Shown here one piece after another: positions 1 through 64,000 of a DNA stretch of 64,000 nt. Both the position numbers and the translations under genes were made by a program. Origin of the DNA: Candidatus Multivoraceae bacterium (GTDB lineage: Bacteria; Acidobacteriota; Thermoanaerobaculia; Multivoradales; Multivoraceae). Numbering within the stretch: the first letter of the stretch is position 1; the number at the start of each line of letters is the position of its first letter. The stretch lies in the NCBI GenBank assembly GCA_965219625.1, contig OZ244782.1, positions 484,712 through 548,711 of the forward strand. Reading direction: 5' to 3'. The notes below the pieces were generated by a model that did not search any database, was not told where the DNA came from, and saw nothing but the letters and a program-made list of their open reading frames with translations.

Positions 1-216
1 CCCTTCGGCGCGGTCCGCTCGATCAGCGACAGCGCTGCGGAGAACCTGCCGTCCGCGCTCTGGAAGTCCACAGACGAGAGAGGCCAGATCAACGTTCTGC
101 CGCTCCTCGGTCAAGCCCTTCGACGGCCGCGAACCCTGGCGAGGCTCGAAAGCCTCCGGCGCAACGTCGCGAAGGGTTCCCGACGCCTAGCAGACATCGC
201 CGCTCGGCTCGTTTGA
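1..216 (+). CDS. possible 3' end of an unidentified plus-strand CDS (partial at window edge)
   Basis: Frame 1 is open from base 1 to a TGA at 214-216. GC3 is high in the first half. No recognisable motif is present. The frame converges with the VWA gene ending at 255. Confidence 0.25.
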   Translation, partial: PFGAVRSISDSAAENLPSALWKSTDERGQINVLPLLGQALRRPRTLARLESLRRNVAKGSRRLADIAARLV

Positions 217-254
217 CGTCAACCGGCCGCGGCGACGACGACAGACGGTGGCTG

Positions 255-1448
255 CTAGGCCGCGATCGCCCGGTTCGGCCGAATGCCGCGAAGCACGTCG
301 ATGCCCTCGGTCAGGCCGTCGATCGTCAGTTCGAACATCGGAAACACCTGCCGGATGAGGTGGATCGTCGGCGCATTCCAGATCCGCTGCGGCTCCGGGT
401 TGAGCCAGATCGAGTTCGGGCACCGCTCGCGGAACTTGCGAAGCCAGTCGAGCCCGGTCACCTGGTTCGAGTGGTAGTAGTCGATCGCGCCGCCGGTATG
501 CGTCAGCTCGTACGGGCTCATCCACGCGTCGCCGACCAGGCAGACCGACCACGTGTGATCCATGCGCTTGAGGATCTCGGATGTCGGCTCACCCTTCCAG
601 CGGCTGATGTCCGTGTACAGGTTCTCGTATACGCAGTTGTGGAAGAACTTGAACTCGAACTTCTTGAAGTGATTCGCCTTGTGCGCCGCCGAGAAGAGCC
701 GCTCGCAGAGCAAGGTGTGCGGGTCCATCGAGCCGCCAACGTCGATGAGGAGCAGCAGCTTGATTCGGTTTCGCTTCGGCGGCCGGAACACGAGGTCGAT
801 CTCGCCCGCATTCCGGGCACTCGAGTCGATCGTCTCATCGATGTCGAGCTCCTCCGGGCCTTCGTCCTTGTCCAGCTTCCGCAGCCGGCGGAGAGCCAGC
901 CCGATCTGTCGGGTGTCCAGAATGCGGTCGGAACGCAGATTGCGGAACCGGCGGTCAGTCGCCACCTGCACTGCCGAGCGGCCGCCGCCCGAGCCGCCGA
1001 TGCGAACACCGGTGGGGTGTTCACCGCCGTGACCAAAGGGCGACATGCCTCCGGTGCCGATCCAGCGGTTGCCGCCGTCGTGGCGCTCTTTCTGCTCATC
1101 CAGCAGTTCCTTGAAGCGCTCGCGAAGCTCGTCGAGGTCAAGCGCCTCAAGTTTGGCGCGCTCCTCCTCGGTCAGCTCTCGCGGCAGTTTCGGATCGGCC
1201 AACCACTCGAGGAGTTCGTCACTGATATCGAAGTGGTTCTCCACCCCCATGAAGAAAGAAGCGAAGGCTCGGTCGTAGTTGTCGAAGTCGTGCTCACGCT
1301 TGACCATCAGGCAGCGGGCGAGATTGTAGAAGACGTGCAGGTCGGCGCGGCTGTAGCCGATCGAAAGCGCCTTCATCAGCGACAGCCACTCGGTAATCGT
1401 CACCTTCAGACCGTAACCTCGCAGGTGGTAGAAGAAATCGACGAACAT
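255..1448 (-). CDS. VWA domain-containing protein, CoxE-like (MoxR-associated)
   Basis: 397 aa. The C-terminal half carries a von Willebrand A-like region (LLLIDVGGSMD, MIDAS-like DxSxS). The N-terminal region is typical of CoxE/YehP-type partners of MoxR ATPases. It lies directly downstream of a MoxR ATPase gene. The start is an ATG at 1446-1448. Confidence 0.8.
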   Translation of the reverse strand: MFVDFFYHLRGYGLKVTITEWLSLMKALSIGYSRADLHVFYNLARCLMVKREHDFDNYDRAFASFFMGVENHFDISDELLEWLADPKLPRELTEEERAKLEALDLDELRERFKELLDEQKERHDGGNRWIGTGGMSPFGHGGEHPTGVRIGGSGGGRSAVQVATDRRFRNLRSDRILDTRQIGLALRRLRKLDKDEGPEELDIDETIDSSARNAGEIDLVFRPPKRNRIKLLLLIDVGGSMDPHTLLCERLFSAAHKANHFKKFEFKFFHNCVYENLYTDISRWKGEPTSEILKRMDHTWSVCLVGDAWMSPYELTHTGGAIDYYHSNQVTGLDWLRKFRERCPNSIWLNPEPQRIWNAPTIHLIRQVFPMFELTIDGLTEGIDVLRGIRPNRAIAA

Positions 1449-1490
1449 CGGTTTGAGCAGGCTTGAACGGATATCGCTTCGTTACCGGAG

Positions 1491-2321
1491 TCAGTTCACG
1501 CGGCCGCGACGATGGGCGGCCATCACCGCCTCCAGGTCGTTCTCGCGCTTCATCAACACCCCCAGGAAGGGCAGCTCGGTCTCGATCGACTCGGTGCTCA
1601 CGCCGCCCCGCCGGAGAGCCGCAATCCAGTCGATCAACTCGGAGGTCGACGGCTTCTTGCGGATCTCAGGCAGATCGCGAAGCCAGTAGAAGCGCAGCAG
1701 CACCTGCCGCAGCAGTTCCTCCTCGACGTCCGGATGATGGACCCGGATGATGTCCTCCATTTCGCCCTTGTCCGGAAACGCGATGTAGTGAAAGACGCAA
1801 CGGCGCAGAAACGCGTCCGGCAGTTCCTTCTCGTTGTTCGAGGTGATGACCACGATCGGCCGGAACTTCGCCGAGTGCTGCTCGCCGGTCTCATGCACGT
1901 AGAAGCTCATCCGGTCGAGTTCGTGAAGCAGGTCGTTCGGGAACTCCATGTCCGCCTTGTCGATCTCGTCGATCAGGAGCACGACGCGCTGGTCCTTGAG
2001 GAACGACTCGCCCAGCGGGCCGTACTTGATGTACTGAGAGATGTCGCTGATGTCGCGGTCGCCGAAGCGGGCGTCGTTCAGCCGCTGGACCGTGTCGTAG
2101 ACGTACAGCCCTTCCTGCGCCTTGCTGGTCGACTTGATGTTCCAGGTCAAGAGCTCCATGACCAGATTCTCCGAGATCGCCTCCGCGAGGACCGTCTTGC
2201 CGGTGCCGGGCTCGCCTCGCACGAGGAGCGGCTTCTCGAGCGCGGCGGCCACGTTCACCGAGTCGCGCAGTTCCGGAGATGCCAAGTAGTTCTCGGTCCC
2301 TGTGAAGCTATGGAACGACAT
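1491..2321 (-). CDS. MoxR-family AAA+ ATPase (CoxD-like)
   Basis: 276 aa. Walker A is GEPGTGKT and Walker B is VVLLIDEIDKAD. Sensor and arginine-finger regions are present. The size is typical of the CoxD/MoxR subfamily. It is paired with the downstream VWA gene. Confidence 0.85.
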   Translation of the reverse strand: MSFHSFTGTENYLASPELRDSVNVAAALEKPLLVRGEPGTGKTVLAEAISENLVMELLTWNIKSTSKAQEGLYVYDTVQRLNDARFGDRDISDISQYIKYGPLGESFLKDQRVVLLIDEIDKADMEFPNDLLHELDRMSFYVHETGEQHSAKFRPIVVITSNNEKELPDAFLRRCVFHYIAFPDKGEMEDIIRVHHPDVEEELLRQVLLRFYWLRDLPEIRKKPSTSELIDWIAALRRGGVSTESIETELPFLGVLMKRENDLEAVMAAHRRGRVN

Positions 2322-2455
2322 GTCGACCCTCTATCCTCCGGCATCGCCGGCCGTTGTCCAACTGGTTCGCTTGCCGCCGCGCAGTGTAACAGACCGACCG
2401 GTCGGTAGAGACCAACCCGTAGACTTCGAACGACACGACCACGGAGGCAGACAAG

Positions 2456-3232
2456 TTGAGTGCGACAAGCGAACTCAAGGACCTCGTCGACGCCGCATCG
2501 AGGATCGTTGCCTTCACTGGCGCCGGCATCAGCACCGAATCCGGGATCCCGGACTTCCGCAGTCCCGGCGGCGTCTGGACGAAGTACCGACCCATCGATT
2601 TCGGCGAGTTCATCGCCTCCGAGGAGGCACGGCGCGAGTCCTGGCGCCGCAAGATCGGCAGCGACCGCACGATTTCGAAGGCGCGACCGAACCGCGGACA
2701 CCTGGCGCTCGCGGAACTCCGCCGGCGGGGCAAGCTCCACCGCGTGATCACGCAGAACGTCGATGGCCTGCACCAGGAATCGGGCATTCCCGACGGCGAC
2801 GTGATCGAACTCCACGGCAACGCGACCTACGCGGCCTGTCTCGATTGCCGCGAACGCTACGAACTCGAGCCGATTGTCGCCGCGTTCCAAGAGCGCGAGG
2901 AACTGCCGGTCTGCTCACGAGAATCCCGGGTCGGCGCCGTCTGCGGCGGCATCATCAAGACCGCGACCATCTCATTCGGCCAGGCGATGCCCGACGACGC
3001 GATGCGCCGTGCCCACGAGGCAACGTTCGCCGCCGACCTGTTCCTGGCCATCGGCAGTTCTCTCGTCGTCTATCCCGCGGCCGGCTTCCCGGCGCTGGCC
3101 AAGGAGCGCGGGGCCCAGCTCGTCATCCTGAACCGGGAAGCCACCGACCTCGACGAGATCGCCGACCTGGTCGTCCACGACGAGATCGGACCCACTCTCG
3201 GCGCAATCACGGGCATTACGGAACCGGCCTGA
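2456..3232 (+). CDS. cobB: NAD-dependent protein deacylase, Sir2 family (CobB-type sirtuin)
   Basis: GAGISTESGIPDFR Rossmann motif; HG catalytic motif (ELHGN); Zn-ribbon cysteines (CLDC...CSRESRVGAVCGG). The start is a TTG at 2456, preceded by GGAGG at 2444-2448 with an 8-nt spacer. Confidence 0.9.
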   Translation: MSATSELKDLVDAASRIVAFTGAGISTESGIPDFRSPGGVWTKYRPIDFGEFIASEEARRESWRRKIGSDRTISKARPNRGHLALAELRRRGKLHRVITQNVDGLHQESGIPDGDVIELHGNATYAACLDCRERYELEPIVAAFQEREELPVCSRESRVGAVCGGIIKTATISFGQAMPDDAMRRAHEATFAADLFLAIGSSLVVYPAAGFPALAKERGAQLVILNREATDLDEIADLVVHDEIGPTLGAITGITEPA

Positions 3233-3262
3233 CCACAAATCTTCTCGTTTCTCTATCAGGTA

Positions 3263-3297
3263 CTTGACATCTGCGTGTCTCTTGCTCATAATCTCGC
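3263..3297 (+). promoter_or_regulatory. sigma-70-like promoter upstream of hsp20 (TTGACA-17 nt-CATAAT)
   Basis: TTGACA at 3263-3268, a 17-nt spacer, then CATAAT. A near-consensus -35/-10 pair in an otherwise ~70% GC genome. It lies ~80 nt upstream of the hsp20 ATG. Confidence 0.4.
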
Positions 3298-3376
3298 GCG
3301 TCGGCACCGGGAAGCCGGATGTCCGACGGACAAGGAAGCATGAGACCCAAGAACCTGAATTCAGGAGGACACGAGA

Positions 3377-3843
3377 TGACCCGTAGCCTGATCCGTCACC
3401 GTACGATGAACCGCCCGCCCATCGGCAGGTTCGAGCCGTTCTTCGGCAGAACGATGTTGGACGACCTCGTCGCGCCGGCACTCGCCCGCTTCGTGGGCAA
3501 CGAGGGTCCCGAGGCCGCCGCGATGACTTGGTGGCCTGCCGCCGACTTCACCTTCACCGACGACGAGTACACCCTGACGGTGGACCTTCCGGGGATGACC
3601 CGGGAAGATGTCGAACTCGTCATCGAGGACCACACCCTCGCCCTGTCGGGCGAGCGGCAGTTCGGCCATGAGGATGCGCAGGTGGACCGCGCCGAGCGGC
3701 TGCACGGACGGTTCAGCCGGCGGTTCTCCCTGCCCGCCGACGCGGACACGTCGACCATCAAGGCGGAGTTCAATCATGGCGTGTTGACGATCGCGATCCC
3801 CAAGGCCGAGGAAGCGAGGGCGCGAAAGGTCGAGATCGCCTGA
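3377..3843 (+). CDS. Hsp20/alpha-crystallin family small heat-shock protein
   Basis: 155 aa. Alpha-crystallin domain, with TVDLPGM near its N-terminus and AEFNHGVLTIAIPK near its C-terminus. AGGAGG RBS at 3362-3367 with a 9-nt spacer to the ATG at 3377. Confidence 0.9.
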
Positions 3844-3888
3844 CCCGGTCCGCTTCCTCCCCCAAGACTGCGGATCAGAGGTCAACCC

Positions 3889-3923
3889 GAGAGGCCCCGC
3901 TTCGGCGGGGCCTCTCTTCGTCT
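3889..3923 (+). terminator. rho-independent terminator after hsp20 (12-bp perfect stem, UUCG tetraloop, T-rich tail)
   Basis: GAGAGGCCCCGC-TTCG-GCGGGGCCTCTC followed by TTCGTCT. It starts 46 nt after the hsp20 stop. Confidence 0.6.
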
Positions 3924-3928
3924 GGCGG

Positions 3929-3937
3929 TGCTACAAT
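3929..3937 (+). promoter_or_regulatory. candidate extended -10 element (TGcTACAAT) upstream of the S1-domain gene
   Basis: TGnTACAAT at 3929-3937, ~60 nt upstream of the proposed ATG at 3997. No good -35. Confidence 0.25.
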
Positions 3938-3996
3938 CCGGGGCCGGCCCAGAGCCGACGTACCTCGGCGAACGGCACCGCTGCTCCTCCACGACG

Positions 3997-5580
3997 ATGA
4001 CTGAGACGAACGACCCAACGCTCGCTCAGGAGTCGGCGGACGAGGCGCCGCGTCCAACCGGCGACGAAGCTCACCTCACCGTTCCGAAGGGCGCAGATGC
4101 CGCTCCGGAGTTTGCCGCTCCGGAGGTTCTCGTTCGGGCAGAGCCCGAGACGTCCCCCGTACCCGAGACGTCACCCGTAGACGACGCCCCTGGCATGCAG
4201 GAAGACCCGGCCGAGGCCGCTCCACTCGAGACGGACGACGACGCGGATGCCGACGACGCGGATGCCGAACCGGACTCCGCAGACAGCGACGCTGCCAGCG
4301 AGGCCAGCGCCGAGCTGTCGCCTGCCGAAGCAGGTCCTGCCGATTCCGCCCCTGACGGCGACGGTGCAGCGCCCGCGGATGACCCGATCGCAGCCGCAGC
4401 CCCGCTCGCTCCATCCGCTCTCCCTTTCGCCGCTGCCCTCGAGGCGAGGAACCCGGTCGAGGGCAAGGTCATCGGCTGGAACAAGGGCGGTTTCCACGTC
4501 GCGTCTTCCGGCGTCACCGCGTTCTGCCCTCGCTCCCTGATGGAGTTGGGGAACCGGCCGAAGAACCCCGCCCAGTATGTGAACAACTCCTACGAGTTCC
4601 ACGTGCTCGAGATCAAGGAGGCGGGCCGCCGGATCGTCCTCACCCGCCGGCCGGCGATCCGTCAGCAGCGGCGACAGGCAATGGACGAGATCCGCGCGAA
4701 ACGGGAATCCGGCGAACCGATGACCGGCCGGGTGACATCGGTGACCGACTTCGGCGCCTTCGTCGATCTCGGCCACGGCATCGGCGGCCTCGTCCATCGC
4801 ACGCAGGTGTCCCGAGTCCGTAGCGGCGAGCCTGCGGAACTCGTCAAGGTCGGGCAGGAAGTCGAGGTCCTCGTCACGAAGGTCGAAAAGGGAAGCGGCA
4901 AGCGCAGCAATCGGATTTCGCTCTCGATGAAGGCGCTCGAGGCGGACCCGTGGAAGGAGACGGCGTCCACCCTGAAGCCCGGCGACCGCTTCAACGGCAA
5001 GGTCGCCAGACACTGCGAGTTCGGCATCTTCGTCGAACTCGCGCCGGGGCTCGACGGCTTGGTGCATACGTCGCAGCTTCCCCTCGGCAAGCAGATCAGC
5101 GCACCCGAGTTCGCGCCGGGCGAAGACATCGAGGGCTGGGTGATCGAGGTCGCGCCCAAGCGCCGGCGCATCGCCTTGTCGCTGCGCGAGACGCCCGCCA
5201 AGGACCCGTGGAAGAACCTGGGCGAGTCGTACGTCGAGGGCGCCGAGGTCGAGGGTCAAGTGGAGCAGGTGTCGCGCTTCGGCGTTTTCGTTCAGCTCGA
5301 GCCGGGCCTGACCGGCCTGCTGCCGATGTCGGCGCTCAAGCTGCCCGAAGGCAACCAGGCTCAGCGCGCCTATCCGCCCGGGCGACAGATCAAGGTCGTC
5401 ATCGAGAGCATCGACCGCAAGCGCCGCCGTCTCGGCCTGGCGCCGGTCGGCTCGCGCCTGGTCGGCACGAAGGCCGACTACACGAACTACCGCAAGCGAC
5501 AGCAGAGCTCGCCGAGCCTGAACGTGATGGCATCCGCCTTCGCCAAGCTGCAGCAGACGAAGGAGTCCGATGTCCGATGA
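3997..5580 (+). CDS. S1 RNA-binding domain protein (ribosomal protein S1-like, four S1 domains, acidic low-complexity N-terminus)
   Basis: Four S1-like repeats (GKVIGWNKGGFHV..., GRVTSVTDFGAFVDLGHGIGGLVH, GKVARHCEFGIFVELAPGLDGLVH, GQVEQVSRFGVFVQLEPGLTGLL). The ORF-track entry begins at 3928 with junk residues; the ATG at 3997 (MTETNDPT) is a more plausible start. Confidence 0.7.
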   Translation: MTETNDPTLAQESADEAPRPTGDEAHLTVPKGADAAPEFAAPEVLVRAEPETSPVPETSPVDDAPGMQEDPAEAAPLETDDDADADDADAEPDSADSDAASEASAELSPAEAGPADSAPDGDGAAPADDPIAAAAPLAPSALPFAAALEARNPVEGKVIGWNKGGFHVASSGVTAFCPRSLMELGNRPKNPAQYVNNSYEFHVLEIKEAGRRIVLTRRPAIRQQRRQAMDEIRAKRESGEPMTGRVTSVTDFGAFVDLGHGIGGLVHRTQVSRVRSGEPAELVKVGQEVEVLVTKVEKGSGKRSNRISLSMKALEADPWKETASTLKPGDRFNGKVARHCEFGIFVELAPGLDGLVHTSQLPLGKQISAPEFAPGEDIEGWVIEVAPKRRRIALSLRETPAKDPWKNLGESYVEGAEVEGQVEQVSRFGVFVQLEPGLTGLLPMSALKLPEGNQAQRAYPPGRQIKVVIESIDRKRRRLGLAPVGSRLVGTKADYTNYRKRQQSSPSLNVMASAFAKLQQTKESDVR

Positions 5581-5911
5581 TCTGATCTACCGCGTCACGT
5601 TCCTGAGCCAGGGCGAGATCTACGAGGTCTACGCACGCTCCGTTTCCCAGGGCGGTCTGCTCGGCTTCGTCGAGATCGGCGAACTCGTCTTCGGCGAAAG
5701 GACGCAGGTCGTCGTCGACCCATCCGAGGAGCGGCTCCAACGCGAGTTCAGCGGCGTCGAACGCACCTACCTGCCGATGCACTCCGTCCTCCGCATCGAC
5801 CAGGTATCCAAACAAGGCTCCGCCCGCATCCGCGACGCGGAACGCCGAGAGAGCCGCAAGGTAACGCCCTTCCCCATGCCGCTCTACACACCCGGTGGAG
5901 AGTCCCCATGA
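5570..5911 (+). CDS. conserved hypothetical protein, DUF1820-like
   Basis: 113 aa. The N-terminal block (IYRVTFLSQGEIYEVYARSVSQGGLLGFVEIGELVFGERTQVVVDPSEERL) resembles DUF1820-family proteins as far as I recall. The start overlaps the S1-gene stop by 11 nt. Confidence 0.5.
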   Translation: MSDDLIYRVTFLSQGEIYEVYARSVSQGGLLGFVEIGELVFGERTQVVVDPSEERLQREFSGVERTYLPMHSVLRIDQVSKQGSARIRDAERRESRKVTPFPMPLYTPGGESP

Positions 5912-6459
5912 TCCGTCGCAACGCTCTCGGGTTGCTCACGGCCCTGCCGATCGTCTTCCTCGCGTCGACTGCGGCTGGCCAGGAAGAAGTCGCCGGCCCG
6001 ACCCGGGTCGCCTCGATCAACGTGGAGCTCGTCGTTGCCGAGGCAACGGAAGGTCAAGAACTCCGGGAGTTTCTGAGCCAGGTCGAGGCGGAGACCCGCG
6101 CCGCGCTTGAGGCGAACGCGGGCCGAGTGGAGACCCTGCGCCGAAGCGCCGCCGGCAAGAGTCAAGACGAACTGCGCAGCATCCAGCACCAGATCGAGGA
6201 TCTTCAGCGGGAGTCTCAACGCCTTGCGGACGACGCCGAGCGCCGTGCGGCGAAGAGGCAGGAGGAGACGCTGCAACAGATCAACGAGCGACTCCGCCCT
6301 GTCGTCCAGCAGTTGATCGACGAAGGCGGCTACGACCTCATTCTGAACGCGAGTATCGGCGGCGTCCTCCACGCGAGTCCCCAGGCCGACCTCACCGAGC
6401 GGGTCATCCTGATGCTCCAGTCCCAGGAGCAAGCCGAATCGAGCCTGCAGGAACCGTAG
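5908..6459 (+). CDS. skp: OmpH/Skp-family periplasmic chaperone
   Basis: 183 aa. Signal peptide (LLTALPIVFLASTAAGQ). Long Q/E/R-rich coiled-coil arms. C-terminal YDLILNAS...VLHASPQADLTERVI block typical of Skp. ATGA overlap with the upstream gene. Confidence 0.75.
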   Translation: MIRRNALGLLTALPIVFLASTAAGQEEVAGPTRVASINVELVVAEATEGQELREFLSQVEAETRAALEANAGRVETLRRSAAGKSQDELRSIQHQIEDLQRESQRLADDAERRAAKRQEETLQQINERLRPVVQQLIDEGGYDLILNASIGGVLHASPQADLTERVILMLQSQEQAESSLQEP

Positions 6460-6465
6460 TTCAGC

Positions 6466-9400
6466 TCAGAACGGGTCGGCATCCACGTTTCCGCAGATGC
6501 TCCCCGGCTCGTTGCGATAGGTCTTCGCCCTGCCGGAAACGGTGTCGGTGAAGGTGACTTCGTACTCGACATCCGAGAGGCCGCCGTAGAGGAACCAATA
6601 GGCTCCGTTCAGCGCTCGGCCGTCGAGCGCCTTGACGGCAAGTTCGATGTTCGACGGATCAAAGAACCAGAAGTAGCCCGTCCGGGGGCCGGTGAGCGAC
6701 GTCAACGCTCGGGCGACCTCAGGTCCTGGCGGTCTTCGGTTGGGATCGATGAAGGACGCGGCAACCTCGAATCGTCCGTTCAGGAGACAGACCCGGTCGG
6801 CTGTCGGCTGACAGGACCCCGTGGATTCGCCCCGAGACACGTTGGCCGCCGTTCGGATGACGGAAAGCGCGGCCGGTATCAGCTCCAGACCGGGCGCCAA
6901 CCGCGCGTCCCCGCCCGAGCCCGCGAGTTCGCCTGAGGCGCCAGCCAGCTCGCCGAACGCAACCAGGTCTTTCTGACCGCATACGTTCTTCGGCGAGTTG
7001 TAGTACGTCTTCCGCTCGCCCGTCGCCGTGTCACGAACGCCTATCCAGTACTCCAGGTCGGTCAAGGCGCCGAAGAACACCCAGTAACTGCCGTTGATCG
7101 CTCGACCGTCCAGGACCTTGACGATCAGTTCGACGTTCTCCGGCTCGAAGAACCAGAACAGCCCCGACTCGTCGGAATCCTCGAAGTCTGCCGCCCTGCC
7201 GACACCGTGATGGCCAAGCGCGTCGGGGTTGCTCCAGTGCGTACGGACCTCGAACCGGCCGTCTCCCAGACAGAGGTACTCGGAGGTCTGCCGGCAGGCG
7301 CCGACCGCAACGTCGGTGAGCAAGCTCGCGTGGACCGATTCAAGCGTCCCGCCCTGCGGATCGTCCGCTCGGAGCCTGAAGGTGTACGGCGTATCCGCGT
7401 CCAGACCCGTGACGACGATCCGGCCCGCGACGGCCTCGGCGGTCGCCAGTTGTGTCCAACCTTGTCCCGGCCGTCTCGCGTCGACCTCCAACACGCCGAG
7501 CGCGGCGTTCGTCCATGGGTCGGTCCAAACGAGGATCGCCCCGGTCGCGCCGACCGGCGCCGCGGTGAGTTCCGACGTCCCGGCGCCGCCGCGCACCGGT
7601 CTGCCCCGCACGGTGTTGCTGCTCTTCGAGAACGCCTGTGCGTTGTATGCGAAGACGCGATAGTCGAGGTCCTCGCCGGTCTCCAACTCGAACCGCTCGG
7701 CGCCGGCCGGCAGCAGAGACACCCGGGTCCAACGGTCGCTGGGACCCGCGGTCGGTCGTCGAGCCTGAACCTCGAAGCCCATCTCGTCGTTCGTCTGATG
7801 GCTCCAGGTCAGCTGGGCAACACCGTTGGCGAGGTGACTCCAAGCCAGGTTCAGAGGTTCGGCCGGGGCAGGACCGACCGTCCCGAGCGTCAGCGTCGTG
7901 CCGACCGCGGCGCCCGGACCGGCGCTGTTGTACGGCCAGACGACGAATCGGTAGAAGCCGCCCGGGGCGAGACCGTTCAGATCGTAGGACTCTCTGTTCG
8001 GACCGGTCTCGAAGACCCTGTACCAGCCAGGTACCCGCGCCATCACCCGAACGCCCTGCTCGTCGGCCGAACGGTCGGTCCAGCTCAAACGCACCGACGT
8101 CGGGCCGACGATGTCTGCGCGAAGGTCGGCGACGGCGACCGGTCCAGGCGGTGACGGCCAGGTCACGAAGACGGGTTCACTGCTCGCCGAGACCCCCCAG
8201 CCGTTGTACGCATACACGCGAACTTCGTAGGAAACGCCGGGTTCGAAGCCCCAGAGTCGCCGCGACGTCGCGTCCGCAGAGGCTCTCCTCCGCTGAACGA
8301 TCTCGCCTTCCTTCAGGACCTGCACCTGGAATGCCCACTCGTTCGTCGAGTTGTCCTGCCAGCGGATCGTCCCGAACTCGACGCCCGCCTCGTACGGCGC
8401 CGCCTCCGACGCCGGTCCGAGCTCGACGCTCGAGGGCGCCGCCGGTTCCCACCCCGGCGCCGTCAGGGAAACGACCGAACTGCGCAACGATCTCAACTCT
8501 CCCGCATACGCCTCGACCCAGAACGCGTAGCCCCCCGGTTCGGCCAGCTCGACAACGGCCTCCGTCCGTTCTTCGGCCAACACGCGTTCTCCGGCCACCC
8601 CGGTCAGCCACCCTTCCCACGTCACTTCGTAGCCGTCGGCCTCGGGGGCGTTGTCTTGCCAGCGGACTCGAACCCGGAGGTCGTCGATTCGCGCGACCTC
8701 CACGTTCGTCGGCTGCGCCGGAAGACCGTCCAGGTCGATCAGCGAGTCGCTGTAGCGAACGCCTACCTGAATCGACTCCCTCAGGACGCGGTCGTTCTCC
8801 GCTTGCTCGGAAGAGCCGATGATCCGTCCCTCCGGACGGAATCGAACGGAAGAAAAGTAGGGCGTCTCCTGCCCGGGGTAGCTCATGATCGTGCCCAGAT
8901 TCGGCAGCCGGTCGAAGTTCGCGTAGCCGTAGGCGTAGGGCGCCCTCAGATAGTCCGGGCTGCCGGCGTTCGGTCGGTCGTGGTGAAGACCCAGGTTATG
9001 ACCGACCTCGTGCGCGAAGACCATGCCTTCGTCCGGGCAGTTGAATCGAGTCGTGTCGAGCTCCGCCACCCGCTCGACGAAGTGGTTCGACGTCACGCCA
9101 TAGCCGTAAGGCGAGAACGACTCGCTCGTCGCGCCGCCCCAGAGCAGATAGGCAATGCCGCAGTAGCCGAGCTCGAACCGATGCTCGCCGGTAAACAAGT
9201 GAACCAGATCCGCCCGGTGCTCGTGCCGGAGACGAAACACCTCACCGTCCCGGATGAGTTCTTCCAGCAGGTCCACCCGGCTCCCGTCCGGAGCGAAGGG
9301 ACGGCGTCCAACGCGATCAAGCCTCTCAGGCGCCGGGGCGATGTGGACGATGTTCGCAAGAAGATCGACCCCTGCGTAGCGAAGGGCGTTGTTCAGATAG

Positions 9401-10101
9401 TCGCCCGCGTTGCGGATCGCCGCTCTGGGAGCAGCGCCGCGCGCCGCCCAGTTCTCCGCGGCTGTCTTTGTGTAGAGGACGAGGATGTCCAGACTGTCAT
9501 CGCTCTGGGGGCTTCCGCTCTGTCGCGGAGAAGATGGCAGGTCGTACCCCGCTCGCGACGGCAGCTGACCCGGACCCGGCGATCCGGGGAACGGGTCGTT
9601 CTCGTCAGCGACGCCGCAGTAGGGTTCGCCATCCGACGCCGAACCTCCCGCCCGAGCCGGATCGACGATCCTGCCCTCGCCGTCGGGACGGCTGTAGACG
9701 CGGTAGGCCGAGCCCTGCCCAGCATCGAGTCGACCGACGAGATGACCGTCCTCGACGGTCAGCACGACGCTGGCGTGGCCATCCCGGGACTCGCCGCCGA
9801 ACCACGCCAGGTCTCCGTCACCTCGGTCCTCGAACACGCTGAGTTGCGCCCGGACGATCCGTCCCTCGGGAAGCGGGATGACGAGCTCTGCGGGCGCGCT
9901 CCGCAGGAGGTGCAGATCCACGCGGACCGGCGCCGACCAGCTGATTCGCTGCGAGCCGATCGTCTCAAGGGAGGCCGCAGGCTCCGTCGGCGGCAGCAGG
10001 CTGAGCAGGCGCTGCGCCGTCGCGGGTGCAGCCGTAAGGATGATCGTGACGATGACCGCGAGACCTGCCCGAAGCGGTCGACTCGCAGCCGGCTTGCTCA
10101 T
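6466..10101 (-). CDS. secreted reprolysin-like zinc metalloprotease with Fn3 repeats and twinned C-terminal domains of unknown family (paralog 1)
   Basis: Signal peptide (MSKPAASRPLRAGLAVIVTIILTAAPATAQ). HEVGHNLGLHHD (HExxHxxGxxHD) followed by a Met-turn (IMSYPG). Multiple Fn3-like repeats. Two C-terminal ~115-aa repeats (CLxxGRFEV...FWFFxPxNxEL.VKxLDGRAxNGxYW...). The start ATG at 10101 overlaps the upstream stop (ATGA). Confidence 0.8.
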   Translation of the reverse strand: MSKPAASRPLRAGLAVIVTIILTAAPATAQRLLSLLPPTEPAASLETIGSQRISWSAPVRVDLHLLRSAPAELVIPLPEGRIVRAQLSVFEDRGDGDLAWFGGESRDGHASVVLTVEDGHLVGRLDAGQGSAYRVYSRPDGEGRIVDPARAGGSASDGEPYCGVADENDPFPGSPGPGQLPSRAGYDLPSSPRQSGSPQSDDSLDILVLYTKTAAENWAARGAAPRAAIRNAGDYLNNALRYAGVDLLANIVHIAPAPERLDRVGRRPFAPDGSRVDLLEELIRDGEVFRLRHEHRADLVHLFTGEHRFELGYCGIAYLLWGGATSESFSPYGYGVTSNHFVERVAELDTTRFNCPDEGMVFAHEVGHNLGLHHDRPNAGSPDYLRAPYAYGYANFDRLPNLGTIMSYPGQETPYFSSVRFRPEGRIIGSSEQAENDRVLRESIQVGVRYSDSLIDLDGLPAQPTNVEVARIDDLRVRVRWQDNAPEADGYEVTWEGWLTGVAGERVLAEERTEAVVELAEPGGYAFWVEAYAGELRSLRSSVVSLTAPGWEPAAPSSVELGPASEAAPYEAGVEFGTIRWQDNSTNEWAFQVQVLKEGEIVQRRRASADATSRRLWGFEPGVSYEVRVYAYNGWGVSASSEPVFVTWPSPPGPVAVADLRADIVGPTSVRLSWTDRSADEQGVRVMARVPGWYRVFETGPNRESYDLNGLAPGGFYRFVVWPYNSAGPGAAVGTTLTLGTVGPAPAEPLNLAWSHLANGVAQLTWSHQTNDEMGFEVQARRPTAGPSDRWTRVSLLPAGAERFELETGEDLDYRVFAYNAQAFSKSSNTVRGRPVRGGAGTSELTAAPVGATGAILVWTDPWTNAALGVLEVDARRPGQGWTQLATAEAVAGRIVVTGLDADTPYTFRLRADDPQGGTLESVHASLLTDVAVGACRQTSEYLCLGDGRFEVRTHWSNPDALGHHGVGRAADFEDSDESGLFWFFEPENVELIVKVLDGRAINGSYWVFFGALTDLEYWIGVRDTATGERKTYYNSPKNVCGQKDLVAFGELAGASGELAGSGGDARLAPGLELIPAALSVIRTAANVSRGESTGSCQPTADRVCLLNGRFEVAASFIDPNRRPPGPEVARALTSLTGPRTGYFWFFDPSNIELAVKALDGRALNGAYWFLYGGLSDVEYEVTFTDTVSGRAKTYRNEPGSICGNVDADPF

Positions 10102-11426
10102 CGCGCCGCGGGCGGCCTCACGCCGGGCCTGGCGCGTTGTCTGTAGCGCTCGTACGAGCGGCTGTGGCGACTCGACAGGTCGACTTCCCTGCCGCGGATG
10201 ATCACGTGGCGAATCGCCGTGCGGACTTCGAGCGGATCGCCATCGGTGACGATCAGGTTCGCCCACTTGCCGACGCGAATCGAGCCCAAGCGATCCTCCA
10301 GGCCGAGAATCTCGGCGGCGCCGAGAGTCAGCGCGCGGAGCGCGGCGTCCGCATCAAGGCCATGGGCAACGGCTGTGGCCGCCTCGTACGGCAGGGCCCG
10401 GGCGTTCGACGCGCTGAACGTGCCGAACGCAATTCGTACGCCGACGCCTGCGAGCTCGCCGGGAGTGCGATACGGACGATCGTAGGGGTCGTCCTCATCG
10501 ACCGGCAACGCCTGGACCGGGCCCAGAATCACGGGAACGTCGTGCTCGGCAAGCAGCTCGGCCTCGGCCGCGGACTCGCGGCCCGATGCGATGACCAGGT
10601 CGAGGCCGTGCCGTTCGGCGAAAGCGACGGCGTCGCGAATCGCCCGGGCCCGATTCGCCAAGACCAGCAGCGGCAACTCGCCCCTCGCCACCCGCGCCAC
10701 TGCGTCCAGGGCGTGGTTCCTTTCCACCGCGCCGGAGTCGCCGGCGGCACGCCGCGCCTGATCGTACTGTCGGGCGGCATCCATCCAGTCGGCGATCTCG
10801 TCGACCGTGCGGTCGTAGTCCTTCTTCGCCTCGGAGAAACTCCTCTCGCGTACGCTGAACGTCGAGAAATCGAACTCGCGGGTCTCGAGGTTCGGCCATT
10901 CGAGCACCAAGCCGACGCTGGGCTCGACGGCCATCTCCTCCACCGTCCAGCCGTCGAGGACGATCGCCGACGCCTGGCCAGCCCACGGACCGCCGGAAGG
11001 GGCCGTCATGCTGTGCGTGATGCCGTTTGCTCGCGCAACTGGAATCATCTCGCTCGCCGGGTGAACTCCTTCGACCGCCAACAGGTGAGGAGTGTCGCCG
11101 ATTTCCGAGGTGTCGACCGTCGCCGAGATCGCGCTGATCTCGATGAGTCCGATGTTGCTCCAGGCATCGAACAGCCCGGGATACACGTGAAGACCCGTCG
11201 CATCGATCACCCGTGCGCCGACCGGCGCGGCCACGTCGGCGCCGGCGTCGACGATCAGACCGTCGCGCACGACGACGGTGCCGACAAAGTCCGACCCCGT
11301 CATCGGATGAACGGCGCCGCCCTCGATCGCCAGCGTCTGTCCGGCCAACGCCGTCGGCAGAAGCCAAGCCGCGAGCGCCATCCGTGAGACGATTCCCCGC
11401 ACGCTGACAATCCTCGGGCGACTCAT
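10098..11426 (-). CDS. secreted amidohydrolase-family protein
   Basis: 442 aa. Signal peptide. Metal-dependent amidohydrolase-fold motifs (a His-rich N-terminal region and a C-terminal VGKWANLIVTDGDPLE-type motif). The start overlaps the stop of the upstream amidohydrolase. Confidence 0.75.
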   Translation of the reverse strand: MSRPRIVSVRGIVSRMALAAWLLPTALAGQTLAIEGGAVHPMTGSDFVGTVVVRDGLIVDAGADVAAPVGARVIDATGLHVYPGLFDAWSNIGLIEISAISATVDTSEIGDTPHLLAVEGVHPASEMIPVARANGITHSMTAPSGGPWAGQASAIVLDGWTVEEMAVEPSVGLVLEWPNLETREFDFSTFSVRERSFSEAKKDYDRTVDEIADWMDAARQYDQARRAAGDSGAVERNHALDAVARVARGELPLLVLANRARAIRDAVAFAERHGLDLVIASGRESAAEAELLAEHDVPVILGPVQALPVDEDDPYDRPYRTPGELAGVGVRIAFGTFSASNARALPYEAATAVAHGLDADAALRALTLGAAEILGLEDRLGSIRVGKWANLIVTDGDPLEVRTAIRHVIIRGREVDLSSRHSRSYERYRQRARPGVRPPAAR

Positions 11427-14317
11427 CGCGCGCCTCTCTCGCTTCCGTCGGCTTCCTCCGCTGCCTCGGAGGTCAAGGACTCCTCGAGCGCAGCCAACTG
11501 GGCCCGGCGACGGCGGTCGACTTCGCGATCGAAGTAGACCTTGCCATCGATCAGGGTCGTCTGCACGACCGCGTACGAACTCAGGGGATGACGATCGTAG
11601 ATGACGAGGTCGGCGTCCTTGCCGACCGCAATCGAACCCACCCGGTCGTCGATCCGCAATTGCCGCGCGGGATTCACCGTCACCAAGGCGAGCGCCTGTT
11701 CATCCGAGAGGCCTCCCCACTTGACCGCCTTCGCCGCTTCGTGGTTCAGGTGGCGCATCTCCTCGGCGTCGTCCGAGTTGATGGACACCAGCACACCGCG
11801 GTCTGTCATCAGCGCCGCGTTGTGAGGGATCGCCTCGTAGGCCTCCACCTTGAACGCCCACCAATCGGAGAACGTCGACGCGCCAGCGCCATGGGCCGCG
11901 ATTTCGTCCGCCACGCGGTAACCCTCGAGAACATGCTGGAGGGTTGCGATGCGAAAGTCCAGTTCTTCCGCCAAGCGCAGCAACTGGAGGATCTCATCCG
12001 CCCGATAGCAATGGGCATGGACCAGGCGAGTCCCGTCGAGGACTTCGACGAGCGCCTCGAGCCGAAGATCGCGCGCCGGAGGCCTGCTCCGCTCGCCCGC
12101 CGCCTCCGCCGCGCGGTGACGTTCCAGATCTTGCCGGTAGTCCCGCGCCTCGGTGAACGCCTGCCGGATCACATCCAGCACCCCCATCCGCGTCGCCGGA
12201 TAGCGACGCGGCCCAGGCCCGAAACTCCGTGATCGCTTCGGATTCTCACCTAGAGCGAACTTGATGCCAGCTGGAGCGCCTGTGAAGCGCAGGCCGTCCG
12301 CGTCCTGACCCCAACGCAGCTTGAGGATCTGGTTCTGACCGCCGATAGGGTTTGCGCTGCCGTGGAGGACGTTGACTGTCGTCACGCCGCCGGCCAGCGC
12401 CCGGTAGATGTTGATATCCGTTGGATCGACAACATCGGCGATCCGCACCATCGACGTGACCGCCAGGCTGCCCTCGTTCACGCCTCCCGCGGTGGCGATG
12501 TGGGAGTGGGCGTCGACGATGCCCGGCATGACCCAGCCACCGGCAGCGTCGATCACATGCGCGCCCGGAGGAGGCCGGATGCCGCCGCCAACGGCTTCGA
12601 TGCGGCCGTCTCGGACGACGATCGTGCCGTCCGGGATCGTCTCTCCGGCCATCGTCAACACCGTGCCGCCCGTGATCGCCAGCACCTCGTCATCGCGGTA
12701 AGGACCGGTCATCGGCACGGAACCGGCCTCATCGGCCGCCGCCGCATAGCGGGTCTCGATCTCGGACCAGCGAAGCGGCGCCGGCAAATCGAGGTCTTCG
12801 CCCGGCCGGCCGAAGTCGCGGCCAGAGCCCCGGGCGCCGCCGGGGCGCTCCGATTCCGTCCGGTCTTCCTCGGCGTCCTCGGACGGCGCCTCGGCAGACT
12901 CCCCTGCGGCCTCGCTCTCCGCGTCCTCCGCATCGCCGGCGGACACCGCGAAGCGTCGGCCGTCGATGAAGACCGCATCGACCTGGACATCCTCTTGCCA
13001 CGGATAGGTCGAGGCGAGGACGAGATCGGCCGCCATGCCCTCGGCCACCGTGCCGACCCGGTCCTCGACTCCGAACACCGCGGCGGCATCGCGGGTCAAT
13101 GCCGTCAGAGCACGCCGAGACGGAAGCCCGCCCTCGATCGCCCGCCTGACCCCTGCCATGAACTCTCCGGGAGTGTTCACGCCGCCAGACGAGAACGCGA
13201 AGCGAATGCCGGCTTCCGCAAACTCAACCGGAGTCGTCGGAGCGAGGCGCTCGTGAAGGACTTCCCTCAACGGCCGGTCGGCGTCCGGATCCCGGTCTCG
13301 CTCCGGCAGCGTCGCCGGCCAGTCGACATCGATCAGGACCGGCGTCTCCGCGGCGGCGAGAGCCGCCGCGAGTCGGTAGCCCTCCTGGCCGCCGTAGATG
13401 ACGGCATGAAGACCGAGCTCTTCCGCCAGATCCAGAGCGCGGGCGATCTCGACAGCCGACGAACCGGGCAGCAACAGGCTCTCGCGCCCCGCGGCGACGG
13501 CCGCGAGAGGGGCCAGCGTACGGTCGAACTCTGGACGTCGCCAACCGGCGGGATCCGTCTCCCAGGCCGCCACGGCTTCGGCGTAGTGGGATGCATCGAA
13601 GATCAGTTGCCGCAGGTAGGCGATCCGGCCCATCAGCGCGCCGGGATACGAACCGAAGCCGCCGGCGCCGCTGAGCGACGCCATCTGCGCCAACTCCGGC
13701 GCGAGAACCTGGTGTTCAGGATCGCGGCCCGCTACGCCATAGCGGACGAGCGACACACGGCCCGGGAACAGACCTTGGCCGGGCCGCGCGACGACCGACG
13801 TGAAACCTGCCTCGCGCCAGGACGCGACCCCCTCGGCGTCCATATCCTCCAGCGCGTCCGCGGCGCGCTTCCAGGGCTCGGTCAACGGGCGATCCTCCGG
13901 TCCTCGCGGCAGCTCCTGACCGGGCTCCGGGCGCCTGCGCCCCGCGCCTGCCGCTGCCGGTCCGGCGGGACCGCGCTGCCGCGCGCGCGGCAGGCTGCCC
14001 AGGGCATCGATGAGCCCCGGGAAGACGATCAGCCCTTCGCCGTCGATCACTCGCGCGTGACCTGGAATCGCCGCATCTGCCGCGACGGAGGTGATCGTCC
14101 CGTTCTCGATGACCACCGTCGCCCGCTCGAGCACCGTGCCGTCACCAACCTCGACGCGGGCATCGCGGATCGCGTAGAACGGCGGCGGCGCCGGGGGAGG
14201 ACCGGCAAAGAGCGGGCCGACGACGCCGGCCACGACGAACATCGCGACCGGCAGGGACAGGATCCCGGACGGCGCCCGCCGACCGGCCTGCTTCAACGGG
14301 GCGCTTACTCTCGACAT
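11423..14317 (-). CDS. large secreted two-domain amidohydrolase-family protein
   Basis: Two tandem amidohydrolase modules (HAHSHIATAGGVNEG...; C-terminal GSIAVGKDADLVIYDRHPL). TM/signal segment at MSRVSAPLKQ...VAMFVVAGVV. The start at 14317 was chosen over the ORF-track 14422 because of that signal segment and the upstream nth stop. Confidence 0.75.
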   Translation of the reverse strand: MSRVSAPLKQAGRRAPSGILSLPVAMFVVAGVVGPLFAGPPPAPPPFYAIRDARVEVGDGTVLERATVVIENGTITSVAADAAIPGHARVIDGEGLIVFPGLIDALGSLPRARQRGPAGPAAAGAGRRRPEPGQELPRGPEDRPLTEPWKRAADALEDMDAEGVASWREAGFTSVVARPGQGLFPGRVSLVRYGVAGRDPEHQVLAPELAQMASLSGAGGFGSYPGALMGRIAYLRQLIFDASHYAEAVAAWETDPAGWRRPEFDRTLAPLAAVAAGRESLLLPGSSAVEIARALDLAEELGLHAVIYGGQEGYRLAAALAAAETPVLIDVDWPATLPERDRDPDADRPLREVLHERLAPTTPVEFAEAGIRFAFSSGGVNTPGEFMAGVRRAIEGGLPSRRALTALTRDAAAVFGVEDRVGTVAEGMAADLVLASTYPWQEDVQVDAVFIDGRRFAVSAGDAEDAESEAAGESAEAPSEDAEEDRTESERPGGARGSGRDFGRPGEDLDLPAPLRWSEIETRYAAAADEAGSVPMTGPYRDDEVLAITGGTVLTMAGETIPDGTIVVRDGRIEAVGGGIRPPPGAHVIDAAGGWVMPGIVDAHSHIATAGGVNEGSLAVTSMVRIADVVDPTDINIYRALAGGVTTVNVLHGSANPIGGQNQILKLRWGQDADGLRFTGAPAGIKFALGENPKRSRSFGPGPRRYPATRMGVLDVIRQAFTEARDYRQDLERHRAAEAAGERSRPPARDLRLEALVEVLDGTRLVHAHCYRADEILQLLRLAEELDFRIATLQHVLEGYRVADEIAAHGAGASTFSDWWAFKVEAYEAIPHNAALMTDRGVLVSINSDDAEEMRHLNHEAAKAVKWGGLSDEQALALVTVNPARQLRIDDRVGSIAVGKDADLVIYDRHPLSSYAVVQTTLIDGKVYFDREVDRRRRAQLAALEESLTSEAAEEADGSERGAR

Positions 14318-14330
14318 CGACGGCGCGACC

Positions 14331-14999
14331 CTAGCATGGCGGCAGCCCATTCCGGGGACACCAGCGAGCGAGCGTGCAGCCGTTGCAGTCGGGCCTGCGG
14401 GCCACGCAGACGCGACGGCCATGCCAGATGATCGCGTGACCGGCGAAGATCCAACGGTCCGGCGACAATCGGTTCATCAGATCGCGTTCGACGCCTACCG
14501 GATCGGACGCGGCGCTGATTCCCAGCCGCCGCGACAGCCGCGCGACATGGGTGTCGACGACGACGCCTACCGCCTTCCCGAACCAGGCGCCGAGCACGAC
14601 ATTCGCGGTCTTCCGCGCGACCCCGGGCAGCGTGACCAGGTCCTCCATCGTGCTCGGGACCTGGCCGCCGAACTCCTCGACGATCTTCCGGGCGGCCCCC
14701 AACACGTTCTTCGTCTTGTTGCGGAAGAAACCGGTGCTCCGAATCTCCTGCTCAAAGACCGTCGGGTCAGCGTTTGCGAAGTCCTCCACGGAGCGATAGC
14801 GGGCGAAGAGCGTCGCCGTCACCTGATTCACGCGAGCATCGGTGGACTGGGCGGAGAGGATCGTCGCGATCAGCAGTTGGAGCGCGTTCTCGTGGCGGAG
14901 TTCACACTCCGCGTCCGGGTAGAGCCGTTCGAGTTCCCGGAGTACCTGGCCGAGTACCGACCGCGAGATGGGCTGAAAGTCGCCGGGCGACTCCGACAT
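14331..14999 (-). CDS. nth: endonuclease III (DNA glycosylase/AP lyase)
   Basis: HhH-GPD motif (LPGVARKTANVVL), catalytic K/D, and the C-terminal 4Fe-4S cluster loop CxxxxxxCxxC...C (CVARRPDCNGCTLARWC). Confidence 0.9.
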   Translation of the reverse strand: MSESPGDFQPISRSVLGQVLRELERLYPDAECELRHENALQLLIATILSAQSTDARVNQVTATLFARYRSVEDFANADPTVFEQEIRSTGFFRNKTKNVLGAARKIVEEFGGQVPSTMEDLVTLPGVARKTANVVLGAWFGKAVGVVVDTHVARLSRRLGISAASDPVGVERDLMNRLSPDRWIFAGHAIIWHGRRVCVARRPDCNGCTLARWCPRNGLPPC

Positions 15000-15003
15000 C
15001 GGC

Positions 15004-16347
15004 TCAGGGTCGGAGGAGGTCGAGCACGGCCAATGTCATCGCCTCCACGCCGGCCCGAATCGCCGGTTCCGGTTCGATACGAAAGAACGGCGAGTGGTGG
15101 GACGGCACCGGCGGGCCTCCCTCCGCCTCCGCCGCGAGGTCGGCGGGATCCGTGCCGCCGACGTTGAAGTAGGCGCCGGGCACGTTGTGCTCGGTTCGCA
15201 CGAAGTAGGCAAAATCCTCGGCGCCCATGCCGGACGGCGGTTCGCTATGGAACACGTCCTCACCCATGCCGGCGCCGATCGCAGCCCGAACCCGGGCGGC
15301 AAGCTCCTCGTTGTTCATCGTCACCGGCGTCGACTCCTTCGTTCGCACGACGCGCGGCAAGAGCGACTCGGGGAGTCCGGCGGCCCGGCCAATCCCGTCC
15401 GCGACTCGCTCGATGGCCGACAGCAGCTGTTCCCGGGTGTCCTCGCTGTTCGCCCGCACGGTGAGTTGAAGCTCAACGCGGTCCGGGATCACGTTGTGCT
15501 TGAAGCCGCCATGGATGGCGCCGACGGTGATCACGCCCGGCTCGAGGGGGTTGAGTTCTCGACTCACGATGCTCTGGAGCGCGACGACGAGCTGCGCCGC
15601 GATGTAGATCGGGTCGCGGCCCCGGTGCGGCGACGCGCCATGGGCGCCGATACCGAACACCGTCACGTCGACGCTGTCCGAAGACGACGCGAGGAGTCCC
15701 GGCGGCACATCGATCTTGCCAGCCGGCTTCCCCGCCGCAACGTGAAACGCCAGCGCGTAGTCGGGGACGCCGAAGCGCTCGTACAGACCGTCCTCCAGCA
15801 TCTCGCGGGCGCCCATGATCCGTTCCTCGGCCGGCTGGCCGACGAACATCACGGTCCCCGACCACGCGTCGCGCATGGCTGCGAGTCGCCGTGCCACGCC
15901 GACCATCGCCGTGATGTGAACATCGTGACCGCAGGCGTGCATGACCGGCGCCTCCTCACCCGACAGGTCGACCTGAGTCGCCGTCGAGGCGTAGGGCAGT
16001 TCGGATTGCTCCCGCACCGGAAGTCCATCCATGTCCGCCCGCACGAGGACCAGCGGGCCGTCGCCGTTCTCCAACATGCCGACGATGCCGGTCCGACCGA
16101 TACCCTCGGTGACCTCGACGCCCGACGCTCGAAGTTCCGCCGCGAGTCGTTTCGCTGTCTCGTGCTCGAGGAAGGACAGCTCCGGATTCCGGTGGAAGTG
16201 TTCGAACAGCGCCCGCAGTTCGTTCTCGTAGTCCTCGGCGATCGCGGCCTCGAGCGCGCCCGCCGCCGAACTCTGGGCGCGCGCCGCGGCGGACGCCGCC
16301 AAGACGGCGGCGGCGAGAAGCAGAGCAACCCGTGGGAACGCGCTCAT
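15004..16347 (-). CDS. M20-family amidohydrolase/peptidase (M20D hippurate hydrolase-like), secreted
   Basis: MHACGHDVHITAMVGVARRL metal-binding motif. Signal peptide starts at MSAFPRVALLLAAAVLA. The ATG at 16347 was chosen; the ORF-track N-terminal 143 aa are Arg-rich junk. Confidence 0.8.
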   Translation of the reverse strand: MSAFPRVALLLAAAVLAASAAARAQSSAAGALEAAIAEDYENELRALFEHFHRNPELSFLEHETAKRLAAELRASGVEVTEGIGRTGIVGMLENGDGPLVLVRADMDGLPVREQSELPYASTATQVDLSGEEAPVMHACGHDVHITAMVGVARRLAAMRDAWSGTVMFVGQPAEERIMGAREMLEDGLYERFGVPDYALAFHVAAGKPAGKIDVPPGLLASSSDSVDVTVFGIGAHGASPHRGRDPIYIAAQLVVALQSIVSRELNPLEPGVITVGAIHGGFKHNVIPDRVELQLTVRANSEDTREQLLSAIERVADGIGRAAGLPESLLPRVVRTKESTPVTMNNEELAARVRAAIGAGMGEDVFHSEPPSGMGAEDFAYFVRTEHNVPGAYFNVGGTDPADLAAEAEGGPPVPSHHSPFFRIEPEPAIRAGVEAMTLAVLDLLRP

Positions 16348-16406
16348 CGCCGGCCACTGTACAGCACGCGCAGTTCCGAACGCTGAACAACTGCCGAACG
16401 GCGCGC

Positions 16407-17387
16407 TCACTCGACGAGTCTCCATGCGTAGGCCAGGGCGTGACCGAGGGAATCGGTAAACGCCCTGCCCTGCCAGGCGATATCGAAGGCCGTACCGTGA
16501 TCCACCGAGGTGCGCACGATCGGTAGACCGATCGTCACGTTGACTCCGCGTTCGAAGCCGATGAGCTTCATCGGCGCATGGCCCTGATCGTGGTACATGC
16601 AGACGACGGCATCGAAGCGGTCGAGGGCGACGGCCTGGCGGAACACCGTGTCGGCGGGATGAGGGCCCGAGACCTCGAAGCCGTCGGCCTGGGCCTCCGC
16701 CACGGTCGGTGCGATGATGTCCCGGTCTTCGCTTCCGAACAAGCCGTTCTCGCCCGCGTGGGGATTCAGCCCGCATACGGCGATTCGCGGTCGCTCGATG
16801 AACCGGGACAATGCCTCGTGGGTGAGTTCGATGACGGTGCGAATGCGGCCAGGCGCCACCCGCTCGATCGCCTCGCGCAGGCTGACGTGACCGCTCACAT
16901 GGCTCACCGCCACCTCCGGCAGGGCCAGCATCATGACCACGTCCCGCGCGCCGCAGATGCCGGCGATGAACTCGGTGTGTCCGGCGAAGTCCGGTGTAGT
17001 CGCCCGCGTCGCTTCCTTGTTCATCGGCAGGGTGACGACTCCGGCAACGCGGTCGGCCAACGCGTCCCGGGTCGCGCGCTCGACGTAGGCAAGCGCCGCC
17101 GCTCCCGCCTCGGCGCTTTGCACGCCGGGCGTCACCTGCTCGGCGTCGAGCAGCCCGAGGTCGACAACCGAGAGGATTCCGCGGCAGGTCGCCCCGCGAT
17201 CCGGCTCCGAGAGCGAGCGAAGCGGCACGTCGACTTCAAGCGCTTCGGCCGCGCGGCGAAGAACCCCTGCGTCGCCGTAGACCAGCACGTCTTCGCCGAG
17301 AAGACCAGCGGCAAACCGGCGGACCGCAATCTCAGGGCCGACCCCGGAGGCATCCCCCATCGTCACCGCCATCGGCCGCGAGTTCAT
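16407..17387 (-). CDS. pdxA: 4-hydroxythreonine-4-phosphate dehydrogenase family (PdxA)
   Basis: AVTMGDASGVGPEI, LPMNKE, GLNPHAGENGLFGSED and TIGLPIVRTSVDHGTAFDIAWQG match PdxA signature blocks. Confidence 0.8.
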   Translation of the reverse strand: MNSRPMAVTMGDASGVGPEIAVRRFAAGLLGEDVLVYGDAGVLRRAAEALEVDVPLRSLSEPDRGATCRGILSVVDLGLLDAEQVTPGVQSAEAGAAALAYVERATRDALADRVAGVVTLPMNKEATRATTPDFAGHTEFIAGICGARDVVMMLALPEVAVSHVSGHVSLREAIERVAPGRIRTVIELTHEALSRFIERPRIAVCGLNPHAGENGLFGSEDRDIIAPTVAEAQADGFEVSGPHPADTVFRQAVALDRFDAVVCMYHDQGHAPMKLIGFERGVNVTIGLPIVRTSVDHGTAFDIAWQGRAFTDSLGHALAYAWRLVE

Positions 17388-17458
17388 CGCGCGAATCTAC
17401 TTCAGGGCCAAGTAGCCGCGGCGTCCTCCATCGACCGGACGGGTTGCCGACGGTCCCG

Positions 17459-18628
17459 TCAACCGCCGAGAATTCTCAGCTCCCGCGGCGACGAGGTGAG
17501 CAGCTCCGAACCCTGGGCCGTTACCCGCACGTTGTCCTCGATCCGTACGCCGCCCCAGCCTTCGAGGTAGAGACCCGGCTCGATCGTGAACACCGCGCCC
17601 TCGACCAACGTGTCTTCGTTGCCGGCCATGACCGACGGAGGCTCGTGGATCTCGAGCCCCAGACCGTGGCCGGTGCGGTGGGTCATGAACTTCCTGAATC
17701 GGCGAGAGTGGAGGTTCGCCTGGCAGTTCTGGTGGACTTGGTCGTAGGTCACCCCCGGCCGTGACGCCGCCACCCCTCGGATGTTCGCCTGCAGCACCGC
17801 CTCGTAGACCTCGCGCATGCGATCCGACGGCGAACCGCCGACGACGAACGTCCGCGTGATGTCGCAGTGGTAACCCTCGTACGAGGTGCCAAAGTCGATG
17901 AGCAGGAACTCCCCCTCGCCCAACTCGCGGTCGTCCGGGACACCGTGCGGCAGCGCCGACTTCGGGCCGCCCAGAACGATCGGACCGAAGGAAATGCCGC
18001 CGCCGCCGCGACGGAGGAGTTCACTCGACAACTTCGCGGCGATCTCGCCTTCTCGACGACCCGGCCGCACGTCGCGAAGGGTGAACTCGAGTGCCGCTTC
18101 GGCGATCTTCGACGCTTGGCGGATCGCCTGCGCCTCCTCGTCGCTCTTTCTGAGGCGCAGTGCAACGACGATCTCCTCCGCGCTCTCGATACGCGCCCGG
18201 GGCAGCTCTCGAACGAGATGCCGATACTCCATGTAGCGCAGGCTGAGCGGCTCCACCGCGACCCGCGACGCGTTGTTCAGGCCCGCAAACGCCGCCGCCG
18301 CCGCCTGCTCCGGTCCGTCCGCGTCATCCCAAAGGTGCAACGTCTCGACCGCAGGCGCTGCGCCGCGGAAGTTCGCCTGCTCGAGCGCCGGCACGACCGC
18401 CACCGGCGGGTCGTCGGTTGGCACGATGAGAAGAAAGAGCCGTTCGTGCGCCTCGAACTCATGCCCGAGCAGCCAGGTCATCGTCGCCGCCGGCGTGAGC
18501 ACGACCGCGTCGACGCCGGCGTCCGAAGCCGCCCGGCGCAGCGCATCCAGACGGTCGACCTCGCGAGTCGTCTCGCCGTCGCCGTCGACGGGGGTGTCTC
18601 CGGAGTGTTCGACCACGTTCTCGCTCAT
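17459..18628 (-). CDS. M24-family Xaa-Pro aminopeptidase/dipeptidase
   Basis: Creatinase-like N-domain plus M24 core (HGVPDDRELGEGEFLLIDFG...HRTGHGLGLEIHEPP...VFTIEPGLY). Start at ATG 18628 (MSENVV). Confidence 0.8.
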   Translation of the reverse strand: MSENVVEHSGDTPVDGDGETTREVDRLDALRRAASDAGVDAVVLTPAATMTWLLGHEFEAHERLFLLIVPTDDPPVAVVPALEQANFRGAAPAVETLHLWDDADGPEQAAAAAFAGLNNASRVAVEPLSLRYMEYRHLVRELPRARIESAEEIVVALRLRKSDEEAQAIRQASKIAEAALEFTLRDVRPGRREGEIAAKLSSELLRRGGGGISFGPIVLGGPKSALPHGVPDDRELGEGEFLLIDFGTSYEGYHCDITRTFVVGGSPSDRMREVYEAVLQANIRGVAASRPGVTYDQVHQNCQANLHSRRFRKFMTHRTGHGLGLEIHEPPSVMAGNEDTLVEGAVFTIEPGLYLEGWGGVRIEDNVRVTAQGSELLTSSPRELRILGG

Positions 18629-18741
18629 CGGCTTCTCATCATCGGCTGGCTCGCTACAAACCGTATCGGAGCGGGAGCTTACTCCGAATGCGGCTCGACG
18701 ATCGGACCGATCAGGAAGACGCGATAGTCTTCCGCAGAAGA

Positions 18742-19934
18742 TGGACACGACGATCGGCGCCGAGTACGACGAACTGCGGGCAGAGGTCCGGGCTTTCCTG
18801 TCCGAGAACCGGGACGCGGCAATCCCCGCCGGGCCCGGTTTCGGGGGCCGCGGCTCCGAGGCCCGGCCGCTTGTCGTCGCGTGGCAGCAGCGGCTGGTCG
18901 ACGCCGGGTACGCCGCGCGCACGATCCCCAAGCGCTACGGCGGCGCTGGCCACGAACCGGATGCCTTGGCCAGCCTGGTCATCGAGGAGGAGTTCCAGCA
19001 AGCCGGGGTGTCGCTCGGGATGGAGAACCAGGGCATCAGCATGTTCGTGCCCACCCTGCTCCACTTCGGCCGGGAGGACCAGAAGCTCGAGCTCATCCGG
19101 CCGACCATTCGTGGCGACCTGATCTGGTGCCAGGGTTACAGCGAGCCCGGATCGGGCTCCGACCTCGCTTCGCTCCGCACCTCGGCCCGGCTCGACGGCG
19201 ACGAGTACGTGATGAACGGCCAGAAGATCTGGACATCCGGGGCTCGGGAAGCCGACATGATGTTCGCCCTCGTGCGCACCGAGGTGGAGGCCGGCAAACA
19301 CGGCGGCATCAGCTACATCGTCTTGTCGATGGACACCCCGGGCATCGACGTGCGGCCTCTGATGACGATGACGGGCGACGCCTCCTTCAACGAGGTCTTC
19401 TTCACCGACGTCCGGGTACCGGCGACGAACGTGATCGGCCGACCGGGGCAGGGCTGGGAGGTCGGCACGTACACGCTGCGCTTCGAGCGGAACATGCTCG
19501 GCCGCTCGAACGCCACGGAGAACTACCTCGCCGGCTGCGAGGAGATTCTGCGCGAGACCGGCTTGATCGAATCGGCGGTCTATCGTGACCGTCTGCTGCG
19601 GCTCGAAGGCCGGATGCTGGCGATGAAATACCACCAACTCCGGCTGCTGACCGACCGCCTGAAGCAGCGCGATTCAGGCGCCGGCGGCCTGATCGTCAAG
19701 CTGAACAACTGCCAGTTGAACTACGACATCTGCGCCCTGGCGATCGACGCGATGGCGGAGCGGGGGGTGCTCAAGCGGGGGTCGAAGCACGTCCGCGACT
19801 ACGGCAACTGGCAGGCGACCTACATGTACGCACTGGGCCTCATCATCGGCGGAGGCACGGCCCAGATTCAGAAGAACATCATCGGCGAGCGGGGTTTGGG
19901 ACTGCCTCGCGAACCGAAGCCGGCGGCCGCCTAG
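18742..19934 (+). CDS. acyl-CoA dehydrogenase
   Basis: ACAD fold (LIWCQGYSEPGSGSDLASLRTSA, GQKIWTSGA). The C-terminal YEGT position reads GGGT, so the canonical catalytic Glu is absent. Start at ATG 18742 (MDTTIGAEY). Confidence 0.85.
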
Positions 19935-19975
19935 CCAACGCGGCTCGCCGATCCGCTCGACGACGGGAGTCCTGC

Positions 19976-21028
19976 ATGGACTTTGGCCTGACGGAGCCGC
20001 AGGCGCTCCTCCGCGATTCGATCGCCCGCTTCCTCGACCAGGCGGTCGGCATCGACCGGGTTCGTTCCGTGATGGACTCGGAGTCCGGCCGCGACGAGAC
20101 GATTCATGGCGAACTCGGTGACCTGGGAATCGCCGGACTGCTCATTCATCTCGAGCAGGGCGGAACCGGCCTCGGCATGCAGGAAGCGGCGATCGCCGCC
20201 CAAGAGCTCGGCCGCGCCGCGGCGCCGGTGAACTTCCATTCCTCCTATATTCTGGCGCCGCTCTTACTCGCCGGCGCCCCAGAGAGCGAACGTCGCAACC
20301 AGTTGCTCGAGGGCATCGCCGCCGGCTCGACGCTGGTCGTCCCGATCCTCAATGCACCGATCGCCGAAGGCCGCGTCGACGGATCCGTGCTCTACGTTCC
20401 GGACGGCTGCTGGGCAGACGCCTTCCTGCTCGAGTCCGAGGGCAGTCTCCACCTCGTCGACCGCGGAGCCGGGGGCGTCGAGGCGGAACCCCTGATGACC
20501 GTCGACGACACCCGTCGCGTCGCCGAGGTCACCTTTGCGGCCGTCGGCCCGGAAGCCCTCGAAGAGCTGGGGGGCAGCGCCGAGGGAACCCGTAGAGCGG
20601 TCCACGCGGCCCGGGTCGCACTCGCCGCCGACGCCTTGGGCGCGGCGCAGCAGGGTCTCCAGATCGCCGTCGAGTACGCCCGCGAACGCAAGCAGTTCGA
20701 CCGCATCATCGGCTCCTTCCAGGCGGTCAAGCACATGTGCGCCGAGGCACTCGCCGAGATCGAGCCCGTCCAGTCGCTCCTGTGGCACACCGCCGACGCC
20801 TGGGACGAGGAGTCGGACGCCGTCGACTATCTCGCTCCGCTGCTCAAGGCTCACGCCACGGACATGGCAAGCCAGGCGGTCACGACCTCGACACAGGTCT
20901 TCGGCGGCATCGGCTTCACCCACGAGTGCGACATGCACATCTTCTACAAGCGGGTCGGGTACGACCGCCAGATGCTCGGCAACCCGACGGCGCTGCGTGA
21001 GCAGGCGGCGGCAGCGAGGTTCGCCTGA
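19976..21028 (+). CDS. acyl-CoA dehydrogenase family protein (second subunit/paralog)
   Basis: 350 aa. ACAD middle/C-terminal domain similarity (QVFGGIGFTHECDMHIFYKR). Lies 42 nt downstream of the first ACAD. Confidence 0.75.
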   Translation: MDFGLTEPQALLRDSIARFLDQAVGIDRVRSVMDSESGRDETIHGELGDLGIAGLLIHLEQGGTGLGMQEAAIAAQELGRAAAPVNFHSSYILAPLLLAGAPESERRNQLLEGIAAGSTLVVPILNAPIAEGRVDGSVLYVPDGCWADAFLLESEGSLHLVDRGAGGVEAEPLMTVDDTRRVAEVTFAAVGPEALEELGGSAEGTRRAVHAARVALAADALGAAQQGLQIAVEYARERKQFDRIIGSFQAVKHMCAEALAEIEPVQSLLWHTADAWDEESDAVDYLAPLLKAHATDMASQAVTTSTQVFGGIGFTHECDMHIFYKRVGYDRQMLGNPTALREQAAAARFA

Positions 21029-21336
21029 GGCGCATTCGAGCGGCGGCATCGAATGACGCCCCCTGAAGCGACCTCTGCCGCGTTCGCCGACGAACTCCCG
21101 GAACGTAAGGACGCTTCCACTCCTGAACGCTCTCGACAGACGGACAAGCTGCACCATGCGCTGGCCTACGAGGCGCGAAGGCGGAACAACCCGTCCGCCT
21201 CGGAGCGCGAGTTCGTCGAGCGGGCGAGCCGCCCTGGAACGACTGCGCGTCCGCCTTTGGCCCCGACGCATGAGTCGGACCCGAGGGCGTCTCCATCACC
21301 ACCGCCGACCGAGCCCGCGAGCGGGGCCGGCTGCCT

Positions 21337-22677
21337 CTACTCCACGATCGCCTGGTAGGTCAGTACCTCCATCAGGGGACGGAGCGGGTAGGTGCCGGTG
21401 GGCATCAACTGGGTCAGCACGATGGCGACGAGGTCTTCCTCGGAATCGACCAGGAAGTCGGTCGAGGCGGCGCCGCCCCAGCCGTAGGTGCCGGGCGAGG
21501 CCGGCAGTCCGGTGAGCCCGGTGTCGGTGATCGAGTATCCGCCCAGGCCGTAACCCATCCCCTCGCCCATCCCCATGTCGAGGTTCAGGCTCGACATCGG
21601 CGACGGACCGTAGGCCGAACCGAGATGGTTGTCCGTCATCAGGGCTACCGTCTCCGGCCCGAGGATCCGTACGCCGTCGAGTTCGCCGCCGTTCGCCAGC
21701 ATCTGGGCGAAGCGCAGGTAGTCGCCCGCGGTGGCGACCAGGCCGGAGCCGCCCATCTCGACCTTGGGCGGCTCGCGGTAGGCGCTGGTCTCCGGGTCGT
21801 CGAAGACGACGATGCCGCCCTCGGGGGTCGGCGCATAGTTCACGGCGAACCGATCGAGCTTCTCGTCCGGGACGTGGAAGTCCGTGTCGGCCATACCCAA
21901 CGGGTCGAAGATGCGCTCCTTCAGGAAGTCGCGAAAGCTCTGGCCGGAGACGACCTCGACCACCCGCCCGGCGACCTCGAGACCGACGCTGTAGTTCCAC
22001 GCGGCGCCGGGGTGAGCGATCAGGGGCTGTTTCGCCAGCTCCCGGACATAGTGCGCGAGGTCGTCGTGGGGCACGGCATCCGCCGAACCCTCGAGTCCCG
22101 CTGCCGCGTAGCTGGCAGCCACCGGGCCGGGGATGAAGGTGTAGGTGAGCCCGGAGGTGTGGGTCATCAGGTCTCGGATGACGATCGGCCGACGCGGCGG
22201 TTCCGTCTCCATTTCGTCGCCATCGCCCGAGACGTAGACCTGCGTGTCGGCGAACTCGGGCAGAACCTGGGATAGCCGCGTGGACAGCAGGAAGCGGCCC
22301 TCCTCCCAGAGGATCATCAGCGCCGCCGACGCGACCGGCTTGGTCATCGAGTACATGCGGAAGATCGTGTCCTCGGCCATCGGTTCGCCGGCCTCGACGT
22401 CCTGGTAGCCGCTGGCTTCGAAGTGGACGACCTTCCCGTCGCGGGCTACGGCGGTGATCACGCCGGACAGCTTGCCGTCCGTCACATACGTCTCGAACGC
22501 CGGCCGGATGCGGTCGAGCCGTTCGCTCGACATGCCGACGCTCTCCGGCGTGGCCCGCGGCAGGCCGGCGAACGTCCCGGCGCTCGTACCGCCGGAGTCC
22601 TGGGGTACGCACGCGGCAAGCAGGCCGACGGCGAGGACGCCGGCCCAGGCGACGGTGAAGGTCAGTCGTTCGTGCAT
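21337..22677 (-). CDS. serine hydrolase of the beta-lactamase/PBP-like family (probable lipoprotein)
   Basis: SxxK active-site motif (YSMTKPV), YxN-like and KTG-like regions. Lipobox-like LAAC after the signal peptide. Confidence 0.8.
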   Translation of the reverse strand: MHERLTFTVAWAGVLAVGLLAACVPQDSGGTSAGTFAGLPRATPESVGMSSERLDRIRPAFETYVTDGKLSGVITAVARDGKVVHFEASGYQDVEAGEPMAEDTIFRMYSMTKPVASAALMILWEEGRFLLSTRLSQVLPEFADTQVYVSGDGDEMETEPPRRPIVIRDLMTHTSGLTYTFIPGPVAASYAAAGLEGSADAVPHDDLAHYVRELAKQPLIAHPGAAWNYSVGLEVAGRVVEVVSGQSFRDFLKERIFDPLGMADTDFHVPDEKLDRFAVNYAPTPEGGIVVFDDPETSAYREPPKVEMGGSGLVATAGDYLRFAQMLANGGELDGVRILGPETVALMTDNHLGSAYGPSPMSSLNLDMGMGEGMGYGLGGYSITDTGLTGLPASPGTYGWGGAASTDFLVDSEEDLVAIVLTQLMPTGTYPLRPLMEVLTYQAIVE

Positions 22678-22722
22678 CTCGAGTTCCCCTCTGAGTGGTC
22701 GTGGAGTGCTGCGCGGAGTCCG

Positions 22723-24078
22723 CTACGGGGCGCCCAGCAGCCAGGACTCGTCGAAGCTCACGTGCTTGATGCTCTTGCCCTGGGCGCCGTCCTCGAGAGC
22801 GCCGGAAACGTGGTAGCTGTACGTCACGTGGATGCGGCCGTTCGCAGCCTGGATCACCGACGGGTAGTGGTAGCGCCCGACATCTCTCTGTTCGCGCTCG
22901 AGATAGCGCCGGCGCTTGAAGGTCCGGCCCTCATCCTCCGAAACGGAGACGGCGAGCCGATAGCGACCGTCGGGAACGTCGTTGTGAACGACGATCCAAC
23001 GGCCGCTCGATAGCCGCAGCACTTCCAGGCCGGCGCCTGTTTCGACCAGGTCGGGATGGTCGCGAGCAATCGTCCAGGTCGCTCCCAGGTCCCGGGATTC
23101 GGCAACGTGCGCGTGCTTCGGCGCCGGGCCGTTGTCCCGCATGAACGCAACCAGGATGCCGTCGTCGCGCAGTGCGAAGGTCGGCTGGACGCTGCCGCCG
23201 CCGACGATCGGCTCGCTCATCGTCCAACTGTGACCTCCGTCGTCCGTGTAGGTCGCCGAGGCAAAACTGAAGCCGTCCGAATAGAGGCCCAGGAGCAACC
23301 GCTGGCCGCCCGACGGCAGCGGCAGAACGATCGGGTGCGCGCGAGTGAACCAGCCAAGCCGCCTGGTCAGCTTGTCCGCCGCCTGTTCCAGGTTCCGCGC
23401 CGCCCAGTCGCGCGAGCGCTCGGGCAGAGCCGGATCCCTCGCGTTGGCGAAGCCCAGACTCCGGAAGTACTCGTCCGTCCGCTCCGCGACGAGAGCGTGG
23501 AAGCCCTCCCCCGGCTTCATGTGGAGTACGTCCTGCCACTGCCATACAGGCGGTCCGGGACCGTCGAAGTCCGTCGAGATCTTGAACTTCATCAGGGCGC
23601 TCTCCCACAGATTCGCCTGGATCGTGGGCCAGAAGAGCCAGAGCCGATGGCCGCCCGCGGCACGCGGTTCGAGCAGAAGCGTGCAGTTCGTGTCCGGGAA
23701 ACCCGGGGTGTCCGCAAGCAGAAAGGGCCGGCTCCAAGTTGCCGCCCCGGCTCGGCGGCGGGCGCCCAGGATCCGGACGTCGTCCGAACGCCGCTCGCCG
23801 GAGCCGTGGAACCAGGCGACAAGAAGATCCCCGTTCGGCAGTTCGACGAGCGACGAGCCGTGATTGTGCCAGCTCTCGAGCGGGAAGATGAGCTCGCCGA
23901 CCGGCGCTCCAGTCTCGGCGGGAGCCTCCGGTCCCGGCTGTGTCGCGGCCGGCGAGGAAGCGCCGATGGCCAGAGCTGCGATCGCCAGCAGACGCCACGC
24001 GCGCCCGTGGACTCCTCGGGAGCTCACCGCCTCCTCCCTACTCCGCTGCCAAGGAAACACGGATGATCTCTTTGTCAT
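22723..24078 (-). CDS. BNR/Asp-box repeat protein (sialidase-like beta-propeller), secreted
   Basis: Several Asp-box motifs (SRDLGATW, TDDGGHSW, SEDEGRTF). Signal peptide around RLLAIAALAIGASSPAATQ. Start uncertain (ATG 24078, or an internal GTG). Confidence 0.65.
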   Translation of the reverse strand: MTKRSSVFPWQRSREEAVSSRGVHGRAWRLLAIAALAIGASSPAATQPGPEAPAETGAPVGELIFPLESWHNHGSSLVELPNGDLLVAWFHGSGERRSDDVRILGARRRAGAATWSRPFLLADTPGFPDTNCTLLLEPRAAGGHRLWLFWPTIQANLWESALMKFKISTDFDGPGPPVWQWQDVLHMKPGEGFHALVAERTDEYFRSLGFANARDPALPERSRDWAARNLEQAADKLTRRLGWFTRAHPIVLPLPSGGQRLLLGLYSDGFSFASATYTDDGGHSWTMSEPIVGGGSVQPTFALRDDGILVAFMRDNGPAPKHAHVAESRDLGATWTIARDHPDLVETGAGLEVLRLSSGRWIVVHNDVPDGRYRLAVSVSEDEGRTFKRRRYLEREQRDVGRYHYPSVIQAANGRIHVTYSYHVSGALEDGAQGKSIKHVSFDESWLLGAP

Positions 24079-25390
24079 TGCGGGCGACGACGTGCCGGTT
24101 CGCGTAGGCCGGATGCGACCAGTTGACCATCGCCTCCCCGAATCGCCGGGGACCGAAGCCGGCATTCGCGGTCGGTTCGAGCAGCTTCGCTCGATCGACC
24201 TCCTCGTAGCCGTCTCTCGAGAAGCGGGCGATGATCAGGTCTCCCTCGTCGTTGTTCACGAACCAACGGTCGCGGTGCTTGACCATGAAGGCCGCTCCCC
24301 AGCGTCCCTGGCGGGTCATCCTGTCCGAGACCCACAGGCGCGCGCCGTCGGCGGCATTCAGCCCCCGCAACTCGCCGTAGCTGCAGACGCCGTAGATCGT
24401 GTCGCCCTCGAAGATGGGGGTCGTGATCAGCGAGTGGAGGCCCTCCGTTCGGTCCGGCAGCTCGCTCCGACCCTGGCCGCGCCAGATCTCGCGAACCTCG
24501 GGCCCTTTCTCGTTGAACTCGAGCATCAGAGACCCGCGGTAGAACTGCGAAAGCAACATCCGGTTCCCGTGAACGACCGGCGTCGCGACGGTCAGCGAGG
24601 ACGCGCCCTCCCAGGGCACCGCCCAGTACACCTCGCCGGTATGAGGGTTCAAGGAGTTGACTCCCTGCGGCTCCCAGATGATGAGTTGCTCCACGCCACC
24701 GCGTTCGACGAGGATCGGCTGACCGTAACCGGCTTCCCAGTTGGACGACAGCGCCCTCCACGTCTCTTCGCCGGTATGCTTGTCGAAGGCGATCACCTTG
24801 CCATCCGGTTCGGCGCCGACGACCGCGATCAACAGATCGCCGACGACGAGCGGAGAGCTGGCGAAACCCCAGATCGCAACGCTTGCATCGCCCTCCTGCT
24901 GCGCGTCGTAGGACCAGATCACGTCGCCAGTGGCCGCTTCGAGGGCGAGCACGTGGCCGACCGCGCCGGCCACGTACACCCGGTCGCCGTCGACCGTGGG
25001 CGTCGCCCGCGGACCGATCGCATAGCTTGCCTGGAGCGGCGCGTAACCGACTTCCCACTCGTGGGTCCAGAGAACCTCGCCGGACTCCTCGGAGAGCGCG
25101 ACGGCTCGCTCGAAGCCCTCCTTGATCCGCGAACCCTCCCGAGGCCGCCAGTCGGTTACGAAGACGCGACCGTCCGCCACCGACGGACCCGAGTAGCCGC
25201 CGTTGATCGGCGTCCGCCAGACGACGTCGAGTCCATCCTCTGGAAACCGCTCGAGAATGCCGTCTTCAAGCCAGACGCCATCACGTTCCGCGCCCCGCCA
25301 CTGCGGCCAGTCGTCACCAAACGCGGGCAACGCAACGAGGGGCGCCGCCAGGAGCGTGAGGACGACGATACGAACTGCTCTCGCTTGCAC
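24038..25390 (-). CDS. PQQ-like beta-propeller repeat protein (BamB-like fold), secreted
   Basis: Signal peptide (MQARAVRIVVLTLLAAPLVALPAFG). Repeated WPQWRG/WRTP/VYVAG-type PQQ-propeller blades. Confidence 0.7.
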   Translation of the reverse strand: MQARAVRIVVLTLLAAPLVALPAFGDDWPQWRGAERDGVWLEDGILERFPEDGLDVVWRTPINGGYSGPSVADGRVFVTDWRPREGSRIKEGFERAVALSEESGEVLWTHEWEVGYAPLQASYAIGPRATPTVDGDRVYVAGAVGHVLALEAATGDVIWSYDAQQEGDASVAIWGFASSPLVVGDLLIAVVGAEPDGKVIAFDKHTGEETWRALSSNWEAGYGQPILVERGGVEQLIIWEPQGVNSLNPHTGEVYWAVPWEGASSLTVATPVVHGNRMLLSQFYRGSLMLEFNEKGPEVREIWRGQGRSELPDRTEGLHSLITTPIFEGDTIYGVCSYGELRGLNAADGARLWVSDRMTRQGRWGAAFMVKHRDRWFVNNDEGDLIIARFSRDGYEEVDRAKLLEPTANAGFGPRRFGEAMVNWSHPAYANRHVVARNDKEIIRVSLAAE

Positions 25391-25400
25391 GAAAGGCTCT

Positions 25401-26822
25401 CTAGATGTCGTAGTAGAGCGCGAACTCGTGCGGATGCGGGCGCAGAGCGACTTCCTGGCATTCGCTTTCCCGCTTGTACGCGATGTGGTTCTCGATCACA
25501 TCCTCGTCGAACACGCCGCCCGCGGTCAGAAAGTCGTGATCCGCCTCCAGCGCGTCCAGCGCCTCGTCGAGCGTTGCCGGCGTCGTCGGCACGCCCTGGC
25601 TCGCTTCGGGCGAGAGGTCGTAGATGTCCACGTCGAGCGAGCTGCCCGGATCCGTCTCGTTCTGGATGCCGTCCACGGCCGCCATGAGGAGCGCGGCGAA
25701 GGCCAGGTAGGGATTGCAGCTCGGATCGGGGCAGCGGAACTCGATCCGCTTCGCCTTCGGCGAAGGCGAATACATCGGGATCCGCACCGCCGCGCTCCGG
25801 TTGCGCTGCGAGTAGACCAGGTTCACCGGCGCCTCGAAGCCCGGCACGAGTCGCTTGTAGCTGTTCGTCGTCGGGTTCGTGAAGGCGAGAATCGCCGGCG
25901 CATGCTTGAGCACGCCGCCGATCGCATGCATCGCCATGTCGGAAAGGCCTGCGTAGCCGTCACCGGCGAAGAGCGGCTGGCCGTCCTTCCAGAGCGAAAT
26001 GTGGGTGTGCATGCCGGACCCGTTGTCCTCGAACAGCGGTTTCGGCATGAAGGTCACCGTCTTGCCGTGCTTGTTCGCCGTGTTCTTGATGATGTACTTG
26101 TAGAGCATCATCGCGTCCGCAGTCGCCACCAGGGAACCGAACCGCAGATCGATCTCGGCCTGACCTCCGGTGCCCACCTCGTGATGCTGACATTCCACGT
26201 GGAGGCCTGCGTCCTCGAGGTTGAGCAGCATTTCGCTGCGGAGGTCCTGGTGCTTGTCCGTCGGCGGCACCGGGAAGTAGCCCTCCTTGTACCGTGGCTT
26301 GTAGCCCAGGTTCGGCTCCTCGTTCGCCCCGCTGTTCCAGCGCCCCTCGATCGAGTCGACCTCGAAGAAGCCGAAGTTCGGACCGCCGTCGAAGCGCACA
26401 TCGTCGAAGATGAAGAACTCGGCCTCCGGGCCGAAGTACGCCGTATCGGCTATACCCGTTGCCTGCACGTAGGCCTCGGCCGCCCTCGCGACGCCGCGCG
26501 GATCGCGGCCATAGCTCTCGCGGGTGATCGGGTCGACGATGTTGCAGGTCATGACGAGCGTCTTGTGCTCGAAGAACGGATCAATGAACACGGTGTCCGG
26601 GTCCGGCACGACCAACATGTCCGACTCGTTGATCACCTGCCAGCCGCGGATGCTCGAGCCGTCGAAGCCGAGCCCGTCCTCGAACGTGCTCTCGTCGACC
26701 TCTCGCGCCGGTACGGAAAAGTGCTGCCAGAGGCCGGGGAAGTCCGTGAATCGGAAATCGACGATCTGGATCCCCTCATCGCGAATCCGACTGATGATCG
26801 ACTGGGGGCTAGCCTCTGCCAT
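25401..26822 (-). CDS. glnA: glutamine synthetase, type I
   Basis: 473 aa with the GS beta-grasp and catalytic domains ([44 protein letters not shown]). AAGGAGG RBS 5 nt before the ATG. Confidence 0.92.
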
Positions 26823-26977
26823 GACGTCCTCCTTCGTGTGTTCCTTGCCGCGGTTCGCAGCGCAACCCTGCCACGAGCGCCGACTCGAAGCGCCGAAGGC
26901 CGGGGCGCGTTACCCGCGGTGGGGCTTGTCTATCAGCAGGACCCCGAAGTCGCAAGCGACGGACGACGCGGCGCCGG

Positions 26978-28288
26978 TCACGAGCCCGGTTCGAGGCGAC
27001 TCAGCACCGCGCTGTCCTCACGCCAGCCGGACTGGACCCGCACGTCCAGCTCCAGGTAAACGGCGGTGCCGAGGAAATCCTCCAGGTCATGACGAGCGGC
27101 GGTGCCGATCCGCTTGATCCTGGCGCCGCCTCGACCGATGACGATGCCCTTGTGGCTCCTCTTGTCGACCAGAATCGACGCTCTGAGGTCGGTCCGTTCG
27201 TCGGCGTCCTCCCAGGCGTCAATCAGCACGGCGGTGGTGTACGGCAGTTCAGCCCGTGTCTGGTCGAGCACCTTCTCGCGAATGAGCTCGGCAACCAGGA
27301 AGCGCTCGGTGTGGACGGTCAAGAGCCGCGGATCGTGAACCGGCTCGCCAGCCGGCAGCAGGCGCCAGAGGATGTCGAGCAAGAGATCAACGCCGTCGCC
27401 GGCCAACGCCGAGATCGGCACGATCTCCACGAACAGGCCGCGGGCGGCGTAGCGCTCGATCTCCGGCAGCAGCCTGCGTTTCGCCACGCGGTCGATCTTG
27501 TTCAGCAGGCAGAGCATCGGCCGCTTGCGCTTGGCGGCCGCCGCAGCCAGAAGATCAAGGGCGAATGCCTCGCCTCGCCCGAACGGAGTCGACGCGTCCC
27601 TCAGCAGGCAGGCGACGTCGGCCTCGTCGAGGGCAGCGGAGGCAGCATGCACCATCCGCCGGTTCAGCCGATGCAGGGGACGGTGGAGCCCTGGCGTATC
27701 GTGAAGCGCCATCTGGCCACGGGACGTCGTCAGAACGCCGATCAGCCGGTGACGGGTGGTCTGCGGCTTGTCCGAGACGATCGCCAGCTTCTCGCCGAGG
27801 ATCCGGTTGAGCAAGGTCGACTTGCCCGCGTTCGGCCGTCCGAGCAGCGCGACCGTGCCGGACTTGTACGGCCCCAGGAACTGCGCCCGCAGGCGCCGTT
27901 CGAGGCCCTCCATCTCTCCGTCGTCCGTCTCGTGGTCGTAGCCCAGGCAGTGGAGGATGCCGTGAAGCAAGAGGACCTTGAGTTCCCGCTCGAGCGCCCC
28001 CCCGCTCTGTGACTTCGCCGTCTCCACGGAGATGACGACATCTCCCAGATGCCGCCCCTCGGGCGTCGTCTCCCCCGGAAACGAAAGGACGTCGGTGGGC
28101 TCCGCCCGACCGCGAAACCGGCGGTTCAGATCCTCGATCTCCGCATCGTTCACCAGACGAACCGACAACGTGACGTCGTCCGAAGCGAGTTCGGAGACGA
28201 CCGCGGCAGCGAGCCGCTCGAGCTCGGTCGTCAAGTCGCGGCACGCTGCCTCGGCCGCCGCCCCGACCTCGAGTTCGATCGTCGCCAA
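26978..28288 (-). CDS. ybeY-era: YbeY endoribonuclease fused in frame to GTPase Era (single 436-aa ORF)
   Basis: Residues 1-~135 are YbeY (HGILHCLGYDHETDDGE, the H3xH5xH zinc motif). Residues ~137-436 are Era (GRPNAGKSTLLN G1, DTPG G3, NKID G4, C-terminal KH domain). No stop or start codon lies between them. Confidence 0.85.
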   Translation of the reverse strand: MATIELEVGAAAEAACRDLTTELERLAAAVVSELASDDVTLSVRLVNDAEIEDLNRRFRGRAEPTDVLSFPGETTPEGRHLGDVVISVETAKSQSGGALERELKVLLLHGILHCLGYDHETDDGEMEGLERRLRAQFLGPYKSGTVALLGRPNAGKSTLLNRILGEKLAIVSDKPQTTRHRLIGVLTTSRGQMALHDTPGLHRPLHRLNRRMVHAASAALDEADVACLLRDASTPFGRGEAFALDLLAAAAAKRKRPMLCLLNKIDRVAKRRLLPEIERYAARGLFVEIVPISALAGDGVDLLLDILWRLLPAGEPVHDPRLLTVHTERFLVAELIREKVLDQTRAELPYTTAVLIDAWEDADERTDLRASILVDKRSHKGIVIGRGGARIKRIGTAARHDLEDFLGTAVYLELDVRVQSGWREDSAVLSRLEPGS

Positions 28289-28306
28289 GGTCGGACCTGG
28301 CGACCG

Positions 28307-30715
28307 TCAGCCGCCGCGACCGGACGCGCCGCCCGGAAGCACGCGCAGCGCACCGCGACGCCGGCCCTGTCCGAAGTCGAAGCCCGGGTAGTCCACGCGA
28401 TTGTGGTGGATCGTCTTCAATACGTTCTGCAGCGCGTAGCTCAACCGCCGCAGATCGGAGAACGTGAGGTCCGTCTGGTCCAGCTGGCCGTCCTCCAGCA
28501 CATCGTCGATCAGGCGTTCGACGAGTGCCCGAATCGACTTCTCCGAGAACTCCCCGAGCGTGCGGCTCGCCGCCTCGACACTGTCGGCGACCATCAGCAC
28601 GCCGTACGTCTTGCTCTGCGGCAACGGCCCCGGATAGCGGTACTGGGATTCGTTGATTCCCTGCTCTGCCTCCGCTCGCTCCTTCGCGCGGGCGAGGAAG
28701 AAGTCGAGCCGACGGGTGCCGTGATGCTGCTCGATGGCAGCGATGACCGGTTGCGGCAGGCCGTGCTCCCGCGCCAGCCGGACGCCCTCCTTCACGTGGT
28801 CGAGCAGGATGAGCGCGGACATGGACGGCGCAAGATTGTCGTGCGGGTTGACGCCATCACGCTGGTTCTCGACGAAGTACTGCGGCCGCAGGACCTTGCC
28901 GACGTCGTGGTAGAGCCCGCCGACGTACCCCAGAGTCGGGTTCGCGCCGACCGCCTCGCAACCGGCCTTCGCCAGATGAGCGACCATCAACGAATGCTGG
29001 AAGGTCCCCGGCGCCTCGAACGCCACCCGCTGCAGGAGAGGCCGATTCGTATCCGACAGCTCGATCAGCTTGATGTCCGTCGTGACGAACAGCATCGCCT
29101 CAAACACCGGCAGCGCGAAGCTGACCACGGCGGCGACCATCAGCCCGCCCAGCAGAGCGCCCGACAACGCGACCCCCCAACTCGCCAGGGAGGCTTCCTC
29201 GCCGGCCAGGGTGAGCAGGGTGACCGACGTCATGTTCACGAGACCGACGAGCAGGCCTGCCCGCGTCACCGCCGAACGCTGCTTGAGTTGATCGAGCGCG
29301 AACACCGCGGCGAGGCTGCCGGTCAGGGCGTAGAGCATCGTGCCGCCAGCGAACCCCAGCGAGGCGCCGGCCGTTTCCGTCCATCCCAGACGCGCGACGA
29401 GCGCCGAAAAGACGACGCCGATCAGCAGACCGGCGCCGCGGCCGTAGAGCACCGAGACGAGAAGCGCCACCGCCGCAAACGGGATCGCGTAGCCGTAGCT
29501 TGTCGCCGAGCTCAGCGCCTCCGTCTCGAACGACAGGGCCAGCGCCTCGGCGACGACGAAGCCCGCCTGGCTCGCGACGAGGCCCAGGATGACGATGAGG
29601 ACGACGCTGCCGAAGGCCCCCGCCTCGACATTCACGAGTCGCTTGCGCCGGAAGGCGATCCACAGGAAGGTCGCCGCCAAGCCGAGCAACAGGCCGGACG
29701 CAAGCGGCGAACGCAGCACAGTCAGGCGGCGCTCGCTGCCGGTCATCTCGCGCAACAGGCGAATCGCCTCCGCGTCGACCTCGTCGCCCTTGCGGACGAT
29801 GACCTGCCCGGCGCGGATCTGGTTGAACACCGGCTCCACCGCCTCGGCTGCGCGATCGCGACGCTGTTGCGTTTCGCTCCGGTTGAGGTAGATGTTCGGC
29901 GCCAGGTTGACCATGAGGAATCCGACGACCGTCTCCCGATCGTCCCGCGACCAGCCGTCCCAGCGGGCCACCTCCTCCTCCAGGTAACTCTCTACCTCGA
30001 CCGGATAGCCGCGGTAGCCGAAGAGATCGAACTGGAGCCCTTCCTCACCCGTCTGCAGGTTGCGCAGAGTCACACCCTCGAGCCGGTTCTGGAGAAGCGT
30101 CTCCTTGTTCTCCACGATGCCGGCACGCAGCAGGAAACCGGCAAGCCGGCCCAGGCGTTCCGCGGACTCCGCACCCTCGTCGTCGCGAGCGACCAGGGAA
30201 GCGAGCAGCTCCGCATGCGCTTCGTCGACTCGGAGATCGCTTTCCTCCCGCAGGCGACGAAGTCGTTCGGCGGCCAGTTCGTCGTCGGACAGGTCGGCAA
30301 CCTCGTCGAAGCTGCGCTCCATCGCGAACAACCGACCGATCCGCGCCTCGAGCTCGTCGGCCTGGCCTGCATCGAAGTCGTACAGCGGTCGAATGCCGGC
30401 GCGAGCCCTCTCCCGCAGTTCGTCCGAGGTCGCCTCGTCGAGAATCAGAACGTCGCGCGTCGCGTGATAGTCGCGGTTCGCGATATCCCCTTCGCCCAGG
30501 TCGGGGCCGAAGAAGGCGCCCTCGGGCGTCATGATCCAGATTCCCGAGACGACGAGCAGCGTGATCCAGACCGCGTCGAGCTCGAGCAGGTAGTGCCAGA
30601 GACCGGCCACCGTCAGCTGTTCGCCGTGGCGACGGAAGAGGCTGCGGCGAAGTCGACGCCGTGCTGCGCGTCGCCGCCCGAGGCGACGACGCCGCATCCT
30701 CGTCGCGGAGCTCAT
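28307..30715 (-). CDS. pgpH: 7TM receptor with intracellular HD hydrolase domain (PgpH/YqfF family, putative c-di-AMP phosphodiesterase)
   Basis: 802 aa. N-terminal extracytoplasmic domain, 7 TM helices, and a C-terminal HD domain (HSLMVAHLAKA...LYHDVGK). Conserved position between phoH and ybeY. Confidence 0.8.
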   Translation of the reverse strand: MSSATRMRRRRLGRRRAARRRLRRSLFRRHGEQLTVAGLWHYLLELDAVWITLLVVSGIWIMTPEGAFFGPDLGEGDIANRDYHATRDVLILDEATSDELRERARAGIRPLYDFDAGQADELEARIGRLFAMERSFDEVADLSDDELAAERLRRLREESDLRVDEAHAELLASLVARDDEGAESAERLGRLAGFLLRAGIVENKETLLQNRLEGVTLRNLQTGEEGLQFDLFGYRGYPVEVESYLEEEVARWDGWSRDDRETVVGFLMVNLAPNIYLNRSETQQRRDRAAEAVEPVFNQIRAGQVIVRKGDEVDAEAIRLLREMTGSERRLTVLRSPLASGLLLGLAATFLWIAFRRKRLVNVEAGAFGSVVLIVILGLVASQAGFVVAEALALSFETEALSSATSYGYAIPFAAVALLVSVLYGRGAGLLIGVVFSALVARLGWTETAGASLGFAGGTMLYALTGSLAAVFALDQLKQRSAVTRAGLLVGLVNMTSVTLLTLAGEEASLASWGVALSGALLGGLMVAAVVSFALPVFEAMLFVTTDIKLIELSDTNRPLLQRVAFEAPGTFQHSLMVAHLAKAGCEAVGANPTLGYVGGLYHDVGKVLRPQYFVENQRDGVNPHDNLAPSMSALILLDHVKEGVRLAREHGLPQPVIAAIEQHHGTRRLDFFLARAKERAEAEQGINESQYRYPGPLPQSKTYGVLMVADSVEAASRTLGEFSEKSIRALVERLIDDVLEDGQLDQTDLTFSDLRRLSYALQNVLKTIHHNRVDYPGFDFGQGRRRGALRVLPGGASGRGG

Positions 30716-31716
30716 CGGCGGCCCTCCTCCACCTGCGGCGATGGGTTGCGCGCCTCCCAGCGGTCGTAGGCGCCGACGATCCGTTGGACGAGTTCATGAC
30801 GAACGACATCGGAGGGACCGAAGCGGACGAAGGCGATGCCGTCTTCGCCTCGCAGCACCTCGAGAGCGTGCTTCAGACCGGAGCGCTGGCCCGCCGGCAG
30901 GTCGACCTGCGTGATGTCGCCGTTGACCACCGCCTTCGAGTTGAAGCCGATTCGGGTCAGGAACATCTTCATCTGTTCCGGTGTCGTGTTCTGCGCCTCA
31001 TCCAGAATGATGAAGCTGTCGTTCAGCGACCTGCCGCGCATGAAGGCGAGCGGCGCGACCTCGATCACCTCCCGATCCAACATCCGCGCCACCCGGTCGA
31101 AGCCGATGATGTCGTAGAGAGCATCATAGAGCGGACGGAGGTAAGGGTTGACCTTCTCGGCCAGATCACCGGGCAGGAAGCCGAGCTTCTCGCCCGCCTC
31201 GACCGCCGGCCGCGCCAAGACGATCCGGCGCACATTCTCCTCCTTGAGCGCCGAAGCCGCGACCGCAACCGCCAAGTAGGTCTTGCCGGTGCCGGCCGGG
31301 CCGGTGGAGATGACGAGGTCATGATCGAGCATCGCCCGCAGGTAGCGCTTCTGGTTCAGGCTGCGAGGCGCGACGAGGCGCCGCGAGGCCCGGATGAGAG
31401 CGCCGGTCTTGAAGAACTCGACCAGGGACGTGTTCGGTTCCTCGGCAACTACCCGCAGCGCCGTCGACCAATCGCCACCCGAAAGACGCCGTCCCCCGGC
31501 CGCCAGAGCCCCCAGATCGGTCAGCAGGCGCTCCGTCGCGTCGACCGCCGAAGGCGACCCCTCGATCTGTACCGCCGAACCGCGAACGCCGAGCGTAACC
31601 TGGAGCGCCTTCTCCACGCGCCGCAGGTTGTCATCGTGGGCGCCGCAGATCGCCCGCACCGCCTCCTCGGGAAGGGTCAACTGAGCCCGGATTCGCTCCT
31701 GTTCGGCGATCGTCAA
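30712..31716 (-). CDS. phoH: PhoH-like ATPase (YbeZ)
   Basis: Walker A (GPAGTGKTYLAV) and Walker B (SFIILDEAQNTT). TTG start at 31716 preceded by GAGGAA. The ORF-track N-terminal 88 aa overlap the neighbouring gene and look spurious. Confidence 0.8.
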   Translation of the reverse strand: MTIAEQERIRAQLTLPEEAVRAICGAHDDNLRRVEKALQVTLGVRGSAVQIEGSPSAVDATERLLTDLGALAAGGRRLSGGDWSTALRVVAEEPNTSLVEFFKTGALIRASRRLVAPRSLNQKRYLRAMLDHDLVISTGPAGTGKTYLAVAVAASALKEENVRRIVLARPAVEAGEKLGFLPGDLAEKVNPYLRPLYDALYDIIGFDRVARMLDREVIEVAPLAFMRGRSLNDSFIILDEAQNTTPEQMKMFLTRIGFNSKAVVNGDITQVDLPAGQRSGLKHALEVLRGEDGIAFVRFGPSDVVRHELVQRIVGAYDRWEARNPSPQVEEGRR

Positions 31717-31777
31717 GAAATTCCTCGACGATGACGTCTCCCGCAGGGCCGCCGGCCCACACCCGCTGTCGAACTGC

Positions 31778-32650
31778 TCATCTGGCCTGCCGATAGTCGA
31801 AGAAGCCCCGCCCCGTCTTGCGTCCCAGACGGCCCGCCTGGACCATCTGTTTGAGCAGCGTCGGCGGCGCGAAGCGCGTCTCGCGGTACTCGTCGAACAT
31901 GATGTTCGCCACGTAGTACATCGTGTCGAGGCCGATGAAATCGCATAACGTGAACGGTCCCATCGGGTAACCGCAGCCAAGCTTCATCGCGGTGTCGATG
32001 TCCTCCAGGCTGCCGACGCCGCTCTCGTAGGCCCGAATCGCATCGAGCAGATAGGGGATGAGGAGCCGATTGACGATGAAGCCGGAGTTGTCGCCACAGG
32101 CGACCGGGGTCTTGCCCACCCGCTCCGCCAACCGCCAGCAGGCGTCATAGGCCTCGTCCGAGGTCATCAGCGTCCTCACCACCTCGACCAGCCGCATCGC
32201 CGGTACGGGATTGAAGAAATGAAGGCCCACGAACCGATCGGGCCGCGACGTGGACGCGGCGAGTTGCGTCAAGGTGAGGGACGATGTGTTGCTGGCGAAG
32301 ATCGCCTCGTCGCTCGCGATGTCGTCGAGCCGAACGAAGAGCTCGCGCTTCGTCTCCAGATCCTCGACGATCGCCTCGACGACCAGGTCGGCGCCGGCGA
32401 GTTCGGCGAGATCCGTCGTGCCATGCAGGTTGGCGAGCGCCCGGTCATGCTCGTCGGCATCCATCCGCCGCTTCTCCAGGCTCCGGGCGAGCGACGAACG
32501 TACGGCCCCGAGCCCCTTGTCCAGCGCCTCCTCGTCGACCTCCCGAACGGTGACCGGGAGCCCGGATCGCGCACAGATCTCTGCGATACCCCGGCCCATC
32601 AGACCGCAACCAACCAGCCCAACTCGTTCGACTTCCATCGGTTCCTTCAT
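31778..32650 (-). CDS. hbd: 3-hydroxyacyl-CoA / 3-hydroxybutyryl-CoA dehydrogenase
   Basis: N-terminal NAD Rossmann motif (VGLVGCGLMGRGIA) and the C-terminal 3HCDH domain (PMGPFTLCDFIGLD). The start is ambiguous between two ATGs (32650 or 32638). Confidence 0.85.
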   Translation of the reverse strand: MKEPMEVERVGLVGCGLMGRGIAEICARSGLPVTVREVDEEALDKGLGAVRSSLARSLEKRRMDADEHDRALANLHGTTDLAELAGADLVVEAIVEDLETKRELFVRLDDIASDEAIFASNTSSLTLTQLAASTSRPDRFVGLHFFNPVPAMRLVEVVRTLMTSDEAYDACWRLAERVGKTPVACGDNSGFIVNRLLIPYLLDAIRAYESGVGSLEDIDTAMKLGCGYPMGPFTLCDFIGLDTMYYVANIMFDEYRETRFAPPTLLKQMVQAGRLGRKTGRGFFDYRQAR

Positions 32651-32693
32651 CTCCTCCCGGCCCGATCGACGGGCGCCCCTGCAGGTCGGCACC

Positions 32694-33137
32694 CTAACAG
32701 CTTCCCGGCACCGGAATCCGGTCGGTCCGCGCCCCGACGATGACCTCGCGCTCACCGGGCGAGCCGCCGTGACAGAGCCGCACCTCAAAGCCCGGCAGAG
32801 GCCAGGGCAACCGCTCCGCCCACTCGATCACCTTGACGCCGTCGCCCGCCAGTACCTCGTTCAGACCGATGTCCTCCACATCCTCCGGCGCCAGCCGATA
32901 GAGGTCGACGTGAACCAGGCGCACGGGTCCCCCGTCGTACTCGTGGATCAGGGTGAACGTCGGCGACTGGACGACGGCGGGGTCGAGCCCCAGTCCCTCG
33001 GCAATGCCCTGGGTGAGCACCGTCTTGCCCGAACCCAGGTCACCGAACAGGAGCGCAGTGCCGGAAGGCCGAAGCCTCAGAGCCAAGTCGGCGCCCAGGC
33101 GCCTCGTCTCGGCGGCGCTCCGCGTGCGGGTGATCAA
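32694..33137 (-). CDS. tsaE: tRNA threonylcarbamoyladenosine biosynthesis protein TsaE
   Basis: P-loop (GDLGSGKT) and the TFTLIHEY motif. ~147 aa if the TTG start at 33137 is used. The TTGA overlap with the nnr stop supports this start. Confidence 0.75.
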   Translation of the reverse strand: MITRTRSAAETRRLGADLALRLRPSGTALLFGDLGSGKTVLTQGIAEGLGLDPAVVQSPTFTLIHEYDGGPVRLVHVDLYRLAPEDVEDIGLNEVLAGDGVKVIEWAERLPWPLPGFEVRLCHGGSPGEREVIVGARTDRIPVPGSC

Positions 33138-34687
33138 CCTGACACCGCCAGCGACTGGAACGCCGGCCCCAACGCGTCGACGACGTCGCCCGCGGCCAGA
33201 GACGTTTCGCCCCAACGCTCCCGAGCCAGGTCGCCGGCAAGACCGTGGACGTAGACGCCGAATCGGGCGGCCGACGGTGGATCGAGACCCTGAGCCAGAA
33301 GTGCCGCGACGAGTCCGGTCAGCACGTCGCCACTGCCGCCGGTCGCCATGCCCGGGTTGCCCGTCGGATTCACCCAGGTACCGAGCGCCGGATCGGCGAT
33401 CAGGGTCTGCCGGCCCTTCAGCGCGACCACCGCCCCGGTCTCGCGGGCCGCAAGGCGGGCGTGAGCCCAACGGGCGCCGACAACGGCGTCTTTCGAGACG
33501 CCGAGCAACTGCGCCAGTTCCCCGGGATGCGGCGTGAGAACCAGGTCGGCGAGGCGTTTCCGAAGCGCTCGCGGGTCGCCGGCAAAGGCCGAGATGCCGT
33601 CCGCGTCGAGCACCACCGGTACCGTCGTGCGGGCGAGGACCTGACGCGCGACGATCCGCGCGTCGTCGCTCGCACCGAGGCCCGGACCGAGCGCCAACGC
33701 TCCGCCACGAGCACGCTCCGCGACCGCCTGGAGCAACGGGTCGACGGCATCACGCGACCAGCCACCCCGGACCCACGGCATGCCCAGCGTCATCGACTCG
33801 ACCGAGCCGGCATCGACGACGGAGACGAGCGCATCGGGTACGGCGGCGGTTACGAGTCCGGCGCCGCCCCTGACCGCGGCACGTGCCGCGAGCACGACCG
33901 CGCCGCTCATTCCTGAGGCGCCGCCGGCAACGACGACGTGACCGAACGTGCCTTTGTGAGCATCGAGCGGCCGCGGGCGCAACCGGCCCTCGAGGTCTTT
34001 CCGCTCCGACCGATACAACGCGTCCGGACCCGGCGGCGGTTCCGGCAGCGCAACCCCGAGATCGCCGATGCGGAGCCGGCCGCAGGCATCCGCGGCCGGC
34101 GCGAGGGCATTCGCAACCTTCGGAAAGCCGAGGGCCACGGTCATGTCGGCGACGACGTGAGGGCCGGGCGGCTGGGCCTCGGATGCGTCCAGGCCGGTCG
34201 GCACGTCGACCGAGACGACCGGCGTCCGGCCGCGCCGGGTATTCAGCCACTCGACCCAGGCGGCCAACGGACCCTCGACTGGACGGTTCAGGCCCGAGCC
34301 GAGAAGGGCATCGACCCACAGGTCGACATCGGCCGAAGGCGCCGCGTCGGACGCCGGATCGACGACGGTACGCGGCGCCCGACCGAGGCGTTCGCAGAAT
34401 TCGAACTGGTGAGCGGCTTCGAGACTCAGCCGCTCGGGCGGCGCCGCGAGGAAGCCCGCCGGCTCCAAGCCTCGGGCCGCGAGGCTCCGGAGCAGAGCCA
34501 GGCCGTCGCCGCCGTTGTTCCCGCGACCGCACGCGATGGCGATCCGGCGCGCCTGCGGATAGCACTCGGCGATCGCATCCGCGACCGCGCGAGCCGCGTT
34601 CTCCATCAACGCGAGGGCGGACACGCCGAAGTCCGCGATCGCCGCCGACTCTGCGGTTCGCATCTCGTCCGCAGTGACGACTCTCAC
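33134..34687 (-). CDS. nnr: bifunctional NAD(P)H-hydrate repair enzyme Nnr (epimerase + ADP-dependent dehydratase)
   Basis: N-terminal YjeF-N (GRGNNGGDG) and C-terminal carbohydrate-kinase-like YjeF-C (GGSGDVLTG). GTG start at 34687 overlapping the upstream stop (GTGA). Confidence 0.85.
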   Translation of the reverse strand: MRVVTADEMRTAESAAIADFGVSALALMENAARAVADAIAECYPQARRIAIACGRGNNGGDGLALLRSLAARGLEPAGFLAAPPERLSLEAAHQFEFCERLGRAPRTVVDPASDAAPSADVDLWVDALLGSGLNRPVEGPLAAWVEWLNTRRGRTPVVSVDVPTGLDASEAQPPGPHVVADMTVALGFPKVANALAPAADACGRLRIGDLGVALPEPPPGPDALYRSERKDLEGRLRPRPLDAHKGTFGHVVVAGGASGMSGAVVLAARAAVRGGAGLVTAAVPDALVSVVDAGSVESMTLGMPWVRGGWSRDAVDPLLQAVAERARGGALALGPGLGASDDARIVARQVLARTTVPVVLDADGISAFAGDPRALRKRLADLVLTPHPGELAQLLGVSKDAVVGARWAHARLAARETGAVVALKGRQTLIADPALGTWVNPTGNPGMATGGSGDVLTGLVAALLAQGLDPPSAARFGVYVHGLAGDLARERWGETSLAAGDVVDALGPAFQSLAVSG

Positions 34688-35466
34688 CGCCCCTCCCCCG
34701 CGCCGGCTGCCGGCGACGGCCAGGATGAAAGGAGCTCGGCAGTGCGCGGACACAGTCGCCTCAGCGCTGGCCGCTCGTCGAGGGCCGCCCGGAAAGCCCG
34801 CAGGTCGTCGACGGTGTCGACGTCCGTCAGGACCGGCAGCAGTTCGACACGAAGACCGAGCTCATCGCAGCGCTCCAACGTCTGCGCGAGAACCGACGCC
34901 GTGCTCCAGGCAATCCCCTCGAACAGCCGGGTCCTGACCGCTCCCGAACCGACTCCGATCAGGTAGTAGCCGCCATCGACCGCCGGGCCGAGAACGACGT
35001 CGCCGCGGCCGGCATGAAGCGCTTCGAACGCCTCCTCGACTCGTTCGGTTTCGAGTTCCGGATGATCGCTCCCCACGGCCGCCGCATACCCACCGTTCTG
35101 AACGGCGAATCGAAGGCCCCGCTCCAGGCGTTCTCCAAGGCTGCCACCACCCTGAGGGCGCCATTCGACGCCGGCCGGCAAGAGCTCGACCGGCGGCTCG
35201 GCGCCCTCGGCGTCCGCCCAGTGAACGACCAGGCGCCACGGCCCGCAGGCAAGCCGGGAACTCAGGTCCGCCGCCATCGCGGCGGCAAGAGCCGCGGCCT
35301 GATCAGCGGTCAAGCCGCGCGGCGTGACGAGACGAGTCTTCGCGCCACCCGGAACCGGCGCCTTGGCGAAGAGAAGAAGCTGCCGTCGTCGCGCCCCGGA
35401 TGGGCGCCATCTCGTGACCGGCGCACTCCCGGGCACCGTGTCGTCCGCCCGAGTCTGCACATCCAT
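34684..35466 (-). CDS. DUF2064 / TIGR04282-family nucleotidyltransferase-like protein
   Basis: LLLFAKAPVPGGAKTRL N-terminal motif and a MobA-like NTP-transferase fold. Recognised as the DUF2064 family. Confidence 0.65.
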   Translation of the reverse strand: MDVQTRADDTVPGSAPVTRWRPSGARRRQLLLFAKAPVPGGAKTRLVTPRGLTADQAAALAAAMAADLSSRLACGPWRLVVHWADAEGAEPPVELLPAGVEWRPQGGGSLGERLERGLRFAVQNGGYAAAVGSDHPELETERVEEAFEALHAGRGDVVLGPAVDGGYYLIGVGSGAVRTRLFEGIAWSTASVLAQTLERCDELGLRVELLPVLTDVDTVDDLRAFRAALDERPALRRLCPRTAELLSSWPSPAAGAGEGR

Positions 35467-35480
35467 GACCGTTCAGCTTG

Positions 35481-35612
35481 TCATCCGTTTCGCAACCGCC
35501 TGAACGCCCAGGCCAGCGCAAGCCCGACCGCTCCCGCAGCGATCGGCAGAATCCACACCGCGGCGGCGCGGTCGCCGGCGACGCCCTTCATCGCGCTCTG
35601 CAGCTGAGTCAT
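35481..35612 (-). CDS. possible small membrane protein (one C-terminal TM helix); start uncertain
   Basis: C-terminal 43 aa MTQLQSAMKGVAGDRAAAVWILPIAAGAVGLALAWAFRRLRNG. Lies downstream of the holin-family gene. Upstream in-frame residues are charged/coiled-coil-like, so the real start could be earlier. Confidence 0.3.
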   Translation of the reverse strand: MTQLQSAMKGVAGDRAAAVWILPIAAGAVGLALAWAFRRLRNG

Positions 35613-35683
35613 GGCCAACCTCACCTCGTCCCGGTGATCCCGCAACCGCGCCTCACGCGCGAGTCGTTCACGGTCCCGGCGCC

Positions 35684-36169
35684 TCAAGGCCGATCTCCCG
35701 ATGCGGCGCCGTCCTGCCGGCCGTCCCCCGCTTCGGCCGCCGGCGCCGGGGCGTCGGCGACGAGCTCCTGCCAGAAGGCGACGTGATTGCCCACCCGGCG
35801 ACGTACGGTGTCTACCGGCGATTCGAGACGCCGCGCGCGGGACCGCGCAACGAGCAGCAACACGTACCCCGACAGAAGCAGCGCACCGGCTAGAACCAGC
35901 GCGGCGGCCCACACCGGAAGTACCGTCGCCAACAGCGCGCCGGCCGCGAACAGAACCGCCCCCAGCGCCCAGAAGATGACCCCGAAGGCCAACCCGGCGA
36001 GCAGCGCGAGGCGGAAGAGGCGCCCCCAGTTCTCTCTCAGGTCGAAGCGAAGCCGGTCGACCTCGGCCTCGAGCAGAGCGACGACCGCTCGCGCGAGTGC
36101 GCCGCCCAGCCCGCTGAGCGCGTTCACCGCCTCGACGATCTTCGTTGTCTTCAACAGCTCAGCATCCAA
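35684..36169 (-). CDS. membrane protein of the 'phage holin family 3/putative Actinobacterial holin-X' type (two TM helices)
   Basis: 161 aa with two adjacent hydrophobic helices (LALLAGLAFGVIFWALGAVLFAAGALLATVLPVWAAALVLAGALLLSGYVLLLV). No other phage genes are nearby. Confidence 0.5.
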   Translation of the reverse strand: MDAELLKTTKIVEAVNALSGLGGALARAVVALLEAEVDRLRFDLRENWGRLFRLALLAGLAFGVIFWALGAVLFAAGALLATVLPVWAAALVLAGALLLSGYVLLLVARSRARRLESPVDTVRRRVGNHVAFWQELVADAPAPAAEAGDGRQDGAASGDRP

Positions 36170-36219
36170 ACCGTCGCGCCGGGGTGATGGCGCACGGGTC
36201 CGTCCCGATCGGACGCCGG

Positions 36220-37998
36220 TCAGGCGCCGACCCGCAGCGTTCGGGTCACGAAGGAGGTCTGGCCCGCGACCTCGTCGCGAACCGCCACCGTCAGGCGTTG
36301 ATCGCCCTCCTTCATGATCAACGGCAGGGTATACGTGTAGTAGCTCTCGCGGGCGCGCTCCAGGTCGCCCTCGGGAATCGTCAACTCGAAGGGCTCGACC
36401 TGGGGCTGCGAGAGATCGCCGTTCGTGGCCAGAGCCTGCACCCAGACGCGCGCCCGCAGGAGATGCTCGCCGACCGTACCCACCGGCACGAGCGTCATCT
36501 CGTCGATCGGGATCCGGACGTCGACGTGGACCGTGTAGAGACCCCGTTCCTCCCGCCTGATCTCATCCGCCTTGACGAGGGAGATCTCCAGGTCGTTCTT
36601 CTCGTAGCCGAGCTTCAGGGCGGCCAGCGTTCCTTCTTCCATCTCCGTGTCGATCGACTTGTCCCGGTAGGTCAGGCGGTGGCGAACGAACCGATCGCGC
36701 CGGAGCCCGAGTCGGTTCTTCGCTTCGTCGGTCAGCTCGACCTTGATGTCGTAGATGCGGCCCGTACCGGCGTGGCCGGGCTGAAAGCCGAGCGAGTAGT
36801 AGTTCGTGAAGTCGAGGGCGATCCGATTCAGGCCGTCTCGGAAGTTGTTCGTGTTCACGATGTACTGCCCGCCCGTCTCGTCGGCCATGTACATGATCGT
36901 CGACTGCATGTTGTCGCGGGCCACCGAGTCGATGTTCGAACTGAACGCCATGCCCTGCATCGAGGCGTCACGAGAGTTGATTCCCATCGGGCCGGAGGCG
37001 TCGATGCTGTAGAACGAGATCTCGTTCGAGTTCGCCGTATTCACCAGATCCGTGAAGCGGCGGCTCGAGTCGTACTGCAGCGAATCGAGAAAGAAGTTCG
37101 ATTCGTAGCCCTGCACGATGGCGCGGGCACGCTGGTCCATCGCCTCGAACATGTCCGCGCCGGCCCGCATCGGCAATCCGTCCGAGATGTAGAGAAACGC
37201 CTTCCGACCAGGCAGCCCGGCGAGGGAAACGACCGTGTCCTTCAGGCCGTCGAGCGTGAACTGCATGTCGTTGTAGATCTGCTGGGCGTGGATTCGGACC
37301 CGGCCGAGCACGAACTCGTGGGAGCGATCCTCCTCGCCGATATCGCGGATGAGGTCGGACCGGTCCGAGTCCCAACCGGTCCTGCCTCCGGTGTGCTCTT
37401 CCAACTCGTAGAGCGCGTTCGCGATCAACTGCGGATCGCCGGTGAAGTCCCGCTCCACCTTCACCGAACGATTGAAGGTCACCAGCATCACCCGATCCTC
37501 ACGGGTCACGTGCTGACGCAGGAACTCCCGCACGTAGCGGAACAGGCGGTTCCGGTTGTGGGGCCTTATGTTGTGGTGATCGACGTAGACGACGAGGTAG
37601 AGCCGCTCGTCCTCGGGCACGACTCGGCGGCGGCGTTCAAGACCCGGCCGTTCCTGGAAGACGACTTCCGGCTCGTCGGGCACGAGGCCCTGCACCTCGT
37701 CGTACTTGACCCGGTTGCGGACCTCGTAGAAGTTCGAGATCGGGACTGGCCGCTTGTCCTCCTTGAGAATGAAGTCGTCCCGCGTCAGACCTGCGACCGC
37801 ATTCCCCTCCTTGTCGCGGACGTACACGAGCACGTTGATCACCTTGACGTTGACGGACTCTTCAAAGGTCGCTCGCGGCGTTTGCGCACCCGCCTGCTGG
37901 CTTGACCCAGAGGTGGCCTGGAACAAGAGCGGCCCGGCCAACACGAGGGCGAGCAGGGCGCGGCGGGCGGACGATTCAGGTTGCCGGCGTCGGGCCAT
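36220..37998 (-). CDS. secreted VWA-related protein of the TIGR03436 ('Acidobacterial VWFA-related') type
   Basis: Signal peptide (MARRRQPESSARRALLALVLAGPLLFQA). VWA-like core (RVMLVTFNRS...LYISDGLP). The overall architecture matches TIGR03436 proteins as I recall them. Start chosen at ATG 37998. Confidence 0.7.
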   Translation of the reverse strand: MARRRQPESSARRALLALVLAGPLLFQATSGSSQQAGAQTPRATFEESVNVKVINVLVYVRDKEGNAVAGLTRDDFILKEDKRPVPISNFYEVRNRVKYDEVQGLVPDEPEVVFQERPGLERRRRVVPEDERLYLVVYVDHHNIRPHNRNRLFRYVREFLRQHVTREDRVMLVTFNRSVKVERDFTGDPQLIANALYELEEHTGGRTGWDSDRSDLIRDIGEEDRSHEFVLGRVRIHAQQIYNDMQFTLDGLKDTVVSLAGLPGRKAFLYISDGLPMRAGADMFEAMDQRARAIVQGYESNFFLDSLQYDSSRRFTDLVNTANSNEISFYSIDASGPMGINSRDASMQGMAFSSNIDSVARDNMQSTIMYMADETGGQYIVNTNNFRDGLNRIALDFTNYYSLGFQPGHAGTGRIYDIKVELTDEAKNRLGLRRDRFVRHRLTYRDKSIDTEMEEGTLAALKLGYEKNDLEISLVKADEIRREERGLYTVHVDVRIPIDEMTLVPVGTVGEHLLRARVWVQALATNGDLSQPQVEPFELTIPEGDLERARESYYTYTLPLIMKEGDQRLTVAVRDEVAGQTSFVTRTLRVGA

Positions 37999-38042
37999 CG
38001 CGACGTGATTATAGCCCGCGCCGAGTTCGCGCGCGGAGGGCG

Positions 38043-38864
38043 TCAACGGCCGCCGCGGCGCCCGGCCATCGGATCCAGAGCGCCGCGGCCGCCGCCGCGG
38101 CCAAGCGGATAGGAGGCGCGAAGAGCCCGCTCGACGAAGGCCACCGCGCGTTCCACTGCCTCGGGGAGCGGCAGATGCCAACCGAGACCCGCCGCTATCG
38201 CGGCCGACATCGTGCAGCCGGTGCCCCGGCGCCAAGGCGTCCGAATGCGCGGATGGACGAACCGCTCGAAGCGCTGCCCGTCGAACAGCAGGTCGATCAC
38301 CTGTCCATCCGCCCCGGCGACGGCATGACCATGACCGCCCGTGAGAAGAACGCCAGGGCCCATCCGCTCGATCCGGCGCACCGCGCGGAGAGCGTCGTCC
38401 GCGTCCTGGATCTCCATCTCGGCGAGCTGCTCCGCCTCGAACAGGTTCGGCGTGATGAGCAGCAGCCTGGGGAGGAGGCGCTCGATGAGAGCCGGCAGAG
38501 CGTCCGTGTCGAACAGCGAGGCGCCCGACGTGGAACGGAACACCGGATCGAGCACCGTCGGCGTCGGCGGCATGCCCTCGAGCCAGTCCGCAACGACGTC
38601 GATGGTCGACGCGTCGACGAGCATGCCGATCTTGATCGCTTCGACGCCGATCTCAGCCGACGCCTCGAGTTGCCGGCGCAGAAGTTCGGGCGCCACCGGA
38701 CCGACTGCCTGGACTTCGTCCGCCGTCTGGGCCGTCACCGCGGTCAAGGCGGACAGGCCGTGAACCCGATAGGCGGCAAAGGTCCGCAGGTCGGCCGACG
38801 CGCCGGAGCAACCGCCGGAGTCCGAACCGGCGATCGTCAGGACGCGCGGCGGCGGCGTAGCCAT
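38043..38864 (-). CDS. thiD: hydroxymethylpyrimidine/phosphomethylpyrimidine kinase
   Basis: VLTIAGSDSGGCSGASADL ribokinase-like N-terminus, GxGC anion hole (GTGCTMSAAIAAGL). Start at ATG 38864 (MATPPP). Upstream ORF-track residues are junk overlapping lgt. Confidence 0.8.
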   Translation of the reverse strand: MATPPPRVLTIAGSDSGGCSGASADLRTFAAYRVHGLSALTAVTAQTADEVQAVGPVAPELLRRQLEASAEIGVEAIKIGMLVDASTIDVVADWLEGMPPTPTVLDPVFRSTSGASLFDTDALPALIERLLPRLLLITPNLFEAEQLAEMEIQDADDALRAVRRIERMGPGVLLTGGHGHAVAGADGQVIDLLFDGQRFERFVHPRIRTPWRRGTGCTMSAAIAAGLGWHLPLPEAVERAVAFVERALRASYPLGRGGGRGALDPMAGRRGGR

Positions 38865-39655
38865 AACGCGGCCACGAGGAGCAGAAGGGCGGCAGCGATG
38901 CCCTGCGCCAGAGTCAAGGCGCCGAGGAAGCGGTCGTCCTTGGCACGCACGAACTCGACGAGGAACCGTTCGAGAGACAGGAGACCGACAACCGGCAGCG
39001 CGACGCCCCCGGGCGCCACGCCCCTGACCAGCAAGGTCCGGCCGAACCAGAAGATGAGGAGGGCGGCCAGCGTCTCGTAGAGCTGGGTCGGATGGACGGC
39101 GACGACGGCGTCCGGCGCCAGGTCGGGCGGAAACTCGAAGGCGTACTCCCTCCGCAGGGCCTGGACCGTCGTCGGAATCGGACCGTCGGGAAAGGCCATC
39201 GCCCAGGGAAGGTCCGTCGGGCGTCCAAAGTCGTCGCCGACCAGCAGACAGCCGACACGGCCGACGCCATAGCCCAAGGCCAGCGCCGGTGCGACCGCGT
39301 CGGCTGTCGGCCAGAGCTGCATCCGGCGCCGGCGCGCGACGAACAGCACCGCCGCCGCGCCGACGAGGAACCCGCCGTACCAGACGAGGCCGGCCCGACT
39401 GTAGAGCAGGCGGAAGTCGCCGTAGAGCAGCGCGTAGTACAGCTTGCCGCCGACGATGCCTCCGAGGGCGCCAGCCAGGAGCAGAGCAGCCGCGTCGTCG
39501 GCGAACTGCCGAGGCGAGCCGTTCCCTGCGTGGCGATACCGCACCCGCGCGAAGCCCCATCGCATCTGCAGATTCGCGGCGAAGAGCGCCGCGACGAGCA
39601 TCACGCCGAACGGCGAGATGGACAGGGGGCCAATACGAAACAGCTCGGAAATCAC
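38837..39655 (-). CDS. lgt: prolipoprotein diacylglyceryl transferase
   Basis: 272 aa polytopic membrane protein with the Lgt signature (YGVGRVGCLLVGDDFGRPTDLPWAMAFP). Confidence 0.85.
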   Translation of the reverse strand: MISELFRIGPLSISPFGVMLVAALFAANLQMRWGFARVRYRHAGNGSPRQFADDAAALLLAGALGGIVGGKLYYALLYGDFRLLYSRAGLVWYGGFLVGAAAVLFVARRRRMQLWPTADAVAPALALGYGVGRVGCLLVGDDFGRPTDLPWAMAFPDGPIPTTVQALRREYAFEFPPDLAPDAVVAVHPTQLYETLAALLIFWFGRTLLVRGVAPGGVALPVVGLLSLERFLVEFVRAKDDRFLGALTLAQGIAAALLLLVAALWLRRRRAS

Positions 39656-39662
39656 GGTTCGC

Positions 39663-41282
39663 TCACTCCCATTCGATCGTGCCGGGCGGCTTGCTCGTCA
39701 GGTCGTACACCACCCGGTTGACGCCCCTCACCTCGTTGACGATCCGGGCCGCCACCCGGCCGAGAAATCCGTGCGGCAACTGGCTCCAGTCCGCCGTCAT
39801 GAAGTCCTCGGTCTCGACCGCGCGGAGCGCGACGACATTCTCGTAGCTCCGGCCGTCGCCCATGACGCCGACGCTTGACACCGGCAAGAGGACGACGAGA
39901 GCTTGGCTCACGCGGTCGTAGAGCCCGCCGGCCCGCAGTTCGTCGATGAAGATGGCGTCCGCTTCCTGGAGCACGGCGATCCGGTCCGCGGTGACTTCCC
40001 CGAGGATGCGCACTCCGAGCCCCGGCCCGGGAAACGGATGGCGACCCAGGAACTCAGGTCCCAGGCCGAGCTCCGCGCCCAGGCGCCGCACCTCGTCCTT
40101 GAACAGGAACCGGAGCGGCTCGATCAGCTCGAAACCCAGGCGCTCCGGCAGCCCTCCGACATTGTGGTGACTCTTGATCATCGCCGACGGCCCGAACGCC
40201 GACACGGATTCGATCACGTCCGGATAGAGCGTCCCCTGGACGAGGAAGCGGAACCGGCCGGCTGGGCCGCCTGAGCGTTCGAGCCGCCTCGCCTCGCGCT
40301 CGAACACGTCGATGAAGACGCGGCCGATCGTCCGACGCTTTTCCTCCGGATCGGCAATCCCGGCGAGCGCGGCGAGGAAGTCATCCGCCGCGTCGACCAC
40401 GCGCAGATCCAGGTCGAGGCCCCGGCGCAGGCTCAGCTCCACCTGCTCCCGCTCGTTCTTCCGCAACAGCCCGTTGTCGACGAACACGGCGGTGAGCCGC
40501 CGCCCCACCGCCCGCTGGACGAGACGTGCCGCGACGGCCGAGTCGACGCCGCCGGAGAGCGCGCAGAGCACCCGGTCGGATGGACCCACGCGGGCCTCGA
40601 CCGCCTCCTTGGCTTGGTCGGCGTACGAGGACATTCGCCAAGAACCCGAGGCGCCGCAGGCGTCGTAGAGGAAGTTCCGCAGGATGTCCCGACCGCGCTC
40701 GGTATGCGTCACCTCGGGGTGGAACTGGATGCCGAAGAGAGCTCGGTCGCGGTCCTCCGCGGCGACGACCGGCACGGTCGGCGCCGAAGCGGTCGCGACG
40801 AAGCCGCGCGGCAGTTCGTCCACCCGGTCGCCGTGCGACATCCAAACCTCCTGCTCCGCCTCGAGGCCGCCGAACAGCGCGCCTGGGGCATCGGACAGCG
40901 CGATCCGCGTGCGGCCGTACTCGCGCTCGCCGCTCGGCGTCACCCGGCCACCGCGAACGTGCGCCATCCACTGCATTCCGTAGCAGATGCCGAGCACCGG
41001 GACACCGAGGCAGAGGAGATCCGGGTCGGCCCGCGGCGCGTTCTCCTGATACACGCTGTCCGGCCCACCCGAGAGGACGACTCCGATCGGTCGGCGCGCC
41101 CGAATCTCGGAAAGCTCAAGGTCGTACGGGTGGATCTCGCAGTAGACCCTGAGTTCGCGCAGCCGGCGCGCGATCAACTGGGTGTACTGGCCGCCGAAGT
41201 CGAGCACGAGCACGGTCTCGCCCTCGCCCGAAGCGATCGGCCGAATCGAAGCAGGCGCTGCGGCACTCGCCGGTTCGGCCAT
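39663..41282 (-). CDS. guaA: GMP synthase (glutamine-hydrolysing)
   Basis: Class-I GATase (GICYGMQ, HPE), ATP-PPase SGGVDSAV motif, and the C-terminal dimerisation domain ending PPGTIEWE. Start at ATG 41282. The 318-aa ORF-track N-terminal extension is spurious. Confidence 0.95.
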   Translation of the reverse strand: MAEPASAAAPASIRPIASGEGETVLVLDFGGQYTQLIARRLRELRVYCEIHPYDLELSEIRARRPIGVVLSGGPDSVYQENAPRADPDLLCLGVPVLGICYGMQWMAHVRGGRVTPSGEREYGRTRIALSDAPGALFGGLEAEQEVWMSHGDRVDELPRGFVATASAPTVPVVAAEDRDRALFGIQFHPEVTHTERGRDILRNFLYDACGASGSWRMSSYADQAKEAVEARVGPSDRVLCALSGGVDSAVAARLVQRAVGRRLTAVFVDNGLLRKNEREQVELSLRRGLDLDLRVVDAADDFLAALAGIADPEEKRRTIGRVFIDVFEREARRLERSGGPAGRFRFLVQGTLYPDVIESVSAFGPSAMIKSHHNVGGLPERLGFELIEPLRFLFKDEVRRLGAELGLGPEFLGRHPFPGPGLGVRILGEVTADRIAVLQEADAIFIDELRAGGLYDRVSQALVVLLPVSSVGVMGDGRSYENVVALRAVETEDFMTADWSQLPHGFLGRVAARIVNEVRGVNRVVYDLTSKPPGTIEWE

Positions 41283-42343
41283 CACAGGGCGGACTCTACC
41301 TTGAGCCCCCGCCGCATCAGGTCGTCGATCGCGGCCGCCGGCCCCTTGCCCCGGTGGATGATGAGAGCCACCTGTTCGATGATCGGCAGCTCGACTTGCT
41401 TCTCGGCCGCCAACTCGAGCAGAGCCAGGGAATTGCGAACCCCCTCCGCGATCCCGGCGCGGTCCCGCTCGATCTCCTCCAGTCGCCGGCCCCGGGCGAG
41501 TTCGATGCCGGTCGCCCGGTTGCGCGACAAACCTCCGGTGCAGGTCAGGACCAGATCGCCGAGCCCGCCGAGTCCGGCGAAGGTCGCCGCCCTTCCGCCG
41601 CAGGCGAGCCCCAGGCGGACGATCTCGTGCAGGCCGCGGGTGATCAGTGCGGCGCTGGTGTTCGCGCCGTAGTCCAGCCCGTCGAGTACCCCGGCGGCGA
41701 TCGCGATGACGTTCTTCGCCGCACCGGCGATCTCGACCCCGACGACGTCGGTCGAGGTGTAGAGCCGCAGCGCGCCGGACGAGAGTCGAGACTGGAGCTG
41801 CTCCGCGATCGCCGACGATTCGGCGGCGACCACGCAGGCGGTGGGCTGCCCGGCGGCAAGTTCGGCAGCAAACGAGGGGCCGCTGACGACGGCGAACTCG
41901 CAATCGACGCGAGCGGCGTCGGCCTCCTCGCGGCAGATCGCGCTCATCCGCCGAAAGCCCCCGTGGCGGTCCGACTCGATGCCCTTCGCGCCAGACACGA
42001 AGACGACTCGTTCCGGCAGCGGCAGGTCGTCGCCGAGGCCCACCCGCGCGCCGAGGAAAGAGCGGACGACACTCCGAAAACCGTGGGACGGCACGACGAC
42101 GAGTACCGTCTCGCAGGTTGCCGTCTGTCGCAGATCCCAGGTCACGCGGAGCTTTGCCGGAAGGTCGACGCCTGGCAGATACCGCTCGTTGACTCGCCTC
42201 GACGCCAGGTCCGCTCCGAAATCCGGCGAACGCGCCCACAGGAGGACGTCCGCGCCGGCTCGCGCCGCGTGGACGGCTAGGGCGGTGCCCCAGGCGCCGG
42301 CGCCGAGCACCGCGACCGCGCCGTCGCCGGAAGCCCGGCTCAC
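41282..42343 (-). CDS. gpsA: NAD(P)H-dependent glycerol-3-phosphate dehydrogenase
   Basis: N-terminal GAGAWGTALA Rossmann motif. Full-length match to the GpsA architecture. Confidence 0.9.
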   Translation of the reverse strand: MSRASGDGAVAVLGAGAWGTALAVHAARAGADVLLWARSPDFGADLASRRVNERYLPGVDLPAKLRVTWDLRQTATCETVLVVVPSHGFRSVVRSFLGARVGLGDDLPLPERVVFVSGAKGIESDRHGGFRRMSAICREEADAARVDCEFAVVSGPSFAAELAAGQPTACVVAAESSAIAEQLQSRLSSGALRLYTSTDVVGVEIAGAAKNVIAIAAGVLDGLDYGANTSAALITRGLHEIVRLGLACGGRAATFAGLGGLGDLVLTCTGGLSRNRATGIELARGRRLEEIERDRAGIAEGVRNSLALLELAAEKQVELPIIEQVALIIHRGKGPAAAIDDLMRRGLKVESAL

Positions 42344-42999
42344 CCGCCCGCCTCAGCGGGAGGCGACGGCGGCTTACTCCCGAGTCGGGATTCCGTACCC
42401 GCCCGGAGCCTTCTTAGATTCGCCCGGTGCTTCGAGATGACGAGCGTCGCGATGAGAAGCGTGCCGACGAACAGCGACGCCGCAGGCGCCGAACCGCCAC
42501 TCTCCCCCGACCCGCCGAGCCACCAGGAGAGGCCGACGATCCCCGGCAGGGACGCCGACGCCGCTACCGAACCCAGGGACACGTAGCGGGTCGCGACGAC
42601 GAGAGCGACGAACACGACGAGGGCGCCCAGCAACGCCCCGGGGACAAGCGGGATGAGCGCGCCGGCCGCGGTCGCCACCCCCTTCCCGCCGCGAAAACCC
42701 AGGAAGATCGGGAACACATGACCCGCCACCGCGGCCACCGCGGCCGCCGCGAGCCACCAGGGGCCGACCTCGAGCGCGAACGCGACGAAGAGAGCAGCCG
42801 TTCCCTTCGCCACGTCCAAGGCAAGCGCCAGCAGCGCCGCCCACTTCCCCGACGCTCGCATCACGTTCGTCGCTCCCGCGCTCCGACTGCCGATCGTCCG
42901 CAGGTCGATGCCGCGATGGACGCGAACGACGAGATAGCTCCAGGGCATCGAGCCGAGCAGGTACGCGGCAATCACCGCGATGAAGCCAGAAGCCGTCAC
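42340..42999 (-). CDS. plsY: glycerol-3-phosphate acyltransferase PlsY
   Basis: GSxNxGATN-like motif (GSRSAGATNVMRASGK) in a multi-TM protein. GTG start at 42999 chosen because it forms a GTGA overlap with the cinA stop. Confidence 0.85.
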   Translation of the reverse strand: MTASGFIAVIAAYLLGSMPWSYLVVRVHRGIDLRTIGSRSAGATNVMRASGKWAALLALALDVAKGTAALFVAFALEVGPWWLAAAAVAAVAGHVFPIFLGFRGGKGVATAAGALIPLVPGALLGALVVFVALVVATRYVSLGSVAASASLPGIVGLSWWLGGSGESGGSAPAASLFVGTLLIATLVISKHRANLRRLRAGTESRLGSKPPSPPAEAGG

Positions 43000-44318
43000 G
43001 GCGAAGCTCCTCCGGCTGGCGCCGCCCACGGCAGAGGCTCTTCGGCGACCCGCTCCGACCTGAGCGTCCGTCGCAGGAGTTCGAGGGCAAACTGAGTCGA
43101 CAACTGCCGTACCCGGTCGCGATCGCCCGGGAATCGGGCCTCGAAGTGCACCGACTCGCCGTCAGCTCCCGCGACAGCGAGGTGAACCGTACCCACCGGC
43201 CTCTCGGCGGTCCCGCCGCCCGGCCCCGCGACGCCGGTGATGCCGATGCCGTAGTCGCTGCCGCAGACCGAGCGGACGCCGGCGGCCATCGCCCGCGCGG
43301 TGGGTTCGGACACCGCGCCATGGGCGCGAAGCGTCGCCGCCGGCACGTCGAGGAGCTGTCGCTTGAGCCGGTTCGAGTAGGCCAGGATGCCGCCCAGGAA
43401 GTAGGCGCTGCTCCCCGGCACGGAGGTCAGGCGCTGGCCCAGAAGACCGCCGGTGCAGGACTCCCCGACCGCCACCGTCGCCCCACGGGCGGCCAGGAGC
43501 TCCCCGACCGCAGCCTCGAACTCGATCCCGTCGTCGATCGAGCCGACGGAGAACACAGCGCTGCCCAACGTCGAGCGGACCGCCGCCGACATCTCGCCGA
43601 GACGCTGCGGCCGGCCCGCCGACGGTCCGTCGGCGCGCAATCGGAGCCGGATCTCGCCAGGCCGCGCGAGCACGGAGATCATGTCGTCGCCGAACCGCTC
43701 GTAGACCGGCGTGATCCGTTCCTCGACGACCGACTCCGGCAAGCAGGCCACCCGCACCTCGATCTGGTCGAAGCCGGCGTCCGCCTCGGCGCGCTCGGCA
43801 ATCCACGGCTCGAGCGCGTCGTCTACAAGCGCTCCCAACTCGCGCGGCACGCCCGGGAAGAGGAAGTAGGTCGTACCGCGCGGCACGGGCGCTGCATCGT
43901 CGATCAGCTGCCCAGGCGCGACGCCAGCCCGGTTGTCGAGCATCACCGCGCCGTCGACTCGTGCCGCCTGCTTGCGATTCACCCGTGGGATGCGTCGCCC
44001 GAGCTTCCTGAAGCCGCGCTCGATGGCTGTCCACGCCGCCTCGTCGACCTGAACGGTGCGGCCCAGGAGTGCAGCCACGCCCTCGCGGGTCAGGTCGTCC
44101 CGGGTGGGCCCGAGACCACCCGTTACCAGCAAGAGCTCCGAGCGTTCACGCAGCCGTTCAAGCGCGGCCGCGATCTCGTCCACCTCGTCGCCAACGACCG
44201 CCTTCGAGATGAGCTCGACGCCGTGGCGCCGCAACACGCCGGTCAGGAGCAGCGAGTTCGTATCCAGCCGGTCCGTACCGAGGAGCTCCGCGCCCACCGC
44301 GAGAATCGAGGCCTTCAC
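42996..44318 (-). CDS. cinA: CinA-family protein (competence/damage-inducible; MoCF-binding + PncC-like NMN deamidase domains)
   Basis: N-terminal MoCF-BD (SILAVGAELLGTDRLDTNS...LLVTGGLGPTRDDLT) and C-terminal CinA domain (GESCTGGLLGQRLT). GTG start at 44318. The ORF-track N-terminal 187 aa are spurious. Confidence 0.85.
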   Translation of the reverse strand: MKASILAVGAELLGTDRLDTNSLLLTGVLRRHGVELISKAVVGDEVDEIAAALERLRERSELLLVTGGLGPTRDDLTREGVAALLGRTVQVDEAAWTAIERGFRKLGRRIPRVNRKQAARVDGAVMLDNRAGVAPGQLIDDAAPVPRGTTYFLFPGVPRELGALVDDALEPWIAERAEADAGFDQIEVRVACLPESVVEERITPVYERFGDDMISVLARPGEIRLRLRADGPSAGRPQRLGEMSAAVRSTLGSAVFSVGSIDDGIEFEAAVGELLAARGATVAVGESCTGGLLGQRLTSVPGSSAYFLGGILAYSNRLKRQLLDVPAATLRAHGAVSEPTARAMAAGVRSVCGSDYGIGITGVAGPGGGTAERPVGTVHLAVAGADGESVHFEARFPGDRDRVRQLSTQFALELLRRTLRSERVAEEPLPWAAPAGGASP

Positions 44319-44361
44319 CGGAAGCAGTGTACCGAGGACGAGAACCGCGCCGCCGCCGGCC

Positions 44362-45624
44362 TCACTCCGCCACGGCCGGCGGCGGCTCGACCTGCTCGCC
44401 GATGATGAGCGACCCGCGGACCTCGTGGGCCAGAGCGTCCGGATCGCGGCGGACGTAGAGGCGGGCGAGCTCCTGGCCGACCTCGACCGGCTGGCCGAGG
44501 CGGACCTCCCAGCGGATCGCGACCGCGTGGTCGATCCGGCGGCGGTCGCGGTCTGGACGACAGGTCGAGGCGAACGCGTTGCCGACGCGGCGGCAGTCGA
44601 CGGCAGCGAGGAAGCCTGCCCGGTCGGCTCGAACGACCGACTCGACCGGCGCCAGTTCGAGCGCTTCCGGGAAGTTCGAGTCGGCGCCCTGGGCGCAGGC
44701 CCATTCGACGAGCTTCTCGCGCGCCCTACCGGAGGCGACCGCGGCCTCGAACTCGTCCTCGCCGAGCGTCCTCTGGACCAGACCTGCCGCCTTCCGGCAA
44801 ATGGCGCGAACGATCTCCGCGAGACGCGGGTCCCCGTCACCGGCCAGGAAGTCGAGGGCCTCCCGGACCTCCGCGGCATGGCCGATCCACCGGCCGAGCG
44901 GCTGGCTCATGTCGCTCAGCACGCAGTCGGCCGGACACCCGCAGGCTGCGCTGATTTCGACGAGCCGCGACGCGAGCGAGCGCGTCTCGTCGCCGTCGGC
45001 AAAGAACGCGCCGTTGCCGATCTTCACGTCGAAGATGATCCCCGAGGCGCCGAGCGCCAGTTTCTTCGAGAGGATGCTGCCGACGACCAGGGGAATCGAA
45101 CCGACCGTCGATGTCACGTCACGCAGACCGTAGAGCCGCCGGTCCGCCGGAGCGATACTCGCGGTGGCAACCCCGATCGCCATCGAGACGTCCTCCAGCA
45201 GCTTGAGCGTGCGAGCACGGTCGAGTTCGAGGGAGAGCCCCGGGATGCTCTCGAGCTTGTCCGCGGTGCCGCCACTATGTCCCAGGGCGTGGCCGGTGAG
45301 CTTAGCCGTTGGCACGCCGCACGCAGCCAGGACCGGGAGAGCGATCAGGCTCACCGTGTCGCCGACGCCGCCCGTCGAGTGCTTGTCGACCACGGCGCCG
45401 AAGTCGTCGGCCAACGCCCAGCGGTCACCGGATTCGAGCATCGCGAGCGTCAGGTCGCGGGTCTCATCCGCGTCGAGCCCGCGGATCGCGGCCGCCATGA
45501 GGAACGCGGCGAGCTGAGAATCGCTCCAGCTTCCCGAAGCCGCGCCGACGACGACCGCGCGTATCTCCCCGCCGCTCAGGGTCTCGCCCTGCCGCATCCG
45601 GTTCAGGATGTCGAAGGGTGTCAC
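44362..45624 (-). CDS. thymidine/pyrimidine-nucleoside phosphorylase
   Basis: HSTGGVGD phosphate-binding motif, glycosyltransferase family 3 fold, C-terminal PYNP domain. GTG start at 45624 preceded by GGGAG. Confidence 0.85.
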   Translation of the reverse strand: MTPFDILNRMRQGETLSGGEIRAVVVGAASGSWSDSQLAAFLMAAAIRGLDADETRDLTLAMLESGDRWALADDFGAVVDKHSTGGVGDTVSLIALPVLAACGVPTAKLTGHALGHSGGTADKLESIPGLSLELDRARTLKLLEDVSMAIGVATASIAPADRRLYGLRDVTSTVGSIPLVVGSILSKKLALGASGIIFDVKIGNGAFFADGDETRSLASRLVEISAACGCPADCVLSDMSQPLGRWIGHAAEVREALDFLAGDGDPRLAEIVRAICRKAAGLVQRTLGEDEFEAAVASGRAREKLVEWACAQGADSNFPEALELAPVESVVRADRAGFLAAVDCRRVGNAFASTCRPDRDRRRIDHAVAIRWEVRLGQPVEVGQELARLYVRRDPDALAHEVRGSLIIGEQVEPPPAVAE

Positions 45625-45647
45625 GTCACCAGCTCCCGGACGTGGGC

Positions 45648-46499
45648 TCAACCTCCGAAGGTGAACGACGGCGCGGCGGTCGGTTCCGGCCCGAGCTGCT
45701 GCCGCGCCCGTACCGCATAGCCGCTCTCCGGGTACTCGTCGACGATGCGTTGAAACGCCTCGCGCGCGCCATCCTCGTCGCCCAGCTGTTCCAGGGTGGC
45801 CGCGAGCTCGAAGAGGAGGGCCTCCTTCGGCAGCGCCGGCGACTCCATCGCGACGGCGCCGCGCAGTTCGGCGGCAACTTCCTCCGCCCGCCCCTCCGCG
45901 CGGTCGAGTCCGTACAGATTCAACCGAACGGCGACCCCGAGCGCATGGTCGTCGCCATTCTCCGCGAGATACTCCGACCACAGCTCCCGCGCCAATTCCG
46001 TGTCGCCGTCCGACGCGGCGATGCGGCCAAGGTAGACGGCCGCCAAGCTGCCCGAGACGGTCGCGCCGTACTCCTCGCGAACTGACTCGAGCCTGGACTT
46101 CGCCGCCGCGCGGCGTTCGGCCTCCGAGGCGAAGCTCAGTTCCGCTTCATCGGCGGCCTCGGCCTCGCCTTCGGCCGTCGCCTCCACGGCATCGTCAGCC
46201 GCCGCCGTATCGTCCGGTGCGCTGTCCGGCGGCGTGTCGAACAGGTCGGCGATCGGGTCCGTGTCCGGTTCCTCGATCGGCGCCCGGTAGACCTCGAGAG
46301 CCTCGCTGAGCGCGAAGCTCGCGGACGCCTCGCGTCGGTCCTCGTACTGCAGGTAGAGCATCAGGCCGACGCCGAGCAGGATCGCCGCCGCGGTCCCCAA
46401 CAGGATCTGGCGAATGTGGTCGACGAACCAGTGGGCAGCGGAAACTACCGCCTCGCGCACCTCGTCGCGCCGCATGTCCTCCGGTCTCAACGTGTTCAT
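45648..46499 (-). CDS. membrane-anchored tetratricopeptide-like protein (YfgM-like)
   Basis: Short cytoplasmic N-terminus, one TM helix (ILLGTAAAILLGVGLMLYL), an acidic linker, then TPR-like helical repeats. Confidence 0.55.
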   Translation of the reverse strand: MNTLRPEDMRRDEVREAVVSAAHWFVDHIRQILLGTAAAILLGVGLMLYLQYEDRREASASFALSEALEVYRAPIEEPDTDPIADLFDTPPDSAPDDTAAADDAVEATAEGEAEAADEAELSFASEAERRAAAKSRLESVREEYGATVSGSLAAVYLGRIAASDGDTELARELWSEYLAENGDDHALGVAVRLNLYGLDRAEGRAEEVAAELRGAVAMESPALPKEALLFELAATLEQLGDEDGAREAFQRIVDEYPESGYAVRARQQLGPEPTAAPSFTFGG

Positions 46500-46629
46500 C
46501 CAAAGTCCCTCCCGAGCAGCCGGACCCTACCAGCATCCGCGGCAGGCGCCGCGCCCACAAGCTGGGAGGGACGATTCGGCGGCGATGCGACCTCCGGCTG
46601 GCCGGCGTCCGTCGCCGCTGACCGACCGA

Positions 46630-46654
46630 CCCGGCCCGGGAGTGCCGGGCCGGC
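46630..46654 (-). terminator. GC-rich hairpin 8 nt downstream of the giant-gene stop (candidate intrinsic terminator, no U-tract)
   Basis: CCCGGCCCGG-GAGTG-CCGGGCCGGC, a 9/10-bp stem immediately after the stop codon at 46663-46665. Confidence 0.3.
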
Positions 46655-46662
46655 GGTCTTCG

Positions 46663-49600
46663 TCAACGTTCGAGCCGCCCCCTCGCCGGCGGTTCGCTGC
46701 AGGCGGCGATTCGCGTGAGCTGGATCTCGTCGAACCACGCGTCGCCCTGGTTGTCCCCGTCCCGCGCGGCGCGGATCCGCACACCGCCGACGGAGGCGGG
46801 TATGCACTTCGTCACCGCCCGGCATTCCCACGCTCCGACGGAGCTGGCCACGACGTGCGCGTCCTCGAACGAAGCGTCACGGCCACGACCGTCGTCGAAG
46901 TCGACGAACACGTTGTCGCCCGCGTGCTCGCGCAGCACGCAGGCCGACAACTCGTAGACGCCGCCCTCAACCGGAATCCACTCCGCGGCGACCGCGGAAT
47001 CCGAACCCACGTCGCCGCCGGACACGGCGCCGCGAAGCAACAGGCCCCAGGAACCCGAGTCGGCCGAATCGGCCGAGGAACCCGGCCCGGCAGGCGAACG
47101 CGCAACGACCGCGTCTCCCGAATCCGACGTCCAACCTGGCGCCGCGGACATCCTCACCTCGCCGCCCTCCAACTCGGAAGCAACGTCGTCCAGGCCGCCG
47201 TTCACCACCGCCGTCTTCGGCCAGCCCGGAGAGAACGGATCGAACCACGGCGAACTCGGACGATAGGACGGCACAGGCACGAGCGACTCCTCAACCGCCC
47301 ACCACTCCGCAACTTCCCCCGGACCGGACGCCGAGCGACGCGAATACACCGCGCCACGGCCACGAGCCAGGTAGAACTCGTCGTACGCCTCCGCCCTGCT
47401 CGCATCCGCCCAGAAGCGGACCTCCAGCACGTCCTCGAACGTCAGACCGCCAACCACCGGCGCCGTGAACGACGCGTGGTGAGCGACGACCTCCAGGCGC
47501 ATCGTCGTAGCAAGAGCGCCCGCCTCGTTCCGCAGACGGTTCGACAGGTAACGACCGGTCACCGAACTCTCCAACACGTCGCCTACCGCCATGTAGCGGT
47601 TCATCCACCGGAACGGCCTGTCGAGCGACACGCTCAGGCGATCCGAAGACCCGCCCTCGACCGTGCCCCAGTAGTCCAAGCCGCCTTCCGTCTCCTCGAA
47701 CAGGTCGTACCGATCTCCCCCCGGAGTCCCCAAGAGCGCCATCGGACGGCCCCACAGCTCACCTCGCCAGAAGGACCGAAGCTCGTGGGAGTCCGCGGCA
47801 GGCCACAACCGACCGTCGACCAGGCGGCTCCGCACCCCCGAAGCGCTCCCGTGAGGCGACAGCCAGTACTCGAACATGTCGAACAGGTCGCCCGACGTCG
47901 TCGAGGGCTCGGACGAATCGGATGGCTCCACCAGCCCGGGATCCACTCCGCCGGCACGCGACGACGCGGCGGCCGAACCGACGGCCCCCTCGGACACCTC
48001 GATCGTGAACGTAAGCGTCGCCGAGTTCCCGTTCCCGTCCGACGCCGTGTACGTGTACGCCGTCTCCGCCTGAACCGCCGTCGGCGTACCGGACAACGTC
48101 CGCGTCGACGCGGAGAAACTCACGCCCGCCGGAAGGCCAGGCGTCACCGCGTAACTCAACGCGCCGCCCGTACCGGTCGCCGCCGGCAAGACGACGGACC
48201 CAACCGCCTCGTCCCTCACCCATGTCTGCGCCGCGATCGTCTCGTCCCCGAACGACGGGTCCTCCACCGCGATCGTCACGCTTCCCGTCGACTCGCCGAA
48301 CCACGCCACGCCGTCATGCACCATCTTCCACTCGAACGCATGCGGGCCTACCGTCGACGGCGCCGTGATCTCCAACGTGAAGTCCACCGTCTCTCCCGGC
48401 CCGACGCTTGCCGACACGTCCGCGTCGTCCGCGCTCGCCGGCAGCTCCACACGGTTCAAACCCCACGTCACGTTGTCTTGAGGGTTCTCTGAGCCCAGCC
48501 GGTACCCCTCGGCTTCCGTCCACGTCGTCGTCCCCACATTCTTCATCGTCACCGTCACCGACGCCGTCGAACCCGCCGCCATCTTCGAAGGCACACCGGA
48601 CGTCGACACGAAGGACGCATCGTCCACCAGGACCGCCTCTACCGTCATGCTGAACGTCAACGACGCCGAATCCCCGCCCGCGTCCGTCGCCGTGTACACG
48701 TACGCCGTCGTCGCCATCGCGTCCGTCGGCGTACCGGAGATCGTCCGCGTCGACGCGGAGAAACTCAAACCCGCCGGCAGTGCAGGAGAGAGCGAGTAGC
48801 TCAACGCACCGCCCCTACCGCTTGCCGCCGGCAAAACGACCGCCTCGATTGCCTCATCCTGCACATACGTCGCGTCCGCGATCGTCTGATCACCGAACGA
48901 CGGGTCCTCCACCTCGATCGTCACGCTCCCCGTCGGCTCGCCGAACCACGCCACGCCGTCATGCACCATCCGCCACGCAAACGCGCGCGCGCCGACCGTC
49001 GACGGCGCCGTGATCGTAAACGTAAAGTCCACCGTCGCGTTCGGCACAACGCTCACAGGACCGTCCGCGCTGACCGGCAGATGCGCCCGATTCGTACCCC
49101 ACGTCACGTTGTCCTGAGAATCCTGCGAGCCCAGGCGATACAACTTCGCCTCCGTCCACGTCGTCGTCCCCACATTCTTCATCGTCACCGTCACCGACGC
49201 CGTCGAACCCGCAACCATCTTCCCCGGCACACCCGACCAAGAGACGAACGATGCGTCGTCCACGGGAAACGCCGCCACCCTGATGCTGAACGTCAACGAC
49301 GTCGAATTCCCGGCCCCGTCCGTCGCCGTGTACGTGTACGCCGTCGCCGCTTGAACCACCGTCGGCGTCCCGGACAACGTCCGCGTCGACTCCGTAAACG
49401 TCAGCCCCGCTGGCAGCGGAGGAGTCACCGCGTAACTCAACGCACCGCCCGAACCGCTCGCCGCAGGCAACACGACCGGCTCGATCGGAACGTCCTTCAC
49501 ATACGTCTGGTCGATGATCGTCTGATCACCGAACGATGGGTCCTCCACCTCGATCATCACGCTGCCCGTCGACGAGCCGAACCACGCCACGCCGTCGCGA

Positions 49601-52600
49601 ACCATCCGCCACTCGAACGCATGCGGGCCTACCGTCGACGGCGCCGTGATCTCGAACCTGAACTCCACCGTACCCTTCGGAGGCACGATCACCGGAGCGT
49701 CAACGCTCCCCGGCAGATGCGCCCGATTCGTCCCCCACGTCGTGTTGTCTCGAACGCTCTCCGAACCCAGACGATAAAGCCCCGCCTCGGCCCACGTCGT
49801 CGTCCCCACATTCTCCATCGTCACCGTCACCGTCGCCGTCGAACCCACTGCCATCTTCGAAGGAACCCCGGACGTCGACACGAACGAAGCGTCGTCCACC
49901 GGAATCACCTCCACCTCGATCGCCCCCCCGCTCGGCGTCGACGAGCCGAACCATGCCACGCCGTCACGAACCATCTGCCACACGAAACCGTAGCTCCCAG
50001 CCGCCGACGGCGCCGTGATCGTGAACGTGAACTCCGCCGTCGTGTTCGGCGCCACCTCGCCAGGCAACGGCACCCGGTTCAAACCCCACGTCAGGTTGTC
50101 CTGATTGCCTTGCGAACCCAAGGAGTACCGATCCGACGACCGCCACGTCGTCGTACCCACATTCTCCATCCGCACCGTCACCGACGCCGTCGTACCCGCC
50201 GCCATCTTCGACGGAACCCCAGACGTCGACACGAACAACGCGTCGTCCGCCGACACCGACGCGACCCGAATGTGAAACGCAAGCGACGCCGAGTTCCCGG
50301 CCCCGTCCGTCGCCGTGTACGTGTACTCCGTCTCAGGCATCGTCGCCGTCGGCGTCCCCGACACCGTACGCGTCGACTCCGTGAAACTCACACCCGCCGG
50401 CAGGGCAGGAACGAGCGAGTAGCTCAACGCTCCGCCCGTACCGCTCGCCGCAGGCAACACGACCGGCTCGATCGGAACGTCCTTCACCCACGTCTGGTCG
50501 ACGATCGTCGCGTCGCCGAACGACGGGTCTTCCACCTCGATCGTCACGCTACCCGTCGACGAGCCGAACCACGCGACGCCGTCGCGGACCATCTGCCACT
50601 CGAAAGCTCGACTGCCCGTCGTCGACGGCGCCGTCATCGCCAACGTGAAGTCCACCGTCGTGTTCGGAGGCACGCTGACGGAACGGCCGGGAGCCTTCGG
50701 GTCCGCTGGCAGAGACACCCGATTCACACCCCAGGTCAGATTGTCCTGAACGTTCTGCGAACCCAGGCGATAGGAACCCGTCTCGCTCCACGTCGTCGTC
50801 CCCGCATTCTCCATCGTTACCGTCACCGCGAACGTCGAACCCGCAGCCACCTTCGAAGGTACCCCCGACCAAGACACGAACGAAGCGCCGTCACGAGACA
50901 CCGCCTCCACCGTGATGTGGAACGTCAACGACGCCGAATTCCCCTTCCCGTCCGTCGCCGTGTACGTGTACTCCGTCTTCGGCATCGTCGCCGAAGGAGT
51001 CCCCGACACCGTCCGCGTCGACTCCGTGAAACTCACTCCCGGCGGCAGAACAGGAACGAGCGAGTAGCTCAACGCTCCGCCCGTACCCCTCGCCGCAGGC
51101 AACACGACCGGCTCGATCGGAACGTCCTTCACCCACGTCTGGTCGACGATCGTCGCGTCACCGAACGACGGGTCCTCCACCGCGATCGTCACGCGACCCG
51201 TCGACAAGCCGAACCACGAAACGCCGTCGCGCACCATCTGCCACTCGAAACCGTAGCTACCCACGACCGCCGGCGCCGTGATACCGAACGTGAAGTCAAC
51301 CGTCGCACCCGGAGCCACCTCGCCGGGCAACGGCGCACGATTCCGACCCCACCTCACGTTGTCCTGCGGATCCTGCGAACCCAGACGGTACTCGCCCGAA
51401 GGCGTCCACGTCGTCGTCCCCTCGTTCTTCATCCGCACCGTCACCAAAGACGTCGTACCGGCAACCATCTTCCCAGGCACACCAGACCACGAAACGAACG
51501 ACGCATCGTCCTCCAACGACGCAACGACTTCGATCGTGAACGTGAGCGACGCGGACGAACCAACCCCGTCCGTCGCCGTGTACGTGTACTCCACCGCGTC
51601 CTGCAACTCCGTCGGCGTCCCTGACACCGTACGCGTCGACTCCGAGAAACTCACCCCCGTCGGCAACGCAGGCGTCAGCGAGTAGCTCAAAGCCCCGCCC
51701 GTGCCGCTCGCCGAAGGCAACACGACCGGCTCAAGGGGCACGTCCTTCACCAGCGTTTGATCCGGAATCGTCCAGTCGCCGAACGACGGGTCTTCCACCT
51801 CGATCGTCACGCTACCCGTCGACGAGCCGAACCACGCGACGCCGTCGCGGACCATCTGCCACTCGAAAGCTCGACTGCCCGTCGTCGACGGCGCCGTCAT
51901 CGCCAACGTGAAGTCCACCGTCGTGTTCGGAGGCACGCTGACGGAACGGCCGGGAGCCTTCGGGTCCGCTGGCAGAGACACCCGATTCACACCCCAGGTC
52001 AGATTGTCCTGAACGTTCTGCGAACCCAGGCGATAGGAACCCGTCTCGCTCCACGTCGTCGTCCCCGCATTCTCCATCGTCACCGTCACCGCGAACGTCG
52101 AACCCGCAGCCACCTTCGAAGGTACCCCCGACCAAGACACGAACGAAGCGCCGTCACGAGACACCGCCTCCACCGTGATGTGGAACGTCAACGACGCCGA
52201 ATTCCCGGCCCCGTCCGTCGCCGTGTACGTGTACTCCGTCTTCGGCATCGTCGCCGAAGGAGTCCCCGACACCGTCCGCGTCGACTCGGAGAAACTCACC
52301 CCCGTCGGCAGAGCAGGCGTCAGCGAATAGCCCAACGCTCCGCCCGTACCCCTCGCCGCAGGCAACACGACCGGCTCGATCGGAACGTCCTTCACCCACG
52401 TCTGGTCGACGATCGTCGCGTCACCGAACGACGGGTCCTCCACCGCGATCGTCACGCGACCCGTCGACAAGCCGAACCACGAAACGCCGTCGCGCACCAT
52501 CTGCCACTCGAAACCGTAGCTACCCACGACCGCCGGCGCCGTGATACCGAACGTGAAGTCAACCGTCGCACCCGGAGCCACCTCGCCGGGCAACGGCGCA

Positions 52601-55600
52601 CGATTCCGACCCCACCTCACGTTGTCCTGCGGATCCTGCGAACCCAGACGGTACTCGCCCGAAGGCGTCCACGTCGTCGTCCCCTCGTTCTTCATCCGCA
52701 CCGTCACCAAAGACGTCGTACCGGCAACCATCTTCCCAGGCACACCAGACCACGAAACGAACGACGCGTCGTCCACAACGAACGCCGCCACCTCAAGCGA
52801 AAACGGAAGCTCAGCCGCGTCACCGTCACGGTCCGTCGACATGTACGTGTACCCCGTCTCCGGCTGAACCTCCGTCGGCGTGCCAGAAAGCACCCGCGTC
52901 AAGCCGTCGAACTCCAAACCCGAAGGCAGCGACTCGACAACCTCGTACGTCAGCTCCCCGTTCCCGCCAACCGCCGCCGGCAGCGTCACCGGAACCATCG
53001 GCTCGTTCAGGGTGAGGAACTGCGGAACGATCGTCTGAACCCCGAACTCCGGCGCCGAGTCCTCCTCCACCGCGATCAACAACGGGAGCGAATCCTCGTC
53101 TCCGTCACGGTCCCCAACCGTGTACGCATACTCCGTCGCCGGCTGAACCGCCGTCGGCGTGCCGGAAAGCACTCGCGTCGCGGCCTCGAACTCCAAACCC
53201 GAAGGCAGCGACTCGACGATCGCGTACGTCAGCTCCCCGTTCCCGGCGACCGCGGACGGCAGCGTCACCGGCGACATCGGCTTGTTCAGGCTGAGGAACA
53301 GCGGATCGATCATCGTGACCTCGAACCCAGGAGCGGAGTCCCCTTCCACCTCGATGCTGACGACAAGCGACGCCTCGTCGCTGTCGCGGTCCGTCGCCGC
53401 GAACGTGTAGTCCGTCGCCGGCTGGGCCGTCGTCGGCAGGCCGGAGAGACCGCACGGCGGGGTCGGGTCGAGCGTCACACCCGCCGGCAACGCGGGAGAC
53501 TCCGGCGCCACGGAACATGTCACGTCCGCATTCCCGCCCGTCACGCCGAGGCTCAGGTCGACCGACGTCCTGCCTTCCGTCCACACGACCGGACTCTCGA
53601 CCGCGCCGAACGTCGGCGTCGTGTCCGGTTCCACCTCGATCGTCAACAGGAGCCAATCCTCGTCACCATCGCGGTCCGCAACCGTGTACGTGTAAGGCGT
53701 CTCCGGCTGCACCGCCGTCGGCGTGCCGGAAAGCGCCCGCGTCGTAGCCTCGAAGGCCAAACCCGAAGGCAGCGACTCGACGATCGCGTACGCCAGCTCC
53801 CCGTTCCCGGCGACGGCCGACGGCAGCGTCACCGGCGACATCGGCTTGTCCTGGCTCAGGATCAGCGGAGCGATCGACTCGTCTTCGAACCCAGGAGCGG
53901 AGTCCCCTTCCACCTCGATGCTGACGACAAGCGACGCCTCGTCGCCGTCGCGGTCCGTCGCCGCGAACGTGTAGTCCGTCGCCGGCTGGGCCGTCGTCGG
54001 CAGGCCGGAGAGACCGCACGGCGGGGTCGGGTCGAGCGTCACACCCGCCGGCAACGCGGGAGACTCCGGAGTCACGGAACATGTCACGTCCGCATTCCCG
54101 CCCGTCACGCCAAGGCTCAGGTCGACCGACGTCCTGCCTTCCGTCCACACGAGCGGACTCTCGACCGCGCCGAACGTCGGCGTCGTGTCCGGCTCCACCT
54201 CGATGCTGACGACGAGCGTCGCCGTGTCCCCGTCGTAGTCCGTCGCCGTGAACGTGTAGTCCTCCGCCCCTTGAACCGCCGTCGGCGTACCCGAGAGAAT
54301 GCACGGAGCGGTCGGCTCGAGCGTCACGCCCGAGGGCAGCGCGGGAGACTCCGACGTCAACGTGCATGTCGGCCCGAAATTGCCGTCCTCCAGGCCGAGA
54401 CTCACCTCGACCGGTCGGTTCTCCGTCCAGACCTGACTCCCGACCTGCCCGAACACCGGAGACGTGTCCGGCACGACGCCGATCGTGAACTCCCGCGAAG
54501 CAACGTCACCGTCGTCGTCCGTTGCCGTCCACGTGTACGTCCTCGGCGCCTGCGGCGCCGTCGGAACACCCGAAATCACCCGGCCCGACCGGGACATCCC
54601 AGCCGGCAGAACGGCGGAGAGACTGTACGTCAACGGCTGGTTCCCGCCCGTCGCCGCCGGCAGCGTCATCGAGCCCGGATAACCGACGATCCACGTCCGC
54701 GAGGGGAACCACTCCAGGACCGGCGTCTTGTCTTCCAAGACCGTCACGGTCACCGTCGCGGATTGGTAAACCTCGGGGCCGGCCAGCGTGATCAACCATA
54801 TGCCGGCCTCGTGGCCATATGCCGGCCTCGTGGCCGCTCACCGACACCTGCTGCGGCGAAGAGTAGTTCGATGCGTCGAAGTCCAGGCTGGAGGGACTCG
54901 CCGACACCTTCGAGATGTCCTCCTCGGTCACCGTCACCGTAGCGCCACCCGTGGACGGCGGCTCTGACAGGGACGCTCCGAAGGTCACCGACTCCCCCTC
55001 GATCACGGTCAAGTACAGAGGTTCCGGCGGACCGAGATCATCCAAACGAATCGTACCTAAATCAATGTACGGGCGCGGTTGGTCGACCACCGTTACGTCC
55101 ACCGTCACTGTCGAGTCGCACCCGCCGCCGATTGAAGTCAGGGTGACCGAGGTCTGCTCGTCGTTCCGGTCGTCGTCCCACACACCTTCCAGCGTAATCT
55201 GCTGCGCGGCCGCACTCGTGAATTGGAGGGGCGAATCGGAGGCGTTCTTCAGCTTGACCGCGCCCAGATCGTTGATTACGACGGGCACATTTACCCGGCC
55301 TGTCGGCGTCCTGGACAGCGAGACGGTCAAGTCGGCTTCGCCGCCTTCGACCAAGACCAGCGGATTCGGCGACACGACCAGACTGCACGGCGGCCCGACC
55401 GTGATGTCGAACGTCACGACGCCCGCGTCGGTCGGGGCCGTGTTGCCGTCCGCGTCCGTCGCCGTGAACGTGTACGCCGCCGTGTCCTCATCCGCAGACG
55501 GCGTCCCCGACACCGTGCATGACGAAGCGTCCAGCGACACCCCTGCCGGCAATGCCGGCGCGTTCGAGCAGGTCACATCTCCATTGCCGCCCGTCACCCC

Positions 55601-56272
55601 GAGGTCCAGATCGACAGCCACACCCGTCGTCCAGTCCTGATCCGCGATGCTCCCGAACGTCGGCACCGTGTCCGTACCCACCCAGATCGTCCGGGCCGAC
55701 GTCGAGTCGCCGAACGGCGTCGAGCCGACGAAACCGGAAACCGCGGGCGAGGACGCAACAACAGGTCCCGGATTCGGGCCCGGGTTCGTCTCGGTGATCC
55801 TGCGCATGCGAAACTGAAAGCTGTAGCTCCCAGCGGTCGAAGGCGCCGTGATCGTGAACGTGAAGTCGTGGACGGCGTCCGGCGCCACGGTGCCGAAGAC
55901 CGGCACGCCGGCCACTGTCGACCCGCTGTCGAGACCCCAGGTATCGCCGACCCAAAACAACGTAAAGAACGTCACTGTGTTCGGGAGGAACCGAGTCGAC
56001 CAGCTCTGCGTCCCCGTGTTCTTCATGCGGACCGTCACTGTCCTCGTCTCGCCGGGCGACATGAACTCCGACGCGGACGGCAAGCCGGTCCAGGACACGA
56101 ACTCCGCATCGTCGGCGCCCATCGCTGGCGACACCATGAAGCCGAGCGCCAGACAAGCCGCCGCGACCGCCACAAGCCGAGTCCCACCGTGGTGCTGCAT
56201 CGTTCTGCTCCCGCTCATCATCCGCCTCCTCGCGTCTGATTCACTACCGCTCATCCGAACCGTCCTCTTCAA
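46663..56272 (-). CDS. giant secreted cell-surface repeat protein (~3,200 aa): signal peptide, FW domains alternating with CADG/He_PIG Ig-like domains, CBM4/9-like C-terminus; frameshifted here by a 19-bp tandem duplication
   Basis: ORFs 54506-56272 and 46663-54795 fuse in frame (…SVSGHEAGIW|LITLAGPEVYQ…) when one copy of the 19-bp repeat at 54797-54834 is removed. N-terminal signal peptide (MKRTVRMSGSES…LALGFMVSPAMGA). At least 20 repeats of the LPxGxxFxxxTRxxSGTPTxxQxxTxYTYTATDxxGxxAS type (dystroglycan-type cadherin-like). Repeats with four or five conserved Trp residues (ASFVSWSGVP…NxGTTTW…YRLGSQ…WG…FEWQMVRDGVxWFG) match the FW/NBR1-like domain. The C-terminus ends …GDAWFDEIQL, like CBM4/9 modules. 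Confidence 0.8.
50512..53037. repeat. two tandem near-identical 1,263-bp (421-aa) units inside the giant gene; each unit encodes FW-CADG-FW-CADG
   Basis: Shadow ORFs 50549-50872/51812-52135, 50891-51136/52154-52399 and 51296-51490/52559-52753 are pairwise near-identical with a constant 1,263-bp offset. The encoded protein shows two ~421-aa blocks that are almost identical. Unit boundaries are approximate. Confidence 0.7.
54797..54834. repeat. perfect 19-bp tandem duplication (CATATGCCGGCCTCGTGGC x2) inside the giant gene, causing a +19 frameshift
   Basis: Units at 54797-54815 and 54816-54834 are identical. Deleting one unit restores a single reading frame across 46663-56272. Confidence 0.9.
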
Positions 56273-58320
56273 CTACGCCCAGCCCGCCAGCCGGCGCACC
56301 GACTTCGCCCGACCGCGCCTCGCACACCTCCGAAAACGCGGTCACGTCGACCACCGCGGCAGACGGTTTGCCGGCCTCCCGTCTGTATCTCTTGGACTCA
56401 TACGTCTCCAGGTCCAAGACACCGAGAGAGAGCCGCAGGTCCGTCGCCGAGGCCGCGAGCACCCAATGGTGACCGTTCACCGCACAGCCGTCCAGCACCT
56501 TGACGAGCACCTCCCAATTCTCCGGGCCGAAGAAGTAGACGATGCCCGACTCGTCCGTGCCTACAGAGGCTACCCTCGCGCCTATACGCTCCCCCGTCTC
56601 TGACCAGTAGTCCACCCAGACCGAGTAACGACGATTCCGGAGACACAGCCTCGTTTCCGTCGGCACGCACGGGCCGACCGCCTCCTCCGCCACAACAGAA
56701 ACCGGCGCCTCGGCCGCCGCCGACCAGCCGCTCCCATCCGACAACGAAGCAGCAGCGGCGGCAGACGCCGCCCCAGCCTCCGAGCCGTCGCAGGCCCTCG
56801 GAAACGCGTTCACGTCGACGATCGCCGGCGCCGGAGACCCCGGCTCGTTCTCGTACGCGCGGAACGCACCCGTCGCCGTGTCCGTTACCCGAATCCGGTA
56901 CCCGAGGTCCGTCGTCGACGCCCCGAGCACCCACACCCGGCCGTTCACCGAACAACCGTCGAGCACCTTGATCAAGACCTCCCAGTTCTCAGGGTCAAAG
57001 AAAGACAGCAACCCCGAGTCGTTCGTACCCACGGGAACGACCGCCGCCCGCCCCGAATCCCCGTCCAGGCTCCACCACTCCGCCGTCACCTCGAAACGGG
57101 AATCCCGAAGGCAACGCGTCTCCCCGTCCGCAGCGCACGTCCCCGCCGGAGACGCCGCCTCGACGAACACCGTCCGCGAAGCGGATGACGAATCCGAACC
57201 GTCGCTAAACGTCAGAACCACTTCATAGAACCCCGGGGAGGACCAGGAGTGGACCGGCGACTCCAGCCGAGACGTCGTCCCATCGCCGAAGTCCCACGTC
57301 CGCTCCGTCGCTGAAGCGTCGCTCGTATCGACGAACGTGACCGGTTCGCCCGTCACCGTGCGGCAGAGCTCCGCCCCCGCACAAGGCGCACCGAAGTCGA
57401 ACGAAGGCGCAGGAATCGCAACCGTACGCGCACGCACCGTCGCCGGCGGACCGGCGCCGCGCCCCGTCCACGCCCGCACCTGGAACGCGTACTCCCTACC
57501 CGGGTCGAGCCCCGTCGCCCGGTAGCTCCCGGATTCGTTCGGCACCGTCTTCCAGCGGTCCTCCGCAACGTCGAACGGAAGCTCCCGCGCCGGCTTCCAA
57601 CGAACCTCCTGCCGGCCTGCCGTAATCGGCGATTCCACTTCCCATGTCAGATCGACCGCCACGCTCAAGGCCGACGCCGAAAGACCAACGATCTTCGGCG
57701 GCGGAGGGCGCCAGGAACTCCGAGAGTAGCCGCGATCGTTGAACGCGAACACGCGGAACATCTTCCCCGCAGGCACGACGGCCGTCTCCACGTCCGCGGA
57801 CACGACCAGCGCCCTCCTCCAGATTTCGGCGCCATTGCTGACCTGGACTTCAAAGCCCGTCTCGTCGTCCGAGTTGTCGCGCCAGCGAAGCCGCACTGTG
57901 TCACCGAGCCGCTCTTCCGTAACGCCCGACGGCGCCTCAGGCCCGAAACCCCGCGAACCCAGCGTCAGCCGGCCGTATGAAGCTGAACTGCTCTTGCCGG
58001 GGCGATGGGCGACGGCGGTGAACACATAGCGGCCGCCGCGCGCCAAGTTCTCGAAGTCCACCCGACCGCGACCCTCGGCGACCTGAACCGAATCGCCCCA
58101 CCCCTCCAAACTCGCGAAAACCGAGTGAGACTCGGCCTCTGCGTCGGGCGCCCAGGAAACCCGTGCCGTCGTCGGACCGGCGGCGGTCACCGCAAAGCCC
58201 GCGACGCCGAGCGCGGCGTCTTCATCGCCCGAAGGCAACGTCACGACATCGCTGCTCTCGGATTCGCCCCACTTGTTCCACGCGACCACCTGCACGCCGT
58301 ACTCCGCGTTCGCGTCACGC
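56135..58320. repeat. segmental duplication, copy A (3' ~2.2 kb of the metalloprotease gene plus the first 138 nt of the giant gene)
   Basis: Near-identical to 60440-62587 at a 4,305-bp offset (identical shadow ORFs 56398-56955 / 60703-61260). Identity is 100% over the 3' ~1.3 kb and decays toward the 5' side. Confidence 0.85.
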
Positions 58321-60134
58321 CCAGGCACGAAGCCGAAGAACCGAAAGGACTCGCTGTTCGCCGGCGCCTCTCTCCTGAAGACCACCTCGCCGGCCCGCAG
58401 GAGGCGCACATCGAAGCCCGTTTCATTGTCCGAATTGTCCCGCCAACGGACATCCAAGCTGTTCGGCGGGAACGTCACCGAAACGTCCGAAGGCGCCGCA
58501 ATCGGATCGCCAGGCAACCAGATTCCAGCCCAGTCGCTCCACAGCGACCGAGCCGAGCCGACCAACGAACGCACCCGGAAGTGGTAGATGCCAGGAAGGT
58601 CTCCTCCCCCGAAAGACCACTCCGCCTCCGTCCGCCCCTCAGCGCGCCGGATGTCCTGCCACCCCGTCAGCCTGTTCACGCGCTCCACCTCGTAGCCGTC
58701 CCCGTCCGCGGCGCTGTCTTCCCAGCTCAAGCGAGCCGACGAACCGTCCCGTTGCAACCGAACTCCGGTCGGCTGAGCCGGGATGTCCGCCGGCGGCAAG
58801 TAATCGCTGTACCGCACGCCGACGTGGACCGTCTCCCGCAGCAAACGCTCGTTGTCCCGCTCGCCTTCGATCCCCAACACCGCCCCGTACAAACGAAGCC
58901 GCGGCGTCGAGTAGAACGGCTCGGTCTGGCCGCTCAGGCTCATCGCCGTACCCAAGGCCGGCATCGCGTCGTAATCCACATGGCCATATGCATACGGCCA
59001 CCGGCTCGGCGCCCGCCAACCTGGCGGTTGGTGGCCAGCGCCCAGACCGTGGCCCACCTCGTGGACGAACGTCGCAGCGTAGTCACCGCCGCACGCCGAC
59101 GGGTGGTTCGACGTATAGCCGCGGGCATAGGGAGAGAAGCTCTCCGCCGTAAAGAAGGGGCGCAACCATCCGTGTAAACCGCAGCCCGCCACCCCCGGCA
59201 GCGACCCACTCTCCCCTGTAAACAGGTGCACCAGGTCCGCCCGATGCTCGTGACGTAACCGCTGGAGCTCCCCGTCCCAGACGATCAGGTCGATCAGGCC
59301 GATTCCCGCGTCCAACTCCGGCCTGCTCAGATCCCGCCCCGCACGGTCCAGCGTCGACGAAGCCTCGACGACGTGCACGATGCGGGGCGTCACCTCAAGG
59401 CCGTTGTTCCGGAACACGAGCGATAAGTAATCGGCCGCGTGCTGGATCGCAATCTCCGCTCCGCCGATGGGCGCCCAGTACTTCGCAGCCTCCTTCGTGT
59501 ACGCGACGAGGATGTCCAGGTAATCGTGATCGCGGTGGCTCTGATGGCTCGCCGTCCCGCGCGGCGCATCCGCGCCGCGGCCAGCCGCATTCGCACGGCT
59601 CTCCGCCCCGACGCCCGCCGCGGCCTCCTCCTCTTGCTCCACACCGCACCACGGCTCCCCTTGACCCGGCCCGGCCCCGCCCAAGGGCGACATCCCGCCA
59701 AGGCCGTCCGAAGCCGAATGGATCCGATACGCACCGCCCCCAGGAGCCCCGAAACGCCCGATCAGCCGCCCTTCGTGAATCGTCAGGACGACCGTGTCGT
59801 ACCCGGCCTCGCGGTTCCCCCCGAACCAGACCCCATCCCCGTTTCCCCGGTCCTCGAAGGCGGAACGTTCGGCGTAGATCACATCACCGTCCGGCGTCGG
59901 CGCCTCGAGAACCAGGGGAGCGCTACGAAGAAGATCCAAGTCCGCCTGAATCGCAGTCACCGGCGCCGGACCCATCGATCCCCCGCCCTCCACGGACGAC
60001 GCTTCCGCCACGGAAGGCAAGAGCGTCAGCAAACGCTGAGCCTCCACCGGCAACGCCGCCAGCCAGACGAACACCACGGCGAACGGCAGAGCCGCGAGCC
60101 GGCGAACAGCGGGCAGGGGGCGCGGATTGGACAT
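56244..60134 (-). CDS. secreted reprolysin-like zinc metalloprotease with Fn3 repeats, a PKD domain and twinned C-terminal domains of unknown family (paralog A)
   Basis: Signal peptide (MSNPRPLPAVRRLAALPFAVVFVWLAALPVEAQ; ATG at 60134 preferred over the GTG at 60158). HEVGHGLGAGHQ with the Met-turn AMSLSG. Fn3 repeats. PKD (WDFGDGTTS…GFYEVVLTFSDG). Two C-terminal ~115-aa repeats (CLRDSRFEV…SFFDPENWEVLIKVLDGCSVNGRVW…; CLRNRRYSV…YFFGPENWEVLVKVLDGCAVNGHHW…). The stop overlaps the giant-gene start by 29 nt. Confidence 0.8.
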   Translation of the reverse strand: MSNPRPLPAVRRLAALPFAVVFVWLAALPVEAQRLLTLLPSVAEASSVEGGGSMGPAPVTAIQADLDLLRSAPLVLEAPTPDGDVIYAERSAFEDRGNGDGVWFGGNREAGYDTVVLTIHEGRLIGRFGAPGGGAYRIHSASDGLGGMSPLGGAGPGQGEPWCGVEQEEEAAAGVGAESRANAAGRGADAPRGTASHQSHRDHDYLDILVAYTKEAAKYWAPIGGAEIAIQHAADYLSLVFRNNGLEVTPRIVHVVEASSTLDRAGRDLSRPELDAGIGLIDLIVWDGELQRLRHEHRADLVHLFTGESGSLPGVAGCGLHGWLRPFFTAESFSPYARGYTSNHPSACGGDYAATFVHEVGHGLGAGHQPPGWRAPSRWPYAYGHVDYDAMPALGTAMSLSGQTEPFYSTPRLRLYGAVLGIEGERDNERLLRETVHVGVRYSDYLPPADIPAQPTGVRLQRDGSSARLSWEDSAADGDGYEVERVNRLTGWQDIRRAEGRTEAEWSFGGGDLPGIYHFRVRSLVGSARSLWSDWAGIWLPGDPIAAPSDVSVTFPPNSLDVRWRDNSDNETGFDVRLLRAGEVVFRREAPANSESFRFFGFVPGRDANAEYGVQVVAWNKWGESESSDVVTLPSGDEDAALGVAGFAVTAAGPTTARVSWAPDAEAESHSVFASLEGWGDSVQVAEGRGRVDFENLARGGRYVFTAVAHRPGKSSSASYGRLTLGSRGFGPEAPSGVTEERLGDTVRLRWRDNSDDETGFEVQVSNGAEIWRRALVVSADVETAVVPAGKMFRVFAFNDRGYSRSSWRPPPPKIVGLSASALSVAVDLTWEVESPITAGRQEVRWKPARELPFDVAEDRWKTVPNESGSYRATGLDPGREYAFQVRAWTGRGAGPPATVRARTVAIPAPSFDFGAPCAGAELCRTVTGEPVTFVDTSDASATERTWDFGDGTTSRLESPVHSWSSPGFYEVVLTFSDGSDSSSASRTVFVEAASPAGTCAADGETRCLRDSRFEVTAEWWSLDGDSGRAAVVPVGTNDSGLLSFFDPENWEVLIKVLDGCSVNGRVWVLGASTTDLGYRIRVTDTATGAFRAYENEPGSPAPAIVDVNAFPRACDGSEAGAASAAAAASLSDGSGWSAAAEAPVSVVAEEAVGPCVPTETRLCLRNRRYSVWVDYWSETGERIGARVASVGTDESGIVYFFGPENWEVLVKVLDGCAVNGHHWVLAASATDLRLSLGVLDLETYESKRYRREAGKPSAAVVDVTAFSEVCEARSGEVGAPAGGLGVVEEDGSDER

Positions 60135-60301
60135 TTCGACTGAAAACCACCTTAGCACCCCTGCACGCCTTTCCCCACAGGAGCTGCGAGAAACCGCCGA
60201 CAGCCATGCCTGTCAAGCTCGTGGCGACGGCGCTGCCCGTTACGGAAGCGCTCGCAAACCTCCCGGCCCGCCACCAGGGGCACCAGCCAGTTGCCGGCGT
60301 T

Positions 60302-60577
60302 CTATTCCCTCTCCCACGTGGTCGTTCCCGTGTTCGACGCGACGACCGTCACCGTCGCCGACCCGCCGGGAGCGATGAAGTCCGGAAGAACGGGTTCCGT
60401 CACGATCGCCGCATTGTCTGCGCCGCGGACGGCCGTCGACATGAAGCCGAGCGCCAGACAAGCCGCCGCGACCGCCACAAGCCGAGTCCCACCGTGGTGC
60501 TGCATCGTTCTGCTCCCGCTCATCATCCGCCTCCTCGCGTCTGATTCACTACCGCTCATCCGAACCGTCCTCTTCAA
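60302..60577 (-). pseudogene. truncated remnant of the giant gene's 5' end (signal peptide + partial FW domain, 91 aa) created by the segmental duplication
   Basis: The first 46 codons are identical to the giant gene start (MKRTVRMSGSES…LALGFM). It then diverges (…ASNTGTTTWERE*) and stops. It overlaps the upstream paralog B stop by 29 nt, like the parental arrangement. Confidence 0.6.
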
Positions 60578-62587
60578 CTACGCCCAGCCCGCCAGCCGGC
60601 GCACCGACTTCGCCCGACCGCGCCTCGCACACCTCCGAAAACGCGGTCACGTCGACCACCGCGGCAGACGGTTTGCCGGCCTCCCGTCTGTATCTCTTGG
60701 ACTCATACGTCTCCAGGTCCAAGACACCGAGAGAGAGCCGCAGGTCCGTCGCCGAGGCCGCGAGCACCCAATGGTGACCGTTCACCGCACAGCCGTCCAG
60801 CACCTTGACGAGCACCTCCCAATTCTCCGGGCCGAAGAAGTAGACGATGCCCGACTCGTCCGTGCCTACAGAGGCTACCCTCGCGCCTATACGCTCCCCC
60901 GTCTCTGACCAGTAGTCCACCCAGACCGAGTAACGACGATTCCGGAGACACAGCCTCGTTTCCGTCGGCACGCACGGGCCGACCGCCTCCTCCGCCACAA
61001 CAGAAACCGGCGCCTCGGCCGCCGCCGACCAGCCGCTCCCATCCGACAACGAAGCAGCAGCGGCGGCAGACGCCGCCCCAGCCTCCGAGCCGTCGCAGGC
61101 CCTCGGAAACGCGTTCACGTCGACGATCGCCGGCGCCGGAGACCCCGGCTCGTTCTCGTACGCGCGGAACGCACCCGTCGCCGTGTCCGTTACCCGAATC
61201 CGGTACCCGAGGTCCGTCGTCGACGCCCCGAGCACCCACACCCGGCCGTTCACCGAACAACCGTCGAGCACCTTGATCAAGACTTCCCAGTTCTCAGGGC
61301 CGAAGAAAGACAGCAGGCCGGAATCGTTCGTACCCACGGGAACGACCGCCGCCCGCCCCGAATCCCCGTCCAGGCTCCACCACTCCGCCGTCACCTCGAA
61401 CCGGGAGTCCCGAAGGCAACGCGTCTCCCCGTCCGCAGCGCACGTCCCCGCCGGAGACGCCGCCTCGACGAACACCGTCCGCGAAGCGGATGACGAACCC
61501 GAACCGTCGCTCACCGTCAAGACGACCTCGTAGAAACCCGGCGTAGACCACGAGTGGACCGGAGACCGCAAACGTGACGTCGTCCCGTCGCCGAAGTCCC
61601 ACGTCCACTCCCTCGCCGAGGAATCGCTCTCGTCGACGAATGTCACCGGCTCGCCCGTCACCGTGCGGCAGAGCTCGGAACCCGCGCACGGCGCCCCGAA
61701 GTCGAACGACGCCGCGGGAATCGAGGCTGTCCGCGCACGGACCGTCACCGGCGGGCCGGCGCCCCGCAACGTCCACGCCCGCACCTGGAACGCGTACTCC
61801 CTACCCGGGTCGAGCCCCGTCGCCCGATAGCTCCCGGATTTGTTCGGCACCGTCTTCCAGCGGTCCTCCGCAACGTCGAACGGAAGCTCCCGCGCCGGCT
61901 TCCAACGAACCTCCTGCCGGCCTGCCGTAATCAGCGATTCCACTTCCCATGTCAGATCGACCGCCACGCTCAAGGCCGACGCCGAAAGACCAACGATCTT
62001 CGGCGGCGGAGGACGCCAGGAACTCCGAGAGTAGCCGCGATCGTTGAACGCGAAGACGCGGAACATCTTCCCCGCAGGCACGACGGCCGTCTCCACGTCC
62101 GCGGACACGACCAGCGCCCTCCTCCAGATTTCGGCGCCATTGCTGACCTGGACTTCAAAGCCCGTCTCGTCGTCCGAGTTGTCGCGCCAGCGAAGCCGCA
62201 CTGTGTCCCCGAGCCGCTCTACCGTAACGCCCGACGGCGCCTCAGGCCCGAAACCCCGCGAACCCAGCGTCAGCCGGCTGTATGAGGCTAAACTACTGCT
62301 GCCGGAGCGGTGGGCGGAAATCGAAAACACATAGCGGCCTCCGCGCGCCAGGTTCTCGAAGTCCACCCGACCGCGACCCTCGCCAACCCGAACCGAATCG
62401 GAGGACCACCCGTCCAAACTCGGCCGAACCCAGTGATAGTCGGCCTCTGCGTCAGGCACCCAGGAAACCCGCGCCGTCGTCGGACCGACGGCCGTCACCG
62501 TCAAGCTCGCGACGCCGGGCAAGACCTCCGCATCGCCCGTAGGCAACGTCACGACATCGCTGCTCTTGGATTCGCCCCACTTGTTCC
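60440..62587. repeat. segmental duplication, copy B
   Basis: See copy A. Copy B continues for ~48 bp after the IS insertion (63929-63976), then diverges from copy A. Confidence 0.85.
60549..62587 (-). pseudogene. reprolysin-like metalloprotease paralog B, 3' portion; interrupted by an ISL3 insertion
   Basis: C-terminal 430 aa are 100% identical to paralog A. The PKD and Fn3 regions are progressively divergent. The reading frame runs into the IS at 62588. Homologous sequence resumes after the IS at 63929 and continues past the window end. Confidence 0.75.
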
Positions 62588-63927
62588 GGGTCTTCAGGCT
62601 GTTGTGTGGGGAGCGCGCCACGCGGTTAGTCGCCGGTGACCCATAGACTGGCGGGATGAAGAGTGCGAGGACGTTCGAGAGGCTGTTGGGGATCAAGCCG
62701 CCTTGGCGGGTGCGGGAGGTGGTGCTCCGTATGGACGAGCCGCATCCGCGACGTCGCGGCGCGGTGGTTGGCGGCACGGTGGAGATTCACGTCGAGCATC
62801 GTGGGGAGACCCGCTGCCCCGAGTGCGGCGAGCGGTGTCCGGGCTACGACAGCAGACACCGCAGGTGGCGGCATTTGGACACGATGCAGCACCAGACGCG
62901 TGTCCACGCGGAGGTGCCTCGGGTGCGCTGCGTCGAGCATGGCGTACTCCAGTTGAAGGTGCCTTGGGCGGACGAGGGTTCTCGTTTCACGGCGCTGTTC
63001 GAGGCAGAGGCCATCGGCTGGCTTCGTGACGCGAGCGTTCAGGCGGTGGCGCGACGCATGGGTCTGAGCTGGGATCAGGCGGCGGGGATTCAGCGCCGGG
63101 CAGTGGATCGCGGCCTTTCGCGGCGCCGGTTGCGGCCGCCGCGGCTGCTGGGCGTGGACGAGACGGCGTTTCGGAGGCGACACGAGTACGTGACGGTGGT
63201 CAACGACCTGGAGCGAGGCGTGGTGGCCCATGTGGCCGACGGTCGCGGCCGGTCGGCCATCGACGGCTACTTCGAGGGTCTGGGCGAGACGACCTGCGCG
63301 GGCATCGAGCAGGTGGCGATGGACATGTGGCCGGCGTACATCTCTTCGGTGAAGGCGTACACGAACGCGGTGATCGTGCACGACCGGTTCCACATCGTCG
63401 CGCACCTGAACCACGCCGTGGACCTGGTTCGGCGCGCCGAGCAGCGGGAGTTGCTTGAGGCAGGCGATCCGCGTCTGAAGCGAAGCCGCTACCTGTGGTT
63501 GATGGGGAAGGGCCGCATGAACCGCTCGCAGCGGCGACGTTTCGCTGCTCTTCGCACGAGTCACCTTCGCGTGGCTCGGGCCTGGGCGATCAAGGAGATG
63601 GCGCGGGACTCGTGGGGCTATGCGAGCCGCGGTTGGGCAGAGCGGCGCTGGAAGCGCTGGTACGGCTGGGCGGTCCGCAGCCGTTTGGCGCCGATCAAGC
63701 AAGTGGCCAAGATGATCAGGGATCACTGGGAGGCCGTCATCAACGCCGCCGTGTCCAGCATCTCCAGCGCCAGCGCCGAGGGCATCAACGCGAGGATCCA
63801 GGAGATCAAGCGAAGAGCGCACGGCTAGCGAAACCGAGAGCACTTCCGCCTCGCCATCTACTTCCATCTCGGCGGACTCGATTTGACTCCCGATTCACTG
63901 CAAGCCCACACACAACCCTGAAGCGCC
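62588..63927 (+). mobile_element. ISL3-family insertion sequence (1,340 bp) with imperfect ~24-bp terminal inverted repeats and an 8-bp target-site duplication CTTGTTCC
   Basis: IRL is GGGTCTTCAGGCTGTTGTGTGGGG (62588-62611). The reverse complement of IRR is GGCGCTTCAGGGTTGTGTGTGGGC (63904-63927). Direct repeats CTTGTTCC sit at 62580-62587 and 63928-63935. Flanking sequence is contiguous with paralog A's homologous site. Confidence 0.85.
62656..63828 (+). CDS. ISL3-family transposase
   Basis: 390 aa. N-terminal zinc-finger (CPECGERCPGYDSRHRRWRHLD) and the LGVDETAFRRRH…DMWPAY…HDRFHIVAHLNHAVD core, which are typical of ISL3 transposases. Confidence 0.9.
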   Translation: MKSARTFERLLGIKPPWRVREVVLRMDEPHPRRRGAVVGGTVEIHVEHRGETRCPECGERCPGYDSRHRRWRHLDTMQHQTRVHAEVPRVRCVEHGVLQLKVPWADEGSRFTALFEAEAIGWLRDASVQAVARRMGLSWDQAAGIQRRAVDRGLSRRRLRPPRLLGVDETAFRRRHEYVTVVNDLERGVVAHVADGRGRSAIDGYFEGLGETTCAGIEQVAMDMWPAYISSVKAYTNAVIVHDRFHIVAHLNHAVDLVRRAEQRELLEAGDPRLKRSRYLWLMGKGRMNRSQRRRFAALRTSHLRVARAWAIKEMARDSWGYASRGWAERRWKRWYGWAVRSRLAPIKQVAKMIRDHWEAVINAAVSSISSASAEGINARIQEIKRRAHG

Positions 63928-64000
63928 CTTGTTCCACGCGACCACCTGCACGCCGTACTCCGCGTTCGCGTCACGCTCGCGCGCGGAGACGTCTAACCGA

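Follow-up and report, generated by a model that had tools for sequence, protein, structure and literature searches.

A locus on the minus strand of the window (the whole 64,000-nt stretch of Candidatus Multivoraceae DNA analysed here) probably encodes one giant secreted fibrillar-adhesin-like protein, with an Ig-like stalk and a glycan-binding C-terminal tip, that acts with M12 proteins at the cell-host interface. The suggestion of an adhesive or polysaccharide-binding role comes from the architecture, in which an FW/NBR1-like domain comes immediately after the signal peptide and is succeeded by the remainder of ~26 β-sandwich modules and, finally, by a two-domain C-terminal head. Among giant Ig-repeat surface proteins, a class already known, this architecture is new and well defined, and it does not overturn current ideas.

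Gene structure and the 19-bp duplication

The features that define the gene are as follows.

46663..56272, minus strand: whole gene, as two overlapping ORFs (54506..56272 and 46663..54795)
54796..54835, minus strand: perfect 19-bp tandem duplication CCACGAGGCCGGCATATGG, 2.1 copies, shifting the frame within a conserved β repeat

As written, the window presents ORFs of 588 and 2710 codons in different frames with a 290-nt overlap. Both lie on the minus strand within the bounds 46663-56272 given in an earlier note on this DNA, and the motifs quoted there (FVSWSG...TTTW...WG...FEWQMVRDGVxWFG and ...DGDNQGDAWFDEIQL) are present in the translation. Deletion in silico of one 19-bp copy yields a single frame of 3196 codons, with a probable start at ATG 56221, preceded by GGAGG 4 nt to its 5' side, and a product of ~3179 aa. 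The repaired junction, ...SVSGHEAGIWLITLAGPEVYQSATVTV..., aligns unbroken with intact homologues. At the sequence level the two ORFs are halves of one gene, because the repaired frame is colinear across the junction with these homologues, which are single ORFs of 2483-3145 aa built on the same plan (signal peptide-FW-He_PIG...(He_PIG-FW)n-tail). Reconstruction is required because of one specific lesion, the 19-bp tandem duplication. The overlapping, out-of-frame arrangement could in itself be taken to indicate two truly separate genes, with the giant protein an artefact of reconstruction, but this is very improbable: the break falls within a conserved domain, an exact repair takes no more than the removal of one copy of a perfect repeat, the sequence so restored is colinear with single ORFs in at least six relatives, and the downstream ORF has no signal peptide.

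The copy in this genome is possibly inactivated. If the duplication is real, it would split the gene after residue ~486, limiting export to a 588-aa secreted N-terminal fragment and turning the fibre off. A recently inactivated pseudogene, in a strain that does not make the fibre and at a locus that is decaying or switched off, is a serious prospect, if one we rate at somewhat under even. The duplication is perfect, tandem and not a multiple of 3 in length, and it lies outside any homopolymer, which in our judgement makes a long-read error less likely. Paralogues in relatives are likewise broken into several ORFs, and the locus carries further remnants of rearrangement, namely a truncated leader with an FW stub (60305-60577) and a segmental duplication of 1.95 kb. 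Against inactivation, the 2710 downstream codons are fully open and their domains intact, so that the duplication must have arisen very recently, vary within the population, or be an artefact of assembly or consensus. A metagenome scan for the junction sequence, seeking an intact allele, gave no match. The pseudogene question bears on the condition of this one copy and leaves the ancestral function of the protein aside.

Signal peptide and the run of Ig-like domains

The N-terminal and stalk regions of the frame-corrected protein contain the following features.

56117..56221, minus strand: leader and Sec (SPI-type) signal peptide, MMSGSRTMQHHGGTRLVAVAAACLALGFMVSPAMG followed by ADDA, assigned by inspection and by conservation in relatives
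55751..56107, minus strand: FW/NBR1-like domain 1 at the mature N-terminus, aa 56-174 (PF16158 at 31 bits, cutoff 28, and own HMM)
55397..55663, minus strand: He_PIG domain 1, aa 204-292 (PF05345, E=3e-9, and own HMM)
54718..55396, minus strand: two β-rich repeats of ~105 aa each without a family, aa 293-512, broken by the 19-bp duplication
52786..54717, minus strand: seven tandem He_PIG domains of two sequence subtypes, aa 513-1156
47992..52767, minus strand: alternating block FW2-H9-FW3-H10-FW4-H11-FW5-H12-FW6-FW7-H13-FW8-H14-FW9-H15, aa 1163-2754
50242..52767, minus strand: recent internal tandem duplication of a 1263-bp FW-H-FW-H unit (copies 51505-52767 and 50242-51504)

The sole hydrophobic segment of the protein is the signal peptide, ending in AMG/ADDA (the slash marking cleavage), and relatives share its layout (...LFLALGLVAGAASG/GDNAAFVSY). 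The earlier proposal of a signal peptide is thus borne out by a single N-terminal hydrophobic stretch with a cleavage layout matching that of the relatives. A lipoprotein anchor via Cys40 was rejected: a lipobox is absent, since this Cys is not conserved, and the relatives have classical AxG/AxS cleavage sites. No other transmembrane-like segment is present in the protein, no outer-membrane secretion signal was found, and a Pfam search of both ORFs at E<=0.01 returned no anchor, autotransporter, RTX or T9SS family. An extracellular destination is predicted from the family-conserved layout of the signal peptide and from the neighbouring secreted M12/fn3/PKD proteins.

Between signal peptide and tail, the modules comprise 15 He_PIG domains, nine FW domains and the two unassigned β repeats, joined by short linkers. 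The unassigned repeats (aa 293-512) have no Pfam match better than E=0.009; the same repeat type occurs in relatives in variable copy number. Over the whole protein, Pfam detects both major families far above chance, He_PIG at E=2e-118 (14+1 stretches in total) and N_BRCA1_IG at E=3e-58. Single He_PIG copies, representing three subtypes and He_PIG 2, score 29.1-53.2 bits against the PF05345 gathering cutoff of 24 bits, in agreement with the description of these repeats as cadherin-like. Their number had been put at more than 20, which is too high: 15 are counted with Pfam and our own HMM, and a total of 24 Ig-like domains is reached only by including the nine FW domains.

The Trp-rich repeats are, on profile evidence, N_BRCA1_IG/FW domains. 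Scored singly with PF16158 (N_BRCA1_IG; gathering cutoff 28 bits), copies reach 31.0, 35.4 and 39.1 bits, and the whole protein scores 195 bits over eight stretches, as against 38 bits for CARDB. A profile of the FW copies run against 177,635 PDB sequences retrieves only ILRUN (6VHI, E=0.0035) and NBR1 (4OLE, E=0.055), matches that are weak but specific. The FW/NBR1-like assignment made from the letters is therefore upheld by the Pfam cutoff, by the far weaker CARDB score and by PDB matches confined to FW structures. CARDB, DUF4832, Nis1 and NPCBM_assoc were rejected as alternatives for this domain, all giving much weaker overlapping matches, and a phmmer search of one FW-He_PIG pair against the PDB gave chance antibody matches only. 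In the alignment with 4OLE, the second, third and fourth Trp (TTTW, WG and FxWxM) coincide, and the first (HWRMKN) is V or T here; the FW copies have extra Trp residues at FVSW and WFG.

Eight of the nine FW domains alternate with He_PIG. The regular alternation noticed earlier in the central part of the protein holds for aa 1163-2754, with one exception, the adjacent pair FW6-FW7. Repeat periods in the DNA of this block are 618-645 nt, and the two copies of the 1263-bp unit are 94% identical, with identical FW parts and every difference in the He_PIG parts. The run of Ig-like domains would form an extended stalk, in which the FW domains would serve as structural modules and possibly also as protein-binding surfaces.

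Giant RTX/T1SS adhesins, such as LapA, SiiE and MpIBP, have megadalton-scale rows of Ig-like extenders, and their sugar- or ligand-binding modules lie close to the C-terminus, which is the end distal to the cell. The present protein resembles this general picture of RTX adhesins in its extender rows and its putative C-terminal binding module. Unlike them, it has an N-terminal Sec signal and other extender families, and Pfam detects no HemolysinCabind (RTX) repeat, T1SS signal or N-terminal retention module. A closer parallel may be drawn to fibrillar adhesin-like proteins, for which the published criteria are a tandem-domain stalk and a terminal adhesive region, often with no detectable anchor; about half of those catalogued lack a recognisable anchor (Monzon et al. 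2021, PMC8286594). The fibrillar-adhesin-like reading follows from these criteria: the protein shares with the catalogued set a very long single chain, an Ig-like tandem stalk, a non-repetitive putative binding terminus and a predicted extracellular destination (PMC8286594). It differs from them in a stalk that strictly alternates two unrelated Ig-like families, the FW6-FW7 pair apart, and in a putative head that is an unannotated two-domain module.

Use of FW/NBR1 as a stalk element was not described in the literature searched. The bacterial FW proteins described in that literature are single-FW proteins, several with the FW domain after an XRE DNA-binding motif (PMC3357945, PMC9233695). The domains studied here resemble FW of NBR1 and ILRUN in passing the PF16158 threshold and in three of the four canonical Trp positions; they differ from these and from the XRE-FW proteins in being predicted to be extracellular, in occurring as nine copies interleaved with He_PIG, and in replacement of the first canonical Trp. 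A bacterial domain without known function appears here as a presumably secreted nine-fold unit paired with He_PIG in a gene family conserved in Thermoanaerobaculia-type MAGs, which suggests that it plays a structural or binding role outside the cell. One FW-He_PIG pair offers a tractable construct.

The C-terminal tail

The tail had been described as ~770 aa of non-repetitive sequence. It measures 442 aa and contains two domains.

47251..47895, minus strand: tail domain D1, all-β, without a family, aa 2787-3001, ~215 aa (AF2 pLDDT 91)
46696..47220, minus strand: tail domain D2, divergent CBM4/9-type jelly roll, aa 3012-3186, ~175 aa, ending ...GDAWFDEIQLTRIAAC

Searches of the tail sequence against the PDB and Pfam were empty. 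D1 has no Pfam or PDB sequence match, even by profile, and Pfam assigns nothing to the tail or to D2 alone with limits relaxed to E<=10 and E<=0.1, so that the CBM_4_9 (PF02018) gathering threshold of 25.9 bits is not reached. An AlphaFold model from a shallow alignment of 13 close homologues (pLDDT 44) was discarded and a deeper alignment used instead. In the resulting predicted structure, the β-jelly-roll fold of D2 superposes on solved CBMs. More distant tail homologues approach the CBM_4_9 threshold with 17.6-22.1 bits, and eight of 18 D2 sequences match CBM_4_9 at E<=0.1, the best at E=9.4e-6. The D2 family profile also gives a weak match to 1K42, the CBM4-2 of a Rhodothermus marinus xylanase (E=1e-3), with positions 5-161 of 166 aligned to 6-163 of 168. 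Predicted fold and profile both support a CBM4/9-type jelly roll as the last part of the tail. The CBM4/9-like character proposed earlier accordingly stands for the last ~175 aa by fold and profile; it does not extend to the preceding ~215-aa domain, and the window's own D2 is below every Pfam threshold.

The reference jelly rolls belong to CBM4, CBM9, CBM16 and CBM22, with R. marinus Xyn10A CBM4-2 (1K42/4BJ0) and CBM16 (2ZEW) as examples. D2 differs from these in its low sequence identity (~15%), in the four Cys and altered motifs of this clade's copy, and in always being coupled to the preceding ~215-aa β domain with no glycoside hydrolase attached. Pfam finds no CAZyme domain in the protein. 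The clade's D2 has NGGLDD and YELSAC where NGxFE and YRLSGW are typical of the family, and its ability to bind a ligand could for this reason be altered or missing.

Stand-alone secreted proteins of ~400 aa, with signal peptides, cover D1 and D2, which makes the tail an autonomous module; cluster look-ups return only "hypothetical protein" annotations. With a confident model and a stand-alone secreted form, D1-D2 is an unannotated family outside Pfam coverage and a candidate for a new lectin or CBM family. In the giant protein, D1-D2 would be the distal ligand-binding tip and might bind a glycan, e.g. a polysaccharide of the host's matrix or mucus, or an exopolysaccharide of microbial origin.

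Neighbourhood, distribution and alternative functions

The gene directly upstream of the giant gene is the following.

56244..60158, minus strand: secreted M12/reprolysin-like metalloprotease (HEVGHGLGAGH) with fn3 and PKD

A gap of 22 nt separates its stop codon from the ATG of the giant gene. M12/fn3/PKD genes adjoin the giant gene in most relatives as well, and their products share a conserved Cys-containing C-terminal repeat. The giant protein may cooperate, at the interface between cell and host, with these secreted M12 metalloprotease-fn3-PKD proteins encoded beside it.

The taxonomy of the relatives places the present genome with Thermoanaerobaculia-type Acidobacteriota. The giant fused form was found only in MAGs of Thermoanaerobaculia or 'Ca. 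Multivorans' and in others that carry the labels Vicinamibacteraceae and Acidobacteria. Several of the closest relatives are MAGs that we take, from their isolate names, to be sponge- or coral-derived, and only through these relatives does a host association of the present genome suggest itself. Attachment genes of the cadherin and fn3 kinds are reported to be enriched in sponge-associated MAGs (Robbins et al. 2021, PMC8163846). The protein is like the large secreted cadherin-like and fn3-type proteins of sponge-associated bacteria, Acidobacteriota among them, that were read in that study as attachment factors; the study is a domain census, and the FW/He_PIG/tail architecture is not described in it (PMC8163846).

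The same architectural logic would hold for a matrix or aggregation fibre, which would mediate contact between bacteria or retain the cell's own exopolysaccharide as a biofilm scaffold rather than adhere to a host. Alginate, porphyran and hyaluronan are among the many polysaccharides to which CBM-like folds bind. A Thermoanaerobaculia MAG whose record names no host contains stand-alone tail homologues, and in some contigs such homologues lie near GT2/GT4, GT9 and GH44 genes. The neighbourhoods of three such homologues are, however, not conserved and give no functional clue, the giant fused form has the limited distribution described above, and the giant gene adjoins reprolysin-like protease genes. 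We regard a matrix fibre as an unlikely but credible alternative to the host-directed adhesin.

A cellulosome-like extracellular scaffold, in which FW domains dock the co-encoded M12/fn3/PKD enzymes and the CBM-like tip targets the complex to polysaccharide, seems improbable. Eukaryotic FW is a protein-recognition module, and the FW domain of Nbr1 binds cargo protein termini (PMC9233695); here FW is the most strongly homogenised part of the repeats, with 100% DNA identity between the duplicated units, and the M12/fn3/PKD genes are conserved neighbours with their shared C-terminal repeat. Recent duplication or gene conversion explains the identical FW copies equally well, however, and bacterial FW has no known ligand (PMC3357945, PMC9233695). 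The chances are similarly slim for the more specific version in which the fibre displays the M12/fn3/PKD proteins via FW and a D1-D2 lectin head aims it at host glycans. Were the scaffold real, it would represent a host-matrix-remodelling assembly in animal-associated Acidobacteriota and would give bacterial FW domains their first functional context. The fibrillar-adhesin-like protein with a glycan-binding tip remains the preferred reading.

A promoter and terminator scan gave background-level signals, and neither Rfam nor a tRNA scan returned a match in the window. The locus also illustrates gene turnover, by way of the frameshifting 19-bp, the 1.26-kb internal and the 1.95-kb segmental duplications.

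Reading frame and recent duplications

The giant gene is disrupted in the genome of this window. It is laid out as two ORFs in different frames, with an overlap of 290 nt, together with a short duplication:

54506..56272, minus strand: ORF 1 of the giant gene, 588 codons
46663..54795, minus strand: ORF 2 of the giant gene, 2710 codons
54796-54835, in the minus-strand gene: perfect tandem duplication of 19 bp (19-mer CCACGAGGCCGGCATATGG)

The 19-mer has no other occurrence within the window. Three-frame translation shows the peptide GHEAGIW in two frames, and deletion of one 19-bp copy yields a single 3196-codon frame, with a repaired junction, QQVSVSGHEAGIWLITLAGPEVYQSATVTV, that is colinear with uninterrupted homologues in an alignment across it; a reading as two separate genes rather than one giant gene is essentially excluded. 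Given that the reading frame stays open for 2710 codons downstream, the frameshift must be a very recent event, a polymorphism, or an error of assembly. A metagenome scan found no instance of the junction sequence. Translation most plausibly begins at the ATG at 56221. A GGAGG lies 4 nt ahead of this codon, the stop of the upstream gene 22 nt ahead, and the product would be ~3179 aa long.

The 19-bp duplication is a third recent event at the locus, besides two larger ones that involve the four-tryptophan, NBR1-like (FW) and cadherin-like He_PIG (H) domains or the neighboring genes:

50242-52767, minus strand: 1263-bp tandem duplication of an FW-H-FW-H unit
56135-58090 and 60440-62395, minus-strand genes: 1.95-kb segmental duplication, 844 bp of it perfect
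56244-60158, minus strand: secreted 1304-aa metalloprotease-like protein directly upstream, with reprolysin-like matches, fn3, PKD, and the metzincin motif HEVGHGLGAGH at aa 366
60305-60577, minus strand: remnant ORF (FW stub), immediately upstream of the gene for that protein

Between the two 1263-bp units, the FW-coding DNA is 100% identical; the 79 differences are all in the He_PIG parts. Gene conversion of FW, diversification of He_PIG, or consensus collapse could each explain this pattern. The 1.95-kb segment takes in ~615 codons at the 3' end of the two upstream fn3/PKD genes, a 22-nt spacer, and the first 46 codons of the giant gene (leader and signal peptide). An identical copy of this leader opens the remnant ORF, followed by a degenerate FW start (…ADNAAIVTEPVLPDFIAPGGSATVTVVASNTGTTTWERE) and a stop codon. 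This short stub is the only FW sequence in the window outside the giant gene, and He_PIG and tail sequences are confined to that gene. Pfam has no family for two ~100-aa Cys-containing C-terminal repeats of the 1304-aa protein. The second upstream gene encodes its 742-aa fn3/PKD paralogue, and most loci of relatives also have homologues of both beside the giant genes. Housekeeping genes (TPR, TrpD-like, CinA, GuaA, ThiD) lie downstream.

Domain architecture and predicted export

Pfam assigns He_PIG (PF05345, E=2e-118, 14 stretches) and N_BRCA1_IG/FW (PF16158, E=3e-58, 8 stretches) to the large ORF and one domain of each kind to the N-terminal ORF. Searches with HMMs derived from the repeats of the protein itself locate 9 FW and 15 He_PIG domains, in the layout signal peptide - FW - H - [220 aa] - H×7 - (FW-H)×4 - FW-FW-H - FW-H - FW-H - [442-aa tail]. 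The earlier note had described a real feature, and as far as the domains go its interpretation has support, though the counts change: 15 He_PIG domains replace its more than 20 cadherin-like repeats, and the tail shrinks from its ~770 aa to 442 aa. The alternation of FW and He_PIG that it reported is borne out by the (FW-H) units, with one FW-FW exception. Its domain names are also right, as single copies of FW (31-39 bits versus a Pfam threshold of 28) and of He_PIG (29-53 bits versus 24) exceed the thresholds and rival Ig-like families score much lower. CARDB, DUF4832, Nis1, and NPCBM_assoc were rejected for the Trp-rich domain in Pfam, with scores far below FW. The only PDB matches of the FW-copy profile are ILRUN (6VHI) and NBR1 (4OLE), and in the alignment to 4OLE three of the four canonical tryptophans are matched.

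The 220-aa segment consists of repeats of another type:

54718-55396, minus strand: two ~105-aa beta-rich repeats

Their pattern is L.V.EGG…F.V.L…P.G.V.V…SL.F…Y…Q.V.V.G..D.D, for which Pfam has no family. This repeat also occurs in relatives in varying numbers, and it appears to fill larger unassigned middles in loci L007-L013, such as the 1182-aa gap of L009.

The sole hydrophobic segment of the giant protein, residues 32-50, precedes AMG|ADDAEFVSW, and the N-terminus of relatives is laid out alike (LFLALGLVAGAASG|GDNAAFVSYSG). By these features the N-terminus is predicted to be a classical Sec signal peptide and the giant polypeptide to be secreted, with an FW domain at the beginning of the mature protein. 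A lipoprotein anchor via Cys40 is unlikely because this residue is not conserved in relatives, and no cell-surface anchor was found in the giant protein.

The two-domain tail

Neither Pfam nor a PDB sequence search gave any match to the tail. A word-indexed search of 5.8 billion proteins returned only 12 close homologues, several with He_PIG and/or FW domains, and an exhaustive profile search added more distant relatives. Stand-alone ~400-aa proteins with a signal peptide span the whole module at 28-36% identity. Two stand-alone homologues, P0102 and P0111, carry long C-terminal extensions of Cys-rich repeats (…CGxxGGxYCSQxxxCPxGYxxLGxxxDCxxCC…).

The AlphaFold model of the tail has a pLDDT of 44 on a shallow alignment; with the distant relatives included, it reaches a pLDDT of 91.4 and a pTM of 0.86. 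It comprises two all-beta domains, D1 (~residues 1-200 of the model) and D2 (~residues 260-397). Fold searches were queried with the whole two-domain model, not D1 or D2 singly, and returned CBM16 (Foldseek, TM 0.74) and phage tail-fibre CBM-cenC modules (viral library), the output leaving the matched domain unspecified in both cases. A D2-only profile matches the Rhodothermus CBM4-2 structure 1K42 over the full length (E=1e-3). From these fold matches and the D2 profile match, the earlier suggestion of a CBM4/9-like end holds for the last ~175 aa at the level of fold and profile, but not as Pfam-level membership: CBM_4_9 matches are sub-threshold in 8 of 18 D2 homologues (best E=9.4e-6), and the window's own D2 has none. 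D2 of the window's clade contains four Cys, with NGGLDD and YELSAC in place of the usual NGxFE and YRLSGW. For D1 no family was detected, profile search included.

Relatives and proposed role

A scan of species-representative genomes with the tail as query identified 14 loci (58-67% identity; one to three copies per genome), none of them in the window's own genome. They lie in Acidobacteriota MAGs labelled Thermoanaerobaculia, 'Candidatus Multivorans' (placed in Thermoanaerobaculia by taxonomy), Vicinamibacteraceae isolate Plut_88883, and Acidobacteria isolate COS1_bin_13. The isolate names, read with the host list in PMC8163846, suggest an origin in coral (Porites lutea) and in sponge (Coscinoderma). 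In at least 6 of the 14 loci the ORF is intact, 2483-3145 aa long, and follows the plan of the giant gene (signal peptide, FW-H, variable middle, (H-FW)n-H, 415-461-aa tail), and the architecture recurs in ~17 further cluster representatives. Like the window's gene, several paralogues in relatives are broken up into at least two ORFs; those at L001/L010, L002, and L016 are in chromosome-level MAGs that also have intact paralogues. This suggests frequent inactivation in the family or recurrent assembly errors. For the window's copy, one rival reading is a recently dead pseudogene.

The polypeptide consists of ~26 beta-sandwich modules, with two domains forming a head at its end; the last domain has a CBM fold. 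An extended stalk of Ig-like modules would present a glycan-binding tip. This stalk-and-tip reading agrees with the published definition of fibrillar adhesin-like proteins, roughly half of which likewise have no recognisable anchor (PMC8286594). It is also in line with the finding that genes for attachment by cadherin and fn3 domains are enriched in MAGs from sponges (PMC8163846). Less likely rivals are a biofilm or EPS fibre and, at lower probability still, an enzyme-recruiting scaffold. The FW domain of Nbr1 recognises protein cargo and its N-terminal di-glycine (PMC9233695).

The giant protein is a new architecture, clear and testable, within the known class of giant Ig-repeat surface/adhesin proteins. 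Its lectin-like head belongs to a family without annotation, and its FW domains would be used outside the cell, which is unusual; bacterial FW proteins described to date include single-FW ones with the domain after an XRE DNA-binding motif (PMC3357945).

Follow-up and report, generated by a model that had tools for sequence, protein, structure and literature searches.

Architecture of the giant gene

The window analyzed here, a 64-kb stretch of the genome of a Candidatus Multivoraceae bacterium, carries on its reverse strand a giant gene coding for tandem Ig-like domains (Table 1); GC content is 65-72%. In the assembly, a perfect tandem duplication of 19 bp breaks the gene's reading frame; when one copy is deleted, the two open reading frames on either side (54506-56272 and 46663-54795) join as a single frame of 3,196 codons. 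The protein then spans 3,179 aa in the order F-p(x8)-FpFpFpFpF-FpFpFp (F, FW; p, He_PIG), followed by a C-terminal head. Its N-terminus, MMSGSRTMQHHGGTRLVAVAAACLALGFMVSPAMG..., read from the ATG at 56221, is Sec-signal-peptide-like as judged by eye. Programmed frameshifting was considered for the duplication and rejected: it is an exact tandem copy with flanking 2-nt microhomology, and in the relatives L001 and P0014 a single frame continues across the site. Because the duplication disrupts the gene upstream in the assembly, this allele probably does not yield the complete protein. A promoter and terminator scan across the gene region returned nothing exceeding shuffled expectation, and the window yielded no tRNA genes.

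Table 1. Features of the giant gene and of the DNA just upstream, in window coordinates
Feature	Coordinates	Strand	Description
Whole giant gene	46663..56221	-	~9.6 kb; ATG at 56221; frameshift at 54796-54835
Upstream region, start codon, and signal-peptide coding part	56135..56340	-	100% identical to 60440-60645 (206 nt)
19-bp tandem duplication	54796..54835	-	Perfect, CCATATGCCGGCCTCGTGG, 2.1 copies; shifts the reading frame
N-terminal He_PIG-only array	52771..54675	-	Contains a second near-identical pair
Main FW/He_PIG array	47989..52770	-	Eight FW and seven He_PIG; FW5 and FW6 adjacent, with no He_PIG between
N-proximal near-identical tract	51775..52767	-	FW1, He_PIG Pa, FW2, first 7 codons (EDPSFGD) of Pb; ORF aa 677-1007
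Diverged spacer between tracts	51505..51774	-	Most of He_PIG unit Pb (full unit 51508-51795)
C-proximal near-identical tract	50512..51504	-	FW3, He_PIG Pc, FW4, first 7 codons of Pd; ORF aa 1098-1428
Divergence island inside the tract	51025..51069 (partner 52288-52332)	-	45 nt; 11 of the 15 mismatches; 75.6% identity
He_PIG unit Pd, after the second tract	50245..50532	-	78% identical to Pb, 88-89% to Pa and Pc
Unique C-terminal head	46663..47901	-	~410 aa; no Pfam/NCBIfam match; modeled with AlphaFold2

Both repeated domains are recognized with scores far above threshold. The FW (N_BRCA1_IG) profile PF16158 matches eight stretches with 195.4 bits against a cut-off of 28, and the tryptophans of the TTTW, xWG, xW[QRK]M, and WFG motifs are kept in 8/8 aligned units. 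The profile for He_PIG, a putative Ig domain (PF05345), matches 14 stretches (387.6 bits; cut-off 24), and these are similar in sequence to the cadherin-like modules of SraP (4M03; E = 2e-8). Units of the main array typically share 72-82% nucleotide and 64-78% amino acid identity. For the head, a 10-sequence alignment matched nothing meaningful among Protein Data Bank sequences and gave an unusable AlphaFold2 model (pLDDT 44); once stand-alone homologs were added, a usable all-beta model was obtained (pLDDT 85.9), the best structural matches of which are carbohydrate-binding modules (CBMs). The head is thus putatively CBM-like by its predicted fold, the reference class being the beta-jelly-roll CBM4/9/16/22 type. 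With an apparent signal peptide, a long stalk of alternating FW and He_PIG domains, and a CBM-like C-terminal head, the product would be a secreted, fibrillar-adhesin-like protein, and its function may be adhesin-like. No anchor domain or motif for the cell surface was found by Pfam or NCBIfam, and a surface location is an assumption.

Two near-identical tracts at a fixed spacing

Within the main array, 50512-51504 and 51775-52767 form a direct repeat with 98.5% identity: 15 mismatches over 993 nt, or 331 codons encoding FW/He_PIG/FW. The two are offset by exactly 1,263 nt, or 421 codons, which keeps them in frame. Stretches free of any mismatch extend for 306, 125, 78, and 435 nt, while the longest perfect matches in other module pairs reach only 16-71 nt. 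At the background paralog identity of ~78%, a 435-nt perfect run has a probability of ~1e-47, and chance is excluded as the source of the identity. Tandem Repeats Finder was silent on this repeat because its longest period is 500 nt.

The original prediction had described two consecutive near-identical units of 1,263 bp. The period is exact and in frame, but only 993 nt of each unit are near-identical; a stretch of 270 nt (51505-51774 versus 52768-53037) is 59.5% identical in the phase chosen there, and its counterpart in the other phase 76-78%. Consequently, the full units as drawn (50512-51774 versus 51775-53037) are 89.7% identical, slightly below the ~90% under which that prediction itself saw its case for recombination weakened, whereas the 993-nt core lies far above it. 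Further elements of that description hold as given: each 1,263-nt unit does encode FW/He_PIG/FW/He_PIG, up to phase rotation, and the protein does repeat long blocks verbatim, with FW1 versus FW3 and FW2 versus FW4 at 100% amino acid identity and the quoted VSRDGASFVSWSGVPSKVAAGSTFAVTVTMENAGTTTW found twice. Shadow ORFs likewise recur at a constant offset (five pairs at +1263, e.g., 50549-50872 and 51812-52135), a trivial consequence of the DNA being identical.

The edges of the repeat are sharp. In the identity profile at offset 1,263, blocks at 100% fall abruptly to ~76% and ~60% at 50511/50512 and 51504/51505. The matrix of nucleotide identities between units is correspondingly bimodal, with FW1/FW3 and FW2/FW4 at 99.7% and Pa/Pc at 95.1%, as against 72-82% for the other pairs. 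Pb, which fills most of the space between the tracts, has a best paralog within the window that is only ~78-81% identical, while the likeness of Pd to Pa and Pc points to an older, partial homogenization.

The differences between the tracts are themselves patchy. Eleven of the 15 are packed into a 45-nt island, a clustering reached in 0/200,000 permutations. Identity in the island is at the background level between paralogs, while outside it the tracts are 99.6% identical. Pc agrees with Pd at 8/11 of the island's differing sites, and Pa with Pb at 8/11. Inspection led us to reject an origin like that of a diversity-generating retroelement for the island, whose 11 substitutions are mixed in type and without adenine specificity.

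Signs of homogenization appear to recur at the locus and in its relatives. The He_PIG-only array holds a pair (53321-53628 and 53885-54192) offset by 564 nt with 5 mismatches in 308 nt (98.4%). Just upstream, 56135-58279 and 60440-62587 form a 2,150-nt direct repeat of 94.5% identity with the 206-nt perfect block at one end. Arrays within relatives are 86-93% identical, and FW units group by genome rather than by position.

Origin of the repeat

We consider it reasonably probable that the repeat, in a gene for a secreted, fibrillar-adhesin-like protein, arose when older units underwent recent and patchy gene conversion, rather than through a fresh tandem duplication. The starting state would have been two four-domain superunits (FW/He_PIG/FW/He_PIG, 1,263 nt each) already ~25% diverged, which a recent non-reciprocal homologous recombination would then have homogenized over ~1 kb. 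The tract would open at DDASFVS, the start motif of the FW domain, and close just past EDPSFGD, the start motif of He_PIG; the 45-nt island and one triplet would have escaped conversion or been re-converted from neighboring units. Gene conversion as the mechanism is inferred from the shape of the tract. One observation counts against it: an especially conserved motif is seen at only one of the two boundaries, with conservation of 0.95 at the He_PIG start and just 0.87 at the FW start.

Either one unequal crossover or a newly made tandem duplication would have to leave identity across the entire period, in this case 1,263 nt. The conversion reading is preferred because the observed tract falls short of that length, Pb lacks a close donor, synonymous divergence of the FW pairs is very low, and the residual differences are clustered in an island at background identity. 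A fresh duplication of the whole superunit through unequal crossover or slippage, followed by replacement or divergence of Pb or Pd, would account for the exact in-frame period (1,263 = 3 x 421) and the perfectly duplicated domain order, and gain and loss of units is clearly evident in the family. Nevertheless, we regard it as rather unlikely, given that it predicts 1,263 nt of identity where 993 nt with sharp boundaries are observed, that replacement of Pb requires a donor and none more than ~81% identical is present within the window, and that point divergence cannot yield 22-40% over 270 nt adjoining 0.4% over 948 nt. A variant in which one He_PIG unit was replaced after the duplication from a since-lost donor is an alternative.

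Assembly collapse, raised as a concern by the original prediction, is a legitimate worry for such a repeat. Short reads do not span perfect stretches of 435 and 306 nt; the path from tract through Pb to tract would form a cycle in the assembly graph, the traversals of which short reads alone would not count; and homologs in public assemblies are often fragmentary or show frame breaks. The number of cycles of tract plus Pb might therefore differ from two, or polishing with mis-mapped reads might have equalized similar copies. At least two tract copies must nonetheless exist, because the unique Pb has tract on either side, and 15 fixed differences anchor the two copies. Other long repeats in the window (2.15 kb at 94.5%; 308 nt at 98%) were traversed without a break, the contigs of the relatives measure 0.7-4.9 Mb and so hint at long-read data, at least for those relatives, and polishing does not equalize sequences diverged by 25%. 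An artefact of this kind is accordingly judged unlikely.

The least probable explanation by far is that two domain triplets of identical function were kept the same by strong purifying selection, with no recent exchange of DNA. The 100% amino acid identity of FW1/FW3 and FW2/FW4 is what it would predict, but selection on the protein cannot account for the identity of the tract, because synonymous sites are identical too: the homogenized FW pairs have a dS of 0.012 and 0.011 with dN = 0, while non-homogenized unit pairs have a dS of 0.3-0.7. The latter are only moderately constrained (dN/dS 0.35-0.7), and the gene is frameshifted in the assembly. The synonymous-site data effectively refute this explanation.

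The 435- and 306-nt perfect matches are by far the gene's best substrates for unequal crossover, and such a crossover between the tracts would add or remove exactly 421 aa, or four domains, in frame. Crossover may still be taking place in the population.

Turnover of the array among relatives

Homologs that share the C-terminal head have 3-9 FW and 2-15 He_PIG domains in 1,539-3,179 aa. The close relative P0014 has flanks that are 65-98% identical to those of the window gene and a central array that is only 45-50% identical, with unit-sized indels and 6 FW units as against 9; its flanks are orthologous and its central array only paralog-like. The claim that recombination acts on these repeats finds support in the 435- and 306-nt perfect matches, the mosaic differences, the variation of array length among homologs, and the remodeled array of the relative, and recombination-driven turnover of the array is thus supported indirectly. 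The array-length variation is seen between distinct relatives and not between strains.

The further suggestion of in vivo length variation of a surface protein presupposes an intact gene, whereas the assembled one is frameshifted upstream of the repeats by the 19-bp duplication. L001, L002, and L003 likewise carry broken copies; these and the window allele are each disrupted in a different way, and the flanking genes are intact. It is therefore doubtful that length variation has been selected for in this lineage.

Searching for homologs of the repeat superunit yielded no match above 60% identity, and an exact look-up of three window proteins gave no match. A genome-contig scan found one distant match, in a Vicinamibacteraceae MAG (41% identity), and a metagenome scan a single fragment (44% identity). 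The distant relatives belong to the Vicinamibacteraceae MAG and to myxobacterial-type genomes.

Comparison with known repeat-rich surface proteins

Among the closest parallels are the Periscope Proteins (Whelan et al. 2021, PMC8201768; review PMC9704523), a group of bacterial surface proteins of variable length that includes SasG/Aap, Rib/Alpha C, Sgo_0707, and CdrA. Like these, the window gene encodes a long, predicted secreted protein of tandem Ig-like domains with a distinct putative ligand-binding domain at one end, some of its repeats have very high DNA identity that makes them substrates for homologous recombination, and repeat number differs among its relatives; its two alternating domain types resemble the E-G5 pattern of SasG. 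In contrast to the Periscope Proteins, high identity is confined to one three-domain pair (98.5% over 993 nt) and the 308-nt pair (98.4%) rather than extending over the whole array: only 2/8 modules are near-identical and the others share 72-82% of their nucleotides. The identical domains are never adjacent, with three other domains between them, there is no identified anchor, and the putative binding head is C-terminal. Moreover, variation is known here between distinct relatives only, and the window allele is frameshifted. The Periscope literature itself warns that short reads fail to resolve such repeats (PMC8201768; PMC9704523).

The protein also resembles the fibrillar adhesin-like proteins (Monzon et al. 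2021, PMC8286594) in its predicted stalk-and-head architecture, with He_PIG/E-set Ig-like domains in the stalk and a non-repetitive terminal domain. About half of the proteins in that study have no known anchor, as is the case here. Unlike them, its head lies outside the catalogued Pfam adhesive domains and is CBM-like by predicted fold only, and FW is not counted among the classical stalk families. The FW units match the four-tryptophan domain of NBR1/ILRUN (PF16158), with eight of them well above threshold and the tryptophans kept, and FW domains have been reported in bacterial proteins too (PMC9582228). In eukaryotes, FW occurs once in an autophagy receptor and serves there to bind cargo, whereas that of the window is a repeated, predicted extracellular Ig-like unit, and there is no evidence for a function common to the two.

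A further comparison is with concerted evolution, by intragenic gene conversion or unequal crossover, in repeat-containing surface genes. Size variation of the streptococcal M protein through recombination between intragenic repeats is described by Hollingshead et al. (1987), as cited in PMC9704523. Here, too, repeats are homogenized at the DNA level, including synonymous sites, in a mosaic fashion; units of the family cluster by genome; and central units turn over while the edges are conserved. The difference from cases of the M protein type is that the conversion tract is deduced from one sequence.

Significance

Recent copying between repeats is ordinary for genes of this kind and would not surprise specialists in bacterial surface proteins. 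The locus nevertheless offers a clean, small case of intragenic concerted evolution, with a sharp-bordered conversion tract that encloses an unconverted island, and also displays turnover of the central array beside conserved edges and lineage-specific homogenization. For annotation and comparison, the region from 46.6 to 56.3 kb is best treated as one frameshifted ~9.6-kb gene, in place of a TTG-initiated protein of 2,710 aa. A single assembly is no safe basis for judging its array length, or even whether the gene is intact.

More speculatively, the gene may be a contingency locus of an uncultured high-GC bacterium, in which an FW/He_PIG stalk bearing a glycan-binding head is extended, shortened, and re-patterned by frequent conversion and crossover in the central array and the gene is switched off, possibly reversibly, by short duplications or indels. 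We consider this very unlikely; if true, it would mean a Periscope-like system in this lineage and in a domain pair (with the bacterial FW) that has no known function. More generally, these observations provide a first functional sketch of a rare, unannotated family, in which a stalk of bacterial FW and He_PIG domains would carry a head with a predicted CBM-like fold.

Extent of the near-identical tracts

The giant gene on the minus strand encodes, by unit mapping from the N to the C terminus, seven He_PIG-only units, a main array of FW (N_BRCA1_IG) and He_PIG (P) units in the order FW1-Pa-FW2-Pb-FW3-Pc-FW4-Pd-FW5-FW6-Pe-FW7-Pf-FW8-Pg, a linker, and a unique domain of ~410 aa. Self-comparison of the main array at an offset of 1,263 nt yields two tracts of 993 nt that differ by 15 mismatches (98.5% identity) and share perfect runs of 306, 125, 78, and 435 nt; given a background identity of ~78%, the probability of the 435-nt run is roughly 1e-47. 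One tract spans FW1-Pa-FW2 and the other FW3-Pc-FW4, both extending seven codons (EDPSFGD) into the next He_PIG unit; between them lie 270 nt of Pb. Identity falls abruptly on both sides of the C-proximal tract. The original prediction had placed here two near-identical tandem units (50512-51774 and 51775-53037); this holds for the 993-nt core, but over the full units identity is only 89.7%. The period of 1,263 nt, in frame at 421 codons, was borne out, as were the protein blocks repeated verbatim (FW1/FW3 and FW2/FW4 are 100% identical in amino acids) and the shadow ORFs at a constant offset. The observation is correct but was overstated. The repeat exceeds the 500-nt period limit of Tandem Repeats Finder and was therefore missed by it; the automated repeat search returned it only as 300-nt pieces.

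Coordinates of features in and around the giant gene
Feature	Coordinates	Strand	Description
ORF as called	46663-54795	minus	2,710 aa, TTG "start", 14 He_PIG and 8 N_BRCA1_IG (FW) domains
ORF joined on frame restoration	54506-56272
19-bp tandem duplication	54796-54835		CCATATGCCGGCCTCGTGG, perfect, 2.1 copies, at apparent ORF start
FW5	49906-50244
FW6	49546-49893
N-proximal tract	51775-52767		993 nt
C-proximal tract	50512-51504		993 nt
Island	51025-51069		45 nt, within C-proximal tract
Segment below C-proximal tract	49930-50511		~76% identity to sequence at +1263
Segment above C-proximal tract	51505-51774		~60% identity to sequence at +1263
Second near-identical pair	53321-53628 and 53885-54192		offset 564 nt, 5 mismatches in 308 nt
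Wider extent of second pair	53042-53640 and 53606-54204		92% identity
Reprolysin/fn3/PKD gene	56244-60158		next ORF upstream; Reprolysin-like, fn3, and PKD domains
fn3/PKD gene	60549-62777
Long direct repeat	56135-58279 and 60440-62587		2,150 nt, 94.5% identity
Identical part of long repeat	56135-56340 and 60440-60645		100% identity
9-bp tandem repeat	42725-42758		GCCACCGCG, 3.7 copies

Origin of the near-identity

Nucleotide identities between the FW and He_PIG units of the giant gene are bimodal: they reach 99.7% in FW1/FW3 and FW2/FW4 and 95.1% in Pa/Pc, with Pd at 88-89% to Pa or Pc, Pb/Pd at 78%, and all other pairs at 72-82%. By the Nei-Gojobori method, the homogenised FW pairs have dS values of 0.012 and 0.011 with dN = 0, as against dS of 0.3-0.7 and dN/dS of 0.35-0.7 in the other pairs. 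Selection was rejected as the source of the identity, as synonymous sites are near-identical too. A simple fresh duplication, or a single unequal crossover of flanking paralogs, predicts an identity tract of 1,263 nt and was rejected because only 993 nt are identical. No donor for Pb with more than ~81% identity was found anywhere in the window. The residual differences between the tracts are far from evenly spread: 11 of the 15 lie in one 45-nt island, a clustering seen in 0 of 200,000 permutations, and another three occupy consecutive positions. Inside the island, identity is 75.6%, the background level of the paralogs, as opposed to 99.6% outside it; at its 11 differing sites, Pc equals Pd in eight and Pa equals Pb in eight. 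On this sequence evidence, the simplest reading of the tract would be a gene conversion of ~1 kb between two older superunits; the island may have escaped it, or may stem from subsequent micro-conversions by neighbouring units. Downstream, the border of the tract lies just past the EDPSFGD motif (conservation 0.95), among the most conserved nucleotide stretches of the units; upstream, it falls at the DDASFVS motif, which is only moderately conserved (0.87).

The original prediction also regarded the repeat as a possible site of assembly collapse, in which case the true number of cycles of tract plus Pb, the quantity that a short-read assembler could miscount, would differ from that assembled. 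Pb is unique and has a tract on both sides; therefore, at least two tracts exist, and the 15 fixed differences between them would help to anchor reads. Moreover, the window passes through other long repeats without breaking and the contigs of relatives are megabase-sized, so that we estimate a collapse to be unlikely.

Array turnover among relatives

Relatives of the C-terminal domain are few (13 found). Three loci on long contigs (L001 to L003) share a common synteny of a Reprolysin/fn3/PKD gene, a He_PIG/FW gene, and the C-terminal domain, with main arrays of 5 FW units in L003, ~5-6 in L002, and ~2-3 in L001, against 8 in the window. The L003 copy is broken by a 1-nt indel (9130-9260), that of L001 by an internal deletion that is out of frame and fuses FW position ~33 to DPSFGD (9840-10010), and that of L002 (2700-10200) by at least 10 frame changes, with neighbouring genes intact; these breaks represent either genuine decay or errors of the consensus within the repeats. 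An exhaustive profile search recovered intact full-length homologs of 1,539-2,829 aa, in which FW units number 3-7 and He_PIG units 2-14. In the close relative P0014 (2,530 aa, on a 3.7-Mb contig), the flanks are 65-98% identical to the window protein (aa 481-780 and 2100-3179 of its restored frame), and the centre, opposite aa ~780-2100, is only 45-50% identical, with unit-sized indels. The two near-identical pairs lie in this central region, as does the odd FW5, which is missing from P0014 in the protein alignment and reflects either an insertion in the window lineage or a deletion in that of P0014. FW5 adjoins FW6 without a He_PIG unit between them, breaking the alternation. FW units group by genome, those of the window being 72-82% identical mutually and only 65-76% to any unit of L001 to L003, and the relatives have homogenised arrays of their own, one with a period of 315 nt (92.6% over 4.85 kb) and another with a period of 627 nt (86%). 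Together, these comparisons show the pattern typical of concerted evolution, in which the middle of the array turns over and its edges are conserved.

Among FW-He_PIG modules, M1 and M3 share a perfect match of up to 435 nt and M2 and M4 one of up to 306 nt, with only 16-71 nt in every other pair. RecA-dependent recombination becomes much more frequent as perfect homology lengthens and much rarer as sequences diverge, which would make the two tracts the preferred sites of unequal exchange. One exchange would add or remove 1,263 nt, that is, 421 aa or four domains, with the frame and the FW/He_PIG alternation kept. The predicted recombination hotspot is supported on evolutionary time scales by the array turnover and genome-wise clustering of FW units, in a comparison of distinct relatives.

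Frameshift and neighbouring repeats

The perfect 19-bp duplication frameshifts the giant gene. Deletion of one copy joins the upstream ORF to the giant ORF in a single frame of 3,196 codons with a signal-peptide-like start at 56221; read by eye, its N-terminus (MMSGSRTMQHHGGTRLVAVAAACLALGFMVSPAMG/ADD) resembles a Sec signal peptide. L001 and P0014 read through the site in one frame; therefore, the product of the assembled allele would be limited to a secreted N-terminal piece with ~470 native residues and an out-of-frame tail. Given this disruption, the "gene" of 2,710 aa that starts at TTG is an ORF-calling artefact.

The next ORF upstream is a separate gene with its own signal-peptide-like start, and its product has weak similarity to the metzincin Mep72. 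The long direct repeat joins the 3' halves of this gene and of the fn3/PKD gene, both of secreted type, and extends into the 5' region of the giant gene; its second copy runs on as a truncated stub (signal peptide and FW-like start) ended by a stop codon. L001 has a similar layout (3142-3799 versus 6447-7104, 91.8%). The second near-identical pair of the giant gene sits in the He_PIG-only N-terminal array, and part of its second copy (aa 798-888) is missing from P0014. The 9-bp tandem repeat lies outside the giant gene, in a region of overlapping ORFs (42.3-43.3 kb).

Relationship to known systems

The closest concept is the Periscope Protein/fibrillar adhesin class, in which high DNA identity of tandem domain repeats has been proposed to drive length variation via homologous recombination and whose repeats short reads are known not to resolve (PMC8201768, PMC9704523, PMC8286594). 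The window locus behaves like such a gene in part. However, only a minority of its units are near-identical, no anchor was found in its product, the allele is frameshifted, and the variation known here lies between relatives rather than between strains, for which reasons membership in the class is not established. The 315-nt-period array, which belongs to a paralogous giant He_PIG/FW gene of L002 (16171-21316), is much more Periscope-like than that of the window.

The He_PIG part of the protein is similar to the cadherin-like modules in SraP, a staphylococcal adhesin (4M03, E = 2e-8). FW domains have been described in NBR1 and ILRUN; they also occur in bacteria, without known function there (PMC9582228). 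The C-terminal domain had no sequence match in Pfam, NCBIfam, or PDB; it is also found as stand-alone secreted proteins of ~410-430 aa, four of which have CBM_4_9 matches, all sub-threshold. The phenomenon seen in the near-identical tracts is an ordinary one; the protein family that shows it is poorly known. Our working model of the window protein is a secreted fibrillar protein that would combine an Ig-like stalk with a putative glycan-binding head.

Follow-up and report, generated by a model that had tools for sequence, protein, structure and literature searches.

A single giant gene for a secreted Ig-repeat protein occupies the reverse strand of the window, the 64-kb stretch of DNA analyzed here, and the evidence supports the view that it has been split into two open reading frames (ORFs) by a frameshifting 19-bp duplication. 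We think it probable that the duplication is both real and recent and that it generated a null or truncating allele, so that the gene is an early-stage pseudogene in the sampled population. The locus would then offer a snapshot of a secreted-protein gene, costly at 9.6 kb, very soon after its inactivation. Annotation should accordingly record one frameshifted gene here and not two proteins.

The 19-mer CATATGCCGGCCTCGTGGC (forward strand) is present in two abutting, identical copies at positions 54797 to 54815 and 54816 to 54834. This perfect duplication had been described in a first-pass annotation, and Tandem Repeats Finder agreed with it, giving a tract from 54796 to 54835 with a period of 19, 2.1 copies, 100% matches, and zero indels. 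Two 19-nt units make up the periodic tract together with a further 2 nt (forward-strand CC), a microhomology flanking the duplicated segment. The unit, a perfect direct tandem repeat within coding sequence, has a length that is not a multiple of 3. It is complex sequence, neither a homopolymer nor a microsatellite, and it sits where the gene is unique in sequence, toward the N terminus and away from the long internal repeats; the whole tract is shorter than any read. There were no further matches to the 19-mer elsewhere in the 64-kb window with up to 3 mismatches allowed. A chance repeat was excluded by two comparisons: none of 100 shuffles contained two or more matches to the 19-mer, and perfect tandem duplications with a unit of at least 14 nt were absent from all 300 first-order Markov simulations of a 64-kb window, while the real window contains two, with units of 15 and 19 nt. 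The 19-bp tandem duplication is far beyond chance. Folding of both strands around it was no better than that of shuffled sequences (z of ∼0.1 to 0.4), giving no indication of hairpin-driven slippage.

The upstream, or 5′, ORF as encoded extends over 54506 to 56218 on the reverse strand, with 570 amino acids counted from an ATG at 56218; the ORF is open from a TTG at 56272 (54506 to 56272, 588 codons). The ATG has a GGAGG upstream, is also the start of the called protein P0001, and is the likely start. The downstream, or 3′, ORF (46663 to 54795, reverse strand) runs for 2,710 codons, or 8.1 kb, with no internal stop, and the preceding stop in its frame lies at 54838 to 54840, 3 nt upstream of the duplication. 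When one copy of the 19-mer is removed, the ORFs at 54506 to 56272 and 46663 to 54795 become one ORF of 9,591 nt with a terminal stop only, equivalent to 3,196 codons if the TTG is the start and to 3,178 amino acids if it is the likely ATG. The fused junction reads SVSGHEAGIW-LITLAGPEVYQ, exactly as first noted, and the concern raised at that time that the junction might have been mistranslated was settled by re-translation, which gave the same fused frame. The secreted protein of ∼3,197 amino acids originally proposed holds as a single fused ORF with a Sec-type signal, but the likely start shortens it to 3,178 residues. Copy 2 (54816 to 54834, reverse strand) codes for part of GHEAGIW in the native upstream frame. 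Copy 1 (54797 to 54815, reverse strand) is read out of frame as PRGRHM in the upstream frame and as part of GHEAGIW in the frame of the downstream ORF. The GC content at third codon positions is 0.87 in the frame of the downstream ORF, and in the continued upstream frame the peak of 0.87 falls at codon position 1; by codon-position GC, the true reading frame switches at the duplication. Across the 9.6 kb of the gene, the frameshift is the sole lesion.

The N_BRCA1_IG/FW and He_PIG families are present in both ORFs. With the Pfam gathering scores taken as cutoffs (24 bits for He_PIG and 28 bits for N_BRCA1_IG), the downstream ORF scored 387.6 bits for He_PIG over 14 stretches and 195.4 bits for N_BRCA1_IG over 8 stretches. 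The upstream ORF scored 37.6 bits for He_PIG and 27.4 bits for N_BRCA1_IG, the latter slightly below its cutoff. The junction itself is spanned by D2 (54721 to 55024, reverse strand), a repeat domain of ∼100 amino acids. The last two conserved strands of D2 (IWLITLAG and ATVTVTVLED) lie 3′ of the duplication and come into frame only with one copy removed. Across the junction, the fused reading can be aligned with D1, the adjacent paralogous domain, with a homologue from a Nitrospirales metagenome-assembled genome (L003), and with repeat units of the giant proteins P0267, P0274, and P0259, and it restores the consensus TVTLxxSG...Y...TVTVTVxDDxTP; the frameshifted tail as encoded does not match. 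The ∼100-amino-acid domain is common to about 2,000 representative proteins (1,975 matches) and is completed by the fused reading, which suggests that the single-copy DNA was the ancestral state. Frame fusion, codon-position GC, the shared domain families, and the domain completed at the junction all bear out the original proposal of one giant gene that has been split.

The intact protein would be Sec exported, 3,178 amino acids long, and would begin with a signal peptide, an FW domain, a He_PIG domain, and two ∼100-amino-acid repeat domains. Many He_PIG and FW-plus-He_PIG modules would follow, and then a 440-amino-acid C-terminal region, which has no family match. The Sec signal peptide (56117 to 56218, reverse strand; MSGSRTMQHHGGTRLVAVAAACLALGFMVSPAMG/ADD) is a prediction based on the pattern of the sequence. 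The C-terminal 505 amino acids yielded no anchor or sorting domain. The protein had at first been called a giant surface protein; export is consistent with the signal peptide, but no recognizable anchor accompanies it. In its domains (He_PIG, PF05345; FW/N_BRCA1_IG, PF16158), its signal peptide, and its modular, internally repetitive build, it resembles the giant bacterial Ig-repeat exoproteins and adhesins. It differs from them in having no recognized anchor or sorting motif and in carrying two N-terminal ∼100-amino-acid domains and a 440-amino-acid C terminus for which there is no Pfam or NCBIfam model. The junction domains and the C-terminal region gave nothing significant in a PDB sequence search, Pfam, or NCBIfam, and single-sequence structure models of the fused junction domains (pLDDT 39.7) and the C-terminal 445 amino acids (pLDDT 35.8) were too poor for use.

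The duplication most likely arose by replication slippage or by microhomology-mediated template misalignment at the 2-nt CC/GG microhomology. It would have added 6 codons plus 1 nt, so that the native frame is lost inside the second ∼100-amino-acid domain and translation runs through 102 aberrant codons to a premature TGA at 54508 to 54506. With the frame lost and an early TGA, the cell would make only a 570-amino-acid secreted fragment with a broken last domain, ordered as signal peptide, FW/N_BRCA1_IG-like domain, He_PIG, D1, truncated D2, and 102 out-of-frame residues. The truncation had been foreseen as a secreted N-terminal fragment of ∼480 amino acids; the encoded product instead comprises 468 native and 102 out-of-frame residues. 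The 2,710 codons downstream would in effect be silent, as they lack both a signal peptide and any evident start of their own. Loss of function thus seems the probable outcome, with the proviso that the 468-residue native N-terminal part could keep some activity.

The 8.1-kb downstream ORF is still open, which points to a recent event. Of the possible substitutions in its 2,710 codons, 3.0% would create a stop, and the intact frame bounds the neutral divergence since the duplication to at most roughly 0.2 to 0.5%. Read in this way, the duplication would be real but otherwise a commonplace inactivating mutation, one more example of a familiar type. Like other frameshift pseudogenes and split genes that arise from short slipped-strand or microhomology duplications, the locus shows an indel that is not a multiple of three and two same-strand ORFs with the same families, and other decayed genes and an insertion sequence (IS) lie near it. 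It differs from them in that the lesion is an unusually clean, perfect 19-bp duplication and the 8.1-kb remainder is fully open, marking a very young event.

The neighborhood of the giant gene shows further gene decay. Immediately upstream, on the same strand, is a gene for a reprolysin-like metalloprotease of 1,304 amino acids with fn3 and PKD domains (56244 to 60158, reverse strand). Beyond it lies a truncated relic of an FW-domain paralogue (60302 to 60577, reverse strand), whose first 46 codons together with the upstream intergenic DNA (60440 to 60720) are 100% identical to the start of the giant gene (56135 to 56415), after which the relic diverges and stops. An ISL3-family IS (62588 to 63927, forward strand), with inverted repeats at 62592 to 62610 and 63905 to 63923 and an 8-bp target duplication, CTTGTTCC, at 62580 to 62587 and 63928 to 63935, interrupts a paralogue of the metalloprotease gene, of which a 3′ remnant is left at 60549 to 62587. 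No tRNA genes or Rfam families were found within the 64-kb window. A relic and an IS-disrupted paralogue within a lineage-specific block favor ongoing gene loss.

That the block is lineage specific is suggested by comparison with relatives. When the gene was sought there by synteny, using glnA and the adjacent TPR gene, the whole block was missing; tatA directly adjoins the TPR-trpD pair, with no giant gene at that place. No orthologue from a close relative was present in the collections searched. A protein search with the fused N-terminal 670 amino acids returned only the truncated protein itself and domain-level matches of at most 48% identity, although all matches listed were of 1,172 amino acids or fewer and the locus's own downstream proteins of 2,238 and 2,603 amino acids were not returned, so that giant orthologues may escape such a search. 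A scan of genome contigs, in a collection that does not include the source genome, gave distant domain matches only, and a protein-guided scan of the JGI metagenomes gave matches at the He_PIG level only. The region, lineage specific and rich in ISs and internal duplications, provides an example of accessory-gene turnover in an uncultured lineage.

The main alternative to a recent inactivating mutation is a reversible ON/OFF switch, in which the duplication is the OFF state, RecA-independent slippage restores the ON state, and new duplications regenerate OFF. We regard this as unlikely, even though several properties of the locus would suit it. Instability is inherent in perfect tandem repeats, the reading frame returns exactly when one copy is precisely lost, and the gene concerned codes for a secreted, adhesin-like repeat protein, a class typical of phase variation. 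The open 8.1 kb downstream is equally expected under a retained, revertible OFF state. Precedents also exist. The capsule gene cap3A of Streptococcus pneumoniae is turned OFF by tandem duplication and ON by reversion (Waite et al. 2001, as cited in PMC11163986), and duplications in cap3A, cap8E, and tts are reported to switch the capsule off until one copy is precisely lost again (Waite et al. 2001, 2003, as cited in PMC11163986 and PMC13410964). For Ralstonia, the discussion section of a preprint describes reversion in planta of tandem duplications in phcA (bioRxiv 10.1101/2023.04.27.538605), and in Mycobacterium tuberculosis tandem repeats vary in copy number at 10^-2 to 10^-3 per chromosome (PMC12817950). 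As in cap3A, an ORF for an extracellular product here contains a perfect tandem duplication some tens of bases long that breaks the frame, and the wild type is recovered once one copy is exactly removed. By analogy with cap3A, reversion by deletion of one copy is mechanistically possible. However, both states and the reversion itself have been seen experimentally in the pneumococcus, with many independent duplications, whereas the present sequences come from one clone and show the duplicated state only.

The locus also recalls the simple-sequence-repeat contingency loci, such as the tetranucleotides of Haemophilus and the homopolymers of Neisseria, in that the number of repeat copies determines the frame in which a gene for an exported protein is read. 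Those loci, in contrast, have many copies of 1- to 9-nt units and show copy-number polymorphism, while here there are two copies of a 19-nt unit, no short-unit tract at the site, and no polymorphism observed; we rejected membership of that class. Other observations likewise count against a switch. The two-copy state is found in both assemblies available, the exact fused 3,178-amino-acid protein is absent from a collection of 15 billion proteins, and the exact pattern in its one-copy or two-copy form had 0 matches in the JGI metagenomes. A single-copy allele was thus found in none of these three sources, bearing in mind that consensus sequences cannot reveal minor alleles. The gene was found in no related lineage, hence no conservation of a switch is demonstrable, and the neighboring genes show decay that looks irreversible. 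Reversion is open to every tandem duplication and is not in itself the mark of an evolved switch. The first-pass annotation had placed pseudogenization and an ON/OFF switch side by side; decay of the surrounding genes has since been seen, and for the switch nothing was found. A fuller version, in which the sampled genome is in the OFF state of a duplication/deletion switch for the 3,178-amino-acid Ig-repeat protein, a minority of cells are single-copy ON, and the uncultured bacterium, probably of the Acidobacteriota, is perhaps host associated, we consider quite unlikely. Were it true, switching of the cap3A type would extend to giant adhesin-like genes of environmental or symbiotic bacteria, and both alleles in deep reads would make this a case of duplication-based phase variation outside the pathogens.

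It is distinctly improbable that the genome is single copy and that the second copy was added in stitching or polishing as an assembly or consensus artifact. The first-pass annotation had left a real duplication and an assembly error as alternatives, and a second assembly of the same clone now favors the former. The contig ctg119234_4.30x_l of ENA ERZ26695579, at a coverage of only 4.3×, carries both copies of the 19-mer and matches the window over ∼39.5 kb, the only differences being a 1-nt indel and two SNPs inside the IS. The same duplication in a second, nonidentical assembly of the same clone makes a random assembly artifact unlikely, and the complex unit, the short tract, and a position away from long internal repeats able to confuse an assembler argue in the same direction. 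An artifact would explain why the gene is otherwise intact. The contig names, of the form ctgN_coverage_l/c, suggest one long-read metagenome pipeline for both assemblies, in which a systematic artifact could recur, and the low-coverage contig probably contains one consensus error or more, as at window position 48288, where a single G is inserted. The consensus of the two assemblies nevertheless favors a real mutation that should be present at the level of reads. In a comparison of L017 with L018, meant to gauge the error rate of low-coverage contigs in general, the differences all fell within one 2.5-kb stretch and so said nothing on that rate.

It is very improbable that the split gene is functional as it stands, either through a +1 ribosomal frameshift between 54837 and 54509 or as two separate products. 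The two frames overlap by 330 nt, the downstream one being open from 54837 and the upstream one to 54506, and a +1 shift at any point of this overlap would bring them back together. A programmed shift of the prfB type was rejected: the context of the upstream-frame stop is CGA CGG TGA CGT, with no CUU-UGA, and the region has no unusual predicted structure. D2 would stay disrupted in any rescued protein. The break falls inside a domain and not between domains, and the downstream ORF has no signal peptide; its first in-frame start, a TTG, lies in the middle of a domain and is not preceded by a clear ribosome-binding site.

An intact target duplication seldom remains after excision of an IS in bacteria, and a length of 19 bp would be atypical for one. 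The idea that the two copies are the footprint of an excised mobile element is scarcely credible, since, although mobile elements have been active nearby, the 19-bp copies abut exactly with no residual element sequence between them, and the local ISL3 copy, 8 kb away, makes target duplications of 8 bp.

The 19-bp unit CATATGCCGGCCTCGTGGC occurs on the plus strand at 54797-54815 and again, with zero spacer, at 54816-54834. The first-pass annotation had claimed a perfect tandem duplication at 54797-54834, which was confirmed by its coordinates, by 100% identity, and by shuffle and simulation controls. A 2-nt microhomology (CC on the plus strand, GG on the coding strand) borders the unit and extends the duplication tract to 40 nt; Tandem Repeats Finder reported it at 54796-54835 with a period of 19, 2.1 copies, and 100% matches. 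No further match to the 19-mer was found in the window with up to 3 mismatches tolerated, and no shuffle contained two matches. Perfect tandem duplications with a unit of at least 14 nt were absent from 300 Markov-simulated 64-kb windows, and the real window has two, one of 19 nt and one of 15 nt, the latter in frame at 4236. The 19-bp repeat is real and beyond chance. The perfect 15-bp duplication (4236-4268; CGACGACGCGGATGC, 2.2 copies) encodes DDADADDADA within the acidic N-terminal extension of the S1-domain protein (ORF 3928-5580), and a 9-bp tandem duplication lies at 42725.

The duplication lies at the junction of two minus-strand ORFs. In the upstream ORF (54506-56272), ...QQVSVSGHEAGIW is followed by PRGRHMVDHAG... 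as far as the TGA at 54508-54506, and the downstream ORF (46663-54795), translated from 54834, reads ATRPAYGHEAGIWLITLAGPEVYQ.... If one copy is removed, what remains is a 9,591-nt ORF of 3,196 codons with only a terminal stop, in which GHEAGIW is joined directly to LITLAG, as the first-pass annotation wrote it. Past the duplication, the frame of the downstream ORF has a GC3 of 0.87, as is usual in this genome of 67% GC; if the upstream frame is continued instead, the GC peak of 0.87 falls at codon position 1. The two ORFs also share the Pfam families He_PIG (37.6 bits upstream; 387.6 bits over 14 stretches downstream) and N_BRCA1_IG (FW) (27.4 bits upstream, against a cut-off of 28; 195.4 bits over 8 stretches downstream). 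Fused frames, GC3, shared families, and the junction domain described below support the main reading, a giant gene split in two by the duplication. Its start codon is probably the ATG at 56218, which has a GGAGG 5' of it and is also the start of the called truncated protein, P0001. From there the intact protein would be 3,178 aa, somewhat shorter than the ~3,197 aa proposed for the single fused ORF. Read by eye, the N terminus, MSGSRTMQHHGGTRLVAVAAACLALGFMVSPAMG followed by ADD, resembles a Sec signal peptide. At the other end of the giant protein, the last ~440 aa (46663-47994) gave no Pfam or NCBIfam match, no confident structure prediction, and no recognizable anchor or sorting signal.

The junction lies within a repeat domain of ~100 aa, D2 (55024-54721, minus strand). 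Along its whole length, fused D2 can be aligned with D1, the paralogous domain before it, and over the junction with a homologous domain from a Nitrospirales MAG. An exhaustive HMMER search (E <= 0.001) found the junction domain in 1,975 representative proteins, with several alignments spanning query positions 4-216, through the junction at 193/194. Many of these homologues are themselves giant, with 2,000 to 7,900 aa and 10 to 50 domain copies. In the multiple alignment, the conserved domain end, ...TVTLxxSG...Y...TVTVTVxDDxTP, is supplied by the fused reading (IWLITLAG...ATVTVTVLEDKTP), and the frameshifted tail as encoded has no match to the conserved domain. Judged by these comparisons of sequence, the single-copy state is the ancestral one. 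The domain consensus (window 54721-55366 and homologues P0252-P0400) is ...TFTxxNWxxAQTVTVxxxDDxDxxDExxTVTLxASGxxY...VTVxDDxT; no Pfam-A model matched the domain above threshold, and PDB sequences gave no match.

As encoded, the product has 570 aa, 468 native and 102 aberrant; the secreted N-terminal fragment that had been predicted thus stands as a truncated part, but not at its proposed ~480 aa. The most likely outcome of the duplication would be this secreted fragment with its last domain broken. The downstream ORF lacks a signal peptide, and the earliest in-frame start codon it offers is a mid-domain TTG; no prfB-like +1 site was found where the upstream frame stops. Of the possible substitutions in this 2,710-codon ORF, 3.0% create a stop, and, assuming a modest indel share, ~5 to 15 neutral mutations, or 0.07 to 0.2% divergence, should be enough to break the ORF (95% bound, 0.2 to 0.5%). 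That it is fully intact leaves three possibilities: a very young frameshift, a locus maintained in revertible form, or a spurious frameshift.

The truncated protein was found on two contigs, the 3,701,229-bp source of the window (NCBI and ENA) and a 313-kb contig, ctg119234_4.30x_l of ENA ERZ26695579. The latter carries both 19-mer copies, and two different assemblies of one clone therefore concur on the duplication, although they may not be independent samples. Across the ~39.5 kb compared, the 313-kb contig is identical to the window save for three kinds of difference. An extra G at 48288 (17931 in the contig; GTCGACGGG to GTCGGACGGG) further splits its downstream ORF into 2,238 and 359 aa; it is either an error in the consensus or, in a subpopulation, a second disabling mutation. 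Two SNPs lie within an insertion sequence (63371 and 63828), and the flank past that element differs (contig 1-2290 versus window 63929-64000), which points either to IS copies having recombined or to a chimeric join in the low-coverage assembly. An HNH/DUF222 gene lies there in place of the interrupted paralogue.

The duplication is most likely an instance of a well-known mutation type, a frameshifting tandem duplication, that leaves the giant gene split or makes it a young pseudogene. That tandem direct repeats can lose one copy through RecA-independent slippage is well established, and the duplication could in principle be one state of a reversible switch. There are precedents: the pneumococcal capsule gene cap3A is described as off when duplicated and on after reversion (PMC11163986), tandem duplications of Ralstonia phcA are described as reverting in planta (bioRxiv 10.1101/2023.04.27.538605), and populations of M. 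tuberculosis vary in tandem-repeat copy number, with a frequency of 10^-2 to 10^-3 per chromosome (PMC12817950). In pneumococcus, however, both states are known, whereas here both assemblies are in the two-copy state and no other state was seen. The exact fused protein is absent from a 15-billion-protein collection, scans of JGI metagenomes and representative genomes gave no allele or orthologue, and the tract is no multi-copy repeat of a short unit; we therefore consider a switch unlikely. No unusual DNA structure was found at the duplication. An assembly artefact is unlikely, given the concurring assemblies, the complex sequence of the unit, and its location in the 5' portion of the gene, which is unique sequence, away from the long internal repeats (~640-nt modules, 60 to 98% identity).

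The window is chromosomal, as it includes the S1 protein, glnA, guaA, and trpD. The names attached to homologues of a neighboring TPR protein are Holophagales or Acidobacteria, BamA and LpxD lie nearby in relatives, and the organism is an uncultured diderm, probably of the Acidobacteriota. In two relatives (L017 and L020; one a circular MAG of 3.87 Mb, the other a further contig), tatA is directly 5' of the TPR-trpD pair. Its place is taken here (region compared, 46500-46662) by a 17-kb block of the giant gene, protease genes, and IS, which marks the block (46663-63935) as a lineage-specific insertion or rearrangement. In a related genome, a 4x contig and a 396x circular contig (L017/L018, 13668-16142) show 262 mismatches and 37 small indels relative to each other, none of them outside a 2.5-kb stretch holding PSD/PSCyt-family genes, and are identical over 18 kb elsewhere; mixed paralogues, an allele that has diverged, or noise at this site may account for this.

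The block carries other damage. An ISL3-family element of 1,340 bp (62588-63927), whose terminal inverted repeats are imperfect and whose target duplication is the 8-bp CTTGTTCC (span 62580-63935), sits inside a paralogue of the upstream gene for the 1,304-aa reprolysin/fn3/PKD protein; immediately past it, the match to 58280 onwards picks up again. A 91-codon ORF (60302-60577) has the same 5' end as the giant gene: 281 nt of the surrounding region (60302-60720) match 56135-56415 at 100%, covering intergenic DNA and the first 46 codons (signal peptide), after which the ORF diverges into an FW-like start and stops. It looks like a truncated paralogue relic whose 5' end arose by recent gene conversion or duplication. 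Three lesions in a single accessory block favor ongoing gene loss over a dedicated switch. The two adjacent reprolysin-like metalloprotease/fn3/PKD genes share 2,150 nt at 94.5% identity (56135-58279 versus 60440-62587). A third reprolysin and fn3 gene, without a PKD match, lies 50 kb off (6466-10266; 1,266 aa), and the three make up an expanded secreted-protease family beside the giant gene.

Follow-up and report, generated by a model that had tools for sequence, protein, structure and literature searches.

Concerted evolution of tandem secreted metalloprotease genes at two loci of an Acidobacteriota genome

The window analysed here, a stretch of 64 000 nucleotides, ends within a pair of full-length tandem paralogs of a secreted metalloprotease on the minus strand, with gene B lying upstream of gene A and the pair lying directly upstream of a giant gene of Ig-like repeats (Table 1). 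The host genome is that of a Thermoanaerobaculia-type member of the Acidobacteriota. The product of gene A combines a signal peptide with a reprolysin-like M12 domain, some five Fn3 domains, one PKD domain and the domains CTD1 and CTD2, which are two copies of an unnamed Cys-containing β domain; the Pfam matches are with Reprolysin_5, Reprolysin_3, fn3 and PKD. A zinc motif of the HExxHxxGxxH type (HEVGHGLGAGH) is found at residue 358 in A and residue 362 in B, and the exact gene A protein is on record from two contigs. Scans of positions 55900–64000 revealed no promoter-like sites and terminator-like sites at background level.

Gene B is divided by an insertion sequence (IS). Its 3′ part is homologous to A residues 618–1296 and its frame is still open. 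Translation of the final 103 nt of the window (63898–64000) gives the exact C-terminus of protein P0123 (...RLDVSARERDANAEYGVQVVAWNKGASGLCVGLQ*), which is located on a 3.70-Mb contig, clusters with A and B and represents the full 5′ part of gene B in 635 residues, including a ten-residue read-through into the IS. P0123 was found through its protein cluster. The 5′ half of B lies just past the window end; it is known as a protein only and not as DNA, and its N-terminal 625 residues are 91.9% identical to A. Exact-pattern scans of genome and metagenome contigs with the B-specific last 41 nt produced no match, and look-ups of the 365-residue transposase of the window, of P0123 and of P0001 (a paralog at a second locus, described below) returned no record. 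The first-pass annotation had described a duplication of the 3′ half of the protease; comparison with P0123 shows instead that B is a full-length tandem paralog (∼1300 residues) split by the insertion.

Table 1. Features of the protease locus, in window coordinates.
Feature	Coordinates	Strand	Basis or remark
Giant gene 1, He_PIG/Ig-like repeats	46663..56218	-	ORF, Pfam
844-nt perfectly identical tract, A-side copy	56135-56978	-	Longest perfect run
Gene A, intact secreted multidomain metzincin, 1296 aa	56244..60134	-	ORF and translation, Pfam
PKD-region block, A the outlier	57204..57504	-	B 93-99% identical to both locus-2 copies, 80-86% to A
Region upstream of gene A, downstream side of junction	60159..60322	-	Identity to region upstream of P0001
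Fragment ORF, 73 aa (91 aa from upstream TTG at 60577)	60302..60523	-	Truncated giant-gene start, marks tandem-duplication junction
844-nt perfectly identical tract, B-side copy	60440-61283	-	Longest perfect run
Gene B 3′ part, 679 codons, Fn3-2 end to stop	60549..62587	-	Alignment to A; Pfam fn3, PKD
8-bp target-site duplication, left copy, CTTGTTCC	62580..62587	.	Same as 63928-63935
ISL3-family insertion sequence, 1340 bp	62588..63927	+	Pfam domains, ends, inverted repeats
ISL3 transposase ORF	62656/62731-63828	+	Pfam Zn_ribbon_ISL3, HTH_Tnp_ISL3, DDE_Tnp_ISL3
Gene B 5′ part, last 24 codons; gene runs past window end	63928..64000	-	Match to P0123
8-bp target-site duplication, right copy, CTTGTTCC	63928..63935	.	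Same as 62580-62587

The IS previously noticed in copy B proved to be an ISL3 element bounded by a perfect 8-bp target-site duplication, the uninterrupted site of which is present once in A at 58272–58279. Its transposase matches PF01610 (E = 4.8 × 10−68), PF13542 and PF14690, and about 19 of the 23 positions of its terminal inverted repeats (GG..CTTCAGG..GTTGTGTG.GG) match. The element resembles other ISL3 members in its single Zn-ribbon/HTH/DDE_Tnp_ISL3 transposase, its length (∼1.3 kb), its imperfect inverted repeats and its 8-bp target duplication; it differs in that a TAG codon at 63826–63828 removes the last 31 residues relative to the IS copy in ENA contig ERZ26695579 ctg119234. The element entered Fn3-2 of B by simple transposition, probably at a later stage. 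What is left of B is an N-terminal protease fragment of 625 residues and a C-terminal half that lacks a promoter, and the reading frame of each is still open.

In giant gene 1 the frame is disrupted at 54796–54833, where 19 bp are duplicated in tandem. A short ORF between genes A and B had been described as a truncated secreted fragment at 60302–60577 carrying the first 46 codons of the giant gene. The shared codons are indeed present, but the homology on the giant-gene side continues, diverged, past these 46 identical codons to the fragment stop codon, indicating that the duplication extends past the edge of the perfect tract. The signal-peptide part of the fragment is identical to that of giant gene 1, and its distal part shares 96% identity with a corresponding fragment at the second locus and 93% with the beginning of giant gene 2; the fragment ORFs of both loci end in ...TGTTTWERE*. 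Downstream of the junction, the first 100 nt are the same as in the region upstream of P0001, and identity to that region is 93% thereafter. For annotation, the 73-residue ORF is best treated as a duplication relic, and B as one gene or pseudogene split by the IS rather than as a partial copy.

Nucleotide alignment of the two copies yields a direct repeat of 2274 nt (56009–58279 against 60323–62587) with 92.8% identity and an offset of 4305, which small indels shift to 4308 or 4314. The repeat is therefore real but longer than first described (56135–58320 and 60440–62587 at an offset of 4305), the earlier start points being those of an 844-nt perfectly identical run. This run extends from the last 245 protease codons (the end of CTD1, the linker and CTD2) across the 25-nt spacer into the giant gene, of which it takes in the first 28 called codons, those of the signal peptide. 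Identity falls sharply on both sides of the run. Given 104 mismatches spread evenly over 2001 nt, a run of this length would be expected by chance with a probability of ∼1 × 10−17. At the protein level the last 249 residues of A and B are all identical, as are 314 of the last 316; the last 430, previously taken to be completely identical, agree at 414 positions (96.3%).

The identity profile does not show the monotonic 3′-to-5′ gradient that had been proposed. It is instead a mosaic of blocks which, from the 3′ end of the genes towards the 5′ end, are 100%, ∼95%, ∼80% (PKD), ∼98% (two Fn3 domains) and ∼83% (one Fn3 domain) identical. The corresponding dS values (Nei–Gojobori) are 0.005 for the tail, 0.15, 0.53 for the PKD block (ω = 0.14), 0.03 and 0.19, with silent sites as heterogeneous between blocks as replacement sites. 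The Fn3 peptides quoted earlier as differing between A and B were correct, but the Fn3 domains adjacent to PKD are nearly identical, and it is the Fn3 domain two positions farther upstream that diverges. Nor is identity lost ∼48 bp beyond the IS, where 49 identical nucleotides are followed by nine mismatches in 24 nt, in frame, up to the window end. DGR-type mutagenesis was considered as a source of the variable blocks and rejected: in each variable block adenine is involved in only 6–8 of the 48–54 differences, and substitutions of every type occur.

A second locus in the same genome (locus 2; L003) has the same layout, with P0124, a 73-residue fragment, P0001 and giant gene 2. A search of the genome for further paralogs had been proposed in the first-pass annotation; those at locus 2 carry their own perfect 3′ tract, a 678-nt run at the equivalent position of a 4317-nt tandem unit with 92.3% identity. 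The locus-2 copies (C and D) are 20–40% diverged from the window locus. The duplication junction is common to both loci, yet the signal-peptide part of each fragment matches its local giant gene. The same holds for CTD2, which is 100% identical between A and B and between C and D; between loci it is only 63–88% identical in nucleotides and, at 48–65% amino-acid identity, is among the most divergent parts of the protein. Relatives (Thermoanaerobaculia, Candidatus Multivorans) have arrays of two to four copies of this protease family; a literature search for 'Candidatus Multivorans' gave no match.

Four-way comparison of A, B, C and D shows that the grouping of the copies changes from block to block. 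The Fn3 region follows the locus pattern AB|CD. In the PKD region, 44 sites support A|BCD and six support AB|CD, with none of the latter in the central 200 columns. CTD1 is almost invariant, CTD2 and the leader support AB|CD at all 173 variable sites with zero singletons, and the distal part of the giant-gene start reverts to A|BCD (35 sites). Further upstream, in alignment columns 201–240 of the proteins (A residues 193–232), A is 92–95% identical to the locus-2 copies and 80% identical to B. A Sawyer-type permutation test on maximal concordant runs gave P ≤ 2 × 10−4 for all six pairs, and these sharp switches point to repeated gene conversion both within and between loci. The 124 family proteins retrieved include no donor for the divergent PKD patch of A and none for the N-terminus of giant gene 1, which is also divergent; these segments may be either ancestral sequence that escaped conversion or imports from paralogs outside the sample.

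The data are very probably explained by an old tandem duplication, copying of the module to a second locus, repeated conversion within and between loci and a later ISL3 insertion in B. A single duplication of a unit of ∼4.3 kb, comprising the protease and approximately the first 73–90 codons of the giant gene, would have generated the pair and the fragment ORF, after which the whole module would have been duplicated to the second locus of the same genome. As it would have preceded the duplication of the locus, the tandem duplication is old, contrary to the very recent origin first offered as an alternative. Homologous recombination has since, in all probability, repeatedly copied segments non-reciprocally between tandem copies and between loci, making each gene a patchwork of blocks of very different age, of which the 844-nt tract (CTD2, the spacer and the signal peptide of the next gene) would be the youngest at the window locus. 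The mosaic, the common junction, the incongruence between blocks and the anatomy of the IS are observed. A RecA-type mechanism would presumably be responsible for the copying, and the directions of transfer and the sequence of events are likewise proposed rather than observed. Gene conversion between paralogs, as put forward in the first-pass annotation, is strongly supported by the dS range of 0.005–0.53, by a shared junction combined with homogenization at each locus and by the abrupt four-way switches; the process nevertheless involves at least four paralogs at two loci and several blocks, and not a single A/B gradient.

On these data, strict gene conversion is indistinguishable from double unequal crossing-over. 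Simple unequal crossing-over, with expansion and then contraction of the array leaving a terminal identical tract, is an unlikely alternative, although copy number changes among the arrays of the relatives and the identical tract reaches, or nearly reaches, the downstream end of the repeat unit at both loci. A single crossover could not produce the internal patches bounded on either side by diverged sequence, namely 57751–57902, the 98% Fn3 block and the PKD block that matches locus 2, and the inter-locus patches require double crossovers or ectopic conversion.

The fallback reading offered earlier, in which the tandem duplication is very recent and PKD and one Fn3 domain diversified rapidly afterwards, would suit the young appearance of the identical tract and the dN/dS of 0.85 in the divergent Fn3 block. 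This explanation is very improbable, since the PKD differences are mostly synonymous (34 of 54 at third codon positions, with the low ω noted above), the same junction occurs at a second locus with considerably diverged copies and the PKD block of B is closest to those locus-2 copies.

The copies and junctions are backed by assemblies only, and the coverage is low (the contig names carry 4.30× and 4.44×, the ENA contig being at ∼4.3×). The ENA contig reproduces 17.7 kb of the locus, including both copies, at 99.98% identity, with two substitutions and one 1-nt indel. Immediately to the right of the IS it disagrees with the window: it joins the IS to unrelated DNA, and its 8.8 kb beyond the IS have no homology to the 5′ half of A, so at least one assembly or haplotype is rearranged there. 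These features could suggest that one gene was assembled as two or that polishing made the 844-nt tract identical. Such an artefact is scarcely plausible given that the copies differ at 152 positions and in their flanks, that one of them bears an IS with a perfect target duplication, that two assemblies differing elsewhere agree over both copies and that an independent second locus and the arrays of relatives have the same kind of structure. Purifying selection alone, for which the conservation of the CTD in 120 of the 124 family members examined could be cited, has a negligible probability of explaining the identity of CTD2 in A and B, as the non-coding spacer and, over more than 240 codons, the synonymous sites are identical too and CTD2 diverges so strongly between loci.

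Gene conversion between the paralogs remains the preferred interpretation. The locus is a plain and unexceptional example of concerted evolution within the Acidobacteriota, a known process without a new mechanism. It provides a clean example of intra-locus and inter-locus conversion in an uncultured Acidobacteriota lineage, visible only because near-identical repeats are resolved in long-read assemblies. Phylogenies and orthology assignments for this expanded protease family will mislead unless each block is treated separately. It is decidedly doubtful that the four genes at two loci form a segment-shuffling system with a preferred CTD2/spacer/leader tract, exchangeable PKD and Fn3 blocks and IS-silenced halves as donors; if true, this would diversify or coordinate the secreted proteases of a host-associated symbiont from the Acidobacteriota together with their giant adhesin partner.

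The proteases resemble reprolysin-like and Mep72-like metzincins (PF13688, PF13582 and NF052434) in the zinc motif and in weak matches to catalytic domain profiles (Reprolysin_5, 27.8 against a cut-off of 27 bits; Reprolysin_3, 25.9 against 22.4; NCBIfam Mep72, 38 against 645). They differ in that the scores for Reprolysin_5 and Mep72 lie, respectively, at and far below the family cut-offs, and in the tail of five Fn3 domains, PKD and two CTDs, which is specific to this Acidobacteriota family.

Programmed antigenic-variation cassettes are known from Neisseria pilE/pilS, Borrelia vlsE and Anaplasma msp2. The non-reciprocal copying of segments is similar, and the IS-cut, promoterless 3′ half of B could act as a donor. 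The present genes, however, form no silent array of partial cassettes and have no single expression site or known initiator (G4 motif). This class was ruled out: A, P0001 and P0124 are complete genes, as B was until the IS entered it, and every copy has a signal peptide of its own.

Gene-conversion mosaics of surface or secreted proteins occur in Helicobacter babA/babB. Comparable mosaics of Mycobacterium tuberculosis PE/PPE/esx genes are treated in two further reports (PMC13061034; PMC12046097). In both systems, as here, segments are exchanged among paralogs of exported proteins, giving patchwork genes and local hot spots of diversity that are best seen in long-read assemblies. The present case concerns a host-associated member of the Acidobacteriota and a different protein family, and is known from assemblies.

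The closest general parallel is with tufA/tufB and the rRNA operons, bacterial paralogs that undergo concerted evolution by gene conversion. Concerted evolution across prokaryotes has been surveyed (PMC6053082), and conversion rates have been studied in rRNA operons (PMC8022953). As in those systems, the paralogs resemble each other more closely than so old a duplication would permit, identity shifts abruptly from homogenized tract to diverged flank and recombination is the deduced cause; in the present case, identity within a locus exceeds that between positional orthologs and adjacent segments are incongruent. The difference is that homogenization here is partial and block-wise, affects a large modular secreted protein, not a housekeeping gene, and takes place within tandem pairs as well as between two dispersed loci.

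Comparison of positions 54000–64000 of the window with themselves identifies one strong direct repeat, 56009–58279 against 60323–62587, with 92.8% identity over 2274 aligned nucleotides, an offset of 4305 and small indels, together with a short additional match between 58272–58344 and 63928–64000. The repeat reported in the first-pass annotation is thus real, and it includes an 844-nt perfect run (56135–56978 = 60440–61283), the longest observed, for which P is ~1e-17 if the 104 observed mismatches fell evenly over 2001 nt. However, alignment of the intact secreted metalloprotease gene (A) with its tandem paralog (B) does not reproduce the 3'-to-5' gradient that had been described; identity instead rises and falls in blocks (see table). 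The final 249 residues of the two proteins are identical, the final 316 agree at 314 positions and the final 430 at 414, so that the earlier figure of 100% over 430 residues was overstated.

Features of the repeat region, with A/B identity blocks listed from the gene 3' end upward in coordinates of the A copy
Feature	Position	Strand	Size	A versus B identity	Remark
Gene A	56244–60134	minus	1296 aa		
Copy B	60549 (stop codon) up to 62587, resumes at 63928	minus			
CTD2	56310–56705		~125 aa		repeated C-terminal domain
CTD1	56760–57128		~125 aa		repeated C-terminal domain
ISL3-family element	62588–63927		1340 bp		interrupts B
Distal giant-gene start	56009–56134			~70%	
Perfect tract	56135–56978			100%	
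Block after perfect tract	to ~57200			~95%	
PKD domain	57200–57460			~80%	
Two Fn3 domains	57460–57960			~98%	
One Fn3 domain	57960–58279			~83%	

All repeat-related genes lie on the minus strand. A encodes a signal peptide, a reprolysin-like metzincin domain with the motif HEVGHGLGAGH (Pfam scores at the cut-off), about five Fn3 domains, one PKD domain and two copies (CTD1 and CTD2) of a Cys-containing domain that no Pfam or NCBIfam model matches. This domain, which is present in nearly all family members and has conserved Cys and the motifs (D/G)PENWE and KVLDGC, is confidently predicted by AlphaFold to be all-β (pLDDT 88.8), with no significant neighbour of the model in the PDB; it constitutes an unnamed domain family. 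A more distant paralog of the protease family at 6349–10101 (minus strand), 39% identical over the N-terminal 800 residues and ~29% over the C-terminal part, is outside the conversion network discussed below.

At 90% identity, A and the C-terminal part of B fall in one protein cluster, whose third member, P0123, is a 635-residue protein recorded on a 3,701,229-bp contig. It has a signal peptide, the metzincin motif and Fn3 domains, and is 91.9% identical to residues 1–619 of A. Its C-terminus (...RLDVSARERDANAEYGVQVVAWNK followed by GASGLCVGLQ) is encoded exactly by the final 103 nt of the window, including the stop codon and the ten residues read through from the right end of the insertion sequence. 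B is therefore a full-length paralog, both halves of which remain open frames, and not the product of a half-gene duplication; the apparent loss of identity ~48 bp beyond the insertion is likewise no more than a short variable patch, after which the window stops.

The element in B encodes a transposase with Zn_ribbon_ISL3, HTH_Tnp_ISL3 and DDE_Tnp_ISL3 domains (E = 5e-68) and has imperfect terminal inverted repeats. It is flanked by a perfect 8-bp target duplication, CTTGTTCC, which occurs once at the equivalent site of A (58272–58279), and interrupts the last strand of Fn3-2 as a simple insertion. The window has TAG at 63826–63828 where the copy in the ENA assembly has TAT, removing the last 31 residues of the transposase (365/390 aa against 396 aa); the window copy may therefore be defective. 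ENA contig ctg119234 (L001, ERZ26695579) agrees with the window as far as the right-hand terminus of the element, apart from two SNPs in the right part of the element (63371 and 63828). Beyond that point (window 63928 onward, L001 6207 downward) it runs into unrelated DNA (CACTTTCT..., followed by a DUF222/HNH gene) and lacks a matching target duplication, a configuration suggestive of recombination between two copies of the element or of their chimeric joining.

Directly downstream of A lies a giant gene with He_PIG/Ig-like repeats. It consists of long internal tandem repeats (46663–54600; periods of 645+618 nt and 279/285 nt, 63–98% identity), and GC skew there is strongly negative (about -0.2). 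A perfect 19-bp tandem duplication at 54796–54833 (CCATATGCCGGCCTCGTGG twice), inside a stretch where the window and the ENA contig are identical, shifts the frame after ~490 codons and splits the gene into ORFs of 588 and 2710 aa; it could be a pseudogenizing mutation or a reversible switch. A 1-nt difference at 48289, which gives one 2710-aa ORF in the window and ORFs of 2238 and 359 aa in the ENA contig, probably reflects an erroneous consensus in one assembly. A frame change close to the 5' end is likewise seen in the giant gene of the second locus (L003 ~19060, an apparent 1-nt indel at ...TLPFS/ITVAPPC...), so that both giant genes appear to be interrupted early.

This second locus (L003, ENA contig ctg118239) encodes, in order, P0124 (1300 aa, C), a 73-residue ORF, P0001 (1298 aa, D) and a second giant He_PIG gene; the two proteases are recorded on a contig equal in length to the 3.70-Mb contig of P0123, and taken to be that contig. 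The tandem unit here measures 4317 nt (92.3% identity across 4152 nt). Its profile is a mosaic and includes a separate 678-nt perfect run, which reaches from the 3' end of the protease gene across the spacer into the beginning of the following ORF. At both loci the truncated copy of the giant-gene start that lies between the proteases ends in ...TGTTTWERE*, and the DNA just past this junction (window 60322–60249) is 100% identical between them. In its signal-peptide part each fragment matches the giant gene of its own locus (QHHGGTRLVAVAAACLALGFM at locus 1, the window locus, and EDGCGIRFGFVAAACLMLGFM at locus 2). A junction common to both loci, combined with flanks homogenized separately within each, is the hallmark of concerted evolution.

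Synonymous divergence between A and B, calculated block by block (Nei–Gojobori), is heterogeneous: dS is 0.005 in the tail, 0.15 at the start of CTD1, 0.53 in the PKD block (omega 0.14), 0.03 in the two-Fn3 block and 0.19 in the divergent Fn3 block (omega 0.85). In a four-way nucleotide alignment of A, B, C and D the site patterns switch cleanly between blocks. The Fn3 region supports AB|CD, the PKD block only A|BCD (44 sites, with B 93–99% identical to C and D), CTD2 with the spacer and leader AB|CD at 173 sites with zero singletons and the distal giant-gene start A|BCD (35 sites), with CTD1 nearly invariant. The N-terminal 33–150 residues share 92–100% amino-acid identity among the four, and in alignment columns 201–240 (A residues 193–232) A is nearer to the locus-2 proteins than to B. 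A Sawyer-type permutation of polymorphic sites gave P <= 2e-4 for 6/6 pairs. The dS heterogeneity, the shared junction and these switches strongly support gene conversion between paralogs, as the first-pass annotation had proposed.

Double unequal crossing-over may have produced the terminal tract, but the internal and inter-locus patches would be left unexplained. An assembly artefact is unlikely, given that L001, which departs from the window at two substitutions, one indel and the right IS flank, reproduces 46245–63928 at 99.98%, that A and B differ at 152 sites and that the arrangement recurs at a separate locus. Recent duplication followed by diversification, the alternative offered originally, is excluded by the uneven silent-site divergence and by the junction common to both loci. 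Differences between A and B show no adenine bias and hence no signature of DGR mutagenesis.

Under gene conversion, an old tandem duplication would have taken in the protease together with roughly the first 73–90 giant-gene codons, the entire module would then have been duplicated to the second locus, and non-reciprocal homologous exchange would have recurred since, within and between loci, with the ISL3 element entering B recently. This corrected structure replaces the half-gene duplication, the gradient, the loss of identity past the insertion and the 430 identical residues.

The nearest genomes encoding the family are MAGs of Candidatus Multivorans, other Thermoanaerobaculia (Acidobacteriota), Holophagales and Vicinamibacteraceae (44–51% identity). 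In several of these the protease occurs in two to four tandem copies, with a highly repetitive giant gene after them, indicating that tandem arrays are nothing unusual in the family. Published work documents both concerted evolution among prokaryotic paralogs and mosaics produced by gene conversion in families of exported proteins (PMC6053082, PMC13061034, PMC12046097), and the A/B region is a good example of this known process rather than a new kind of element.
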